Source: Bacillota bacterium (lineage in GTDB: Bacteria; Bacillota; Clostridia; Lachnospirales; Cellulosilyticaceae). From it: a stretch of DNA of 64,000 nucleotides. Below, one piece after another: positions 1-64,000 of the stretch (the stretch's first letter is position 1; every line of letters begins with the position of its first letter). The notes beneath the pieces were generated by a model. The model searched no databases. It was not told the DNA's origin and saw only the letters and a list, made by a program, of their open reading frames with translations. The stretch covers positions 5,302 to 69,301 of the forward strand of contig JAEYNQ010000267.1 of assembly GCA_023412455.1 (NCBI GenBank). Direction: 5' to 3'. Made by a program: the position numbers and the translations under genes.

Positions 1-531
1 CCTAAGTTAAATGGATTAGAGGTATGTAAAAGAGTAAGGCAAACGAAGACAACACCTATTATTATGCTGACAGCTAAGGCAGAAGAGATTGACAAGGTAT
101 TAGGGCTTGAATTAGGTGCAGATGACTACATTACCAAGCCCTTTGGTATACGGGAATTGATTGCTAGGGTAAAGGCTAATCTAAGACGTATGGTAATCAA
201 TAATGTGGCAAAAGAAGCAGAAAGTGAGCTACAAAACCTTGTAGAAGGCGATTTGACTATGGACTTGTCAAAATATGAGGTTTCTAAGAAGGGAACAGTC
301 ATAGAATTAACCCTAAGAGAATTTGAATTGCTGAAATTTTTGTGGCTTGAAAAAGGAAAGGTCTTCTCTAGAGAACAACTTCTAGAAAAGGTATGGGGTT
401 ATGAATACTATGGGGATGTAAGAACAGTAGATGTCACCGTAAGAAGGTTAAGAGAAAAAATAGAAGATGATGCTTCTAAGGCCGGGTATGTACTAACTAA
501 ACGGGGAATTGGCTATTATTTTAGAGGATAA
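1..531 (+). CDS. walR: OmpR/PhoB-family response regulator, WalR(YycF)-like; 5' end cut by window edge
   Basis: Frame 1 is open from base 1. The end of the receiver domain (LTAKAEEIDKVLGLELGADDYITKPF) and the winged-helix output (REFELLKFL...VWGYEYYGDVRTVDVTVRRLREKIEDD) follow the Bacillus WalR pattern. The kinase gene starts 4 nt downstream. Confidence 0.85.
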   Translation, partial: PKLNGLEVCKRVRQTKTTPIIMLTAKAEEIDKVLGLELGADDYITKPFGIRELIARVKANLRRMVINNVAKEAESELQNLVEGDLTMDLSKYEVSKKGTVIELTLREFELLKFLWLEKGKVFSREQLLEKVWGYEYYGDVRTVDVTVRRLREKIEDDASKAGYVLTKRGIGYYFRG

Positions 532-535
532 TTAA

Positions 536-2305
536 ATGAGAACAACCATACAGCTTAAAATTGTTATGATCTATTTATGTATTATCTTGATGATTATGAT
601 GGTAAGTGGAACTTTTATAGTCTATGATATCGAGAGGAAGGATTTTAGAGCCATCCAATCCAGTCTAGAGCAGTTGGCAAAAGAAATCGAGATTCGCTTA
701 AACTGGCAGGCAGATAATGCCATTAGTTCTAAGGATATTAAAGATAAAATGAGTAATATCATCAATGAGAATAGTTTTTATCTTCTAAGAGCCAATGGCC
801 AAGTAGAGCATGCCACAGGTGTAGAATGGGGGATAGGGGAATTTGTAGATTCGCCTGTTGTAATGGATGTGATTAGCAATAAAAGGCCTTCAGCAGAGAA
901 GCTGATTCCTTTTAGTACCACGAGCCTGCAAAAGAATTACATGGACTATGCCAGTCCTATCCTAGACCCTCAAACAAAAGAAATAGAAGCCATCATTTAT
1001 GTAACAGCTAGTACAAAGCAAATCTACAGTAATATGGTGGACGTTATGAAGACCATAGCTCTGGGTTCTTTAGTAGCCATGTGTATCACCGGAGTTTTTG
1101 GAATATCCTTTTCTAGGATGATTACATCACCTATTAAGAAGCTGACCCTAAATGCTAGAAGGTTAGCAGCAGGAGATGATATTAAGCGCATTCCTATCGA
1201 ATCAAAGGATGAGATTGGGGAACTCACCCAAACCTTTAACTATATGGCGAGTCAATTGAGTAATACCATGGAAACCATCAGTAGCGAGAAAAACAAGCTA
1301 GAAAAAATATTTGAACATATGGCAGACGGAGTTATGGCCTTTAACCGCACGGGAGTACTCATCCATGCTAATTCTGTATGTTATGATTTAGTAGGTGTGC
1401 TTAATATGGACCACCGTTTTGACCTGATTTTTTCTAAACTAGGGGTGGAGGTTTCCTTTGACCAGTTAGTAGAGGGCAAAGAGCCTTTTAAATCCGAAGA
1501 ATTATTACAGATTAATGATCGCTATTTGACCATGCATTTTGCACCTTATGCCAATGCAAAAGGTGAAGCAGAAGGGTTAGTAGTGGTTATGCAAGATGTA
1601 ACAAAGCAGCAGAAGCTCGATCAAATGCGAAAAGAATTTGTAGCTAATGTTTCTCACGAGTTGCGAACCCCTCTTACCACTCTTAAAAGTTATACGGAGA
1701 CTCTTTTAGAAGGGGCTCTAGATGAGCGAGAAATTGCTATGAATTTTTTGGGTGTCATGAATAAAGAAACAGACCGCATGACAACACTTGTACAAGATTT
1801 ACTGGAGTTATCCCGCATTGACAACAAGCAAATTCAATTAAACTTTAAGCCTGTTAATTTAAAACAGCTCCTTGAAGATACCATTGAGGCACAAAAAATA
1901 CATATGGAGAAGAAGGGGCATAAGTTTATTTATGAAGTAGAAGAAAAGCATTTGTATTTGGTATTAGGTGATGAGGTGCGTATTAAACAGATTTTGCACA
2001 ATATTTTGTCAAATGCTATTAAATATAGTATCGATCCAGGCTTGATAAAGGTAAGGCTTGAAGCCAGAGAAGAGATTTGTCTGGAGATTGCCGATACAGG
2101 CATAGGCATCCCGAAAGAAGACCTGGAACGTGTTTTTGAAAGGTTTTACAGAGTGGATAAAGCACGCTCTCGTAAAATGGGAGGAACAGGTCTTGGCTTA
2201 GCCATTGCAAAGGATCTTATGGAGCTTCATGGTGGGCGCATCGAAATAAAGAGTAAATTAGGCAAGGGCACAAGTGTAAGGTTGTACTTCAAATCTTATA
2301 TTTAA
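536..2305 (+). CDS. walK: Sensor histidine kinase, WalK(YycG)-like (2 TM, ~150-aa extracytoplasmic loop, HAMP, PAS, HisKA, HATPase)
   Basis: It has an N-terminal TM, a second TM followed by a HAMP-like SPIKKLTLNARRLAAGD, the H-box FVANVSHELRTPLT, an N-box LSNAIKYS, and G-boxes DTGIGIP and GGTGLGLAI. An RBS (AGAGGA) lies 8 nt upstream, and the gene is coupled to walR. Confidence 0.82.
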   Translation: MRTTIQLKIVMIYLCIILMIMMVSGTFIVYDIERKDFRAIQSSLEQLAKEIEIRLNWQADNAISSKDIKDKMSNIINENSFYLLRANGQVEHATGVEWGIGEFVDSPVVMDVISNKRPSAEKLIPFSTTSLQKNYMDYASPILDPQTKEIEAIIYVTASTKQIYSNMVDVMKTIALGSLVAMCITGVFGISFSRMITSPIKKLTLNARRLAAGDDIKRIPIESKDEIGELTQTFNYMASQLSNTMETISSEKNKLEKIFEHMADGVMAFNRTGVLIHANSVCYDLVGVLNMDHRFDLIFSKLGVEVSFDQLVEGKEPFKSEELLQINDRYLTMHFAPYANAKGEAEGLVVVMQDVTKQQKLDQMRKEFVANVSHELRTPLTTLKSYTETLLEGALDEREIAMNFLGVMNKETDRMTTLVQDLLELSRIDNKQIQLNFKPVNLKQLLEDTIEAQKIHMEKKGHKFIYEVEEKHLYLVLGDEVRIKQILHNILSNAIKYSIDPGLIKVRLEAREEICLEIADTGIGIPKEDLERVFERFYRVDKARSRKMGGTGLGLAIAKDLMELHGGRIEIKSKLGKGTSVRLYFKSYI

Positions 2306-2425
2306 AGGCTTTATAGCCATTTGAATGTAAAAAAAAAGATACTACGATGTAATGTGTTTGTAATATTAATAAGCTATAATAACACTGTAAGATATTATAA
2401 TTTGCAGAAAGGGGGATTCGCAGCT

Positions 2426-2965
2426 ATGAAAGCCTTAAATAAAGCTATTTTAGTATTTGCCTTTGTTTGTATAGGTTTATTTAGTCAAACAATTTATGCG
2501 AATGATACAATAGCTACTGGTTCTAATCTTAATGTAGTAGTAGAAAAGAGTGAAGATGAAAAGACAGTTAATCTTACAAGCGAAGACTCCTCTATTCGTA
2601 TTACATTAGATGCTAAGAAATACTATGATTTTTGTACTTTTGAAGCACAGCTTAATTTAGAAGGTAGTGCAAAAGAAGGGACGAATATTATCATTAAAGT
2701 GAATAATATTAGCAAGGATAAAAATAGACTTGTTTTAGATAGCAAAGAGTACAAGGTAGCAACCGTTGGTAGTACCACTAGTTTTAATCAACTTATTGAG
2801 CTTTTTGATGGTAAGAATGAAATTAATTTGACTTATACCCATGAAAAAGATAAGAAGATTCAAGGAAACATGATTTTTGTTATTGAGAAGTTCACTGAAT
2901 CAGATAAGAATAAAATTTTAGAACTACCTAAACCAGGAACAAATGCATTAAATAATTTAAAGTAA
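2426..2965 (+). CDS. Exported hypothetical protein (Sec signal peptide, beta-rich), encoded between walK and the YycH-like gene
   Basis: The ATG at 2426 follows a GGGGGA RBS. The N-terminus MKALNKAILVFAFVCIGLFSQTIYA-ND looks like a cleavable signal peptide. The track's longer ORF from 2321 adds 35 aa with no RBS. I recognise no family motif. Confidence 0.55.
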   Translation: MKALNKAILVFAFVCIGLFSQTIYANDTIATGSNLNVVVEKSEDEKTVNLTSEDSSIRITLDAKKYYDFCTFEAQLNLEGSAKEGTNIIIKVNNISKDKNRLVLDSKEYKVATVGSTTSFNQLIELFDGKNEINLTYTHEKDKKIQGNMIFVIEKFTESDKNKILELPKPGTNALNNLK

Positions 2966-2980
2966 TAGAATGGTGATGGC

Positions 2981-4348
2981 ATGAAAGAGCGCGTTGTAAA
3001 GATTAGTATACTCATAGCACTCATTATATTATGTATGATACAGATAGCAATATTGTGGCTTGGCGATATGTCAAGCCCTAATTTTTTAGATACAAAGACG
3101 GTAACAACAGAAGAAATAGGGATACGCCCTAAAAACATATGGGTTAACTTAGCTTTAGGTTATAAAATAAGCGAAAATAATAGAGAATATGATTATCTGA
3201 TTCATGAACTCTTTAGTGAAGTGAGAAGTCAGAAGAGAGCCCTTAAGTTTGTGGCAGAAAAAGAATTAAGCTATGCAGATTTAACAGGAAAGCAAGGCAT
3301 TCTCTACGAGTATGCTGTTCCACTCACCCTTGAAGAGATTATAGGAAGTAAAATTCCTAAATATGATGGGCAGATAGTAGTTGAGCAACTTTTTGTGGAT
3401 TTAAGTAGTAATAACGAAAATAAGGTGGTCCTGTATCTTATTGCAGCTAAGGGAGATAAGCTCCATAAGGCTATTTTGTATACGAGCTTAATGGGGCACT
3501 CAAAGGTAATGTCTAGTCTGAGTAGGGATGAAGAAGCTAAGAAATGGACATCTTATCAACCGAGTATTACCTCTCTTAGACGTCATGGGAATGTGGAGGG
3601 TAATGTATTCTTGCCTGAGATTAGTGAGGCTAAACCGCTAACTTATCAGAAGTTGATGATTACTAATACCTTAGAAGCTATAGAGAAGGAAGATAAGATC
3701 GACTTACTAGAAGAGTATGTCACCTCTTTTTTTACTAATCCACTATTGAAACAAATAGATGAAAAATCAGATGGTACCATTATCTTTAGTGAGAATCTAA
3801 GAGCCATTGTGAAGTATAACCCTATAGGAACAATGGAGTTTAATATTTTAGCCCCCGATGAAGAGAATAAGCTTACCAAATTTGAACGTCTCCAAAAAGT
3901 AAAGCAGTTTATTAATTCTTGTACAGCCATCCCTGAATACCTTAAAAAGGGGCTTTATCTAGCCGGAGTAAGGCGACAAGAAGGCCAGGAATACATTTAT
4001 CACTTTAACTATAAGTACAATGGTTTTCAGATCCACATGAAGGAAGAAGTTAAGAAACAACTGGGGCTTGATAGTGCTTTGGAACTTACTATAAAAAATA
4101 ATCAGGTCATTAAGGGAAAATGGATTCTTTTAGATATAAAACCAGTAGAGCATCAGGGAAGTGCTACAGAGGATATAACAAGAAGTTATTCAGAGATTTT
4201 TGACGCCATGAATAACATGGGAGTGAATAAAGGGACAGGGACCCTGAAGCTGAGTAATCTAGAATGTAGTTACATTGTTAACCAACTAGAAAGTGATTTA
4301 AAATTTGATTGGTTAGTGACCTATGGAAACATGTTGTACTATCCTTAG
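2981..4348 (+). CDS. Membrane-anchored extracytoplasmic protein, YycH-like (putative WalK activity regulator)
   Basis: It is 455 aa with a single N-terminal TM (ISILIALIILCMIQIAILWLG) followed by a large exported domain. It lies downstream of walRK, in the position of Bacillus yycH, which is also ~455 aa. The assignment rests on architecture and position, not on a verified alignment. Confidence 0.45.
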   Translation: MKERVVKISILIALIILCMIQIAILWLGDMSSPNFLDTKTVTTEEIGIRPKNIWVNLALGYKISENNREYDYLIHELFSEVRSQKRALKFVAEKELSYADLTGKQGILYEYAVPLTLEEIIGSKIPKYDGQIVVEQLFVDLSSNNENKVVLYLIAAKGDKLHKAILYTSLMGHSKVMSSLSRDEEAKKWTSYQPSITSLRRHGNVEGNVFLPEISEAKPLTYQKLMITNTLEAIEKEDKIDLLEEYVTSFFTNPLLKQIDEKSDGTIIFSENLRAIVKYNPIGTMEFNILAPDEENKLTKFERLQKVKQFINSCTAIPEYLKKGLYLAGVRRQEGQEYIYHFNYKYNGFQIHMKEEVKKQLGLDSALELTIKNNQVIKGKWILLDIKPVEHQGSATEDITRSYSEIFDAMNNMGVNKGTGTLKLSNLECSYIVNQLESDLKFDWLVTYGNMLYYP

Positions 4349-4353
4349 AGAAA

Positions 4354-4394
4354 AATTGACAAAGATGAAAAACTTCACTTTGTCAATTTTTTTT
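4354..4394 (+). terminator. Rho-independent terminator-like hairpin
   Basis: AATTGACAAAG (4354-4364) pairs with CTTTGTCAATT (4378-4388) and is followed by a T-run. Confidence 0.6.
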
Positions 4395-4429
4395 GTTATA
4401 TTTAAATAAGAATAGAAAGGGAGAAAAAG

Positions 4430-5332
4430 ATGAATGGAGCAAAGGTACTCAATCGATTAATACAATTATTTATCCTATTTAATTTCATTTTATTTGCTAT
4501 GAATTTTGCTAAGAATACCAATACTTATTTGCTCACAAAGCAACGAATCCAAAATATCCAAAAAATTTCAGAAAGCAAAGGAATTATTTTAGAAGAACCA
4601 TTGCCCAGAGCCTATACACCCAAGAAGTCAGGGAGTATACTAGGAATAGAGATGAATTCGGAAGAAAGTATTAGGTTAGCCCAAAAACTTTTAAATAGTC
4701 ATTTAGGAGACTTAACCATTTCCACAGAGATAGATACTTCTCCTTCTGCAGAGGACAAGGAAAACCGTACTTATTCAAATGGTAAAGAGAAGCTTACTGT
4801 GAAGAATAATGAAGTTATTTATACATCACTAAACACAGAAAAAAAGTATAAAGAAATGAATGCAGCACGAGCAAGGCGCTTATGCCAGGATTTTATTAGT
4901 AACGCAGACTTCGGGAGTAAATTTTCAAAGCAACATATTGAAGAGCGAACAGTTGGTGATGGTATTGAACTCACTTATTATGCAGACTTTGAGGGGTATC
5001 CTCTATTTAATAGCTATATTCGTTTCAGGGTAGGTAAAGAAGGGATAAGAGAAGCAACTATTCATATGGTCCATATAGATACCAATGTAGGGGATAAAGG
5101 AAATATTTATCCTATTGATCTCGTGCTCTTTGGTATTGAAGAAGAGATTCCTGTAGAATGTAGTCCAGAAAGTCCTTTGTATATTACAGAAATAACCTTA
5201 GGTTATTATACCTTAACCACAGAAGGAATGCGTATTTTAGCTGAAGAAATTGTGCCTACATATAAGATTACGGTAAAAGGTTTAGAGAAACCACTATTTG
5301 TTAATGCTTATACCAATAAATTCATTAAATAA
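4430..5332 (+). CDS. Membrane-anchored extracytoplasmic protein, YycI-like
   Basis: It is 300 aa with an N-terminal TM (LIQLFILFNFILFAMNF) typical of YycI-family N-termini. It sits directly after the YycH-like gene and has the RBS GGGAGA. The assignment rests on architecture and position. Confidence 0.4.
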   Translation: MNGAKVLNRLIQLFILFNFILFAMNFAKNTNTYLLTKQRIQNIQKISESKGIILEEPLPRAYTPKKSGSILGIEMNSEESIRLAQKLLNSHLGDLTISTEIDTSPSAEDKENRTYSNGKEKLTVKNNEVIYTSLNTEKKYKEMNAARARRLCQDFISNADFGSKFSKQHIEERTVGDGIELTYYADFEGYPLFNSYIRFRVGKEGIREATIHMVHIDTNVGDKGNIYPIDLVLFGIEEEIPVECSPESPLYITEITLGYYTLTTEGMRILAEEIVPTYKITVKGLEKPLFVNAYTNKFIK

Positions 5333-5411
5333 AACTTTTTATTTCCTGTAAATGATGTTATAATAAACTTTGTGTAATTGATTATTACAGGAATGAAATA
5401 AAACTTAAGAG

Positions 5412-6677
5412 GTGTTAAGGTTGAGCGAGTTATGTATACGAGGTGGTAATCGCCTAGTAGGAGAAGTGACCATAAATGGAGCTAAAAATGCAGCCGTTGC
5501 GATTTTGCCTGCAGCACTTTTAGTAGATGGGCTATGTGAAATTGAAAATTTACCTTATATAGATGACGTTGTAAAGATTAAGGATGCTATGGAAGAGCTT
5601 GGTGCAGTTACAAGCTTTATTGATGACCATACACTTAAGGTTGATGCATCCACCCTATATAACCATGAAGCAACTAAAGATTATATAGGAAATATTAGAG
5701 CTTCCTATTATCTCTTAGGTGCACTTTTGGGTAGATTTAAGAAGGCAGAAGTCTGTATGCCAGGGGGATGTAATTTTGGTGTAAGGCCTATTGATCAGCA
5801 CATTAAAGGTTTTGAAGCTTTAGGTGCCAAAGTAATTGTAGAAAATGGAATGATTAAAGCCTATGCAGAACGTCTTATTGGAACAAAGATCTATTTAGAT
5901 GTAGTAAGTGTAGGTGCAACCATTAATATTATGCTAGCTGCCGTTCTGGCAGAAGGCACTACTATTATTGAGAATGCTGCTAAAGAACCTCATGTAGTAG
6001 ATGTAGCCAATTTCCTTAATATGATGGGAGCAGAAGTAAAAGGAGCAGGTACGGATGTGATTCGTATCAAGGGTGTAGAAAAGCTCATGGGTGGCAAATA
6101 TTCTACAATCCCTGATCAGATAGAAGCAGGAACCTATATGATAGCAGCAGCTATTACTGGTGGAGATGTGTATGTACGCAATATTATACCAGAGCATATG
6201 TACTCCGTTAGTCTTAAAATGATGGAAATGGGCATTGAGATAGAGGAAGGTGATGATTATGTGCGCGTTGTTGCACCGAGTGATTTACGTGCAACCAATG
6301 TAAAGACTTTACCTCATCCAGGTTTCCCAACAGATTTACAACCTCAGATGGTGGCTTTATTAAGTGTAGCAAATGGGACAAGTACAGTGATAGAAGGCGT
6401 ATGGGATAATCGATTTCAATATATTGACCAATTGAAACGGACGGGTGCTAAGATTAAGGTAGATGGTCGTATGGCAGTAGTAGAAGGTGCCACCAAGTTA
6501 AGTGGTGCTAAGGTAACAGCTACAGATTTGAGAGCTGGTGCTGCCCTTGTTATTGCAGCCCTTCGTGCAGAAGGAGAGACCATTATTAAGAATATTAAAT
6601 ACATTGACCGTGGCTATGAAGCTATTGAGAATAAACTAGCAGCCTTAGGCGCTGATATTACAAGAAGAGCTGATTAA
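5412..6677 (+). CDS. murA: UDP-N-acetylglucosamine 1-carboxyvinyltransferase
   Basis: The N-terminus reads IRGGNRLVGEVTINGAKNAAVAILPAALL and the active-site region reads PGGCNFGVRPIDQH. It is 421 aa with a GTG start, and a TGTTATAAT extended -10 lies upstream at about 5357-5365. Confidence 0.9.
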   Translation: MLRLSELCIRGGNRLVGEVTINGAKNAAVAILPAALLVDGLCEIENLPYIDDVVKIKDAMEELGAVTSFIDDHTLKVDASTLYNHEATKDYIGNIRASYYLLGALLGRFKKAEVCMPGGCNFGVRPIDQHIKGFEALGAKVIVENGMIKAYAERLIGTKIYLDVVSVGATINIMLAAVLAEGTTIIENAAKEPHVVDVANFLNMMGAEVKGAGTDVIRIKGVEKLMGGKYSTIPDQIEAGTYMIAAAITGGDVYVRNIIPEHMYSVSLKMMEMGIEIEEGDDYVRVVAPSDLRATNVKTLPHPGFPTDLQPQMVALLSVANGTSTVIEGVWDNRFQYIDQLKRTGAKIKVDGRMAVVEGATKLSGAKVTATDLRAGAALVIAALRAEGETIIKNIKYIDRGYEAIENKLAALGADITRRAD

Positions 6678-6698
6678 TAAGTAATCAGCTCTTTTTTT
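6666..6698 (+). terminator. Rho-independent terminator after murA (between convergent murA and asnB)
   Basis: AGAGCTGATTA and TAATCAGCTCT form an 11-bp stem with a 5-nt loop, followed by TTTTTTT. Confidence 0.75.
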
Positions 6699-6732
6699 GT
6701 GGAGTGTTGAAAGGAGGGGGACGTCCCTACTA

Positions 6733-8574
6733 TTAGGCACGAAAGGCCACGTGATAAGTTTCTAGCCAGATATTTAGTTGTACCAGATAGGCAATTAACT
6801 GGGGGCCGGTCATTAACTGACCAAACCAAGGATTCTTATAGGCGGTCCCCTTACTAGCTACAAGTTCCTTTATAAAGGGAACATTAACATAGTCAAGGAG
6901 AGGGGCGTGGGGATCTTCTACAATGCCCTGAAGCATGTTGCAAACCAAGGTAGTATAAACAGGATGATGTGTCTTAGGGTAAGGGCTTTTTTTACGATAA
7001 ATAATATCTTTAGGTAAGGTGCCTTCTAGACATTTGCGTAATAACCCTTTTTCACGTCCCTGGTAAAATTTATAGGCATTAGGTAGGTTGAAGGCATACT
7101 CTACTAAGCGATAGTCTGCAAAGGGGACACGTACTTCCAAGCTATTGGACATACTCATACGGTCCTTGCGATTGAGGAGATTGACCATGAACCATTTTAG
7201 ATTCAGATAAAAAAGCTCGCGCATACGATAGGTTTGGGCGTCTTCTCCTTCTAAATGGGGGACTTTGGTAAGACTTTCTCTATAAGCGCTCTGTACACAT
7301 TCTGTAATAGGAAGTTTATGAAAGGCTGGAGAAAGGATGGTTTTTCTATCTTCTATGAAGTTGGACCAAGGGAAGGTATCAAGTCCCATAAGTTCAGGAC
7401 GGGTATACCAAGGATAGCCACCTAATAGCTCGTCAGCACACTCTCCAGATAAGGCAATAACAAAGTCTTTACGAATTTCTCGGCAGAATAAAAAGAGAGA
7501 AGAGTCAATATCTGCCATACCAGGTAAATCTCTGGCTATAACAGCATCCTTGAGGGATAAAGCTAATTCTTCATGATTGATGGTATAGGTTTTGTGATGG
7601 CTTTCTAGAAATTTTGCCATTTCATTTGCCCAAAAAACATCGGAGGTAGGTTGATAGAGGTTGGCTTTAAAATACTTATCATTTTCCTCATAATCTAAGG
7701 AGTAAGTGGTAAGTAGTTTCCCTTTCTTTTTAAATTCCATAGCAGCTATGGCTGAAATAGCAGAAGAATCTAGTCCACCTGAGAGAAAGGTACAGAGGGG
7801 AACATCCCCCACGAGCTGTCTTTCAATAGCATCCCTTAAGAGACTGTGTAGATGTTCGGCGGCTTCATCTAGTGTTTCCGTGTTTTGTTCAGCTTTGAGT
7901 GTCCAATATTCTTTTTCAGTGATGCCTTGGGGGGTAACTAGCATAAAGTAAGCCGGAGGTACTTCCTTAATTTCCTTAAAAATAGAGCTGCCAGGCTTAA
8001 CTGCAGGGCCCAGTGCAAAGAGTTCGGTAAGGGAACTCTCATTAATAGTAGGCCTTACTTGAGGGTGAGCAAGGAGAGTTTTGATCTCCGAGCCAAAGAT
8101 AAAGGTAGAGCCTTTGATACTATAAAAGAGAGGCTTGACACCTAAGGGGTCTCTAACCAGTAGTACCCGCTTCAAAGCTTCATCATAGAGGGCAAAGGCA
8201 AAAATACCATTTAATTTACGGAGGCAATCAATCCCCCAACACATGTAGGCTGTAAGTAGGACTTCTGTATCTGAATAACCATCAAAGGTAAAATCCAGTG
8301 CTAAAAGCTCCTTGCGCAAATCCTCTGTATTATAAAGTTCCCCATTATAGATAAGGGTGTAAGAAAAACCGTTTAAAGTTTTTGTCATAGGTTGCTTGCC
8401 ACCTTCAGGATCCACGACTATTAATCTTCTGTGACCAAAAAGAATATGAGGGTAAGTACTATAACCCAAGCTATCTGGCCCACGGAGCTTCAGGGTATCT
8501 ACCATGGCTTCTAAAATGGGCTTTTGAGAAAGGAGTATTTGGGTAAAGTCAACAATACCAGCAAAACCACACAT
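6733..8574 (-). CDS. asnB: Asparagine synthase (glutamine-hydrolysing)
   Basis: The true start is most likely the Met of MCGFAGIV (Ntn catalytic Cys2), 23 codons inside the track ORF. The protein has the PP-loop SGGLDSS and is about 613 aa. Confidence 0.9.
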   Translation of the reverse strand: MCGFAGIVDFTQILLSQKPILEAMVDTLKLRGPDSLGYSTYPHILFGHRRLIVVDPEGGKQPMTKTLNGFSYTLIYNGELYNTEDLRKELLALDFTFDGYSDTEVLLTAYMCWGIDCLRKLNGIFAFALYDEALKRVLLVRDPLGVKPLFYSIKGSTFIFGSEIKTLLAHPQVRPTINESSLTELFALGPAVKPGSSIFKEIKEVPPAYFMLVTPQGITEKEYWTLKAEQNTETLDEAAEHLHSLLRDAIERQLVGDVPLCTFLSGGLDSSAISAIAAMEFKKKGKLLTTYSLDYEENDKYFKANLYQPTSDVFWANEMAKFLESHHKTYTINHEELALSLKDAVIARDLPGMADIDSSLFLFCREIRKDFVIALSGECADELLGGYPWYTRPELMGLDTFPWSNFIEDRKTILSPAFHKLPITECVQSAYRESLTKVPHLEGEDAQTYRMRELFYLNLKWFMVNLLNRKDRMSMSNSLEVRVPFADYRLVEYAFNLPNAYKFYQGREKGLLRKCLEGTLPKDIIYRKKSPYPKTHHPVYTTLVCNMLQGIVEDPHAPLLDYVNVPFIKELVASKGTAYKNPWFGQLMTGPQLIAYLVQLNIWLETYHVAFRA

Positions 8575-8774
8575 AAGAGTCACCTTCTTTACATAAATTG
8601 AAAGGGTCCAAAGCTTTATCAAGAGATAAAACTTAGACCCCATTGTCTAAAATACATATATATCCATCTATGTATTATATATTAATGAAGATGATTTATT
8701 GTTACATATAAAATATTTATTTTTTTTGGATTGATATTGAAAAGTTTGATAAATAAATTTACAATAAAGGTAAG

Positions 8775-9845
8775 GTGTATAATGTCTTAGATAAGTCAAG
8801 AAGGAGAGTGGGTAATATAGATGAACAGAAAATAATCATACCTATAAGTAAATGTACGCCAGGTATGATTATACTCCAGCCTATAATAGATAAGGATACT
8901 GGCAATGTATTAGTGGGGGGACATCAAAGTTTAAGTGAAGAAGTTATCGGGCGCATTGGAAAATTTAAACATACAGAAATATGGATAAAGGCAGATGCTG
9001 AAAAACAGCTTTGGCAAGTTGACGAGAAAGTGAAGGTTAGCTATAAAAAGTACATCACCTTATTAAGGGAAATTATCGGTAATAAAGGTCCCGTTTTAGA
9101 TATACAAATTGAGGAAGTAGAAAACTTAGCTAAGTGTATAGTAGAAGAATTTGAATGCAAATTTGACTTACTCGCTTGCGTTAATCTCGTCAAGAAGATT
9201 GATAAGGATATTTATACCCATAGTATGAATGTGACTTTTTTGGCCCTATTTATTGGAAGATGGATAGGATGCCATACAGGACTTTTGAAAAATATAGCTT
9301 TGGCAGGACTATTACACGATATTGGTAAAATGGAAGCTGAGGTAAAAATAGCCAACGGGGCGAAGAAAAAATCTGCTATCATTCAGAGATTAGAGGAAAA
9401 AAGACATCCTATTTATGGCTATGAGAAACTCCTTGCTTTTAGCGAATTAGATAATGAAGTACTGGGCGCTGTCCTAGCTCATCATGAAAGGTGTGATGGA
9501 AGTGGATATCCTCTTCATCTCACCCAAGAACGCATTGGTGCAATTGGTAAGATTATAGGGCTTGCAGATGAGTATGAATTTTTGCGCAAAGACAAACATA
9601 TTTTCGAGGTAGTAAGGGTACTAAAAAATGAGAAAGTGAGACAGTTTGATAAGACAATGCTTTTAACGTTTTGTACCAATGTCATAAATTACTATATTGG
9701 TGCATCTGTTCTTTTGAGTACAGATGAGATTGCACAAGTTGCTTTTATTCAATCCCATGCGCTTCATAGGCCTATTGTAAAGATAGGTGAACGTTACATT
9801 AATCTTTATAAAGAAACTCAGATTGACATCCTTAAGGTCTTTTAG
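8775..9845 (+). CDS. HD-GYP domain phosphodiesterase (cyclic-dinucleotide hydrolase family)
   Basis: It carries the motifs HDIGK and HHERCDGSGYP. The N-terminal ~130 aa resemble the usual HD-GYP N-terminal module. The start codon is uncertain (GTG 8775 or a later codon). Confidence 0.8.
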   Translation: MYNVLDKSRRRVGNIDEQKIIIPISKCTPGMIILQPIIDKDTGNVLVGGHQSLSEEVIGRIGKFKHTEIWIKADAEKQLWQVDEKVKVSYKKYITLLREIIGNKGPVLDIQIEEVENLAKCIVEEFECKFDLLACVNLVKKIDKDIYTHSMNVTFLALFIGRWIGCHTGLLKNIALAGLLHDIGKMEAEVKIANGAKKKSAIIQRLEEKRHPIYGYEKLLAFSELDNEVLGAVLAHHERCDGSGYPLHLTQERIGAIGKIIGLADEYEFLRKDKHIFEVVRVLKNEKVRQFDKTMLLTFCTNVINYYIGASVLLSTDEIAQVAFIQSHALHRPIVKIGERYINLYKETQIDILKVF

Positions 9846-9891
9846 AAAGGACGTATTATTAATTTTGAAAGTTAATAATACGTCCTTTTTT
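9846..9891 (+). terminator. Rho-independent terminator
   Basis: A 17-bp stem (AAAGGACGTATTATTAA with TTAATAATACGTCCTTT) is followed by a T-run. Confidence 0.75.
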
Positions 9892-9920
9892 GGTTCACTG
9901 TTCTTAACGCCTACGCTATT

Positions 9921-16042: not shown

Positions 16043-17527
16043 ATGGAGTTAAAATTATTTCATTATATAGATGAAGTGCTTGGTGAATTAGAGGATATTA
16101 GGGAAGAACTGGAGGAAATTAGCCAAGAGCTTGAATTATTTTTTGAGAAGCTCTTATTTACAGCAGAAAAGGGATTCGTAAATATGAATACCCGAGTAAA
16201 ATCTAAAAAAAGCTTAAAAGAAAAAATTATTCGTAATGATTATTATCAAAAGTATAATACCATAGAAACAGTACTAGAAAATGTACCAGATCTCATTGGA
16301 GTTCGAATAGAATGTCGTTTTAATCAAGATGAATCAGAACTTTATAAGTTTATTAAAAAGCAATTTAGTGAAAAATCAGATGGGTTAGAAGAATATTATT
16401 ATTGCCCAGAGAATCCGGGTGTTTTATTAGACTTAGGAGGTAAGCAACCTAAAGAGCAAAAAAATGGTGTTAAAATGTATCGTATTGATGGAAAATACAT
16501 AAAGGAGAATGCAGTCATCAATTTTGAGGTACAGATTAAATCATTAGTTAATGTCTTTTGGAGTGAAATTGAGCACAAGATTATATACAAGAACTATAAT
16601 TATGTTATTGCCGATCGGTTTTATAAGGATATTATGAAATCGATTAAGAACAGCTTATCTACTATTGACCAACAGCTTCTTCTTATTTCTAATCAATTTG
16701 AGAAGGAAGATACGACTCAATTTGATGAACGGGAGGAGCAATTAGAAAAGCTTATCTCAAAAATTATCTATGATGTATTTGCTACCCACATGAAGGAAAG
16801 TATTGGTGTACTAGTGGATTTCAGAAAATCCTGTGAAGCGATTGTAAAATATATGCTAAGAGAGACACATAAGGAAGATATGGATAGATATAGTACAAAT
16901 CTTCTTTTAGGGCTTGAACGCATTCGACAAATTGATCAAAAGAATATTGACTTTAAAAAACAGATTGTTTTTGAGAGACAGCCTCTATTTAAAGAAGAAT
17001 TAACACGAAGAATAGGAAATCACATTAAAGATAAGATGAATGAGGAATTTCAGTGGAGTTTATTTTTTACAGTCCTTTTTCAGATTGAAGCTGGGGATAA
17101 TGTAGAGGATTTTGAAAAATTTTTAGTGTACTATACCAGCAAGCTACAAGAACGTATAGCCAGTTCAAAAATAAGTGCTAATTTCACTCAAGAAGAGACA
17201 GAGCAGATTATGAATAAAATTATGCTAAAGTATGCTGATCTTTTTATACAAGTCAACTCCGTGCAACTCCTTTATGAGAATATATTGGAGCAGGTTTTGA
17301 AAATCATTAATAGTGTTATTGATGCCATCTATAGAAATATTATTACCTATGAGCAATGGGAGAAGGAACAAGGCATCTATACCGAGCTTATGGAGTTAAG
17401 GCTATTGACCTTATTTGATATGGATATCTCATCGGCTAAGGTACTTGATTTTTTAGAACATGTGAGACATAGCAAGTCAACCATTGATATTCCAAAAGGT
17501 TTATTGAAATACATCTATAAAATCTAA
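16043..17527 (+). CDS. RelA/SpoT-synthetase-fold nucleotidyltransferase fused to a ~300-aa unassigned helical C-terminal region
   Basis: The ordered motifs are R51VKSKKSLKEK, D83LIGVR, N141G, and E162VQIKS..W..E.EH178...YK183. There is no HD hydrolase domain and no TGS/ACT domain. The gene has its own promoter-like TGGTATAAT and its own terminator. Confidence 0.7.
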   Translation: MELKLFHYIDEVLGELEDIREELEEISQELELFFEKLLFTAEKGFVNMNTRVKSKKSLKEKIIRNDYYQKYNTIETVLENVPDLIGVRIECRFNQDESELYKFIKKQFSEKSDGLEEYYYCPENPGVLLDLGGKQPKEQKNGVKMYRIDGKYIKENAVINFEVQIKSLVNVFWSEIEHKIIYKNYNYVIADRFYKDIMKSIKNSLSTIDQQLLLISNQFEKEDTTQFDEREEQLEKLISKIIYDVFATHMKESIGVLVDFRKSCEAIVKYMLRETHKEDMDRYSTNLLLGLERIRQIDQKNIDFKKQIVFERQPLFKEELTRRIGNHIKDKMNEEFQWSLFFTVLFQIEAGDNVEDFEKFLVYYTSKLQERIASSKISANFTQEETEQIMNKIMLKYADLFIQVNSVQLLYENILEQVLKIINSVIDAIYRNIITYEQWEKEQGIYTELMELRLLTLFDMDISSAKVLDFLEHVRHSKSTIDIPKGLLKYIYKI

Positions 17528-17544
17528 TGAATGAAAAGGAGAAG

Positions 17545-17580
17545 GCTACTACAAAGAGTCAAAAATTGTAGTAGCTTTAT
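17545..17580 (+). terminator. Rho-independent terminator
   Basis: GCTACTACAA pairs with TTGTAGTAGC across an 11-nt loop and is followed by TTTAT. Confidence 0.65.
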
Positions 17581-17713
17581 ATATATAATTAGGTATTCAA
17601 GTTCATAAATATTAAGGATATATAGGAGCAAGATAAAAAATATGTTATAATATAAAAATGTATAAACAAGTTAATACAATATAAAATATTTCATATTATC
17701 AGGAGGAATATCA

Positions 17714-19999
17714 GTGATTAAATTATATGATGGTGGTGTTTATCTCGTTAATGGGAGAGAACTCGTAGAGGACAACAAGGAGGCTAGCAAAGTTATAGCT
17801 CAAAAATGTGGACAAGAAGTCAAAAAAGAAGAAGCTATTTGTCAAACAATAGCCTATAGTATTTTAGAGGCCCATAATACTTCAGGGAATATGGAAAAGT
17901 TAAAGATTAAATTTGATGCCATGGCTTCTCATGACATTACTTATGTAGGCATTATTCAAACAGCTAGGGCCAGTGGGCTTGAGAAATTCCCACTTCCTTA
18001 TGTATTAACCAACTGCCACAATAGCTTATGTGCAGTTGGTGGAACCATTAATGAAGATGACCATATGTTTGGGCTTTCAGCAGCAAAGAAATATGGTGGG
18101 GTTTATGTACCTGCTCATCAAGCTGTTATTCATCAATATATGCGTGAAATGATGAGTGGTTGTGGCAAAATGATTTTAGGTTCAGACAGCCACACCCGAT
18201 ATGGTGCATTAGGAACTATGGCTATTGGTGAAGGGGGAGGAGAGCTTGCTAAACAACTTCTTTCTAAAACCTATGATGTGAATCGTCCAGGCGTAGTAGC
18301 TGTTTATTTAACAGGTAAACCTCAAAAGGGGGTAGGGCCACAAGACGTAGCCCTTGCTATCATTGGTAAAGTCTTTAAAAATGGTTATGTCAAAAATAAG
18401 GTTATGGAGTTTGTAGGAGATGGTATTCAAGACTTAGGTGTGGAATATCGTAATGGTATTGATGTTATGACTACAGAGACAACCTGTCTTTCTTCTATTT
18501 GGGAGACGGATGAAAAGGTAGAAGGTTACTTTGAAAGTCATGGTCGCAAGGAAGCTTATAAGGAATTAAAACCAGGTAAAGTGGCTTATTATGATGGTGC
18601 CATTTACGTGGACTTATCCCTTATTAAACCTATGATTGCCCTTCCTTTCCATCCAAGTAATACCTATACTATTGAAGAATTAAATGCCAACCTAGAAGAT
18701 ATTTTACATACAGTCGAGGAGACAGCAAAGGCTCAATTTGCTAAAGTCAACTTTACCCTTAGAGATAAAATTATAAATGGCAAACTCATGGTACAGCAAG
18801 GGGTTATTGCAGGATGTGCAGGAGGAACCTTTGACAATATCTGTGATGCAGCAGATATTCTAAAAGGTCATACTATTGGAGCCAATGAATATGCCCTTAG
18901 TATTTATCCTTCCAGTCAGCCTACCTTTATGAGCCTTGTAGAAAATGGTGCAATCACTACCCTTATGGCAGCAGGTGCAACTATTCGTACAGCCTTCTGT
19001 GGTCCATGCTTTGGAGCAGGAGATGTGCCTCCTAATAATGGATTAAGTATCCGTCACTCTACCCGTAACTTCCCTAATCGTGAAGGCTCTAAACCAAGCG
19101 ATGGACAGCTGGCAGCAGTTGCTCTTATGGATGCACGTAGTATTGCGGCAACCTCTATTAATGGAGGTATTCTTACAGCAGCTACAGACCTTGATGTGGA
19201 ATTTACAAAGCCAAAATACTATTTTAATAGCGAAATTTACAAGACACGTTGTTATAATGGCGTAGGTAAGCCACAGCCAGAGGAAGCCCTTAAGTTTGGT
19301 CCTAATATTACAGACTGGCCTCAAATGTCCCAGCTTACAGACCACCTTGTTCTTAAAGTAGTAGCTGAGATTCATGATCCCGTTACAACCACAGATGAGC
19401 TTATTCCTTCAGGAGAAACTTCTAGCTATCGTTCAAACCCACTTAAGTTAGCAGAATTTACTCTTTCACGTCGCGTACCTGACTATGTAGAAAGAGCAAA
19501 AGAGATCCAAAAGGCAGAAGTGGCTCGATTAAATGGCGAAGACCCAACAACAGTAGATGCTGATGTACAAGCAGTATTTCATACCATAAAGACCCTTGCA
19601 GGCTTTGAAGACATTAACTCTTGTGAAGTAGGGATTGGTAGCACTATTTTTGCAGTAAAACCAGGGGACGGTTCGGCTAGAGAACAAGCAGCTTCTTGTC
19701 AAAAGGTATTAGGAGGCTGGGCTAATATTGCAAGAGAGTATGCAACCAAGCGTTATCGTTCAAACCTTATTAACTGGGGAATGATTCCTTTCGTACTAGA
19801 AGAAGAACTGAATTTCAAAAATGGGGATTTCTTATTTGTACCCCATATTAAAGAAGCAGTGGCCAATAAAATAGCAACCATTAAAGCTTATGTTATAGGC
19901 GATGAAGTAAAGAGCTTTAACCTAACGTTAGCTGATTTAACAGACGATGAAAGACAAATCATCTTAGCTGGTTGCCTCATCAACTATTATAAGAAATAG
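17714..19999 (+). CDS. Aconitate hydratase (aconitase-family Fe-S hydro-lyase)
   Basis: It has the cluster-ligand motifs GSDSHT and CGPCFG, plus a C-terminal swivel domain. It is 761 aa, with a GTG start 7 nt after AGGAGG. Confidence 0.85.
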
Positions 20000-20015
20000 T
20001 CTATCAATGATAGGG

Positions 20016-20046
20016 ATACGGAGTGAGAATACGCTCCGTATTTTTA
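20016..20046 (+). terminator. Rho-independent terminator after aconitase
   Basis: ATACGGAG pairs with CTCCGTAT and is followed by TTTTT. Confidence 0.65.
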
Positions 20047-20118
20047 GTTTGTAGGAAAGTTGGTGTGTTACACTTTCACTACTTCGCCAACCGATACGTG
20101 TCCTGTGGACACTTTTTA
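20041..20118 (+). repeat. Dispersed intergenic repeat, copy B
   Basis: It carries the same core (ACACTTTCACTACTTCGCCAACCGATACGTGT), followed by the hairpin GTGTCC-TGT-GGACAC and TTTTT. Confidence 0.7.
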
Positions 20119-20383
20119 TGACAAAGGGACAGTTCACTCATTTTTTAGTGGGACGGCCCCTTCTTTTAAATCTATAAGTCTACAGAAATAGTGCTATAAA
20201 TTGTCTATAAATATAAAAAAAGCACAATATAAAGAAAATATTAGAAAAATATGTTGACATATTAGATAAATATGATACTATTTAATTATAAAAACTAGTA
20301 TTATTAAATAGTAAAGTGGTTTAGTAGAACGGTTTAAAAGATGAATTATTCAATTCATTTTTTTATTTGATTAGTAGATAAAA

Positions 20384-20398
20384 CGGTTTACTAAACCG
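20384..20398. promoter_or_regulatory. Candidate LacI-family operator (perfect 7-1-7 palindrome)
   Basis: CGGTTTA-C-TAAACCG lies 62 nt upstream of the LacI-family gene. A related half-site AACGGTTTA sits at 20328-20336, and both are preceded by TTAGTAGA. Confidence 0.4.
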
Positions 20399-20459
20399 GT
20401 GCACCTTAGGGTCATTTGATTATTACATTAAAGAAGAGAAGAGAAGTGAGTGTATAGGT

Positions 20460-21569
20460 ATGAATAAATCGAATATTAATGATGTTGCACAATACGCAGG
20501 GGTTTCAAAGTCGACAGTATCTAATTATTTAAATCATAAATTTGAGAGTATGTCTGCTGAAACTAAAATAAAAATAGAGGAAGCTATTGAAAAATTAAAT
20601 TACACTCCAAGTTTAAGTGCACGTAGGCTGTCGGCCAAAGAGAACTGCAAGGCCATTGGTATTATTATTCCACATAATATAGGCTATGCATTTGAAAATT
20701 TATATTTTCCAATAGTACTAAGAGCTATAGGGCGTATTGCAGAAAAAATGAACAACAAGATTATTATTTTTTCCAGCGATGGGAGGGGGATAGAAAAAAG
20801 CTTAGATTATTTAAAGGGAATGGTTCCAACAGTTGTAGATGGCTTTATTTTATTTGATCTTGAACAGAATAATTTTTACTTCAAGGAATTTGAAAGAGTG
20901 AACATACCATATGTTTGTGTAGGTAAAATTGATAAGTATGAAGATTACTATTATGTAGCATCTAATCACAAAAAGGCAGTCATGGATTCAGTTAATTATC
21001 TTATTCAATTAGGACATACAAAGATAGGATTCATAATGGAGAATAGTACAAGTATTGTTTCTCAATGTCAATTTAAAGGCTATAGAGAAGTATTAGAGGA
21101 AAATAATATATCTTTAAGTAAAGAGTATTATTGCTATATTGATGAATATGGTCATAATGGGATCAATGATGCTTATCAGAAATTTAGGAGAATGCTTCAA
21201 TCTAAAGACAGACCTACAGCTATTATCACACCTATGGTTTATTTAACACCCCTATTTACTATACTTAATGAAGGAGGACTTAAAATACCCGAAGATATTT
21301 CGATTATAGTTTTAGAACATAATGATAACCATCAACTAGCACATCTCAATTTTACTAGGGTACCGTCTGCAGCAGAAAAGGTCGCTGAACTAGCATTTAG
21401 AAAGCTCATTAAAGAAATAAGCAATAAGAAGGAGTCTTTTAAATCCAAAATAATAGACCTTGAATTAGTTATTGGAGATACGACATCAAGCATTAGTATT
21501 AATGAAAGTACTAATGAAAGTACCAATGAAAGTACGGATAACAATGTAAAACCTAAACAATCATTTTAA
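20460..21569 (+). CDS. LacI-family transcriptional regulator
   Basis: The N-terminal HTH reads NINDVAQYAGVSKSTVSNYLN and is followed by a periplasmic-binding-fold core. The C-terminal tail is unusual (INESTNESTNESTDNN). Confidence 0.85.
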   Translation: MNKSNINDVAQYAGVSKSTVSNYLNHKFESMSAETKIKIEEAIEKLNYTPSLSARRLSAKENCKAIGIIIPHNIGYAFENLYFPIVLRAIGRIAEKMNNKIIIFSSDGRGIEKSLDYLKGMVPTVVDGFILFDLEQNNFYFKEFERVNIPYVCVGKIDKYEDYYYVASNHKKAVMDSVNYLIQLGHTKIGFIMENSTSIVSQCQFKGYREVLEENNISLSKEYYCYIDEYGHNGINDAYQKFRRMLQSKDRPTAIITPMVYLTPLFTILNEGGLKIPEDISIIVLEHNDNHQLAHLNFTRVPSAAEKVAELAFRKLIKEISNKKESFKSKIIDLELVIGDTTSSISINESTNESTNESTDNNVKPKQSF

Positions 21570-21598
21570 AAGCTGAGATTAAACAAGGGGGAAGAAAA

Positions 21599-22951
21599 AT
21601 GAGAAAATTTAAAAAAATAATGGTATTACTTATGTCGACAATGATGGCCTTAACTACAGCATGTGCACCAAGTACTCCAACTAAGGAAAATGTAAAGGCA
21701 GAGGAGACAGCAAAGACTGAAGAGACAAAAGAGCCAGAAAAAGCTCCTGAGGAGAAGCAAAAAATTATCTTCTGGGATAAGTCAGAGTATGTTAAAGAAT
21801 ATAATGAAATGATGGCAGAAAAATGTAAAGCTTTTACAGCACAGACTGGTATTGAAGTAGATTATGTAATCATTCCACCTAATGATCTTAAGCAAAAGAT
21901 CATGGCAGGTATTGAAGCTAAGAATGTACCGGATTTAATCGTTGGAGATGATGCACTTTGTGCACAGTTTGTTACGATGGATCAAATAGCTGAAGTACCA
22001 GAGCTTAATGCAAAATTAAATCTTAACGAGGCAGCTCAAGGTATTGCAAAGCTCAATGATAAAGAGTTTCTAACACCACTGGCATTTCTTGCACCAGGTA
22101 TGTACTGGAGAAAAGATATGTGGGAAGCAAAAGGGCTTGCAATGCCAACAACGTGGGAAGAACTTAAGGAGCATGCAAAAAAAGTCAATGATCCACAGAA
22201 TGGTTTCTATGCTCTTGGCTTCCCAATGGGGGCATCAGGAGGCGGCGATGCAGAAGGTTTCATGAGATCTGTTATTAATAGCTTTGGTGGAAAAGTTGTG
22301 GATGAAACGGGTAAGGTAACTGTAAATTCTAAAGAAACGTTAGAGGCACTTAAATATGTTGCTTCATTATTTGATGAGGGGTTAGTACCACCAGATGCAA
22401 TCACTTGGGATGATATGGGAAATAATAACGCTTATCTTGCAGGTACTGTAGGAGTTATCTTCAACTCGGGTTCTGTTTGGTCAACACTTAATAAAGAAAA
22501 TCCTGATCTTTTAGCAAAAACTCAAATTATTGCTTATCCAAAGGGACCAACAGGAGAAGCGTTTGTACCTGGTGGAAGTAATGTATTTGCAACATTTAAA
22601 AATGGCAAAAATCCAGAAGGCGCAAAACAATTAATCGAATTTATATTTAGTGATAAAGCAGCTTATCAACAACTAGTAGAAGCTATGGGCGGTATGTGGC
22701 AGCCAGTAACTAACGAAAGTGATGATACAGAATTCTGGAAACAGCCTATTAATGCAGGTTGGCTTGCAAACTCAAAAGCAGTTGCAAGAACCTTTGCTCC
22801 AGCTCCAACAGATGAATTTGCTCAGCAAGTTTTTGCAAATCAAGTATGTGTTAAAGCTATGCAAAAGATCATTGTTAATAAGATGGATCCACAGCAGGCA
22901 CTTAATGAACTCGAAGCTGAGGTGACAGAAGTATATAAAAACAGAAAATAA
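21599..22951 (+). CDS. ABC transporter extracellular solute-binding lipoprotein (carbohydrate family)
   Basis: It has a lipobox (LTTAC) after a signal peptide and an acidic linker. It is 450 aa and is followed by two MalF/MalG-type permease genes. Confidence 0.85.
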   Translation: MRKFKKIMVLLMSTMMALTTACAPSTPTKENVKAEETAKTEETKEPEKAPEEKQKIIFWDKSEYVKEYNEMMAEKCKAFTAQTGIEVDYVIIPPNDLKQKIMAGIEAKNVPDLIVGDDALCAQFVTMDQIAEVPELNAKLNLNEAAQGIAKLNDKEFLTPLAFLAPGMYWRKDMWEAKGLAMPTTWEELKEHAKKVNDPQNGFYALGFPMGASGGGDAEGFMRSVINSFGGKVVDETGKVTVNSKETLEALKYVASLFDEGLVPPDAITWDDMGNNNAYLAGTVGVIFNSGSVWSTLNKENPDLLAKTQIIAYPKGPTGEAFVPGGSNVFATFKNGKNPEGAKQLIEFIFSDKAAYQQLVEAMGGMWQPVTNESDDTEFWKQPINAGWLANSKAVARTFAPAPTDEFAQQVFANQVCVKAMQKIIVNKMDPQQALNELEAEVTEVYKNRK

Positions 22952-23108
22952 ACTTTTGTATTCCTGGTAGAAAGAATTCTTCTCTAAGAAGAGTATAGGG
23001 TATTTAGATTTAATAATAACTGTTCAAACCCTGCCGTGGACAGTTATTATACTAAAATTTACCGACATAAACTTACCGGTTACGGCGACGGATAAATAAT
23101 GGAGGCAT

Positions 23109-23996
23109 ATGTTATTTAAAACTAACAAAAATTCTATAACACGGTCAGACAAGATGTTAGGAATATTGTTCATCATACCGGTAGTCATTGTCATATTTGG
23201 TATTATGGGCATTCCTTTTATAAGAGCAGTCTATTTAAGTTTTACAGACAAGGTGGTAGGAAGACAAGAACAGTTTGTTGGATTACAAAACTATATAAGG
23301 CTGTTTAAAGATCCTACTTATTGGAAGGTTGTTAAGAATACCATTGTCTATACGATTGGAGGAGTGGGCGTCAAGCTAATATTTGGCATGATGTTAGCGC
23401 TTGTTTTAAATCAAAGATTTATAGGGAGAGGATTTTTTAGGACAGTATTGTTGCTGCCATGGGCACTGCCTGGGATGGTAGCAGCAATGACTTGGAGATG
23501 GATGTATGACAGTACTTATGGCATCATCAATAGTATTCTATTATCTTTAAATATAATACAAATGCCTATACCTTGGCTTAGTCTCCCCAGTATTACACTC
23601 TATACAGTTATGATTGTCAATATATGGAGAGGGGTACCTTTCTTTTTGTTTAGCCTGCTGGGGGGACTTCAAACAATTGATGGTCAAATGTATGAAGCAG
23701 CATATGTGGATGGAGCAGGCGTTATCAGGCAGTTTTTTGCCATTACACTACCATCAATAGCTAGTGTTTTGAAGATTACAACATTACTGTCGCTGATTTG
23801 GACATTTAATGACTTTGAGAATATTTTCCTAGTAACAGGTGGTGGGCCGCTTTATTCATCATCAGTTATATCCACCTATACATATGATTTAGCATTGATT
23901 CAAAATGCATTTGGAGCTTCTTTAGCAACGGCGGTATCTGTCGTTCCACTACTTATTGTTGTCATAGTGTTTTCGACAAAAACAAAGGAAAATTGA
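23109..23996 (+). CDS. Carbohydrate ABC transporter permease (MalF/UgpA-like)
   Basis: It has 6 TM segments and the EAA loop YEAAYVDGAGVIRQFFAITLP. Confidence 0.85.
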   Translation: MLFKTNKNSITRSDKMLGILFIIPVVIVIFGIMGIPFIRAVYLSFTDKVVGRQEQFVGLQNYIRLFKDPTYWKVVKNTIVYTIGGVGVKLIFGMMLALVLNQRFIGRGFFRTVLLLPWALPGMVAAMTWRWMYDSTYGIINSILLSLNIIQMPIPWLSLPSITLYTVMIVNIWRGVPFFLFSLLGGLQTIDGQMYEAAYVDGAGVIRQFFAITLPSIASVLKITTLLSLIWTFNDFENIFLVTGGGPLYSSSVISTYTYDLALIQNAFGASLATAVSVVPLLIVVIVFSTKTKEN

Positions 23997-24009
23997 GGAG
24001 GATAAAAGC

Positions 24010-24849
24010 GTGGTTATCAGCAAAAAAAGTAAAATATTAAGATGTTTTTTAACCTATGGGATTTTAGTTATCTCCTTAATTTTCACTTTGTTTCCCTTCT
24101 ACTGGATGCTTAAATCTTCTATAACAGTCAACAAACAGATGTATCTTCCAAGACCTAAGTTAATCCCAACAGAAATAACGTTTGAGCATTATACAGCACT
24201 CTTTAAACAAACGGGTTTTATGCAAAATATGTATAATAGCTTTTATGTAGCTACTATAACGACAGTTATTTGTTTAGTCATTAGTATTTTAGGCTCCTAT
24301 GCTTTAACAAGGCTGAGATTTCCGTTTAGGAAATTCTTTAGTCAAAGTATCATTATATCTTATCTTTTACCAACAGCAGTTTTATTTATTCCAATGTATG
24401 TAACCATCAGTGCATTAGGCTTTAATGATAACAAAAATGGCCTTCTTATTATTTATCCAACTTTTGTAGTACCGTACTGTTGTTACATGCTTCGCAGTTA
24501 CTTTGAAGCAGTGCCCTACTCTTTGGAAGAAGCAGCTATGATAGATGGATGTAATAGATTTATGTCTATGATCAAGATTGTACTTCCGATTGCAGCACCT
24601 GGAATTGCAGTTGTTGCAACTTTTGCCTACACCATGTGCTGGAATGAATACTTGTATGCACTTATTATGACAACAAGTCCACTACAGCAAACAGTAACTG
24701 TAGGAATTTCTAGTTTTAAATTCTCAGACCAAGCTATTTGGGGTCTCATTATGAGTGCTTCTACTATAGCTTCCTTACCGGTAGTTGTCATATATGTTTT
24801 GGCACAAAGCTGGCTTATTTCAGGTAAAGCAGACGGAAGCGTTAAATAA
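24010..24849 (+). CDS. Carbohydrate ABC transporter permease (MalG/UgpE-like)
   Basis: It has a GTG start and the EAA loop LEEAAMIDGCNRFMSMIKIVLP. Confidence 0.85.
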   Translation: MVISKKSKILRCFLTYGILVISLIFTLFPFYWMLKSSITVNKQMYLPRPKLIPTEITFEHYTALFKQTGFMQNMYNSFYVATITTVICLVISILGSYALTRLRFPFRKFFSQSIIISYLLPTAVLFIPMYVTISALGFNDNKNGLLIIYPTFVVPYCCYMLRSYFEAVPYSLEEAAMIDGCNRFMSMIKIVLPIAAPGIAVVATFAYTMCWNEYLYALIMTTSPLQQTVTVGISSFKFSDQAIWGLIMSASTIASLPVVVIYVLAQSWLISGKADGSVK

Positions 24850-24889
24850 ATTAACCTAATCATCACTAATTACAGAAAGAGGATAAAAT

Positions 24890-26266
24890 ATGAATGAAAA
24901 AGTTGAGAGTTATGAGAAGGTATTAGATTATGTCAATACGAGATCAAGACCTTCAGAATTACGTATTACAGATCTAAGAGTTGTCGATATTGTAGACGCA
25001 CCTATGCATTGTATGCTTGTTAAAATCTATACCAATCAAGGATTAGTAGGATATGGCGAAGTGAGGGATGGTGCCTCGAGAAATTTTGTGCTCGCCTTAA
25101 AGAGCAGGATTATAGGTGAAAACCCATGTGAGATTGATAAGTTGTTCAGAAGGATTAAACAATTTGGTGGGCATGCAAGACAAGGGGGAGGCGTATGTGC
25201 TATAGAGCTTGCTTTGTGGGATTTAGCAGGTAAAGCATATGGGATTCCCGTGTATCAAATGCTTGGAGGTAAGTTTAGAGACAGTATACGTATGTATTGT
25301 GATACAGATATTGAAGGAAAACATAATGGTACAGAAATGGGTAGGGCACTTAGAGCACGTATGGATAAGGGATTTACTTTTTTAAAGATGGATTTAGGTA
25401 TTGATCTTCTTTATGAAGAACCTGGAACCCTCACTGCACCTTTAGGTTTTGTTAAGGAACTTAACCAAACAAAGGCCTATGCACCTATTCGGAGGAGCTT
25501 AACTGATAGAGAGAGAATGGAGAGAGCAAGATACTATGATATCCAAAATATACCTCATCCATTTACTGGTATTCAAGTAACAGAAAAGGGTTATGATATT
25601 TTAGAACAATATGTGGCAGATGTCAGAAAAGAAATAGGATATGATATTCCACTTGCTATTGACCACTTTGGACATATTGGTGTGGAAGCCTGTATCAGAC
25701 TGGCAAGGAGAATTGAAAAGTATAACATCGCATGGATGGAAGATATGATTCCATGGCAGCTTACAGATCAGTATGTAAGACTTGCAAATTCTACAAGTAT
25801 ACCTATTTGTACAGGTGAAGACATTTTCCTAAAAGAAAACTTCAGACCATTATTAGAAAAGGGCGGTGTTTCAGTGATTCATCCGGATATCTTAACATCA
25901 GGAGGAATTCTTGAAAATAAGAAAATCGGAGATATGGCAGCAGAGTATGGTGTAGCAATGGCAGTACATATGGCAGAGAGCCCGATAGCTTGTATGGCAG
26001 CAGTACATAGCATTGCAGCAACTGAGAATTTCTTGGCGCTGGAATTCCATTCTAATGATGTACCATGGTGGAACGATCTTGTTAATGGCCTTCCTAAACC
26101 AATCGTACAGAATGGATTTATTAAGGTGCCGGATACACCAGGCCTTGGGATTGAGTCTCTTAATGATGAAGTCATCGCCCAACATCTTCACCCAGACTAT
26201 AAAGGTATGTGGGAACCAACGAATGAGTGGGATCATGACTACTCCCATGACCGTACCTGGAGTTAA
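24890..26266 (+). CDS. Enolase-superfamily (mandelate racemase/muconate lactonizing family) acid-sugar dehydratase-like enzyme
   Basis: The capping domain reads LVKIYTNQGLVGYGE. The barrel metal ligands appear in the expected order (AIDHFGH, AWMEDM, CTGEDIF). At 458 aa it is longer than typical ~400-aa members. Confidence 0.78.
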   Translation: MNEKVESYEKVLDYVNTRSRPSELRITDLRVVDIVDAPMHCMLVKIYTNQGLVGYGEVRDGASRNFVLALKSRIIGENPCEIDKLFRRIKQFGGHARQGGGVCAIELALWDLAGKAYGIPVYQMLGGKFRDSIRMYCDTDIEGKHNGTEMGRALRARMDKGFTFLKMDLGIDLLYEEPGTLTAPLGFVKELNQTKAYAPIRRSLTDRERMERARYYDIQNIPHPFTGIQVTEKGYDILEQYVADVRKEIGYDIPLAIDHFGHIGVEACIRLARRIEKYNIAWMEDMIPWQLTDQYVRLANSTSIPICTGEDIFLKENFRPLLEKGGVSVIHPDILTSGGILENKKIGDMAAEYGVAMAVHMAESPIACMAAVHSIAATENFLALEFHSNDVPWWNDLVNGLPKPIVQNGFIKVPDTPGLGIESLNDEVIAQHLHPDYKGMWEPTNEWDHDYSHDRTWS

Positions 26267-26313
26267 TCTTTATAAACAAAAAAAATATAGCATAAAGGGA
26301 GAGGTATAAAGCA

Positions 26314-27009
26314 ATGGATATTAATGAAATCAGGAGTGTTAGAGAGCGTTTTCTTAAGTGTACCTATTCAGCAGATATTTATGATGTAATGGATAGGATG
26401 GGTTATGAAAATCAATGTCTTGATCTTAAGATTAAACCTCTTAATGAGAAATGGAAAGTATGTGGGCCAGCAGTAACTGTTTTAGGAACAAGAGAACCTT
26501 TAACAGAAGAAGAACTGCACCCAGAACCGGATTTCGATAAATTTTGGATGTTTAAACACTTTTATGAAGGCTGCGTTGTTGTTATTAATGCAGAAAGAGA
26601 AGAAAACAGTGGTGCTTGGGGAGAGATGATGAGCTATGGGGCCAGAAACATAGGAGCAGCTGGTGTTGTCATTGATGGAGGCACAAGAGATAAGGCGGGG
26701 ATTTTGGATATAGATAATTGGGCTTGTTTTGCAAAATATACAACACCTGTTGAATCATTAAAGAGGTGGCGACCTAAAGAAATGATGCAGCCTATTTATA
26801 TGTCCGGTACACTTACCAGTGCTGTGAGGGTAAATCCAGGAGATTGGATATTTGGTGACTGTGATGCAGTAATGGTTATTCCTCAAGAAATAGTTTATCA
26901 AGTTTTAGAAGCAGTCGAAGATGTTTCAAATAGAGAAGTGCTTTCACGTCAAGCATTTAAAGAGGGAAAGACTATTAACGAAGTCTTTGAGCTTTATAAT
27001 AGAGCATAA
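26314..27009 (+). CDS. RraA-family protein (RraA-like / HMG-CHA-type class II aldolase-decarboxylase fold)
   Basis: The signature GAWGEMMSYGARNIGAAGVVIDGGTRD is characteristic of the RraA/aldolase family. Confidence 0.72.
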   Translation: MDINEIRSVRERFLKCTYSADIYDVMDRMGYENQCLDLKIKPLNEKWKVCGPAVTVLGTREPLTEEELHPEPDFDKFWMFKHFYEGCVVVINAEREENSGAWGEMMSYGARNIGAAGVVIDGGTRDKAGILDIDNWACFAKYTTPVESLKRWRPKEMMQPIYMSGTLTSAVRVNPGDWIFGDCDAVMVIPQEIVYQVLEAVEDVSNREVLSRQAFKEGKTINEVFELYNRA

Positions 27010-27021
27010 CAAAAATCAACA

Positions 27022-27059
27022 AAAATAAACAGCAGATTTGAGTCTGCTGTTTATTTTTG
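27022..27059 (+). terminator. Rho-independent terminator (A-run 5', T-run 3'; could act in both directions)
   Basis: AAAATAAACAGCAGA pairs with TCTGCTGTTTATTTT. Confidence 0.75.
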
Positions 27060-27085
27060 TTTAGTAAGAAAAGTATGAAAGTATA

Positions 27086-28081
27086 TTATAATTTTGAATA
27101 TTCTGAGCTGACATACTTCATAGGGCGTGTATCTGTTGTTGGGAGTCCTGTTAAATAGGATAAATTGGGTAGCAACTCCTTGAAATCTTGATAGGAGAGA
27201 TTAGAAGTTACGAAATCATAAGTGGCTTGAAGCAAGGTAAGACTCTTTTTAGTGGCATTTCGTAAAATATCATGGAAGCTAAAGGTATAAACGTTACCGG
27301 TTACTGGATGAAGCCAGACCTTTTTGTTGGTATTCAGATAATTAATTAAAGGATCTACGCAATGATAGTATGAGAAATTATTGGTATAGGTGACGAGCTT
27401 CTTAGGGAGCATGAAGCTTGTAGAGGAAACTAGGGCTTTTTTTGCACCCAAGCTATCAAAGGTAAGCTTGTAGTAGAGCCGTGTATCTTCGTAGGATTTC
27501 TTGAAAATAGCTCCCCCATTACTGATGCCATAGAGTAAAAAGAGTGTCTCATCATATAAGTTAAGAAGACAGGTGGGTAAGTGAGTGAGTGTAAGAATGT
27601 GCTTATTAATATTAAATTGATGGGCTTTTTTGGAAAGACGTTGTTCAAGGAGAAGCGCGTCAATGGCTAATTCGATCTTTTTGTGTAAGCCTTCAAATAC
27701 CTTGGTTTCAGGAGAATCTTCTACATAGCGACCACCTAAATAAAAGATGTAAGGATGGGCTATAGAATCCAGTATGTAGTGGCATAAAAAACCACACATA
27801 TAGCTTAAAAGTTGGTTGAACTCCTTAGAATCCACATCGTATCGCTTAAGATGAGAAAGAGCAGAAATAATGAATTCACCTGTTTTTTCTGTATGCATTT
27901 TAGAAGCAATATGGGCATAGGCTCGTTTTTGTTTGTGAAAGGCATAGTACATAAAATCAGGGCCTTGAAGTCCTATCAAAAATAAATCCCTATGCTCTTT
28001 AATAATAGGATATAGAGGAGAAGGCTTGAGGTTTTGAGTGGCGTTTAATCCAAAGAGGTAGTGAGTAATTATATCTGGCAT
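27086..28081 (-). CDS. Hypothetical protein, possibly of the zinc-dependent phospholipase C-like family
   Basis: It has His-rich motifs (MPDIITHYLFG, HIASKMHTE, LDSIAHPYIF) that resemble proteins annotated in this family. The call is from memory only. Confidence 0.4.
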   Translation of the reverse strand: MPDIITHYLFGLNATQNLKPSPLYPIIKEHRDLFLIGLQGPDFMYYAFHKQKRAYAHIASKMHTEKTGEFIISALSHLKRYDVDSKEFNQLLSYMCGFLCHYILDSIAHPYIFYLGGRYVEDSPETKVFEGLHKKIELAIDALLLEQRLSKKAHQFNINKHILTLTHLPTCLLNLYDETLFLLYGISNGGAIFKKSYEDTRLYYKLTFDSLGAKKALVSSTSFMLPKKLVTYTNNFSYYHCVDPLINYLNTNKKVWLHPVTGNVYTFSFHDILRNATKKSLTLLQATYDFVTSNLSYQDFKELLPNLSYLTGLPTTDTRPMKYVSSEYSKL

Positions 28082-28160
28082 CGAAAAAACTCCTTTATTT
28101 TCAACTGATTACCCTCAGTATAGCACTATGTGTTTTTGAAAAATAGGGTAAGTTTTTAAT

Positions 28161-28190
28161 AAAAAAAAACTCCTTTTAACGGGAGTTTTT
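28161..28190 (-). terminator. Rho-independent terminator after the tagO-like gene
   Basis: On the minus strand, AAACTCCC pairs with GGAGTTT and is followed by TTTTTTTT. Confidence 0.6.
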
Positions 28191-28197
28191 GGCGAAA

Positions 28198-29250
28198 TTA
28201 ATTTTCATCATTTTTATCATGACTAGTCATAGCTTTCATATTAAAATAAAGTAGAAAGCCCATCATTAAAAAAACAATAAATACAAACTTTACACTTCGG
28301 TTGAAAAAGGCGATAGCAGACAAGCCAAGTATTCCGCTAATACCATATAAGGTCACAACAGCCTGCTTTTGAGAATACCCTTTATCCACTAAACGGTGAT
28401 GTAAATGTCCCCTATCTGGTGACATAATAGGTTTTCCAGCTAAGGCACGTCTAATAATGGCAAAAGCTGTATCAAAGATAGGAAGACCTAGAACAAGTAC
28501 AGCTATAAAGATGGTTGCCATAGTATACCCTTTTAATAAACCTAATATAGAAGTAACGGCTAGAGTAAACCCTAGAAAAGTAGAACCTGTATCTCCCATA
28601 AAAATAGAGGCAGGGTTAAAATTATAGGGTAAGAAACCAATACACGCTCCTGCTAAAGTAGCCGTAAGCACTACAGCTGGTACATAGCCTGTAGAAATAG
28701 ATAAAGTCATAAGGCTAAGGGCTGCAATGGAAGAGATACCAGCAGCTAGTCCATCCAGGCCGTCAATTAAGTTAACAGCATTGGTAATACCTACAATCCA
28801 AATAACAGTAGCTGGGATAGAGAAAATAGTTGTAGAAAAAAAACTATCTCCAATAAAAGGAACAGATATAAAATTAATGCGAATGCCACAAAGGGCAACA
28901 ATACTAGCAGCAGTTATTTGAAGTAGGAATTTCAATTTAGCATTTAGTTCATAAATATCATCAAAGAAGCCTAAGAAAAAGATAATGAAGGCTCCAAGGA
29001 TAATTCCTATATTTTGTTTGGTATCAATAATAGGCATATACTTCATCACGATAAAGTAAGTAATCATAAAACCTAGAAAGATAGCAATTCCCCCCATACG
29101 AGGAATAGGTTTTTTATGCATATCACGCTTACGGGGTTTAGCAATAGCACCTACTTTAAAGGCTATTTTTTTTGCTAAAGGAGTAGTGAAAAATGCAATT
29201 AGAAATGCCATTACAAAAGCAACAAGATAGAGAGCCATATAGCCACTCAT
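28198..29250 (-). CDS. tagO: Glycosyltransferase family 4 (MraY/WecA/TagO-type undecaprenyl-phosphate HexNAc-1-phosphate transferase)
   Basis: It is polytopic with the motifs NAVNLIDGLDGLA and FMGDTGS. It is 350 aa. Confidence 0.78.
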   Translation of the reverse strand: MSGYMALYLVAFVMAFLIAFFTTPLAKKIAFKVGAIAKPRKRDMHKKPIPRMGGIAIFLGFMITYFIVMKYMPIIDTKQNIGIILGAFIIFFLGFFDDIYELNAKLKFLLQITAASIVALCGIRINFISVPFIGDSFFSTTIFSIPATVIWIVGITNAVNLIDGLDGLAAGISSIAALSLMTLSISTGYVPAVVLTATLAGACIGFLPYNFNPASIFMGDTGSTFLGFTLAVTSILGLLKGYTMATIFIAVLVLGLPIFDTAFAIIRRALAGKPIMSPDRGHLHHRLVDKGYSQKQAVVTLYGISGILGLSAIAFFNRSVKFVFIVFLMMGFLLYFNMKAMTSHDKNDEN

Positions 29251-29426
29251 ATTTTCATCTCCTTAAATATGTATCCTACTACTTAATACATATATTTTAT
29301 ACTTATAGTTAATTAATATACCATAAATAGAAAAAGTAGTATTGTAAAAAATTACATAATAATAATTAATTCGCCTAGAAGGTTACTAGCTGACAAGGAA
29401 ACCTCCTAGGCTATTTGATTTAAATG

Positions 29427-30068
<642 letters not shown>

Positions 30069-30113
30069 CTAATGTATGATATTTACTTAGTTATCCCTTT
30101 ATAAAAAGTAAAA

Positions 30114-30542
30114 TTAATCTTCGATTTTACAAATTCTTCGTGCGTGGCGTTCATCGTTGGAAAAGGCTGTATTTAAAAAGGTATCTACAACCTTGATGGC
30201 ATGAGAAGGTCCAATGACACGGCCACCTAAAGCAATAATATTGGCATCATTATGGAGACGAGTTGCCTCAGCAGAGAAAACATCGTGACAAAGAGCACAA
30301 CGAATGCCTTTGATTCTATTGGCAGAAATAGATATACCAATACCTGTACCACATATTAAAATGCCTTTTTCACATTCACCATTTAAAACAGCATGAGCCA
30401 CTGTTTTGGCATAGTCTGGATAATCAACAGCATCTTCTGTATAACAACCAAAATCTTTAAAAGCTAAATTCTGAGCTTTCAAGTAATTAATGATTTCTTG
30501 TTTAAGAGCAAATCCACCGTGATCACTAGCAATAGCTATCAT
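30114..30542 (-). CDS. rpiB: Ribose-5-phosphate isomerase B
   Basis: It has MIAIASDHGG and the CGTGIGISISANR motif. The start is placed at the Met of MIAIASDHGG, 6 codons inside the track ORF. Confidence 0.9.
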   Translation of the reverse strand: MIAIASDHGGFALKQEIINYLKAQNLAFKDFGCYTEDAVDYPDYAKTVAHAVLNGECEKGILICGTGIGISISANRIKGIRCALCHDVFSAEATRLHNDANIIALGGRVIGPSHAIKVVDTFLNTAFSNDERHARRICKIED

Positions 30543-30668
30543 AATATATCCTCCAATCAATTATAGTATACCTAAATAGTGTTATAACTATAGAGTAATT
30601 ATTGAACAGAACAAAAAGGATGTGGACACATCTAGCTTATTATAAGGCTTTACTAAGCACTTGTCTAT

Positions 30669-31703
30669 TTAAACCTTAAGGATGTGATGTCCAGCTGACT
30701 TTTCTAGACGATTCATAATGGCACCACCTATGCCTTTTTTGGGAAAAGCAAAGGAGTAGACAATGTCAATTTTTTCATCATCAAAGTGGCGAAGCGTCTC
30801 AAAAAGATGAGCTGCTACTTTATCTAATTCCTCAAAAGTCCCTACACTTAAGATAAGGTCTGCTGTAAAGCAGTCTTTCGTCTCATCGGTAGCAAGAACG
30901 CCTACACGCTTATGTTCTTGCTGAGCTGTAAGTATAAGCGCTGTGATGGCACTTATTACTTGAGAGGTTTCACCCTCTACAATAATCACTTCAGCGTTAG
31001 GTGAATAATGTGCGTATTTCATGCCAGGCGCTTTTGGGAGCTGATCTTCTTTAAGAGAACCCAAAATAGCGGGATCTATAGTGACGTTAGGAACAAGAGC
31101 TTGTAACATTTCAAAGGTAACGCCACCTGGGCGAAGAATGGTGAGCACCTCAGAGGTTGTATCCACCACAGTAGACTCCACACCTACACTACAATCCCCA
31201 CCATCTATAATGGCGTCAATTTTACCATTCAAGTCTTCTATAACCCGCTTAGCATTAGTGGGACTAGGCTTGCCAGAAGTATTGGCACTAGGAGCAGCCA
31301 GAGGAAGGCGTGACACTTCAATAAGCTTTTGAATAATGGGATGAGAAGGGAAGCGAATAGCTACTGTATCTAAGCCACCTGTTACAACTTTGGAAACCTT
31401 AGGACTTGCCTTAAAGACAAGAGTAAGGGGGCCGGGCCAGAAAGCTTCCATAAGGAGCTGGGCCATAGGGGAAATCTCAGTGACTAAGTCCTCCAACATA
31501 TGGAGATTGGCAATATGTATAATCAGAGGATTGTCATTAGGACGCCCTTTAGCTTTGAAAATATTAGTAACTGCTTGTATATCAAAGGCATTAGCAGCCA
31601 AACCATAAACCGTTTCGGTAGGAACAGCTACTAAACCGCCTGCCCTCAGGATATCAGCAGCTTGAGATAAATCATCTGAGGGAGAAATGATAAGAGTATT
31701 CAT
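30669..31703 (-). CDS. tsaC: L-threonylcarbamoyladenylate synthase (Sua5/YwlC type with C-terminal Sua5 domain)
   Basis: It has the YrdC-domain motif VAVPTETVYGLAANA and is 344 aa long (long form). Confidence 0.85.
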   Translation of the reverse strand: MNTLIISPSDDLSQAADILRAGGLVAVPTETVYGLAANAFDIQAVTNIFKAKGRPNDNPLIIHIANLHMLEDLVTEISPMAQLLMEAFWPGPLTLVFKASPKVSKVVTGGLDTVAIRFPSHPIIQKLIEVSRLPLAAPSANTSGKPSPTNAKRVIEDLNGKIDAIIDGGDCSVGVESTVVDTTSEVLTILRPGGVTFEMLQALVPNVTIDPAILGSLKEDQLPKAPGMKYAHYSPNAEVIIVEGETSQVISAITALILTAQQEHKRVGVLATDETKDCFTADLILSVGTFEELDKVAAHLFETLRHFDDEKIDIVYSFAFPKKGIGGAIMNRLEKSAGHHILKV

Positions 31704-31817
31704 ACTAATCTCCTACTAGTTAGTGATGTCATTAATCTGTCATATAGTATACCACAAGTAGTGTCTAAAGATAACAAAAACCCTAAAAAAAGCAGTAAAA
31801 GAGTAATAAAACAGTAA

Positions 31818-31845
31818 TAAAAAAGGCCTAGTAATAAACTAGGCA
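31818..31845 (-). terminator. Rho-independent terminator
   Basis: On the minus strand, GCCTAGT pairs with ACTAGGC and is followed by CTTTTTT. Confidence 0.6.
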
Positions 31846-31866
31846 CCAATAGAAGACTACAAAATA

Positions 31867-32277
31867 TTAAATGCTCATATTTAAAGCCACCTCATCACGA
31901 GGTAAGACAGTAATTTGAATGTCTGTTATGCTTTCTAGTATCTTTTCATAAACGCCTAGAGAGGTATTATCTTGACTGAGCTGAGGTGTCTCACCTAAAA
32001 CAAGCTGCGTAATATGATGTTCTTTAATAAAATGTATAATGGTATCAATAACTGTTTGGCTACATAGAAAATGAACTTCTCCACCAAGTTCGGAACCGTA
32101 GGCAAATAGTTCTTGTAGTAGATTACTGCTTTCTGGGTTATCAAAAATGGTTTCACCTTTTCGAATATGTAAAATATGAAGAGGTGCATTAACAGAGCGG
32201 GCTACCCGTGCTCCTTCTGAAATGAGACGACGACTATTTTCTTGTATCGTGATACAAACCAGCACATTTTCTTCCAT
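31867..32277 (-). CDS. Universal-stress-protein-like (KdpD-type Usp domain) protein
   Basis: It is 136 aa. The sequence ENVLVCITIQENSRRLISEGARVARSVNAPLHILHI resembles a Usp/adenine-nucleotide alpha-hydrolase fold. The call is tentative. Confidence 0.4.
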   Translation of the reverse strand: MEENVLVCITIQENSRRLISEGARVARSVNAPLHILHIRKGETIFDNPESSNLLQELFAYGSELGGEVHFLCSQTVIDTIIHFIKEHHITQLVLGETPQLSQDNTSLGVYEKILESITDIQITVLPRDEVALNMSI

Positions 32278-32363
32278 TTCTTACCCTCCTTATGGGACAT
32301 TTGCATCTTTAGTATAGCATATAAGGGAGTAAGAAATAAGAAGAAACCATGAAAAAGCAAGAT

Positions 32364-34829
32364 TTATTTTTTGTTAATTTTTAGCGTATCGAGCTTCCAT
32401 ATTTCTGTTGCATATTGATGAATGGTACGGTCTGAACTAAATTTACCAGAGCAAGCCGTATTGATAATAGCCTTTTTATTCCAGCTTTCTTTATCCAAAT
32501 AGGCTTTATCAACCAGCTTTTGAGCTTCGTGATAAGGTCTTAGGTCTTTTAAGATAAAGTAAGGATCAGAGAGGTTATCACCTGCTCTGTTAAGAAGAGA
32601 TTCATAAATCTCTACAAATAAGTCTGGATTCTTAGGATCTATAGTACCGTTGATAAGGGACTTGAGAATGCGATTGATAGCATCATCATTATGATAAATA
32701 TCCCAAGGATTATAGTTGCCTGATTTGTAAAGATTAAGAACTTCTTCGCAGGTAAGCCCAAAGATAAAGATATTTTCAGGACCAACTTCTTCGTAAATTT
32801 CAATATTGGCACCATCTAAAGTACCTACTGTTAATGCACCATTTAACATAAACTTCATGTTACTTGTTCCAGAAGCTTCTTTACTGGCAGTAGAGATTTG
32901 CTCGCTGACATTGGCAGCTGGAATGATGATTTCTGCACTAGAAACATTATAGTTTTCAATAAAGACAACAGTTAAATATTTCCTTACAAGAGGATCATTA
33001 TTCACTAAATCTGCTACAGAGTTAATGAGCTTAATAATGAGTTTGGCTTTACGATAGCCAGGAGCTGCTTTAGCCCCAAAGATAAAGGTTCTTGGGACAT
33101 AGTTACCATTGGGGTTATCTTTGATTTCGTTGTAAAGCATAAGGATGTTAAGTACATTCATAAGTTGACGTTTGTATTCGTGGAGACGTTTAACCTGGAC
33201 ATCATAGATAGAGTGTGGGTTAAGGATAATGCCATTGTGGGCTTTTACATATTCAGCAAGGCGTACTTTGTTATGGAATTTAATATCATTGAACTCTTTT
33301 ATAAAGCTCTTATCTTCGGCATAAGGTGTTAATTTCTTAAGCTCTGTCAGGTCAGTATACCATTTATCCCCGATGGTGTTGGTAATTAATTCAGCTAGTT
33401 CAGGGTTAGAATGTCCTAGCCAACGACGTTGGGTAATCCCATTGGTCTTATTATTAAATTTCTCAGGGTAGATATGATAGAAGTTTTTAAGCACATCTTT
33501 TTTTAGGATTTCCGTATGGATGGCAGCCACACCATTAACTGAGAAGCTTCCTACAATAGCTAAATAAGCCATTTTGATTTGACCATCAGAGATAATACTC
33601 ATATTGTGGATGACATTTTCTGAGACATGATACTTTTCCCGAAGGCTAATGCAAAAACGTCTATTAATCTCTTCAACAATTTGATAAATACGAGGCAAAA
33701 GCTTGCTAAACAAGTCAACAGGCCAAGACTCAAGGGCTTCAATCATAATCGTATGATTGGTATAAGCACAAGTACGAGTAGTAATGTCAAAAGCTTCATC
33801 CCAATCCAGTTGTTCTTCATCCAGAAGGATACGCATAAGCTCAGCCACAGCAATAGCAGGATGGGTATCATTCATTTGGAAAACGACCTTTTCAGGTAAA
33901 AGGTACATATTGTTATGGGCCTTTTTAAACTTAGCAATAGCTTGTTGGATGGTGGCAGAAACAAAGAAATATTGTTGTTTAAGACGTAATTCTTTGCCTT
34001 GGTAGTGGTTATCATTAGGATAAAGAACTTCTACTAAAGTTTTAGCTAAGGTTTGTTGCTCTACAGCTTTTTGATAAGCCCCTTGATCAAAGAAGCGAAG
34101 AATGAATTTATCAGGTGCTTCTGCATCCCAGAGCCTAAGGGCATTTACAAAGCCATTTTTATACCCTAGGATAGGCATATCATAAGGAATGGCAAGAACA
34201 GATTCATAATCTTGTTGAACGAAGTGTGTTTTACCTCTTTCATCTACGAAGGAAGAAACGGTTCCGCCAAATTTAATTTCGCGAGCATTATCTGTACGTT
34301 TAACTTCCCATGGGTTACCATGTTTAAGCCAATCATCAGGAAGCTCTACTTGGTAACCCTCTTCAATTTTTTGCTTAAAGATACCATAATTGTAGCGAAT
34401 ACCACAGCCGTAAGCTGGATAATTAAGGGTAGAAAGAGAATCCATAAAACAAGCAGCAAGACGACCAAGGCCACCATTACCAAGGCCTGCATCTGGTTCT
34501 TCCTCTTCAATAGCGTTTAAATTGATTTTGATATTAAGCTCATTAAGAGCTTCTTGAACATCTTCTAGGATGCCCATATTAACGAGATTATTCCCTAATG
34601 CACGGCCTACCAAAAACTCCATGGATAAATAGTAAAGGGTTTTTGGCGCTTTTTGATTATAAGCTCTCTGCGTCGCAATCCAATCATCTGTAATAATATC
34701 TCTTACAGCAAAAGCTACAGCTTGGTAGAGCTCTTGAGGTGTACAATCCTCTAAAGTTTTACGAGAAAAATTACGTACATGATCAAGAATTTCTTCTTTA
34801 AATTTACTTTTATTAAATTGATAAGACAT
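32364..34829 (-). CDS. glgP: Glycogen/alpha-glucan phosphorylase
   Basis: It has the PLP-lysine motif EASGTSNMKFMLNG and is 821 aa. Confidence 0.93.
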   Translation of the reverse strand: MSYQFNKSKFKEEILDHVRNFSRKTLEDCTPQELYQAVAFAVRDIITDDWIATQRAYNQKAPKTLYYLSMEFLVGRALGNNLVNMGILEDVQEALNELNIKINLNAIEEEEPDAGLGNGGLGRLAACFMDSLSTLNYPAYGCGIRYNYGIFKQKIEEGYQVELPDDWLKHGNPWEVKRTDNAREIKFGGTVSSFVDERGKTHFVQQDYESVLAIPYDMPILGYKNGFVNALRLWDAEAPDKFILRFFDQGAYQKAVEQQTLAKTLVEVLYPNDNHYQGKELRLKQQYFFVSATIQQAIAKFKKAHNNMYLLPEKVVFQMNDTHPAIAVAELMRILLDEEQLDWDEAFDITTRTCAYTNHTIMIEALESWPVDLFSKLLPRIYQIVEEINRRFCISLREKYHVSENVIHNMSIISDGQIKMAYLAIVGSFSVNGVAAIHTEILKKDVLKNFYHIYPEKFNNKTNGITQRRWLGHSNPELAELITNTIGDKWYTDLTELKKLTPYAEDKSFIKEFNDIKFHNKVRLAEYVKAHNGIILNPHSIYDVQVKRLHEYKRQLMNVLNILMLYNEIKDNPNGNYVPRTFIFGAKAAPGYRKAKLIIKLINSVADLVNNDPLVRKYLTVVFIENYNVSSAEIIIPAANVSEQISTASKEASGTSNMKFMLNGALTVGTLDGANIEIYEEVGPENIFIFGLTCEEVLNLYKSGNYNPWDIYHNDDAINRILKSLINGTIDPKNPDLFVEIYESLLNRAGDNLSDPYFILKDLRPYHEAQKLVDKAYLDKESWNKKAIINTACSGKFSSDRTIHQYATEIWKLDTLKINKK

Positions 34830-35187
34830 ATGATCCCTCCATGATAAATGATTTATAAAAAAGCTGAAGGCTTATAGAGCCTATTGATAGCTTATAAAAT
34901 GAAAACAGTTAAAAATATTATACAATAAAAAACAGGTATTTAAAAACTTAAAAAGGAGCAAATTTTTGTTGAAATGGGCCCATGCTTTTAGAATATCTAT
35001 TAATAAAATTAAGAAATGCATACTTTATTGTAAGATAGTTACAAAAGGAAGGGTAGAAAGGATTGGATAATTAGCAAAAAAGTGGCATTTTACATGGGTC
35101 TTAAAACAAAAAAAGAATATAACTCCTTAAACTTTCTTTAAAAGAATAGAAAGTCTAAGGGATACATCCTTTTTTAAAATGCTAGGA

Positions 35188-36480
35188 TTAGGCTAAATTA
35201 TAAAAAGCTAATAAGGCATGATAAGTGTGGATAACATCTTCAGTGGCCATAAGTTCACGGCATGAGTGCATGGCCAACATAGGGGTACCTATATCTACAG
35301 AGCGAATGCCGAGATGAGAAGCGGCCACAGGACCAATTGTAGAGCCTCCTTTTTCGTCAGAACGGTTCAAGAAAAGTTGATAAGGGATTCCATGCTCCTT
35401 GCAAAGGGCAATAAAGACACTAGCTGAATCGCTATCTGTTGTATAGCTAAAATTGGCATTCACTTTAATAGCAGGACCTTTACCTGGTAATACACGATGG
35501 GTTGGATCACATTTTTCAGGACTATTAGGGTGAGTTAAATGAGCCACATCAGCAGAAATCATAAAAGAGTTACTAATGGCTCTAAAAAGGTCTTCACGTT
35601 CTTTATGAAGGGAAATCAAGATGCGTTCAAGACAGCCAATAAGAAAAGGTGAATCAGCCCCTTGCTTGGTACGACTTCCGATTTCTTCATTGTCAAAGCA
35701 AGCTAAAACAGAAATGCCTGCAGAGGACTGGCTATGAAGTAAAGCTTTAAGGCCACTATAAACCATGGATAAATCATCTAGGCGCGCACTGGAGATAAAT
35801 TCTCCCTTTAAACCCACTTGTAGGCCCTTCTCAAAAGGATATAAAAAGAGCTCCATATCGAGAATGTCTTCCTTGGGCACTTCAAGCTTATGGGCTACCA
35901 GCTCAAGGATAAGATCTGTTTCTATATTTTCTTCGACATAGGTAAGAAGAGGCAGCGTATCCTTTTGCTTGTTGAGAGCTACTCCTGCATTGACTTCTCG
36001 ATTCATATGAATAGCTAAATTGGGAATGATAAGAAGAGGCTTATTTAAATCTACCAATTGAGTCACAGGATAGAGAGGATGGTCACCTTTAAGAGAAACT
36101 CGTCCTGCTAGAGAAAGGGGTCTATCTAACCAAGTATTTAAAATAGGGCCACCATAGCTCTCTGTATTGAGACGTATATAACCTTCTGTATTGATTTGGG
36201 CATTAGGCTTGATACGAAAACCAGGGGTATCGCCATGGGCACCAATAATTCTAAAGCCTTCTTTTTCAACATCTGTTGAATGAACGCAAAAGGCAATGAG
36301 AGAAGAAGAATTACACGTTGTATAATACTTTCCTCCTTTTTCAATGGTCCAAGGTAAAGAAGGATCTAGATAGGTGAAGTTATTTTTAAGCAATTCTTCT
36401 TCTAATGTCTTAACGGTATGAAACATGGAAGGGCTTTTATGGATAAAGGTAATCAGTTCATGTGCAATTTTTGTTGTCAT
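35188..36480 (-). CDS. M18-family aminopeptidase
   Basis: It has IGAHGDTPGFRIKP and a C-terminal DIGTPMLAMHS motif. It is 430 aa. Confidence 0.8.
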   Translation of the reverse strand: MTTKIAHELITFIHKSPSMFHTVKTLEEELLKNNFTYLDPSLPWTIEKGGKYYTTCNSSSLIAFCVHSTDVEKEGFRIIGAHGDTPGFRIKPNAQINTEGYIRLNTESYGGPILNTWLDRPLSLAGRVSLKGDHPLYPVTQLVDLNKPLLIIPNLAIHMNREVNAGVALNKQKDTLPLLTYVEENIETDLILELVAHKLEVPKEDILDMELFLYPFEKGLQVGLKGEFISSARLDDLSMVYSGLKALLHSQSSAGISVLACFDNEEIGSRTKQGADSPFLIGCLERILISLHKEREDLFRAISNSFMISADVAHLTHPNSPEKCDPTHRVLPGKGPAIKVNANFSYTTDSDSASVFIALCKEHGIPYQLFLNRSDEKGGSTIGPVAASHLGIRSVDIGTPMLAMHSCRELMATEDVIHTYHALLAFYNLA

Positions 36481-36595
36481 ACTAACCTCCTAAAATGTAA
36501 GCTGAACTTCTTTTTATTATACACTTAAATCAAGGACTTTAATATGTTTAGGATGTAATAATTCTAGAGAAAATAGATTTATTTGTGAAAAAATA

Positions 36596-36624
36596 TTGAC
36601 AATTTTAGAACATCCTTTTATTAT
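36596..36624 (+). promoter_or_regulatory. Sigma-A-type promoter candidate for the metal ATPase
   Basis: TTGACA (36596-36601), a 17-nt spacer, then TATTAT (36619-36624). Confidence 0.5.
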
Positions 36625-36636
36625 AAATAATATAAT

Positions 36637-36656
36637 ATATGAACAGATATTCATAT
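36637..36656. promoter_or_regulatory. Inverted repeat, candidate ArsR/SmtB-type (CadC/CzrA-like) operator
   Basis: ATATGAA-CAGATA-TTCATAT lies immediately downstream of the -10 and upstream of the RBS. Confidence 0.35.
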
Positions 36657-36680
36657 GTAATAATGACGAGGAGGTTGGGT

Positions 36681-38840
36681 ATGAGGTACGAATATGAAAT
36701 GGTTAATTTAAATTGCGCGCATTGTGCAAGCAAAATAGAAGAACAACTCAATAAATCTAAGCAGTTCCATTCAGTAAACTTAAATTTTATGTTAAAGAAA
36801 TTAACATTAGAAAGCAAAGAACTTAGGGATAAAGAAGAAGTGCGAAGCTATGTTCAAGAAGTAGTGGATAGTATTGAGAGAGGTGTAGAAATCCTTCACC
36901 TTAGAGAAGCTTCTCAGGATTGTTCATACTGTCATAACACTTCTTGTGATTGTGAAGACTTAGAAACCAATGAGGCGAAAGGTCTTAAAAAGTTAATAGG
37001 TAATCCTCTCAGTGAACTCTCTCTATTAGTCATAAGTATCGTTTTATTAATTAGTGGGAGTATGTTAAAGCAAGATAGTTTATTCATCATAGCGTATATC
37101 GTTATAGGCTATGATGTCATTTGGCAAGCTGTAAAAAACCTTTTAAAAGGGCGTATGTTAGATGAAAATTTCCTAATGACTTTGGCTACTGTAGCTGCTT
37201 TTATAATTGGCGAATATCCTGAAGCAGTTGCTGTTATGCTTTTTTATAAGGTCGGCGAGTATTTACAAGGAAAAGCCATTAATTATTCGACCAAGCAGAT
37301 AGAAAAAGCCATGGATATTCGTCCTGACTTTGCCCGTGTTATAAGAGAGAAAGTGGTTACCGTAGCCCCACAAGAGGTAAAAGTAGGTGAAGTCATCGAA
37401 GTCAGAGCAGGAGAAAAAATACCTTTAGATGGATACGTAATAGAAGGAGTAGGGAACTTGGATACTTCCATGCTAACAGGAGAATCACTTCCTAGCCAAG
37501 TAAGTGAGGGGCATGAAGTATTAAGTGGGGCAATAAATAAAAATGGCCTACTTAAAATAAAGGTCACAGAAGCTTTTGAGACCAGTACAGTTTCTAAAAT
37601 ATTAGAACTTATAAAAAATGCCAGTAATAAAAAATCTCACTCCGAACAGTTTATTACTAAATTTGCCAAGTGGTATACACCTATTGTAGTTATTGCTGCT
37701 CTAGTAGTAGCTATTATTCCTTCTCTTCTAACAGGCGAGTGGCAACATTATATTTATACAAGTATTGTATTTCTTGTTATTTCTTGCCCTTGTGCGCTGG
37801 TTGTATCTGTCCCACTTGGTTTTTTTGGAGGGATTGGGGCAGCTTCTAAAGAGGGAGTATTAGTAAAAGGAAGTAACTATTTAGAAGAGCTGAATACAAT
37901 GGATACCTTGGTATTAGATAAGACAGGAACCATTACAAAAGGAAGCTTTGAGGTCACCCATATCCTAGGAGAAGAAGGAAGTAAGGAAGAAATACTCTAC
38001 TATGCTGCACAGTTAGAAGCTCTTTCTAATCATCCCATAGCAAAATCTATTGTTAAAGCTTATGGGAAAAAAGAGTTGTCAGAGGCAGAGGTTACAGAAT
38101 ATGAAGAAGTAAGTGGTCAAGGTATAGTTGGGAAGATTAAGGGAGAGAGAGTATTAGTAGGTAATGAAGAACTTATGCTAGCTTATGGGATTAAACCACT
38201 GGAAACAACAGAGATAGGTTCTAGAGTACATGTAGCAAAGGAGGGGCAGTATCTGGGCTGTATCATTGTAGCAGATGAAGTAAAAGAGGACAGCCAAAGG
38301 GCTATTGCTGCTCTAAAGGAAAGAGGAATAAAGAAAATCATTATGCTGACAGGAGATAAAAAAGAATTTGCTGAATACATTGGCCAAAAGGTGGGAGTAG
38401 ACGAGGTTTATTCAGGGCTTTTACCACAGGATAAGGTGGTTAAATTGGAGGAAAAATTAAGAGAAGGGAAAGTGGCTTTTGTAGGAGATGGCATCAACGA
38501 TGCCCCTGTCCTAGCTCGTGCAGATATTGGAATGGCTATGGGAGGGATAGGCTCAGATGCTGCCATAGAAGCAGCAGATGTGGTTATTATGACAGACAGT
38601 CTAAGCTCTATTGGAGATCTTCTGGATGTGGCTAAACGAACGCGACGGATTGTGACACAAAATATAGTCCTTGCTCTTGGAGTAAAGTTCATAGTACTTC
38701 TATTAGGCCTCATTGGTTTTGCCAATATGTGGTTAGCTGTCTTTGCAGATGTAGGGGTATCACTTTTGGCAGTTATTAATTCATTACGTGTTTTAGGGAA
38801 AAATCAAGGTTTCATTTTAGAAGCACTCAAGAACAAATAG
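36681..38840 (+). CDS. Heavy-metal (Zn/Cd/Pb-type) P1B-ATPase
   Basis: The start is MRYEYEM after a GAGGAGG RBS. It has an N-terminal HMA-like CAHC plus CSYCHNTSCDC, a TM CPC motif, DKTGTIT, SNHP and GDGINDAP. Confidence 0.88.
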   Translation: MRYEYEMVNLNCAHCASKIEEQLNKSKQFHSVNLNFMLKKLTLESKELRDKEEVRSYVQEVVDSIERGVEILHLREASQDCSYCHNTSCDCEDLETNEAKGLKKLIGNPLSELSLLVISIVLLISGSMLKQDSLFIIAYIVIGYDVIWQAVKNLLKGRMLDENFLMTLATVAAFIIGEYPEAVAVMLFYKVGEYLQGKAINYSTKQIEKAMDIRPDFARVIREKVVTVAPQEVKVGEVIEVRAGEKIPLDGYVIEGVGNLDTSMLTGESLPSQVSEGHEVLSGAINKNGLLKIKVTEAFETSTVSKILELIKNASNKKSHSEQFITKFAKWYTPIVVIAALVVAIIPSLLTGEWQHYIYTSIVFLVISCPCALVVSVPLGFFGGIGAASKEGVLVKGSNYLEELNTMDTLVLDKTGTITKGSFEVTHILGEEGSKEEILYYAAQLEALSNHPIAKSIVKAYGKKELSEAEVTEYEEVSGQGIVGKIKGERVLVGNEELMLAYGIKPLETTEIGSRVHVAKEGQYLGCIIVADEVKEDSQRAIAALKERGIKKIIMLTGDKKEFAEYIGQKVGVDEVYSGLLPQDKVVKLEEKLREGKVAFVGDGINDAPVLARADIGMAMGGIGSDAAIEAADVVIMTDSLSSIGDLLDVAKRTRRIVTQNIVLALGVKFIVLLLGLIGFANMWLAVFADVGVSLLAVINSLRVLGKNQGFILEALKNK

Positions 38841-38885
38841 GCGACAGTTCGTAAAAGGGTTAAGGAGTAAGTTAGTGACAAGGAT

Positions 38886-39620
38886 TTAGGCTTCAGGAGG
38901 AGTCCAGTTAATTAGTTCTAGGTAGTAAGCTTGGATATGTTTGGCAGTATCTAATGCATCAGGTGGAACGGGGACAATCACCGAATAACAAACAGTGGAG
39001 CCAATCTCAGGTGTACGATATAAGAATTGCAAAGAATACTCCACGTCAAGGTCAATACGAATATCTTCTAATAAGTAAATAGACTTTTGGAGGAAGAAGA
39101 TTTCATCCAAAAAGAAGAAGCAGTCTTCGCCAAATAGAGCTTCTACAGGTTGATTGAATAAGGCATTATAATAGTGAGGAAGATAGATGGCTATAATGAT
39201 TCCTACTATAAGGCTTAAGGTAGCCATAGTAATACTTAAAAGGGTGGAATAAGTCTCGTTAGTAAGAAAGATAATAAAAGAGAGGGTAAGAAGTAGAAAG
39301 ATAAAAAGAATACTTGTGTAAATAGCAGAGGTTTTTTTCTCTTTAATAAGTTCCGTCATAAGAGAAGAGGTATGGGGCGCATAATGCCAATGAGCTAATA
39401 AAGTGGTTGTTCCATTCATGAGATACCTTATTTTAGTATATTTTTTATTATGACTTATATAAGAAGAAATACCCATGCTAATGAAGCAAACTCCGAAAAT
39501 AGCAAGCATGCTTTGACTTGCTATGGATAGGTTAGGAAATAAAATATAGACAGAACAAGTAGCTAGACCTAATAGTAAAACTGCTAATGAGACAATAGCG
39601 TAAGCACGTTCCCTTTTCAT
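38886..39620 (-). CDS. Hypothetical integral membrane protein (about 5 TM plus a ~70-aa soluble C-terminus)
   Basis: It has a strong RBS (AAAGGAGG) and a clear TM pattern. I recognise no family. Confidence 0.5.
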   Translation of the reverse strand: MKRERAYAIVSLAVLLLGLATCSVYILFPNLSIASQSMLAIFGVCFISMGISSYISHNKKYTKIRYLMNGTTTLLAHWHYAPHTSSLMTELIKEKKTSAIYTSILFIFLLLTLSFIIFLTNETYSTLLSITMATLSLIVGIIIAIYLPHYYNALFNQPVEALFGEDCFFFLDEIFFLQKSIYLLEDIRIDLDVEYSLQFLYRTPEIGSTVCYSVIVPVPPDALDTAKHIQAYYLELINWTPPEA

Positions 39621-39772
39621 AGTAGTCCTCCTTTTCTACTCATAAAAATAGCCTATTAATAGTATATGAAAAATAGTATAAAAATGTTACAAATGTAAAA
39701 AGATACAAGAATAAAAATTAAAAAGTGTGACACAATAAATGAAAGACATACTAGGAAGGTTGGTGATAAAAA

Positions 39773-39928
39773 ATGGCAAAGGCAGGTATGAGAAGGCCTG
39801 ATGTAAATGAACCTCATGGAACAGAAAGCAATAAAAAGGCACACTTCCCTAAGAATGAACAACAACCTGTACCAGAGATACAGGGAAAAGCTAAAACAGG
39901 TCATGCAAAAGCAGGTAAAATCTATTAA
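39773..39928 (+). CDS. Small hydrophilic basic protein (51 aa), not in the ORF track; minor-SASP-like composition
   Basis: The sequence is MAKAGMRRPDVNEPHGTESNKKAHFPKNEQQPVPEIQGKAKTGHAKAGKIY. An RBS (GGAAGGTTGGTG) lies 8 nt upstream and CATACTA sits at 39747-39753. It is short, so coding status is unproven. Confidence 0.35.
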   Translation: MAKAGMRRPDVNEPHGTESNKKAHFPKNEQQPVPEIQGKAKTGHAKAGKIY

Positions 39929-40196
39929 GTATAGGAGGGTGACTACTGGTCATCCTCTTTGTAGATGAAATAAAAATAAAGTATAAAGGTACTAGTAATT
40001 TGCTTGACATACATAATATAATAAAATAGTATTAGTAAAGATAGATAAGGCTAATAAAAGCAGAAGTAATATACCATACTAAAAAGGAGTGTGACTATTG
40101 ATGGACGTCGGACCGAGTTATAGGCGTGGCGAAATGAAATTAAATAAAATAATCAACACTCTAATTTATTGCTTTTGGTAGCTTTATTTTATATGC

Positions 40197-40233
40197 CATC
40201 CTTTGTGGTAAATTAGTGTGTGGGCAAAGGATG
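40197..40233 (+). promoter_or_regulatory. Hairpin sequestering the corA ribosome-binding site
   Basis: CATCCTTTG (40197-40205) pairs with CAAAGGATG (40225-40233). The 3' arm contains the AAAGGA RBS of the GTG at 40241. Confidence 0.4.
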
Positions 40234-40240
40234 TGTAAAA

Positions 40241-41173
40241 GTGAAAAATATTTATAAGACATTTGAGACAGGATTTAGACAAATAGATGATTTTGAAGAG
40301 GGAGCTTGGATTAATCTTATTAATCCTACACCACAAGAAATCAATGAAGTATCTTCTGAATTTAACATAGAAGTTAATCACATTTTATCCGCATTAGATG
40401 AAGAAGAACGTGCACGTATTGAAGTAGATGATAACTGTACGGTCATCATTGTGGATGTACCTATAAAAGAGACCGAAGAAGGGGCAGGGGAATATGCTAC
40501 TATTCCTATGAGTATTATTGTAGGCGATAAATTTATTATTACAGCCTGCCTTAAAAATGTACAAATTCTAGATGACTTTAGTTGTGGCAAGATCAAGGGC
40601 TTTTTTACTTATAAAAAGACGCGCTTTATTTTGCAATTACTGTATAAAAATGCTTCTTGTTACCTTCAATATCTACGTTACATTGATCGTATGAGTCATA
40701 AGATTGAGCAAGAGCTCCATAAATCTATGAAAAATAAGGAACTTATTCAACTCCTTGATCTAGAGAAGAGTTTGGTGTATTTCACAACCTCCCTTCGTTC
40801 TAATGAAATCGTATTAGAAAAAATGATGCGTATGGAGGCTATTAAACAATATCCAGAAGATGAAGATTTATTAGAGGATGTTATTATCGAAAATAAACAG
40901 GCCATTGAAATGGCTAATATTTATAGCAATATTTTAAGTGGAACAATGGATGCCTTTGCTTCTGTCATCTCCAACAACTTAAATATTGTAATGAAGACAT
41001 TAACCTCTATTACGATTGTCATATCTATCCCCACAATGATGGCGAGTTTCTGGGGGATGAACGTTGATGTACCCCTTAGAAATAATCCCTTTGCTTTTAT
41101 GTATATCATTGGGATTTCTGTTATAGTAACCTTTATCCTAACTGTTTTTATGATGAGGAAAAAATTATTCTAG
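40241..41173 (+). CDS. corA: CorA-family magnesium/cobalt transporter
   Basis: It has the C-terminal FWGMNV motif between two TM helices. The start could be GTG 40241 (RBS AAAGGA) or GTG 40220 as in the track. Confidence 0.85.
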   Translation: MKNIYKTFETGFRQIDDFEEGAWINLINPTPQEINEVSSEFNIEVNHILSALDEEERARIEVDDNCTVIIVDVPIKETEEGAGEYATIPMSIIVGDKFIITACLKNVQILDDFSCGKIKGFFTYKKTRFILQLLYKNASCYLQYLRYIDRMSHKIEQELHKSMKNKELIQLLDLEKSLVYFTTSLRSNEIVLEKMMRMEAIKQYPEDEDLLEDVIIENKQAIEMANIYSNILSGTMDAFASVISNNLNIVMKTLTSITIVISIPTMMASFWGMNVDVPLRNNPFAFMYIIGISVIVTFILTVFMMRKKLF

Positions 41174-41197
41174 GGGTTAGTTAGAAATGAAAACAAT

Positions 41198-41268
41198 AAA
41201 GCTGGCTAAAAGGTAGCTCCTTGTACTTCAAATGAAGTATAAGGAGCTACTTTTTAGCCAGCTTTTAA
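41198..41268 (+). terminator. Very long hairpin (32-bp stem) downstream of corA; probable terminator or processing site
   Basis: AAAGCTGGCTAAAAGGTAGCTCCTTGTACTTC pairs with GAAGTATAAGGAGCTACTTTTTAGCCAGCTTT. The only two imperfections are G-U pairs when read on the plus strand. Confidence 0.6.
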
Positions 41269-41540
41269 TAGTCTTTGCTAAAAAAGCAAAAAGTACTTTA
41301 AGTAAAATCTGACAAGAAATAACAAGTTAAAAATAAATTATAAGATAAAATATTAATATTTATACAAAAATAATTTAAAAAGTATTATAATATAAAATAT
41401 TCGGATAAATTAAGAAGGGGGGATATCATTCTTTTCTGGACATACGGTGCAGGTTACTTACATGGCATTATTGAAATTAAATAGTAATCAAGATTTAAAT
41501 AGGTGCAATCAATAATATAAACAATGTGAGGTGTTAATCA

Positions 41541-43067
41541 ATGGATCAACAATTTAATACTTTGGAATTCTACAAAAAAAGAGTGGGGAAGAGTATTTTC
41601 TTTATAAGTTTTACTGGGATCATAGGCGGAATTGTGGCGGCAGTGATGTCACTACTGATAGGTGCCTATCAGTCAACACCAAGAATTATGTTTGTTCTAT
41701 TTATAGGGTTAGCTATTTCTGAAATGATCTATTTTATAGTTATGTATAAGAAATACCTGGCAACAGAAGAGTTGATATTACAAAACTATAGTTTATTAAA
41801 GTGGTCAACCTGTATTATATGTATCTTTAATTATGCATGGGTAGTAAACTTAATGCCAAATCAAATATTATGGGCGACATTTATGTTTTTTTTATTAGTC
41901 CTTGGTATTTTTCAAGATTTCAAGCTGACCAGCCTTTGCTCCATTATTTATGGGATGATAGCCATTGTTTTCTTAGCAACACATTCCATAGAGTCATTGC
42001 AGCAAATACCAGTTGTTGATGAGGTAGTAGCAAGAGTGGAAGTATTGGTACTAGGAATAGGAGGTATTTTAGTTGCAGGATACTTCGCAGGTCATATTTT
42101 GTCTAATGTTGGACAAGAAATGATGAATAAAAATACAGAGAAGCTAGTAAGTGTCATTGGTAAGGTTAGTGAATTAATGGATAAGCTAAATGCAGCTACC
42201 AAAACATTATTAAGCATTGCTCAGGAAGAAAACGCTTCTATGGAAGAAATTACTAGTGTTAGCGCCCAGATTGTGGACGATAATGCTACTGTTATTGATA
42301 AATCAGGAGATAGTCATGACAAGTTGGTAGTATTAAGAAGAGAAGTTGGAAATATTACTAATAAAGTGCAGGAAACCAAGAAAATTTGTGGACAACTGGT
42401 GCAGATATCAGCAACCAATGAACAGGCCCTTAATAATGTGCTTAATATCAGTAGTGATATTGAGCAGTCAATCAGTAATACATTAACAGTGACAGCAAGA
42501 CTTCAGAATAAGGTAGATGAGATTGATAACTTACTCAAACTCATTGAGAATATTTCACAAGAGACCAATCTGTTAGCATTAAATGCATCTATTGAAGCGG
42601 CTCGGGCTGGTGAAGAGGGACGAGGCTTTGCAGTGGTAGCTGAGCAGGTAAAGAAGCTGTCTGAAAATACCTCTATGTCATTAAAAGATGTAAAAGAAGT
42701 TATTGAAATATTTAAAAAGGATACCTACCAGGTTGAAATGCTAATGGAAGATAATGTGCGACAGATTAAAGAGCAAAACAAAGTGACGTATGACACAGTC
42801 AATGCCATAAAGGAAATGATGAAGTCATTGGATGAATCTGCAGTACAAGTGGGACATGTGGAGCAGCTTACTAATCAGCAGAATACATACACTGAAGAAA
42901 TCGTAGTATTTAATGAACAGGTACAGACATGCATTAAAGAGCAGGTTGGTAGAATGGAAAATATTTCAACATTAATTGAGGATAATAGAAGAGCTATTGA
43001 GCAAATTGTATTACAAGTAGATGATTTGGATGAAATAGTGGCGGAGATACACACTATTTTAAAGTAA
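41541..43067 (+). CDS. Methyl-accepting chemotaxis protein with a polytopic (about 6 TM) N-terminal sensor
   Basis: It has the signalling-hairpin signature [31 protein letters not shown]. Confidence 0.88.
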
Positions 43068-43078
43068 GATAGAAACTA

Positions 43079-43125
43079 AAAAGCGATTCAGCACTGTTTC
43101 AATTAGGTGATGAATCGCTTTTTTA
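43079..43125 (+). terminator. Terminator between convergent MCP and ileS genes
   Basis: AAAGCGATTCA pairs with TGAATCGCTTT and is followed by TTTT. Confidence 0.65.
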
Positions 43126-43157
43126 TAGGCTTAATTTCTTACCTTGTTTTAATAAGT

Positions 43158-46100
43158 TTAAGCTTTTTTAACAGTTAAAGTAACAGCTTCCCCATTGATG
43201 TTCCAGTCTTTTGTGAACCCACCTTCAAGGGTGCCTGCTCCTACACGATGTGCAAGTACTTCAGAGGCAATATAATCTGCATGTTTAGCCATGATTGTTG
43301 CCACTCTATCATTGTCTGTGTAAGCCACTTCAATATGATCTTGAACTTCAAAGTTAGCTTCTTTTCTCATGGTTTGAATTTTAGAGATGATTTCACGTAC
43401 GAAACCTTCTTCAAGAAGTTCTTCTGTAAGGTTGGTATCAATAACAACGGTATACCCATTGTCCGTAGCAGCTACATAGCCTTCTTTTTGAGCTGTACTA
43501 ATAAGCAAGTCTTCTTTAGTAAGCTCAATAGTTTGGTCTTCAATGGTTAATTTAAGAACGCCCTTAGCATTAAGTTCAGCCATAGCAGCTGTTCCGTCTA
43601 ATTCAGTTAAAGCCGTTCGGATGGCATTAAGCATTTTACCATATTTGGGTCCTAATGTACGCATTTGTGGTTTGAAGCTATAAGAAATAAAATCAGCAGC
43701 TTCAGTAGTAAATTCTACATGCTTAACATTTAATTCTTCTGCAACAATAGAGATGAATTCTTCTGGCAAGATTTCTGTTGCCCCCACATACATTGTTCCA
43801 ATAGGTTGACGGTTTTTGATATTGCTCTCATTACGACAGCTACGTCCCAAAACGACAATATCAAGGACTTCGTTCATATGCTTTTCAAGGTTTTTGTCAA
43901 TCATACCTTGGTCAAAGGCTGGGAAATCACATAAGTGAACACTAAGTGGTGCAGTCTCATCTACAGACCTAACAAGGTTTTGGTAAATTTGCTCTGCCAT
44001 AAATGGGATGAATGGTGCAGCGATTTTAGCAAGTGTAACAAGTACTGTGTGAAGCGTCTTGTAAGCATTAACCTTATCTTGTGGCATATCACTTTGCCAG
44101 AAGCGTTCACGAGAACGACGAACGTACCAATTAGATACATCATCAATGAAGTCTTGCATCTCACGAGCGGCTTCAAAGATACGGTAGTTTTCAAGATGTT
44201 CATCTACATTTTGAACCACTGTATGAAGTCTTGAAAGAATCCATTTATCCATCCTATTTAAGGTATCATATTTGAGCTCATATTGAGTAGGATCAAAGTT
44301 ATCAATATTGGCATAAAGGACGTAGAAAGCATAAGTGTTCCAGAAGGTCCCCATAAATTTGCGTTGGGACTCACTGACATTTTCACCTGCAAATCGACTT
44401 GGAAGCCATGGAGCAGAAGCGGAGTAGAAGTACCAACGAACAGCATCAGCACCTTGTACATCTAGAACAGACCAAGGATCCACTACGTTACCTTTGTGCT
44501 TACTCATTTTAACCCCGTCTTTGTCTCCTACATGTCCAAGCACGATGACATTTTTGTAAGGTGATTGATCAAAGATGAGGGTAGAGATGGCCATTAAGGT
44601 GTAGAACCATCCTCGGGTTTGGTCAACAGCTTCTGAGATGAAGTCAGCTGGGAAGTTTTCTTCGAAGACTTCTTTGTTTTCAAAAGGATAGTGAAGTTGT
44701 GCAAATGGCATAGAACCACTATCATACCAACAGTCAATAACATCAGATACCCTTGTCATTGTGCCACCACATTCTGGGCAGTTAAGGTGAACATTATCAA
44801 TGTATGGTTTGTGAAGCTCGATAGCATCTGGACAATCAGAACTCATAGCTTTAAGTTCTTGGATGCTTCCAATCATGTGTTTGTGACCGCATTTACATTC
44901 CCAAATAGGAAGAGGTGTTCCCCAGTATCTTGAACGAGAAAGTCCCCAGTCAATAACACCTTCAAGGAAGTTACCAAAACGTCCTTCACCAATAGATGGA
45001 GGCATCCAGTTAACAGTATTATTATTTTTAACCAGGTTATCCCGAACTTTAGTCATTTCGATGAACCAAGTATCCCGTGCATAGTAGATAAGAGGCGTAT
45101 CACATCGCCAACAATGGGGGTAACTATGGGTGTGGGGAATGGTTTTAAAGAGAGTGCCTTGCTCCCTTAAATACTTAAGAATATCTTTGTCCGCTTCCTT
45201 TACAAAGACATCTGTTAAGTGAGGGAATACAGCTGTAAATTCTTCTGTAAAGTGGCCTTGTTCATTAACCAGTTGAAGGAATGGCAGGTTGTTGCTACGA
45301 CCAACTCGGGCATCATCTTCACCAAAGGCAGGCGCAATATGAACAATACCTGTACCATCAGTCAGTGTAACGTAATCATCAGCTACTACAAAGAAAGCCT
45401 TTTTATCCAGCTTGCCACAAGTGAAGAGTGGGGCATATTCTAAGCCACAAAGTTCTTTGCCTGGAAACTTAGCGCGTATTTCGACGCCTTCTGTACCTAG
45501 CACACTTTCAACGAGAGACTCGGCTAAGATATAGGTAGCTCCTTCAAAGGTAGCTTTGACATAGGTGTGATTTGGATTCACACAAAGTGCCACGTTAGAT
45601 GGAAGTGTCCAAGGAGTGGTTGTCCAAGCTAAGAGATAGGTATTTTCTTCACCCATTACTTTGAAGCGACAAGTAGCTGTTTGATCTTTGATATCTTTAT
45701 AGCCTTGTGCTACTTCGTGGGAAGAAAGAGAGGTTCCACAACGTGGGCAGTAAGGCACGATTTTATGACCTTTATAAATGAGATCCTTATTCCAGATTTC
45801 TTTAAGAGACCACCATACGGATTCGATGTAATTATTATCATAAGTTACATAAGGGTTTTCCATATCTACCCAGTAACCTACGCGATCAGACATCTTTTCC
45901 CATTCGTTCTGGTATTTCCAAACACTTTCTTTACATTTTTCAATGAAAGGTTCAATGCCATAATCTTCGATTTGTGGCTTGCCACTGATGCCAAGAAGCT
46001 TCTCTACTTCTAGTTCTACGGGAAGGCCATGGGTATCCCAACCAGCCTTACGAAGTACTTTATAACCTTTCATAGCTTTGTAACGGGGCATAATATCTTT

Positions 46101-46298
46101 TACAGTACGTGTTAAGATATGGCCAATATGAGGTTTGCCATTAGCTGTTGGGGGGCCATCGTAAAAGGTAAATACAGGTCCACCCTCTCTTGATTTAATT
46201 GATTCTTCAAATACATTGTTTTGCTTCCAAAACTCTAAGACTTCAAGTTCTCTGTCTACAAAGTTAAGGGCAGCGTCGACTTTTTTGTACATTGTCAT
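43158..46298 (-). CDS. ileS: Isoleucine--tRNA ligase (long, type-2 form)
   Basis: It has the HIGH motif (PPTANGKPHIGH) and the KMSKS motif (KMSKHKGN), is 1046 aa, and is preceded by an Ile T-box. Confidence 0.95.
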   Translation of the reverse strand: MTMYKKVDAALNFVDRELEVLEFWKQNNVFEESIKSREGGPVFTFYDGPPTANGKPHIGHILTRTVKDIMPRYKAMKGYKVLRKAGWDTHGLPVELEVEKLLGISGKPQIEDYGIEPFIEKCKESVWKYQNEWEKMSDRVGYWVDMENPYVTYDNNYIESVWWSLKEIWNKDLIYKGHKIVPYCPRCGTSLSSHEVAQGYKDIKDQTATCRFKVMGEENTYLLAWTTTPWTLPSNVALCVNPNHTYVKATFEGATYILAESLVESVLGTEGVEIRAKFPGKELCGLEYAPLFTCGKLDKKAFFVVADDYVTLTDGTGIVHIAPAFGEDDARVGRSNNLPFLQLVNEQGHFTEEFTAVFPHLTDVFVKEADKDILKYLREQGTLFKTIPHTHSYPHCWRCDTPLIYYARDTWFIEMTKVRDNLVKNNNTVNWMPPSIGEGRFGNFLEGVIDWGLSRSRYWGTPLPIWECKCGHKHMIGSIQELKAMSSDCPDAIELHKPYIDNVHLNCPECGGTMTRVSDVIDCWYDSGSMPFAQLHYPFENKEVFEENFPADFISEAVDQTRGWFYTLMAISTLIFDQSPYKNVIVLGHVGDKDGVKMSKHKGNVVDPWSVLDVQGADAVRWYFYSASAPWLPSRFAGENVSESQRKFMGTFWNTYAFYVLYANIDNFDPTQYELKYDTLNRMDKWILSRLHTVVQNVDEHLENYRIFEAAREMQDFIDDVSNWYVRRSRERFWQSDMPQDKVNAYKTLHTVLVTLAKIAAPFIPFMAEQIYQNLVRSVDETAPLSVHLCDFPAFDQGMIDKNLEKHMNEVLDIVVLGRSCRNESNIKNRQPIGTMYVGATEILPEEFISIVAEELNVKHVEFTTEAADFISYSFKPQMRTLGPKYGKMLNAIRTALTELDGTAAMAELNAKGVLKLTIEDQTIELTKEDLLISTAQKEGYVAATDNGYTVVIDTNLTEELLEEGFVREIISKIQTMRKEANFEVQDHIEVAYTDNDRVATIMAKHADYIASEVLAHRVGAGTLEGGFTKDWNINGEAVTLTVKKA

Positions 46299-46344
46299 CC
46301 TCCTACATAGATTCTATAAATAAACTGGATAGTTTTGGATTTTA

Positions 46345-46605
46345 GAGCATAAAAAGAGCCCCTTCATCCATTAACAGGACGAAAGAGCGTATTGACGTCA
46401 TCTTCCGCGGTACCACCTGATTTGCCTAATGAGGCCACTCGTTATACCTTTCCTTACGATAACGGTAGGAAACCGTCAGAGCCTACTTAGACAATCTGTC
46501 TCTTTTCAGTCTGCCACTCCAAGGTGATTTTTCCTATTTATTAGCATATGGGCTTCCACCAACCCCACTCGCTTGAACGCATCGTAAATAGTACTAGTCC
46601 TTTTC
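46345..46605 (-). promoter_or_regulatory. T-box leader, Ile specifier (AUC)
   Basis: On the minus strand it has AATCAGGTGGTACCGCG (T-box, plus-strand 46407-46418 region) and the F-box CCGTTA. The specifier loop reads GGAAAAATCACC, with AUC at 46528-46526. The terminator GCTCTTTCGTCC...GGATGAAGGGGCTCTTTTT spans 46351-46390. Confidence 0.85.
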
Positions 46606-46640
46606 ATTGTGTTTATAAGCTTATAAAAATTAATAGTAAT

Positions 46641-46669
46641 ATTATAAAGTTAAAATTTGCTTTTGTAAA
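46641..46669 (-). promoter_or_regulatory. Sigma-A promoter candidate for the ileS leader
   Basis: On the minus strand: TTTACA, a 17-nt spacer, then TATAAT. Confidence 0.5.
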
Positions 46670-46703
46670 GAAGAAACGTAGAAATGAAAGGTAAACAGAG
46701 AGA

Positions 46704-47645
46704 TTAGTTATTTTTCCTGTTAACTTTGTTGACGACGATAATACCTAGCACGACAAGGAATAAAGCCACTAGATGAATAGGAAGTAGATGTTCGTTAGGG
46801 AGAAGTAGTGCAGTAAGAATAGACCCTGTAATGGGAATAATGAATTTATAGAGAGCCAGTTCACCTACTTTTCTAAACTGTAGAATATAATACCATAAAC
46901 AGAAGGCCACACTTGAAACGAGAGCTAGGTAAACCAAAAGGACGATACTTTTAGGCGTAAAGTGAAGCTTTGTAACATGTCCGCCCATAAGATTTCCGAT
47001 GATAAAAAGAAAAACAGAGCCAATGAACATTTGCCAAGAAGTATACACGATTGAAGGAAGTTCCTTGCCAATGCGTTTAGCGATAAACAGAGCCAAACTA
47101 CTTAAGAGACCAGAACAAAGCATAAAACCTTCCCCAAGTAGACGAAAGCTTAAGAGGCCTTCATTTCCTTTGTCTAGGTTAATAAGAATGAGCCCTAGAA
47201 AGCCTAAAGATAGTCCCGAAAACTTTCTGATAGTAAGCTTGTCATTTTTATAGATGAAATGGGCTAAAATAACAGAAAAGAAAATACCTACTTGTCCTAA
47301 AATAGAAGCTTTTATACCACTGGTATTATTGACGCCAATATTAAAAAAGAAATATTGAAAGGTTGTGCTAAATAGGCCTAATAAGCTAATAAGCCCCCAT
47401 TGCTTTTTAGAGAGTTTAAACAAGGGTGCCCTAGTAATGAGGGCATAAATAAATAAAAAGACAGCAGCCAGCATAAAGCGAAGGCTGATTAAGGTAATAT
47501 TACCACCTAAGTCATTACTTGGGATAGCCATTTCAGCATAAAGAATTTTTAGGACAGGAAAAGGAGTCCCCCATAGAAGGTTACAGAAAATAGCTATACA
47601 GGTTGTTATAATAATAATTTGTGATTGATTTTTTTCTTTTAGCAT
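46704..47645 (-). CDS. EamA/DMT-family transporter
   Basis: It is 313 aa with 10 predicted TM segments in two halves. Confidence 0.72.
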   Translation of the reverse strand: MLKEKNQSQIIIITTCIAIFCNLLWGTPFPVLKILYAEMAIPSNDLGGNITLISLRFMLAAVFLFIYALITRAPLFKLSKKQWGLISLLGLFSTTFQYFFFNIGVNNTSGIKASILGQVGIFFSVILAHFIYKNDKLTIRKFSGLSLGFLGLILINLDKGNEGLLSFRLLGEGFMLCSGLLSSLALFIAKRIGKELPSIVYTSWQMFIGSVFLFIIGNLMGGHVTKLHFTPKSIVLLVYLALVSSVAFCLWYYILQFRKVGELALYKFIIPITGSILTALLLPNEHLLPIHLVALFLVVLGIIVVNKVNRKNN

Positions 47646-47879
47646 TTACAAGCCTCATTTCTTAAGGTTAATATATAATTAATATTAAATAAATTCATAT
47701 CATTAAAAAGAAATAACAAAAAATAACAATTATAAAGAAAATATTCACCTGATAATCATGTATATGTTATAATAAAAGCAAATCTACAACTTTACAAGTC
47801 GTAAGGAGGACGCAGTACAAAACAGTATAACTATAATACAGATTGCAACTGACGTCAAAGTGAATAGGAGATAGTTAGA

Positions 47880-49334
47880 ATGAGCAACAGAAATTTAACC
47901 TTATTAACAGATTTATATCAATTGACAATGATGCAAGGTTATTATGAAAATGATGTGAATAATCATGAGGTAGTGTTTGATCTTTTTTATAGAAATAACC
48001 CCTCCAACAATGGATATGCCATATGTGCAGGATTAGAACAAGCTATAGAGTATATTGAGAACCTGTACTTTAGTGATGAGGATATTGCTTATTTAAAAAG
48101 TTTAAATATGTTTAATGATAGTTTTTTAGAGTATTTAGCAGACTTTAAGTTTACAGGAGATATTGATGCTATTGAAGAAGGAACGGTGGTCTTTCCGGGA
48201 GAACCTTTATTAAGAGTCAAAGCACCTATATTAGAGGCCCAATTTGTAGAAACAGCACTTCTTACCATTATTAACCACCAAAGTCTAATTGCCACTAAAG
48301 CAGCACGAGTGGTAAAAGCAGCTGAAGGAGATGCGGTCTTAGAGTTCGGGTTACGTCGGGCACAAGGGCCTGATGCAGGTGTATATGGGGCGAGAGCGGC
48401 CATTATAGGTGGTTGTAATGCTACTTCCAATGTCTTATGTGGTAAGCTATTTGATGTTCCCGTGGCCGGAACCCATGCCCATAGTTGGGTGATGAGCTTT
48501 AACGAGGAGATTGAAGCCTTTAGAGCCTATGCTAAGCTTTTCCCTAATAAATGTATTTTATTGGTAGATACCTATGATACACTGGAATCAGGTGTTCCCA
48601 ATGCCATTAAAGTGTTTGATGAGATGAAGGCTGCAGGCATACATTCTTCAGCATATGGTATTCGTTTAGATAGTGGAGACCTTGCCTATTTATCTAAAAA
48701 GGCAAGAATTATGCTAGATGAAGCAGGGCACAAAGAAGCCATTATTAGTGCTTCGTGTGACCTAGATGAACTACTTATAGCCGATCTAAAAAGGCAAGGA
48801 GCAAAGATTAGTTTATGGGGAGTAGGAACTAAAATGATTACCTCCTCGGATTGTCCATCTTTTGGAGGAATTTATAAGTTAGCAGCTGAAATAGCAAAGG
48901 ACGGCATTATTATTCCTAAGATAAAGATTTCGGATAATCCAGAAAAAGTCACTAACCCAGGTGTGAAAAAGATTATGAGGGTTTATGACAAGGTAACAGG
49001 CAAGATGATTGTAGATATTTTAGCGCTAGAAGGTGAGAACTTTGATCCTACCCAATCTTTAACATTATTAGAGACAAAGGCACGATGGAAAAAGATAAAG
49101 CTAAAAGCCAATACCTTTATTCTAAAAGAACTATTAGTACCTGTTTATAGACAGGGTAAAAGGGTCTATGCTTCCAAAACGGTTAAACAAATTAAGGCTT
49201 ATGCACAGAAAGAATTAGATACTTTATGGGATGAGTACAAAAGACTTATCAATCCTCAAATTATGTCAGTTGTATTGTCAGATAGACTTTATGAGTTGCG
49301 TCAAAAGATGTTAGAGGACTATAAAAGAGACTAG
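47880..49334 (+). CDS. pncB: Nicotinate phosphoribosyltransferase
   Basis: It has the N-terminal LLTDLYQLTMMQGY and the later GTHAHSWVM motif. It is 484 aa. Confidence 0.88.
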   Translation: MSNRNLTLLTDLYQLTMMQGYYENDVNNHEVVFDLFYRNNPSNNGYAICAGLEQAIEYIENLYFSDEDIAYLKSLNMFNDSFLEYLADFKFTGDIDAIEEGTVVFPGEPLLRVKAPILEAQFVETALLTIINHQSLIATKAARVVKAAEGDAVLEFGLRRAQGPDAGVYGARAAIIGGCNATSNVLCGKLFDVPVAGTHAHSWVMSFNEEIEAFRAYAKLFPNKCILLVDTYDTLESGVPNAIKVFDEMKAAGIHSSAYGIRLDSGDLAYLSKKARIMLDEAGHKEAIISASCDLDELLIADLKRQGAKISLWGVGTKMITSSDCPSFGGIYKLAAEIAKDGIIIPKIKISDNPEKVTNPGVKKIMRVYDKVTGKMIVDILALEGENFDPTQSLTLLETKARWKKIKLKANTFILKELLVPVYRQGKRVYASKTVKQIKAYAQKELDTLWDEYKRLINPQIMSVVLSDRLYELRQKMLEDYKRD

Positions 49335-49343
49335 GAGGGAGCT

Positions 49344-50072
49344 ATGATAAGGAGTATTCAAGTAGTCGGCACTATGATATGGCACCAAATAAAAACATCT
49401 AGAAAGCGGAAAGAGTATACCTATGGGAATAGCAAACATGGCGTGCATGAAAGTAGACAGCAGATTTTTAAGATGGCAAAGTGTATGACTTTAGATATGC
49501 TTAAAGCGGCAGGAACAAAGCTAGAGATAGTAGGTGAGGAGAATCTTCCAGAGAAGGGACCTGTACTTTATGTTGCTAATCACAAAAGTGTATTTGACAC
49601 GGTAATACTCATGAGCCTCTTCAAAGAACCAGGTATATTTATAGGGAAAAAAGAAGTTTCAAAGATGCCTTTAATAGGTAAATGGTTTGAGGATATGGGT
49701 AGTATTTATATTGATAGGGAGGATATTAGACAGTCTTTAAAAGCCATCCTTAAGGGCATTGAAGAGCTTAAAAATGGCCAATCTGTCGTCATTTTTCCTG
49801 AAGGAACAAGAACCTATGGTAAGGACATAAAGCCCTTTAAAGAAGGAAGTTTTAAACTAGCTACTAAAACACGAGTCCCCATTATTCCTATTGCATTTCA
49901 AGATACTTACAAGATTTTAGAAGAGACAAAGGGCATAAAGCAAACAACAGCATATGTAAATATTGGTAAGCCTATTAAGGTAGAGGAACTATCCGAAGCC
50001 GATCAGAAGAATTTAGCTCAATATGTACAAACTATCATACAAGAACTATTGGAGGAAGTGACGAACCTATAA
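49344..50072 (+). CDS. plsC: 1-acyl-sn-glycerol-3-phosphate acyltransferase
   Basis: It has the acyltransferase motifs NHKSVFD and FPEGTR. Confidence 0.8.
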   Translation: MIRSIQVVGTMIWHQIKTSRKRKEYTYGNSKHGVHESRQQIFKMAKCMTLDMLKAAGTKLEIVGEENLPEKGPVLYVANHKSVFDTVILMSLFKEPGIFIGKKEVSKMPLIGKWFEDMGSIYIDREDIRQSLKAILKGIEELKNGQSVVIFPEGTRTYGKDIKPFKEGSFKLATKTRVPIIPIAFQDTYKILEETKGIKQTTAYVNIGKPIKVEELSEADQKNLAQYVQTIIQELLEEVTNL

Positions 50073-50101
50073 TAAAATTATTTATAGAAAGGAAGTGGAT
50101 T

Positions 50102-51505
50102 ATGATTAATTCACATGAATCCTCAAAAGTAGTAGATGAAACAATGACGGTAGAAATGTCTAAAGATAGAATGTTGGGTGTTGTTGAATTCCAAGAACCA
50201 GTAAATGGTGGCAAGAAAATGTCCGCCCATGATATTCAGCAAGAACTACAAAAGAAAGGTATAGTGAGTGGAATTTTACCTGGCATTGTTGAAGAGTTGG
50301 CAAAAGAGAAAAAATACCGTTATAAATATATCGTTGCCAAAGGTGAAGCAGCTCAGGATGGAGAGGATGGAGTACTTACCCTGAATTTTGATATAGAAGA
50401 AATAAAGCATTTAAAACCTAAAGAAAAAGAAGATGGAACAGTAGACTTTAGAGAATTAAGTGCTGTAAGAAATGTTAAAGAAGGGGATTTACTAGCTACC
50501 AGGACAATGGGGACGGAGGGTAAAAATGGCTTCAATATATTGGGACAAGTCATTAAAGCAAAAAGAGGTAAAGAAGTGAGGTTACCTAAAGGTAAAAATA
50601 CCCATACCTCACCAGATGGTTTGGAGTTAATGGCTTCAGTAGATGGTAAGCTAGAGTATGATGGCCATAATATTTATATTAATACGGTCTATCATTTAAG
50701 TGGGGACTTAGATAGCGGTGTAGGAAATATAGACTTTGTGGGAAATGTAGTCATTACAGGGAGTGTTAAATCCGGTTTTACTGTTAAAGCAGAGGGCTCC
50801 ATAGAGGTAAAAGGCTCAGTAGAGGAAGCCACTCTCATAGCTGGTGGCGATATTTTCTTAAGCTATGGAATACAAGGTGGCAATAAGGGAAAATTAGTTT
50901 CAGGTGGTAATGTCATTGCTAAATTTATACAAAATACTTTAGTTGAAGCTAAAGGAGATGTTATTACAGAAGCGATTATGCATTCTAATGTTTCAGCGGG
51001 TAATACGATTCGAGTAGATACTGGTAAAGGACTTATTGTAGGTGGGAGTGTTTCTGCAACCTCTCTTATTTTAGCGCGTAACATTGGTTCTCCTATGGGG
51101 ACGGTAACCAGTGTACAAATTGGGGTACCACCTAATATGTATGAGCAATTTAAAACACTAGAAAAACAAATAGCTGAAGGGAATGCAGATCTTAGAAAGG
51201 TAGAAAAAAGTATTCAATTTCTCTATCTTAAGTCACAGACAGCGTTAGATCCACAAAAACAGATGATGTTAAAAAAACTGATGGATTCTCAAGGGCCTTT
51301 AAGAGAAAGGGTAGAAAAACTTCAAGAAGAGTATAAGCAACTTTCAGAAATTCTTAAAGATGTACAAGATGGAATGATTAAGGTGAGCGACACTGTACAT
51401 CCAGGAGTAAAGGTGACTATAGGTAGCACCATAAAATACATAGATGATGATCAAATACGTTGTACAATTAGGCGTGTAGATGGTGAGATTGTAATCGGTC
51501 TATAA
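50102..51505 (+). CDS. FapA-family (DUF342) protein
   Basis: It has an N-terminal FapA_N-like segment and beta-helix repeats (GNIDFVGNVVITGSV, GSIEVKGSVEEA, GGDIFLSYG), followed by a C-terminal coiled coil. Confidence 0.7.
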   Translation: MINSHESSKVVDETMTVEMSKDRMLGVVEFQEPVNGGKKMSAHDIQQELQKKGIVSGILPGIVEELAKEKKYRYKYIVAKGEAAQDGEDGVLTLNFDIEEIKHLKPKEKEDGTVDFRELSAVRNVKEGDLLATRTMGTEGKNGFNILGQVIKAKRGKEVRLPKGKNTHTSPDGLELMASVDGKLEYDGHNIYINTVYHLSGDLDSGVGNIDFVGNVVITGSVKSGFTVKAEGSIEVKGSVEEATLIAGGDIFLSYGIQGGNKGKLVSGGNVIAKFIQNTLVEAKGDVITEAIMHSNVSAGNTIRVDTGKGLIVGGSVSATSLILARNIGSPMGTVTSVQIGVPPNMYEQFKTLEKQIAEGNADLRKVEKSIQFLYLKSQTALDPQKQMMLKKLMDSQGPLRERVEKLQEEYKQLSEILKDVQDGMIKVSDTVHPGVKVTIGSTIKYIDDDQIRCTIRRVDGEIVIGL

Positions 51506-51622
51506 AAGGGAAATCATAATAAAAAGATTGCTATAAAAGGTGGATAGGCGTAAATAAACGAGCTGCCCTTTATAACAATCTTATTTTTTTGCCATCATAA
51601 ATCCTTTTGTTTAGAAAAGTGA

Positions 51623-53080
51623 CTAAAGAATAGGTGAGAGTAAGCGAGAGATGGACTCCTTAAAATAAATACCAACAGAGCGATTGGCATAGGCATCTTT
51701 TGTAATCTCTTTGCATGCTTTAAGATCTTCAAAGAATATATGAGACAACTCTTTAGCAGTTTCTGAGTTGTAAATAAAGGCATTGATTTCAAAGTTAAGC
51801 TTGAAACTACGCACATCAAAATTAGCAGTTCCGACAGAGGCAATGGTGTCATCTATGATAATGGTTTTTGCGTGTAAAAATCCCTTTTCATAAGTATAGC
51901 AACGTACGCCACAACCAAGTACTTCCCCTATATGGGCGTAAGTGGCCCAATAGACAATCATATGATCAGGTTTATTGGGAATCATAATGCGTACATCTAT
52001 TCCAGAAAGAGCAGCTAGTTTTAAGGCTGTTAGAACAGCTTCATCAGGGATGAAATAGGGAGTCTGAATAAAAATAGATTTTTTGGCAGCATGAATCATT
52101 TGGATATAACCATTTCTTACGCTGGAATATCTAGAGTCTGGCCCACTGGATACGATTTGCATCCCGATAGAACCCAAATGATTGTCTGTTTCAAGAGGAA
52201 TGTAATGATCAAGGGAAAAATCTTCTCTCGTAGCAAAGCGCCGATCCAGTAAAAATTGAAGATTAATAAAACTTATACTGCTTCCTCTAATTTTTAAATG
52301 GGTATCTCGCCAATAACCTAGCTTAGGATTGAGGCCAAGGTATTCGTCCCCTATATTAAAGCCACCTAAGTAAGCTACGCAACCGTCAATAACACATATT
52401 TTACGGTGATTACGATAGTTAGCGCGTAGTTTAAGAAAAGGGATAAAAGAGGGAAAGAAACAGGCTACATGAATGCCAGCTTTACGAAGTTCGTAAAAAT
52501 ATTTTTTTGGGGTAGTAAAGCAGCCCATATCATCATAAAGAATAAAAATTTCTACACCTTCTATGGCCTTTTGGATAAGTAAATCTTTAAACTGTTGCCC
52601 CAAATTATCATCACGAATAATGTAGGACTCCATGTGAATATACTTTTTAGCCTCCTCAATGCTCTTAAAAAGGTCCTCGAATAGGAGCTTCCCATCTGTG
52701 AGAATTTTAAGCGTGTTATCCTCGGTATAAATCGATTCATGGGCATTAAGATTAAGACGAATGAGATTTTCGTAGTTTCGAATAAGTAGGTTGTCGTATT
52801 CTTCTAGATGATGAAGTAAGGAAAAACGTTGGCGTTGCAAAAGCGCAGAAAATCGGTCTTTTTCCTCCTTTTTACTAAAAGTCTTACGTTTTCTCAAATC
52901 CTGTCCCAAGAACAAATACAGTATAAAACCAAAAACAGGGATAAAAAGCATAATCATAATCCAGGCCCAAGTTGTAGTAGGTGGTTTCTTAGAAAAGAAA
53001 ATAAATGACAGGGCAAGGAGTATATTCATATATAAGAAGATGTTTAGCCAAGTATAGTTAAGGGAGAGGATATGTAACAT
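51623..53080 (-). CDS. cls: Cardiolipin synthase
   Basis: It has two N-terminal TM segments and two HKD motifs (HRKICVIDG and LHAKTIIIDD). It is 485 aa. Confidence 0.88.
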   Translation of the reverse strand: MLHILSLNYTWLNIFLYMNILLALSFIFFSKKPPTTTWAWIMIMLFIPVFGFILYLFLGQDLRKRKTFSKKEEKDRFSALLQRQRFSLLHHLEEYDNLLIRNYENLIRLNLNAHESIYTEDNTLKILTDGKLLFEDLFKSIEEAKKYIHMESYIIRDDNLGQQFKDLLIQKAIEGVEIFILYDDMGCFTTPKKYFYELRKAGIHVACFFPSFIPFLKLRANYRNHRKICVIDGCVAYLGGFNIGDEYLGLNPKLGYWRDTHLKIRGSSISFINLQFLLDRRFATREDFSLDHYIPLETDNHLGSIGMQIVSSGPDSRYSSVRNGYIQMIHAAKKSIFIQTPYFIPDEAVLTALKLAALSGIDVRIMIPNKPDHMIVYWATYAHIGEVLGCGVRCYTYEKGFLHAKTIIIDDTIASVGTANFDVRSFKLNFEINAFIYNSETAKELSHIFFEDLKACKEITKDAYANRSVGIYFKESISRLLSPIL

Positions 53081-53215
53081 TTTACACCACCTTAAAAGAG
53101 GATCTTTACATAGTATTATATTATATAAGAAAAATTATTAACACATTGTCTTATAACTTTGGGTATGCTATACTTATCTAAGTTTAACGAAGGACATTTT
53201 AAGGAGGTATGAAGA

Positions 53216-53668
53216 GTGAATTGGACAGTGTTTTGGATTGTGCTTGCAGTAGTTGCTGCGCTATTAGTAGGCCTATATTTCTGGGGGAAAAAGTTACAGG
53301 CCAAGTATGATAGTCAACAGCAGCTGATTAATGAGAATAAGCAAACGGCAACTATATTTGTAATAGATAAAAAGAAAGATAAAGTAGATAATTTAAAGCT
53401 ACCAAAACAAGTAAAAGATGGCTTACCTAAACTTTATAGAAGAAGAAAAATGCCAGTTGTTATTGCTAAAATTGGGCCTCAAATTCAGACCCTTATGTGT
53501 GATGAACGTGTTTATAATGTGATCCCTACTAAAAAGCAGATTAAAGTAGAGCTTGCAGGCATATTAATAGTTAATGTTGTTTCAGGAAAGTTACCAGAGC
53601 CAAAGAAAAAAGGAATACTAGCTAAGGCCAAAGATAAAGTGGCCAATATGACAACGAGTAAAAAGTAA
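53216..53668 (+). CDS. Hypothetical membrane-anchored, Lys-rich protein
   Basis: It has a GTG start after AGGAGG and a single N-terminal TM (VFWIVLAVVAALLVGLYFW). I recognise no family. Confidence 0.5.
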   Translation: MNWTVFWIVLAVVAALLVGLYFWGKKLQAKYDSQQQLINENKQTATIFVIDKKKDKVDNLKLPKQVKDGLPKLYRRRKMPVVIAKIGPQIQTLMCDERVYNVIPTKKQIKVELAGILIVNVVSGKLPEPKKKGILAKAKDKVANMTTSKK

Positions 53669-53684
53669 CATCAGACATTATGTG

Positions 53685-53721
53685 AGGGTAGTCAGGTTTT
53701 TAACCAGACTACTCTATTTTT
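53685..53721 (+). terminator. Rho-independent terminator
   Basis: AGGGTAGTCAGG pairs with CCAGACTACTCT (one mismatch) and is followed by ATTTTTAT. Confidence 0.6.
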
Positions 53722-53795
53722 ATCTTGTAGGAAACTTCGTGTTCTACACTTTCACTACTTCGCGAACCAATACGTGTCCTATGGACACTTTTGTT
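53716..53795 (+). repeat. Dispersed intergenic repeat, copy C
   Basis: It has the core ACACTTTCACTACTTCGCGAACCAATACGTGT, followed by the hairpin GTGTCC-TAT-GGACAC and TTTTGTT. Confidence 0.7.
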
Positions 53796-53918
53796 CTACA
53801 AAGAAGATAATCCAAGATGATGTCTCATAAAAGTAGGACTTTTTACATAAAGTATATCTACAGGAAAAAGTAAAAGAATATAAAATAGCCATGTAAATTA
53901 TTAAAGAAGGGAGGGCAT

Positions 53919-54776
53919 ATGAACAGTAACCGTATTGAATTTATTAAAAAGCTTTGGAAAAGATATGTCTCTCATAATGTAGCTGCTACAAGTGCACAAA
54001 TTGCGTACTATTGGATATTGGCTTTTTTTCCCTTTTTGATTTTTATATTAACATTACTAAGCTATACAAGGATTCCCACTGATTTATTTATCAATAATTT
54101 ATCTAAAGTAGTGCCTGTTGCACTTGTCCCTTTTATTGAAAATACCATTACCCAGTTTATCAGTTATAGAAGTACTACTCTGCTTTCTGTGGGGGTACTT
54201 GTCTCCTTATGGTCAGGAGGAACGGCCGTTAATGCTATGGTAAGAGGAATCCATTTAGCCTATAATTCTAAATACGTAAGGCCCTTTTGGTTAGCCAGAT
54301 TAAGTGGAATAGGCTATACCATTCTATTAGCACTACTGATTATCGTTATGATGGTAGGGATGGTTTTTGGGGATCGAATAGGAAGTTATATTATCTATAG
54401 CCTAGAAATGAACACAGGTGTTTTTATGCCATTATGGAACTTAGGCCGTCGAATTATGACGCCTATAGCCCTACTTATTATACTTTATATTATTTATACC
54501 TTTGTACCAAGAAGATATATTCGCTATAAAAATGTATGGCCAGGGACTTTATTAGCTTCTTTTGGATGGTATATTTTTACGCTATTTTTTTCGATTTATA
54601 TAGATAATTATAGTAAATACAATCAACTTTATGGTAGTATAGGGAGTATATTTATACTGCTTATTTGGTTATATGCTAGCTGCATGTTACTTTTGTTGGG
54701 AGCTGAAGTCAATGCCCTTTATCAAGAAGTAAAACGCATTAAGGCAGTTAGAAAAGTGACAAGTAAAAAAGAATAA
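53919..54776 (+). CDS. YihY/BrkB-family membrane protein
   Basis: It is 285 aa with 6 TM segments. The N-terminal AATSAQIAYYWILAFFPFLIF is typical of the family. Confidence 0.7.
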   Translation: MNSNRIEFIKKLWKRYVSHNVAATSAQIAYYWILAFFPFLIFILTLLSYTRIPTDLFINNLSKVVPVALVPFIENTITQFISYRSTTLLSVGVLVSLWSGGTAVNAMVRGIHLAYNSKYVRPFWLARLSGIGYTILLALLIIVMMVGMVFGDRIGSYIIYSLEMNTGVFMPLWNLGRRIMTPIALLIILYIIYTFVPRRYIRYKNVWPGTLLASFGWYIFTLFFSIYIDNYSKYNQLYGSIGSIFILLIWLYASCMLLLLGAEVNALYQEVKRIKAVRKVTSKKE

Positions 54777-54798
54777 TTGAGTAAAAAGGTGATAAATA

Positions 54799-55410
54799 GT
54801 GAAACCATTAGAAAAAGATTTTTACTTGCAAGATGGGCTCATAGTAGCAAAGGCTCTTTTAGGAAAAAGGCTTATAAGGGAAGTAGATGGTAAGGCGTAT
54901 GCCTTCAAAATTGTAGAAACAGAGGCTTATAGAGGACCAGAGGATAAGGGAGCACATACTTATGGGGGTGTACCTACGCCAAGAACAGAACCTCTCTTTG
55001 AGCCAGGAGGAAGGACCTATATCTACTTGATTTATGGTATGTATAATTGCCTTAATATAGTGGCCAATAGAGAGGGAATTCCTCACGGAGTCCTAATAAG
55101 GGCTATAGAGCCTATAGGAGAAGAAGCTTTAAGTTGGGCAAGACGTAATCGCCCTATTAAGTCTAAGAAGGAGATAGACCTCACAAATGGTCCAGGGAAG
55201 CTTTGCAAAGCCTTGCTCATTGACCGAGAGCTTAATAGGAGGCCTGTTACAGAAAAGGGAGAGATATGGGTAGCTGATGCCCCACCCATTAAAGACATAG
55301 TAGCAGATAAACGCATTAATATTCCCTATGCTGAAGAATATAGAGATGTAGAATGGCGTTTCTATATAAAGGATAATCCTTATGTATCTGTTTTAAAAAA
55401 GGAAGAGTAA
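54799..55410 (+). CDS. DNA-3-methyladenine glycosylase (Mpg/AAG family)
   Basis: It has LLGKRL...IVETEAYRGPEDKGAHTYGG.PT.RTEPLF..GG..YIYLIYGMYNCLNIV. Confidence 0.8.
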   Translation: MKPLEKDFYLQDGLIVAKALLGKRLIREVDGKAYAFKIVETEAYRGPEDKGAHTYGGVPTPRTEPLFEPGGRTYIYLIYGMYNCLNIVANREGIPHGVLIRAIEPIGEEALSWARRNRPIKSKKEIDLTNGPGKLCKALLIDRELNRRPVTEKGEIWVADAPPIKDIVADKRINIPYAEEYRDVEWRFYIKDNPYVSVLKKEE

Positions 55411-55446
55411 GAGCGTGGCATTTTTTTAGAGATAGAGGGAAATAAA

Positions 55447-56118
55447 ATGGAGATTACAGAACAAATGATAAGAGATGCCCTAAGATATATGGGTATTCCC
55501 AAAGGAAAAGAAGACCTAGAGGTTGTGAAAAAAGTGAACACAGTTTATCAAGAACTTGAAAAGATCGCTGTCTTTAAAACAGTACATGAGCTAGTTCCCA
55601 TTACTCAATCATCAGAAGGTGTGTACTTTGAAGGGACTACATTAACCATAAAGAGTCAAGATTTAAGTAGACTTTTTTCACAGTGTAGTGAGGCCTATCT
55701 ATTAGCTGCTACCTTGGGGCAAGAAGTGGATAGATGCATTAATCTCAGACAAAAATTAGATATGTTTGAAGCCTTGGTTTTAGACACGTGTGCTTCTGTT
55801 TTGGTAGATAAGGTATGTGATGACTGGGAAAAGGACATCCAGCAAGAGCTAAAGCCAGGAGAGTTTCTGACCATGCGTTTTAGTCCAGGTTATGGGGATG
55901 TGTCCTTAGAGTGCCAAGGTGAGCTCTTGACTATTTTAAATACAAAAAGGCGTATAGGGCTCACATTGACTCAAACGAATATGCTTTTTCCTACCAAGTC
56001 CATTACAGCTTTTATAGGTGTATCTGAGAAAGAAGAAAAAAAAGAAAAAAATTGTGGGGCATGTAATCTCGTAAAGGGTTGCATGTACAAAAGAAGAGGT
56101 GAACATTGTGGTTTATGA
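55447..56118 (+). CDS. Methionine synthase reactivation (AdoMet-binding activation) domain protein, stand-alone
   Basis: It is 223 aa, contains RFSPGYGD, and overlaps the start of the metH core gene by 20 nt. Confidence 0.6.
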   Translation: MEITEQMIRDALRYMGIPKGKEDLEVVKKVNTVYQELEKIAVFKTVHELVPITQSSEGVYFEGTTLTIKSQDLSRLFSQCSEAYLLAATLGQEVDRCINLRQKLDMFEALVLDTCASVLVDKVCDDWEKDIQQELKPGEFLTMRFSPGYGDVSLECQGELLTILNTKRRIGLTLTQTNMLFPTKSITAFIGVSEKEEKKEKNCGACNLVKGCMYKRRGEHCGL

Positions 56119-58489
56119 TGTATTAGGGAAAAAACGTCTTTATTTTGATGGAGCTATGGGGACAGTATTACAAGCTAAAGGGATTAAGCTAGGGGAACTA
56201 CCTGAAAGCTATAATTATACGAAGCCAGAGGTTATAGAAGAAATTCATAGAGAATATTTAGAGGCAGGAGCAGACTTTATAACAACCAACACCTTCGGAG
56301 CCAATCGCTATAAGTTAAGAAAGACAGAATATACTGTGGAAGGTATGATTTTAAAGGCTACAGAGCTGGCCAATAAGGCTAGAAAAGGCTATGAGGATAA
56401 ATATATTGCATTAGACATAGGTTCTACAGGAAAAGTACTTAAACCTATTGGCGATGTGAGCTTTGAAGAAGTCTATGATGTATTTAAGGAACAGGTTATA
56501 GCAGGAACAAAAGCAGGGTGTGATGTGATTCTCTTTGAGACCTTTACTGATTTATATGAGTTGAAGGCAGGGATATTAGCTGCCAAAGAGAATAGCCAGT
56601 TACCTATTTTTTGCACCATGAGTTTTGAAGAAAATGGACGTACTTTCTTTGGAAGCAGTGTAGAGAGTATGGTTTTGACCTTAGAAGCCTTGGGTGTTGA
56701 TGCCTTAGGTGTTAATTGCTCCTTAGGTCCAAAGGAATTAAAGCCGATTATTGAAAAGATAACGCAGATGGCCTCTATTCCTATACTTGTTCAGCCTAAT
56801 GCAGGGTTGCCTGTTATGAAAGATGGAGGAGTTTATTACGATATTACGGAGGAAGCATTTGCCGATTATATGGAAGCGTTTGCAAAGATGGGGGTTTCCC
56901 TACTAGGAGGATGCTGTGGAACTTCCAGTCGTTATATTAAAGCAACTGTAGAAAAGACCAAGACAATACCTTATTGCTCGCCTGAACCGAAAGCCATAAC
57001 AGGTATATGTAGTAATGGGCAAGCTGTTTATTTTGATGATGTACGTATTATTGGAGAGAGACTTAATCCAACGGGTAAGAAATTGCTTCAACAAGCCCTT
57101 CGTAACGAAGATATGGATTATATTTTAAATGAAGCCATGCAACAAGAAAAACAAGGAGCTCATATTTTAGATGTCAATGTGGGGCTCCCTGATATTGATG
57201 AAGTGGCCATGCTGAAGGAAGTTATTATGGAAGTACAGGCTACAGTCAAATTACCCCTTCAGATTGATTCTTCCAATCCCGAGGCCTTAGAGGAAGCAGC
57301 ACGAATTTATAATGGTAAGCCTATTATTAATTCAGTAAATGGCAAAAAAGAGAGCTTAGATACCATACTTCCCATTGCTAAGAAGTATGGAGCATGTATA
57401 CTAGGTCTTACATTAGATGAAACAGGGATACCAGCTTCAGCTGAAGAAAGGCTAGCAGTAGCTAAAAGAATTGTAGAAGCTGCTTTAGAGATAGGTATAC
57501 CTAGAAAAGATATTCTTATTGATTGCCTTGTTGTAACAGCTTCTGCACAGCAAGATTTGGTAATAGAGACACTTAAGGCCGTTCGACTAGTAAAAGAACA
57601 ACTAGGTGTTAAAACAGTTCTAGGAGTGAGTAATGTATCCTTTGGGCTTCCTAATCGCCCTGCTATTAACAAAACAATGTTAGGGATGGCTCTTATGCAA
57701 GGCTTAGATGCACCTATTATGAACCCAGGAGATCAGGGTATGCTAGAAACCATTCGTGCTTATCGTGTACTAGTAGGCAAGGATAAAGACTCTAAAGATT
57801 ATATTGCGGGGAATACTCAAGTAGCAACAGAAGACATGGTTAGAGATACAAAGGATAAAAGAGAAGAAACCATAGATTTGCAGCAAGCCATTATAACAGG
57901 CCTTAAGGAAGCTGCAGCCAATGCCACTAAGAGTAAAATCTTAGAAACCAAACCTTTAGAAATTATAGAACAAGAAATAGTTCCTGCTCTAAATAAAGTA
58001 GGAGAGCTTTATGAAAAGCAAAGCATTTTCTTGCCACAGCTTATTAAGTCAGCAGAGGCTGCAAAAAGAGCCTTTGAAGTGCTCCAAAATGCATTTTCTA
58101 AAGAAGAGGGACTAGAGAATACCAATAAAACAAAAGTAGCTTTAGCCACTGTCTATGGCGATATTCATGATATTGGTAAAAATATTGTGAAGGTCATTAT
58201 GGAAAACTATAATTTTGAAGTATATGATTTAGGGAAAGATGTTCCTACAGAAGTAATCATAGAAGCCGTACAACGGTTTGATATAAAAATAGTGGGATTA
58301 AGTGCATTAATGACAACTACTGTGGCAAGTATGAAGGCTACTATTAAAGCTCTAAAACAAAAATGCCCTCACGTAAAAGTGATAGTAGGAGGGGCTGTTT
58401 TGACGCCAGAATTAGCAGATTTTGTAGAAGCTCATTATTATGCAAAAGATGCAATGGAGACGGTTAGAATTGCTGAAAAAATAAAATAA
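56099..58489 (+). CDS. metH: Methionine synthase core (homocysteine S-methyltransferase + pterin-binding + B12-binding domains)
   Basis: The Hcy domain reads YFDGAMGT...GGCCGT. A pterin-binding barrel follows. The cobalamin motifs are GDIHDIGKNIV (DxHxxG), SALMTTT and GGA. It is 796 aa and lacks the activation domain. Confidence 0.85.
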   Translation: MNIVVYDVLGKKRLYFDGAMGTVLQAKGIKLGELPESYNYTKPEVIEEIHREYLEAGADFITTNTFGANRYKLRKTEYTVEGMILKATELANKARKGYEDKYIALDIGSTGKVLKPIGDVSFEEVYDVFKEQVIAGTKAGCDVILFETFTDLYELKAGILAAKENSQLPIFCTMSFEENGRTFFGSSVESMVLTLEALGVDALGVNCSLGPKELKPIIEKITQMASIPILVQPNAGLPVMKDGGVYYDITEEAFADYMEAFAKMGVSLLGGCCGTSSRYIKATVEKTKTIPYCSPEPKAITGICSNGQAVYFDDVRIIGERLNPTGKKLLQQALRNEDMDYILNEAMQQEKQGAHILDVNVGLPDIDEVAMLKEVIMEVQATVKLPLQIDSSNPEALEEAARIYNGKPIINSVNGKKESLDTILPIAKKYGACILGLTLDETGIPASAEERLAVAKRIVEAALEIGIPRKDILIDCLVVTASAQQDLVIETLKAVRLVKEQLGVKTVLGVSNVSFGLPNRPAINKTMLGMALMQGLDAPIMNPGDQGMLETIRAYRVLVGKDKDSKDYIAGNTQVATEDMVRDTKDKREETIDLQQAIITGLKEAAANATKSKILETKPLEIIEQEIVPALNKVGELYEKQSIFLPQLIKSAEAAKRAFEVLQNAFSKEEGLENTNKTKVALATVYGDIHDIGKNIVKVIMENYNFEVYDLGKDVPTEVIIEAVQRFDIKIVGLSALMTTTVASMKATIKALKQKCPHVKVIVGGAVLTPELADFVEAHYYAKDAMETVRIAEKIK

Positions 58490-58824
58490 TATACATTTAA
58501 TCGTTGACGATAAAACAAGGTTTTATGAGAGTTTCACAAGATAAAAAGAAATTAATGGAAAAAAATAATATTATATTTGATTTTATCTGTAACTTAGTAT
58601 AAATTATTAGTATGGCCTTTTATTAATATTGGCGATAGTGTTATAAACACTGCTTTTGTGAAGACATGAGCAATGACTACTTGAGAGGGTTACTATTAAA
58701 GGATAGCGATTATAGGGATAACAGAATCATAGGGGATGGTATACAAAATAGGTAATATAGTATAGAAAACGTAGAAGTGCTCATTCGAGACGTTTAAGGT
58801 TTACCCAAAGGGGAGGGAATAAAC

Positions 58825-59886
58825 ATGGCTAATGAGACATTGGATAATACGCAAGAAGTGATTAATTACTTAGAAACAGAATTGCAACAACAGCGTGGTA
58901 TGTTATGGGTTTTTGGCGAGATTATGAAACAAGCAGTCAATATCAGTTCCTTTAAACAATTAATGGAAGTTATAACAGATATGCTGATGGGAGTAATGGG
59001 GGTAACCACTTGTTACTTATGGGTGAAGAATGAAGAGGATTATAAGCTTTATTTTAGAAGTATAGAGCTTCAGAATGAGTTTAGTGAGATGAAGACTACA
59101 GAAGTCCCTGGTTTTATTAAGCAGCTAAAAGAGTCCTATACTTTCCCGAAAGAAGAGATAACACAGCCTTTATTAAAGTGTCTCAGTGTACCTTCTTCTA
59201 GACATGTGGTACCTCTTAGAAATTTTAATGATAACAGCATATTTGGAGCATTGGTATTAGAGCATGAGGCGCCAAACTTTTTTACAGATAATACCATTGT
59301 GTTTTTTGAAACCTTAACTATTTTTATTTCTATCAATGCTCAGAACTCACGATTGCTTCAAACAGTTGCCAAGGAGTCAGAGACGGATCCATTAACAGGG
59401 GCCTATAATAGGCGTTATATGCAAAAGATATTAGATAAGGTTACGAAATCACAGAGTACCCTGTCTGTAGCAGTTATTGACACGGATAATTTTAAAACGA
59501 TAAACGATGTACTAGGCCACCTCCAAGGAGATGTAGTGCTGAAAGCTATTGCACAAATGGCTAGAGGCTGTGTAAAAGAGTATGGAGGTGAAGTCATTCG
59601 GTACGGAGGCGATGAATTTGTGGTTTTACTTCCTGTACCCTTTGAGGATGCCATACATATTTTTGAGGAGTTAAGACGTTCAGTTCACTATATACAGATA
59701 ACTTATGAAATTGAACTGCCTATAGCTATTACAATCGGGGCATGCTGTTATCCTGATATGGTTGAAGAGCCTATTCAAGCTGTTAAAGCAGCAGATAATG
59801 CCCTTTTAAGAGGAAAAGCAAAAGGAAAGAATAGAGTAGTAGTAGCCATAGATGAAGATATTGCAAAAAGTAAAATTGGTAAATAG
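58825..59886 (+). CDS. Diguanylate cyclase (GAF-like N-terminal domain + GGDEF)
   Basis: It has DPLTGAYNRRY and the RYGGDEF active site. No EAL domain is present. Confidence 0.85.
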   Translation: MANETLDNTQEVINYLETELQQQRGMLWVFGEIMKQAVNISSFKQLMEVITDMLMGVMGVTTCYLWVKNEEDYKLYFRSIELQNEFSEMKTTEVPGFIKQLKESYTFPKEEITQPLLKCLSVPSSRHVVPLRNFNDNSIFGALVLEHEAPNFFTDNTIVFFETLTIFISINAQNSRLLQTVAKESETDPLTGAYNRRYMQKILDKVTKSQSTLSVAVIDTDNFKTINDVLGHLQGDVVLKAIAQMARGCVKEYGGEVIRYGGDEFVVLLPVPFEDAIHIFEELRRSVHYIQITYEIELPIAITIGACCYPDMVEEPIQAVKAADNALLRGKAKGKNRVVVAIDEDIAKSKIGK

Positions 59887-59985
59887 CAATCTGAAATCGG
59901 GCAGAATACATAGTTCTACGAAACTTACATATTCTATCCATAAGTAGGTTGATATTTGAAGTATTAAATACCAAGGAGTAAAAGT

Positions 59986-61140
59986 ATGGATAAAATGAAG
60001 GTTATGAGTATATTTGGTACAAGGCCAGAAGCCGTAAAAATGGCACCTCTTGTACTGGAATTACAAAAGAATATCAACATACAGAGCTTAGTATGTGTTA
60101 CAGCTCAACATCGTGAAATGTTAGACCAAGTTCTTGAATTATTTGAATTACATCCTGACTATGACTTAGATATTATGAAAGAAAGACAAACCTTGACAGG
60201 TATTACAACCCGAGTTTTAGAAGGACTAGAAAAAGTATTAGAAGAAGCTAGGCCAGATATTGTATTGGTCCATGGGGATACAACAACGTCTTTTGTAGCT
60301 GCTCTAGCTGCTTTTTATAAACAGATTAAAGTAGGGCATGTAGAAGCAGGACTTCGAACCTATAACCGTTATGAGCCTTTCCCAGAGGAAATGAATAGGA
60401 AGCTAACAGGTTCTTTGGCCAATTTACATTTTTCACCTACTCCATTAGCAAAAGAGAACTTACTTAAAGAATTTGTCGATGAGAAAGGGATCTATGTAAC
60501 AGGTAATACGGTTATTGATGCTCTTAAAACCACTTTAGAGGAAGACTATACGTTTACTGTAGAAGAGCTTAATCAAATCGATTATGCACACAAGAGGGTC
60601 ATTACTATGACAGCTCATAGAAGAGAGAATTTAGGAGAACCTCTTAGAAATATATGTGAAGCAGTAAAGGCTATCGCCACGGAATACGAAGATCTAGAGA
60701 TTGTTTATGCCGTTCATAAAAACCCTGCTGTGAGAGAGGTAGCTTATGAAGTATTGGGCGATGTAAAAGGTGTACACCTGGTAGAACCTTTAGATATAAA
60801 GGATATGCATAATCTGATGCGTAGGTCTTATTTGGTACTTACAGATTCAGGAGGATTACAAGAAGAAGTTCCCTCTTTAGGAAAACCTGTTTTGGTTCTT
60901 CGCAATGTAACGGAAAGACCTGAAGGGGTAGAAGCAGGCACTCTTAAATTAGCAGGAATTGAAAGAGAAACCATTTATAAGCTGACTAAGGAACTTCTAG
61001 AAGATAAGGAGTTATATACTCAAATGGCACAAGCCAAGAATCCTTTTGGAGATGGTGAAGCCTCAAGGCGTATAGTAGAAGCCATTCTCTATGAATTTGG
61101 CAAAGTTTCTGAACGCCCAAAGGATTACTTATATAAGTAA
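59986..61140 (+). CDS. wecB: UDP-N-acetylglucosamine 2-epimerase (non-hydrolysing)
   Basis: It has FGTRPEAVKMAPL, HVEAGLRT and DSGGLQEE. It is 384 aa. Confidence 0.9.
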   Translation: MDKMKVMSIFGTRPEAVKMAPLVLELQKNINIQSLVCVTAQHREMLDQVLELFELHPDYDLDIMKERQTLTGITTRVLEGLEKVLEEARPDIVLVHGDTTTSFVAALAAFYKQIKVGHVEAGLRTYNRYEPFPEEMNRKLTGSLANLHFSPTPLAKENLLKEFVDEKGIYVTGNTVIDALKTTLEEDYTFTVEELNQIDYAHKRVITMTAHRRENLGEPLRNICEAVKAIATEYEDLEIVYAVHKNPAVREVAYEVLGDVKGVHLVEPLDIKDMHNLMRRSYLVLTDSGGLQEEVPSLGKPVLVLRNVTERPEGVEAGTLKLAGIERETIYKLTKELLEDKELYTQMAQAKNPFGDGEASRRIVEAILYEFGKVSERPKDYLYK

Positions 61141-61177
61141 ATAAATAAAACGATTTAGAGCTGCTATGAGGTGAAGG

Positions 61178-61405
61178 ATGAAAAAAAATAATTGGGTAAG
61201 CTGTCTTTCATTGATTTCTCAAGTAGGCATTTCCATGGTGGTACCTATTCTACTATGTATATGGTTTGGTAATTTTTTAGATACTAAAACAAGTAAAGAA
61301 CCACTTTTTACTATTATTTTTGTATTCTTGGGAGTAGGAGCAGCGTTTCGGAATTTGTTTTATACAGTGGGTAAGGAGATTAAGAAAGGAGAAAAGCATG
61401 AGTAA
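61178..61405 (+). CDS. AtpZ/AtpI-family small membrane protein
   Basis: It is 75 aa with 2 TM segments. It is the first gene of the atp cluster and overlaps the next ORF by 8 nt. Confidence 0.6.
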   Translation: MKKNNWVSCLSLISQVGISMVVPILLCIWFGNFLDTKTSKEPLFTIIFVFLGVGAAFRNLFYTVGKEIKKGEKHE

Positions 61406-61772
61406 GGTTAACCTAAAGGAAAACATCATGTATTTAGCTATGATAGGCTTTACCTTAGTTATTTATGCTATAGGACTCTTGATAGTTTCTAATAAATGGA
61501 GTTGGAGCCTGGGCATACTTTTTGGACTTTTAATTTCTCTTCTAAAATATAAGTTAATGGAAAATACCTTTAAAAGAGCAGTATTAATGCCAGAAGAAAA
61601 AGCAAAGTCTTATACGAGTAGACATTACATGTTAAGGTACCTTTTAACAGGAGTAGTTCTCTTTGTGGCAGCAATAGAACCAAGTATTGATATTATTGGT
61701 GTTTTTTTTGGACTTATATCTATGAAATTAGCTGCTTATATGCAGTTGGCCTTAAGAAAGCAAGACAACTAA
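61398..61772 (+). CDS. atpI: ATP synthase protein I
   Basis: It is a 124-aa, 4-TM protein immediately upstream of atpB. Confidence 0.6.
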   Translation: MSKVNLKENIMYLAMIGFTLVIYAIGLLIVSNKWSWSLGILFGLLISLLKYKLMENTFKRAVLMPEEKAKSYTSRHYMLRYLLTGVVLFVAAIEPSIDIIGVFFGLISMKLAAYMQLALRKQDN

Positions 61773-61847
61773 GACCATTCAACTTGGGCAAATAGAGCTT
61801 TTTAGCTCATTGCATATATAATTTTTTATGGAAAGGAGCGTGACTAG

Positions 61848-63403
<1,556 letters not shown>

Positions 63404-63450
63404 TCGAACCATAAAATGCATCACGGGCATAGAAAGGAGGGAGCTTCCCT

Positions 63451-64000
63451 TTGAATACATCATTTATAACAGTATTATCAGCAACAGCAGAACCGGGAAG
63501 AATTATTGGATTTGACGCACAATTACTTTTTGATTTAGCTGAGCAATGGTTTGCAACAATGCTTATTGTATTTGTTTTATATAAGCTATTATTTAAGCCT
63601 GTTACAGAATTCCTAGATAAACGTCGCGCTGGTATTGCAAAAAACATTGATGACGCCAATAAGTCAAAAGTAGAAGCAATGGAACTTAAAAAGGATTATG
63701 AGTCAAGAATCGCTAAAATCGAGGATGAAGCTAACCAAATCCTAAAAGAAACACGTGCAAAAGCACTTGTTAGAGAAGAGCAAATCATCAAGGAAGCTAA
63801 AGAAGAGGCTGAAAATATAAAACGTAAAGCTTTAAATGACATTAAGTTAGAGCAAGAACGTGTAAAAGATGAAATGAAAAAAGAAATCATTGAAATATCT
63901 ACAGTTATGGCTAGCAAATTCGTAAGTAGCAACATTGATGAAGTAAAGCAAAGTGAGATGATAGATGACATTATCAAAGAGATGGGGGATGTACAGTGGC
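63451..64000 (+). CDS. atpF: F0F1 ATP synthase subunit b; 3' end runs off the window (not in the ORF track)
   Basis: A TTG start lies 9 nt after AAAGGAGGGA, and the frame is open to base 64000. One TM (WFATMLIVFVLYKLLFKPV) is followed by a long charged helix (DKRRAGIAKNIDDANKSK...). The gene is in the expected operon position. Confidence 0.8.
   Translation, partial: MNTSFITVLSATAEPGRIIGFDAQLLFDLAEQWFATMLIVFVLYKLLFKPVTEFLDKRRAGIAKNIDDANKSKVEAMELKKDYESRIAKIEDEANQILKETRAKALVREEQIIKEAKEEAENIKRKALNDIKLEQERVKDEMKKEIIEISTVMASKFVSSNIDEVKQSEMIDDIIKEMGDVQW

Follow-up and report, generated by a model that had tools for sequence, protein, structure and literature searches.

What kind of RSH protein is encoded at positions 16043..17527 (+ strand, stop codon included) of the window, by which we mean the whole 64,000-nt stretch of DNA analysed here? 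The reading frame opens with an ATG and specifies 494 residues, of which only the first part resembles a RelA/SpoT synthetase. The earlier note offered two options: a fused toxSAS/CapRel-like sensor or effector belonging to an undescribed subfamily, or a regulated alarmone synthetase with a new sensor domain. We take the catalytic residues, the nearest relatives of each domain and the genomic setting of the gene in turn.

The gene itself is secure. A chance open reading frame is excluded because hundreds of full-length homologues exist; a single search gave more than 1,000 proteins at E≤1e-10. The start codon is supported by the conserved N-terminus of the family, MELKxFxFI, and a Shine-Dalgarno-like AAGGG can be read from the sequence at 16032..16036 (+), 6 nt ahead of the ATG. 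The RelA/SpoT synthetase fold proposed for the protein is recovered by Pfam RelA_SpoT (PF04607), which matches residues 50-185 (16190..16597, +) at 58.3 bits (E=1.1e-15) against a cutoff of 27 bits; the donor-site and catalytic residues lie inside this region. As PF04607 is the sole Pfam family above its cutoff, the protein is without HD hydrolase, TGS or ACT domains, in agreement with the first reading.

AF2 secondary structure, Foldseek and hhalign together delimit a RelP/RelQ-like synthetase module at residues 1-220 (16043..16702, +). In the AF2 model two N-terminal helices are followed by a five-stranded SYNTH core and by helix alpha5 (191-220). The segment ahead of the core, which had been described as an acidic coiled segment, aligns to the two N-terminal helices of RelP/RelQ and is modelled as such, and it is therefore no added element. 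The full-length AF2 model has a pTM of 0.55. We found no further RSH genes within the window. On its domain content the protein belongs to the RSH superfamily and to its small alarmone synthetase (SAS) class, which has the SYNTH domain only, and pyrophosphokinase activity is predicted for it.

The synthetase motifs picked out at the start are all in place: RVKSKKSLKEK at residues 51-61, DLIGVR at 83-88, NG at 141-142, GVKMYRI at 142-148 and EVQIKS..W.EIEH...YK at 162-183. We mapped the catalytic residues by alignment to R78/K80, S84, K88, R91, D107, E174 and Y151 of SaRelP, whose roles were taken from PMC5794853 and PMC7983052; the donor-site mapping also covers the adenine-sandwiching arginines of SaRelP, and at the acceptor site the mapping covers the stacking Tyr-Arg pair of the G-loop. 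The resulting donor-site and catalytic set comprises R51, K53, S57, K61, R64, D83, G86, E162, Q164, H178, Y182 and K183, all invariant or nearly so across 239 homologues, together with R88. With donor-site and metal-binding residues all intact, the enzyme is predicted to be catalytically competent.

Nearness to the RSH subfamilies was ranked by HMM score and by Foldseek. Searches of the PDB with phmmer and with profiles matched only RelP/RelQ plus, faintly, long Rel; the best sequence matches were 6fgk (42 bits) and 6ewz (34 bits), and identity to RelP/RelQ is only ~20%. When the N-terminal module was compared by fold, SaRelP and BsRelQ were the top matches, and RelP/RelQ structures aligned over ~215 columns with E values of 5e-8 to 2e-5 and TM scores of 0.6-0.75. 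Values for FaRel2 (E 7e-4, TM 0.41) and for CapRel (7ztb; E 2.2e-3, TM 0.35, rmsd 13 Å) were much poorer, and no toxSAS or CapRel chain in the PDB gave a sequence match even at E≤10. By sequence comparison and by fold, then, the N-terminal 220 residues are nearest to RelP/RelQ, with FaRel2 and CapRel far lower. The core does not sit within the RelQ/RelP equivalogs, a placement that the earlier note had considered and that would have spoken for a housekeeping enzyme: the NCBIfam model NF053588 (YjbM) reaches 34.4 bits where its cutoff is 320, and no NCBIfam RelP model matched the protein. Judged by these scores it falls outside RelQ/RelP proper, which leaves room for other readings.

It is probably not outside what has been catalogued. 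Atkinson, Tenson & Hauryliuk listed cloRel in 2011 as a SAS subgroup marked '[S]', that is, synthetase domain only, and their catalogue does not mention a C-terminal domain, a function or a context for it (PMC3153485). In the same survey C. tetani E88 has exactly Rel, RelP and cloRel, cloRel is also listed for C. perfringens, C. difficile and Finegoldia magna, and none of the eight sampled genomes with cloRel has a RelQ (PMC3153485). The C. tetani E88 member of the query family, AAO35055.1, is 535 aa long and 45% identical to the query, scores 70.7 bits against PF04607 and is without an HD domain. It is the sole candidate in that genome, and by elimination the subfamily is probably the cloRel of 2011. 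The description of the subfamily as undescribed thus probably does not hold, and NCBI already names its members GTP pyrophosphokinase. Besides the 2011 catalogue, we found no characterised cloRel, or third clostridial synthetase, in the literature. The query gene is an ordinary ortholog of a catalogued family, not a new kind of system.

The long helical region without a recognised motif that follows the synthetase module is as first described, about 270 aa with no match in Pfam, NCBIfam or PADLOC. In an AF2 model of the domain by itself, residues 225-494 (16715..17524, +) form a compact all-alpha domain of 13 helices (pLDDT 90.4, pTM 0.87) joined directly to helix alpha5. Its hallmark motif, NxEFxW..FF.iLF.IE...N, lies at residues 333-353. 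The domain has 18 invariant residues and a conserved length. Its identity is 43-96% within the family, and 30-43% when members from Clostridium and Paenibacillus are compared; by alignment it is conserved, not hypervariable or diversifying. Foldseek found no structural relatives, the best matches having E=1.7 in the PDB and E=1.5 in BFVD. A fold that is confident yet without a structural relative makes the domain a good candidate for a sensor of a new type that governs alarmone synthesis.

Two further leads on this domain were tried. A profile match to PPAT (1vlh, E 0.0085) is spurious, because PPAT is alpha/beta and the domain all-alpha. Short homologue entries (P0199, P0224, P0246 and others) might be taken for stand-alone C-terminal domains or split genes, and they resemble fragments; P0199, for instance, begins at base 1 of its contig.

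The reading that we think probable, with appreciable doubt remaining, is that the gene encodes a regulated two-domain alarmone synthetase of a chromosomal Bacillota family, most probably cloRel, in which the C-terminal domain has a sensor or regulatory role. This is the second option of the earlier note, and the evidence favours it. The enzyme would move the beta,gamma-pyrophosphate of ATP onto the 3'-OH of a purine nucleotide, and the acceptor would most likely be GTP, GDP or GMP, so that (pp)pGpp is formed. The enzyme could supplement long Rel and possibly stand in for RelQ. The C-terminal domain may gate activity on a signal from a ligand or partner, or alter the oligomeric state. In RelQ, contact of alpha5 with the G-loop Arg after the stacking Tyr turns the enzyme on (PMC5794853). 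Gating in the query could run via alpha5 onto the G-loop, the same lever as that used by allosteric pppGpp in RelQ.

The acceptor site is where this reading can be questioned. Alignment places an extended G-loop, QPKEQKNGVKMYRIDG, at residues 135-150 (16445..16492, +). Its family pattern is QPxxQKNGxxxYR, ~5 residues longer than the G-loop of RelP/RelQ; that of RelP, for comparison, reads P146-KENG-Y151-R152. P136 and N141 are present in 239 of 239 homologues, Q135 in 234 and Q139 in 236; position 146 is Tyr in 210 and Phe in 26, and position 147 is Arg in 203 and Lys in 36. K166, which gives ExQIK in place of ExQIR, occurs in 236 of the 239. The two departures noticed at the outset, replacement of the usual G-loop GYRS.H and of the QIRT Arg by Lys, are thus common to the family and therefore not peculiar to one protein. 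Helix alpha5 carries an invariant D209-x-Q211-L212 motif, also found in a sister family paired with DndB. With an atypical G-loop and the Arg of ExQIRT changed to Lys in nearly all homologues, the acceptor nucleotide cannot be read from sequence.

It is therefore worth weighing a housekeeping pyrophosphokinase that uses a non-guanosine acceptor, making (pp)pApp or modifying another 3'-OH for signalling, with the longer G-loop setting specificity. Such an enzyme would fit the strict conservation of the G-loop insertion and of the R-to-K change across the family and the ~20% identity to RelP/RelQ, and adenosine-specific SAS that have the same donor site do exist (PMC11782079). Against this, the stacking Tyr-Arg pair and a RelP-type proline are both still present in the G-loop, and RelP/RelQ remain the best match in both structure and sequence. 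The lack of RelQ in the eight cloRel genomes, although a small sample, also fits an enzyme that fills a (p)ppGpp-synthetase role. We consider a non-guanosine acceptor unlikely, if the best placed of the alternatives.

The sister family touches on the same question. It is an unnamed SAS family of ~380 aa, always paired with a downstream DndB/DGQHR gene; we found it on the conjugative Lactococcus plasmid pUCCL630B and on metagenomic contigs, and one copy lies in a defence island, beside Dcm-MutH-Vsr and a SIR2 protein. By sequence, the catalytic module has its closest relative in this family, at 35% identity (hhalign E 3e-36, residues 9-217). Since the nearest outgroup is DndB-paired and occurs once in a defence island, the clade may not be guanosine-specific. 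It is tempting to go further and speculate that CloRel and the DndB-paired SAS form a distinct clade whose longer G-loop takes an acceptor other than GDP or GTP, with the C-terminal domain as a gate in cis, so that in clostridia a toxin-grade enzyme would have been domesticated into a self-regulated switch for dormancy or stress, or into an immune sensor of the core genome. We regard this combined proposal as doubtful.

Genomic context bears most directly on the first option of the earlier note, a CapRel-type fused toxin-antitoxin or defence protein. Here a toxic pyrophosphokinase, one that targets tRNA or produces (pp)pApp, would be inhibited in cis by the C-terminal domain until a phage or stress signal arrives. 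Several features are compatible with it: SYNTH and a long C-terminal domain in one polypeptide, the non-canonical G-loop and ExQIK, the position of the query outside the RelP/RelQ equivalogs, and a nearest outgroup that is DndB-paired and sits beside Dcm-MutH-Vsr/SIR2 or on a conjugative Lactococcus plasmid. The family occurs in Cellulosilyticaceae, Epulopiscium, Clostridium, Sarcina, Tissierella, Acetoanaerobium, Vallitalea and some Paenibacillus and Brevibacillus, and its presence is patchy within Clostridium, as might be expected of a defence gene.

The surroundings of the gene argue otherwise. About 30 Cellulosilyticaceae genomes share the order MORN<spmB<spmA<abrB>RSH, with either aconitase or a PLC-like/tagO/upp/rpiB/tsaC block beyond RSH, and RSH identity drops in parallel with that of SpmA, SpmB, MORN and aconitase. 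In the Cellulosilyticaceae the gene occupies a fixed housekeeping locus and is inherited vertically, and the patchy or mobile distribution that a survey of homologues might have revealed is not what we see in these bacteria. A core gene in fixed synteny was among the outcomes that the earlier note named as refuting its idea, and it is what we find across the Cellulosilyticaceae. Among 80 loci there is no conserved neighbour beyond the Cellulosilyticaceae housekeeping synteny. Outside the Cellulosilyticaceae the context is not conserved; 124 genes flanking the homologues there encode transporters, kinases, RNase J and similar, and they show no enrichment in defence functions, for which the earlier note proposed to look. 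A tblastn search of 50,697 phage records found no full-length copies, only four weak SYNTH-only matches, and tblastn found no mobile-plasmid copies, the plasmid matches being a C. butyricum megaplasmid of 0.7-0.9 Mb and mis-filed chromosomes. No PADLOC model matches the protein, in a library that may not include CapRel.

The domains themselves point the same way. By Foldseek the N-terminal module resembles RelP/RelQ far more strongly than it does CapRel or FaRel2, and the ~270-aa all-alpha C-terminal domain resembles no PDB chain, CapRel included, and is conserved rather than diversifying. With RelP/RelQ nearer by both sequence and fold, a fixed synteny and a conserved C-terminal domain, we do not retain the fused toxSAS/CapRel-like sensor-effector; a mechanism of this type seems very unlikely, and the gene product is most probably no toxin of phage defence.

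Transcription signals bear out the separate unit, bounded by terminators on both sides and served by an extended -10, that the earlier note described. The terminator of the upstream abrB-like gene, at 15913..15948 (+), consists of an 11-bp stem with a 4-nt loop (15913-15938) followed by the T run TTTTATATTT, and sets abrB apart from the gene for the synthetase. A sigma-A-type promoter follows at 15940..15967 (+), with a -35 element TTTATA (15940-15945), a 16-nt spacer and an extended -10 TGgTATAAT; a pattern scan scored it at 10 of 12 consensus matches with the TG present. The extended -10 element, TGGTATAAT, stands at 15959-15967, two bases to the right of the position 15957-15965 first given for it. 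Most orthologous loci have a TGnTATAAT or TAnTATAAT/TATACT box ~60-80 nt before the start.

Within the 5' leader, a repeat scan found 3.9 tandem copies of the 10-nt unit ATATAAAAAG at 15979..16016 (+). Elsewhere the 97%-identical locus L001 alone has the repeat, with one copy fewer, while L002 and more distant loci lack it; it is therefore lineage-specific and probably no conserved regulatory element. No Rfam families were found in the leader. Downstream of the gene, folding revealed a terminator-like hairpin at 17542..17589 (+), with a 13-bp stem and an 11-nt loop, then UUUAUAUAUAU. The hairpin proper (17542-17578, followed by UUUAUAUAU) has a folding energy of -15.5 kcal/mol and z = -4.18, and none of 200 shuffled sequences folds equally well; its 11-nt loop, longer than 8 nt, is why it escaped the pattern scan. 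No sporulation-type promoter is evident at the gene or at orthologous loci.

A sporulation- or dormancy-linked alarmone synthetase, active while spores form or mature and tied by its C-terminal domain to a sporulation-specific partner, is suggested by the adjacency to abrB and to the spore maturation genes spmA and spmB in Cellulosilyticaceae and by named hosts that for the most part form endospores (Clostridium, Epulopiscium, Paenibacillus, Brevibacillus and Sarcina), but it is improbable given a promoter that is sigma-A-like and not of the sigma-F/E/G/K type, a gene that is divergent from spmAB and abrB and insulated by a terminator, the loss of this adjacency outside Cellulosilyticaceae, and the listing of cloRel in Finegoldia magna, which is not known to sporulate.

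The family is large and is present in C. tetani, and we found no product, regulator or phenotype for any member in the literature. Should the C. difficile cloRel of 2011 belong to the query family, current models of clostridial stringent signalling built on two synthetases, RSH and RelQ, would miss a third enzyme.

How does the protein compare with known systems? The taxonomic range of the query family matches that of cloRel: it occurs in Firmicutes, mainly Clostridia, and includes Clostridium and a Tissierellia-type branch, consistent with Finegoldia, although the 2011 sample was without Cellulosilyticaceae members. CapRel (for example CapRelSJ46, PDB 7ZTB) likewise joins, in one polypeptide, a domain of the RSH synthetase fold to a C-terminal one, with possible regulation in cis. 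However, the second domain of CapRel is a pseudo-zinc-finger antitoxin/sensor domain, whereas that of the query is a 270-aa all-alpha bundle, and the query is at a fixed core-genome locus and is neither phage- nor plasmid-borne. The bicistronic toxSAS (FaRel, FaRel2, PhRel and PhRel2) have the same RSH synthetase fold as the query and the same chemistry at the donor site (PMC11782079), yet across 80 loci the query family is without a conserved adjacent small or antitoxin gene. With the DndB-paired SAS the query has in common the QKNGxKIY(K/R) G-loop, ExQIK and an identical D-x-Q-L motif in alpha5; the C-terminal 170 residues of those proteins are different from and unrelated to the query's, and the query has no DndB-like partner gene.

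The closest resemblance is to RelP and RelQ. These share with the query the helix-helix-SYNTH-alpha5 arrangement, identical donor-site and Mg2+ residues, a Tyr-Arg pair in the G-loop (with the proline as in RelP), and genes that are chromosomal and monocistronic. They differ in being single-domain proteins of ~210-230 aa where the query has 494 aa, and in having the canonical (P)xxNGYRSxH and EIQIRT in place of QPKEQKNGVKMYRIDG and EVQIKS. Their short C-terminal end, made of helices, forms the interface of a homotetramer, and in the query this end is replaced by an extra domain of 270 aa.

The ORF at 16043-17527 (+) is confirmed as real and encodes a 494-aa protein in which RelA_SpoT (PF04607) is the sole Pfam domain above threshold (58.3 bits with the cutoff at 27, residues 50-185). 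The Pfam search found no HD, TGS or ACT domain in it, as the earlier note had claimed, and the synthetase motifs quoted there all lie where it had placed them. The gene adds an ortholog to a small alarmone synthetase (SAS) subgroup that has been catalogued but not characterised. This subgroup, most probably cloRel, was defined in Firmicutes by Atkinson, Tenson and Hauryliuk in 2011 and was listed, without description of its C-terminal domain or function, for C. tetani E88, three C. difficile strains, three C. perfringens strains and Finegoldia magna; these genomes have Rel in each case, RelP in most and RelQ in none (PMC3153485). The E88 family member AAO35055.1 (535 aa, about 45% identity to the window protein, a 70.7-bit PF04607 match and no HD domain) is probably the cloRel entry of that strain, an argument by elimination, because Rel, RelP and cloRel are all that the 2011 tables record for E88. 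We found no later papers characterising cloRel, and the C. difficile literature mentions only RSH and RelQ. NCBI names family members GTP pyrophosphokinase or (p)ppGpp synthetase.

In an alignment of 239 full-length homologues, K53, K61, D83, G86, P136, N141, E162, Q164, H178, Y182 and K183 are present in all 239, R51 in 238, S57 in 237, K166 (at the 'QIRT' Arg position) in 236 and R64 in 232, while Y146 is kept in 210 (F in 26) and R147 in 203 (K in 36). The seemingly odd motif features are thus fixed across the family. Residue roles were mapped through a phmmer alignment to S. aureus RelP together with published roles (PMC5794853, PMC7983052, PMC11782079). R51/K53, S57, K61 and R64 correspond to the ATP-phosphate-binding RelP residues R78/K80, S84, K88 and R91, and D83 and E162 to the Mg2+ ligands D107 and E174; the pair of arginines sandwiching the donor adenine is assigned here to R51 and R88. 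Judged by these correspondences, the donor and metal site is complete. The acceptor loop likewise retains its stacking pair, with Y146-R147 equivalent to Tyr151-Arg152 of the RelP G-loop, and P136 matches Pro146, the proline that rigidifies that loop. The stretch from proline to tyrosine is about five residues longer in the family (QP-KE-QK-NG-VKM-YR versus P-KE-NG-YR). The 'acidic coiled segment' previously set apart at the N-terminus turns out to be the two N-terminal helices of the SAS module.

Residues 225-494, modelled alone, form a compact 13-helix bundle (pLDDT 90.4, pTM 0.87). Foldseek found no structural relatives of this domain in the PDB (best E=1.7) or the viral BFVD (best E=1.5), and it matches no Pfam, NCBIfam or PADLOC model. 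In 65 sequences of 43-97% overall identity, 18 of its positions are invariant, including K240, Y243, G255, C264 and Y270, as well as the motif N333-xx-F336-x-W338-xx-F341-F342-xx-L345-F346-xx-E349-xxx-N353. Within Cellulosilyticaceae, identity is 43-96% for the C-terminal domain versus 60-98% for the catalytic module: the domain changes somewhat faster, is not hypervariable and is stable in length. No stand-alone copies were found, and the short database entries appear to be contig-edge fragments. In the AlphaFold2 model a short, low-confidence linker (residues 221-225) tethers the domain to helix alpha5, which carries the invariant motif D209-x-Q211-L212 and runs directly into it.

The best-supported reading, which the earlier note had held as its fallback, is an alarmone synthetase that is regulated and carries a new sensor domain. 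Such an enzyme would transfer pyrophosphate from ATP to the 3'-OH of a purine nucleotide, most probably yielding (pp)pGpp, and the C-terminal domain would regulate this activity. One plausible route is through alpha5, by analogy with RelQ, where rotation of alpha5 puts an acidic residue on the Arg after the G-loop Tyr, ordering the loop and switching the enzyme on (PMC5794853). A housekeeping enzyme with a non-guanosine product is unlikely; the unusual G-loop, common to a sister family of SAS proteins, may signal a non-canonical acceptor.

Full-length homologues occur in Cellulosilyticaceae (Sporanaerobium at 82% identity, Cellulosilyticum, Zhenhengia, Niameybacter and Holtiella), Epulopiscium, many Clostridium species, Sarcina, Vallitalea and some Paenibacillus, Brevibacillus and Ectobacillus; Tissierellia, Acetoanaerobium, Oscillospiraceae and Breznakia hold a 448-460-aa branch. 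Two distant members from Oscillospiraceae metagenomes, P0229 (743 aa) and P0253 (782 aa), have an extra 230-300 N-terminal residues before the synthetase module, with no Pfam or PADLOC match. About 30 Cellulosilyticaceae genomes keep a fixed order: genes for a MORN-repeat protein, spmB and spmA (all leftward), then abrB and the synthetase gene (both rightward), followed by aconitase or by a leftward block of PLC-like, tagO-like, upp, rpiB, tsaC and tdk genes. Synthetase identity to the window declines in parallel with that of SpmA, SpmB, MORN and aconitase, the signature of vertical descent at one stable locus; the locus in Cellulosilyticaceae is housekeeping-type and vertically inherited. In the window, the MORN-repeat, spmB, spmA and abrB block, which adjoins the synthetase gene throughout Cellulosilyticaceae, spans 13391-15905. 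On the 3' side, 17714-27009 holds an ABC sugar-uptake cluster along with genes for aconitase and a LacI-type regulator, and the PLC-like/tagO-like/upp/rpiB/tsaC block, directly 3' of the synthetase gene in other genera, lies at 27086-31703.

The gene is transcribed autonomously from a sigma-A-type promoter. The abrB terminator (15913-15938) lies upstream, followed by an extended -10 promoter, TGGTATAAT, at 15959-15967, and a strong hairpin stands at 17542-17578 (-15.5 kcal/mol, z = -4.2). These signals largely agree with those described before, the extended -10 lying two bases further right. A TGnTATAAT-like box is kept in most orthologous loci at a similar distance to the start. In the 5' leader, at 15979-16016, a 10-nt A-tract unit (ATATAAAAAG) is repeated in tandem 3.9 times at helical-phase spacing. 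The only other locus with this repeat, shorter by one copy, is that of a 97%-identical relative; Sporanaerobium hydrogeniformans and more distant orthologous loci lack it.

The idea favoured earlier, a fused toxSAS of an undescribed subfamily resembling CapRel, fails on most features tested, and we regard a defence role of this kind as very improbable. Similarity to toxSAS enzymes is weak, the subgroup had probably been catalogued already, the C-terminal domain is neither of the pseudo-zinc-finger type nor diversifying, and there is no antitoxin gene. The loci examined show no defence or prophage context: outside Cellulosilyticaceae the context varies, with no conserved partner gene found, and the 124 nearest neighbours at 48 such loci are mostly symporters, MatE, amino-acid permeases, histidine kinases, RNase J and RlmL, with PADLOC giving only generic matches to methyltransferases and helicases. 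No full-length copies occur in 50,697 phage records, and those in plasmid collections are confined to a 0.7-0.9 Mb C. butyricum megaplasmid and mis-filed chromosomes. In its favour, the closest relative of the catalytic module, an unnamed family of 370-395-aa SAS (RelA_SpoT) proteins, has a DndB/DGQHR-family gene immediately 3' in every copy examined (L081:4857-7041, L083:5001-7231 and L087:5001-7159, three loci outside the window). The three independent contexts are a conjugative Lactococcus plasmid, a site flanked by degV and an SDR gene, and a Dcm methylase-MutH-Vsr block that also holds a 965-aa SIR2 (SIR2_2) protein and TnpV. The sister SAS has no PADLOC model, and the pair resembles a candidate defence module of two genes that has not been described before; a probable defence module thus belongs to the wider clade. 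Only the neighbouring abrB and spmAB genes and the spore-forming habit of the hosts hint at a role specific to sporulation, which is weakened by the sigma-A-type promoter and by loss of the abrB/spmAB linkage outside one family.

Elsewhere in the window, a T-box leader at 46372-46616 (-) (120.5 bits with the cutoff at 93) lies directly upstream of a 1046-aa ORF (43158-46298, -) resembling isoleucyl-tRNA synthetase by its N-terminal sequence, an ordinary arrangement. Paralogous proteins of about 355 aa at 8775-9845 (+) and 12062-13129 (+), which recur in related genomes, flank a small gene cluster; their HD...HHERxDGSGYP signature is typical of HD-GYP phosphodiesterases, to which both may be assigned. 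A small ORF at 10409-10684 (-), 91 aa, begins MSCGCSNSCGCNS. Several Cellulosilyticum loci have a longer, loosely similar Cys/Gly/Asn-rich ORF at a comparable position, with which it does not cluster.

This particular locus itself holds nothing surprising; the interest lies in the C-terminal domain, an unexplored, confidently predicted module without structural relative in a family that includes pathogens. Residues 1-220 are predicted to adopt a RelP/RelQ-like fold. Searched against the PDB by Foldseek, the full-length AlphaFold2 model (pLDDT 83, pTM 0.55, inter-domain geometry uncertain) matched S. aureus RelP, B. subtilis RelQ/RelP and streptococcal SAS over about 215 columns (E 5e-8 to 2e-5, TM 0.60-0.75), ahead of an exported Streptomyces SAS (8vx3, E 3e-4), FaRel2 (E 7e-4, TM 0.41) and CapRel (E 2e-3, TM 0.35, rmsd 13 A). 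Among PDB chains, phmmer and a 65-sequence profile matched only RelP/RelQ (at most 42 bits) and, faintly, long Rel, with no toxSAS chain even at E<=10. The window protein is nevertheless not RelQ or RelP proper, given about 20% identity and a score of 34 bits for the NCBIfam YjbM equivalog, whose cutoff is 320. The sister family is closer than RelP or RelQ (35% identity, hhalign E 3e-36 over residues 9-217); its C-termini bear no relation to that of the window protein, but it shares the QKNGxKIY(K/R) loop, ExQIK and the alpha5 D-x-Q-L.
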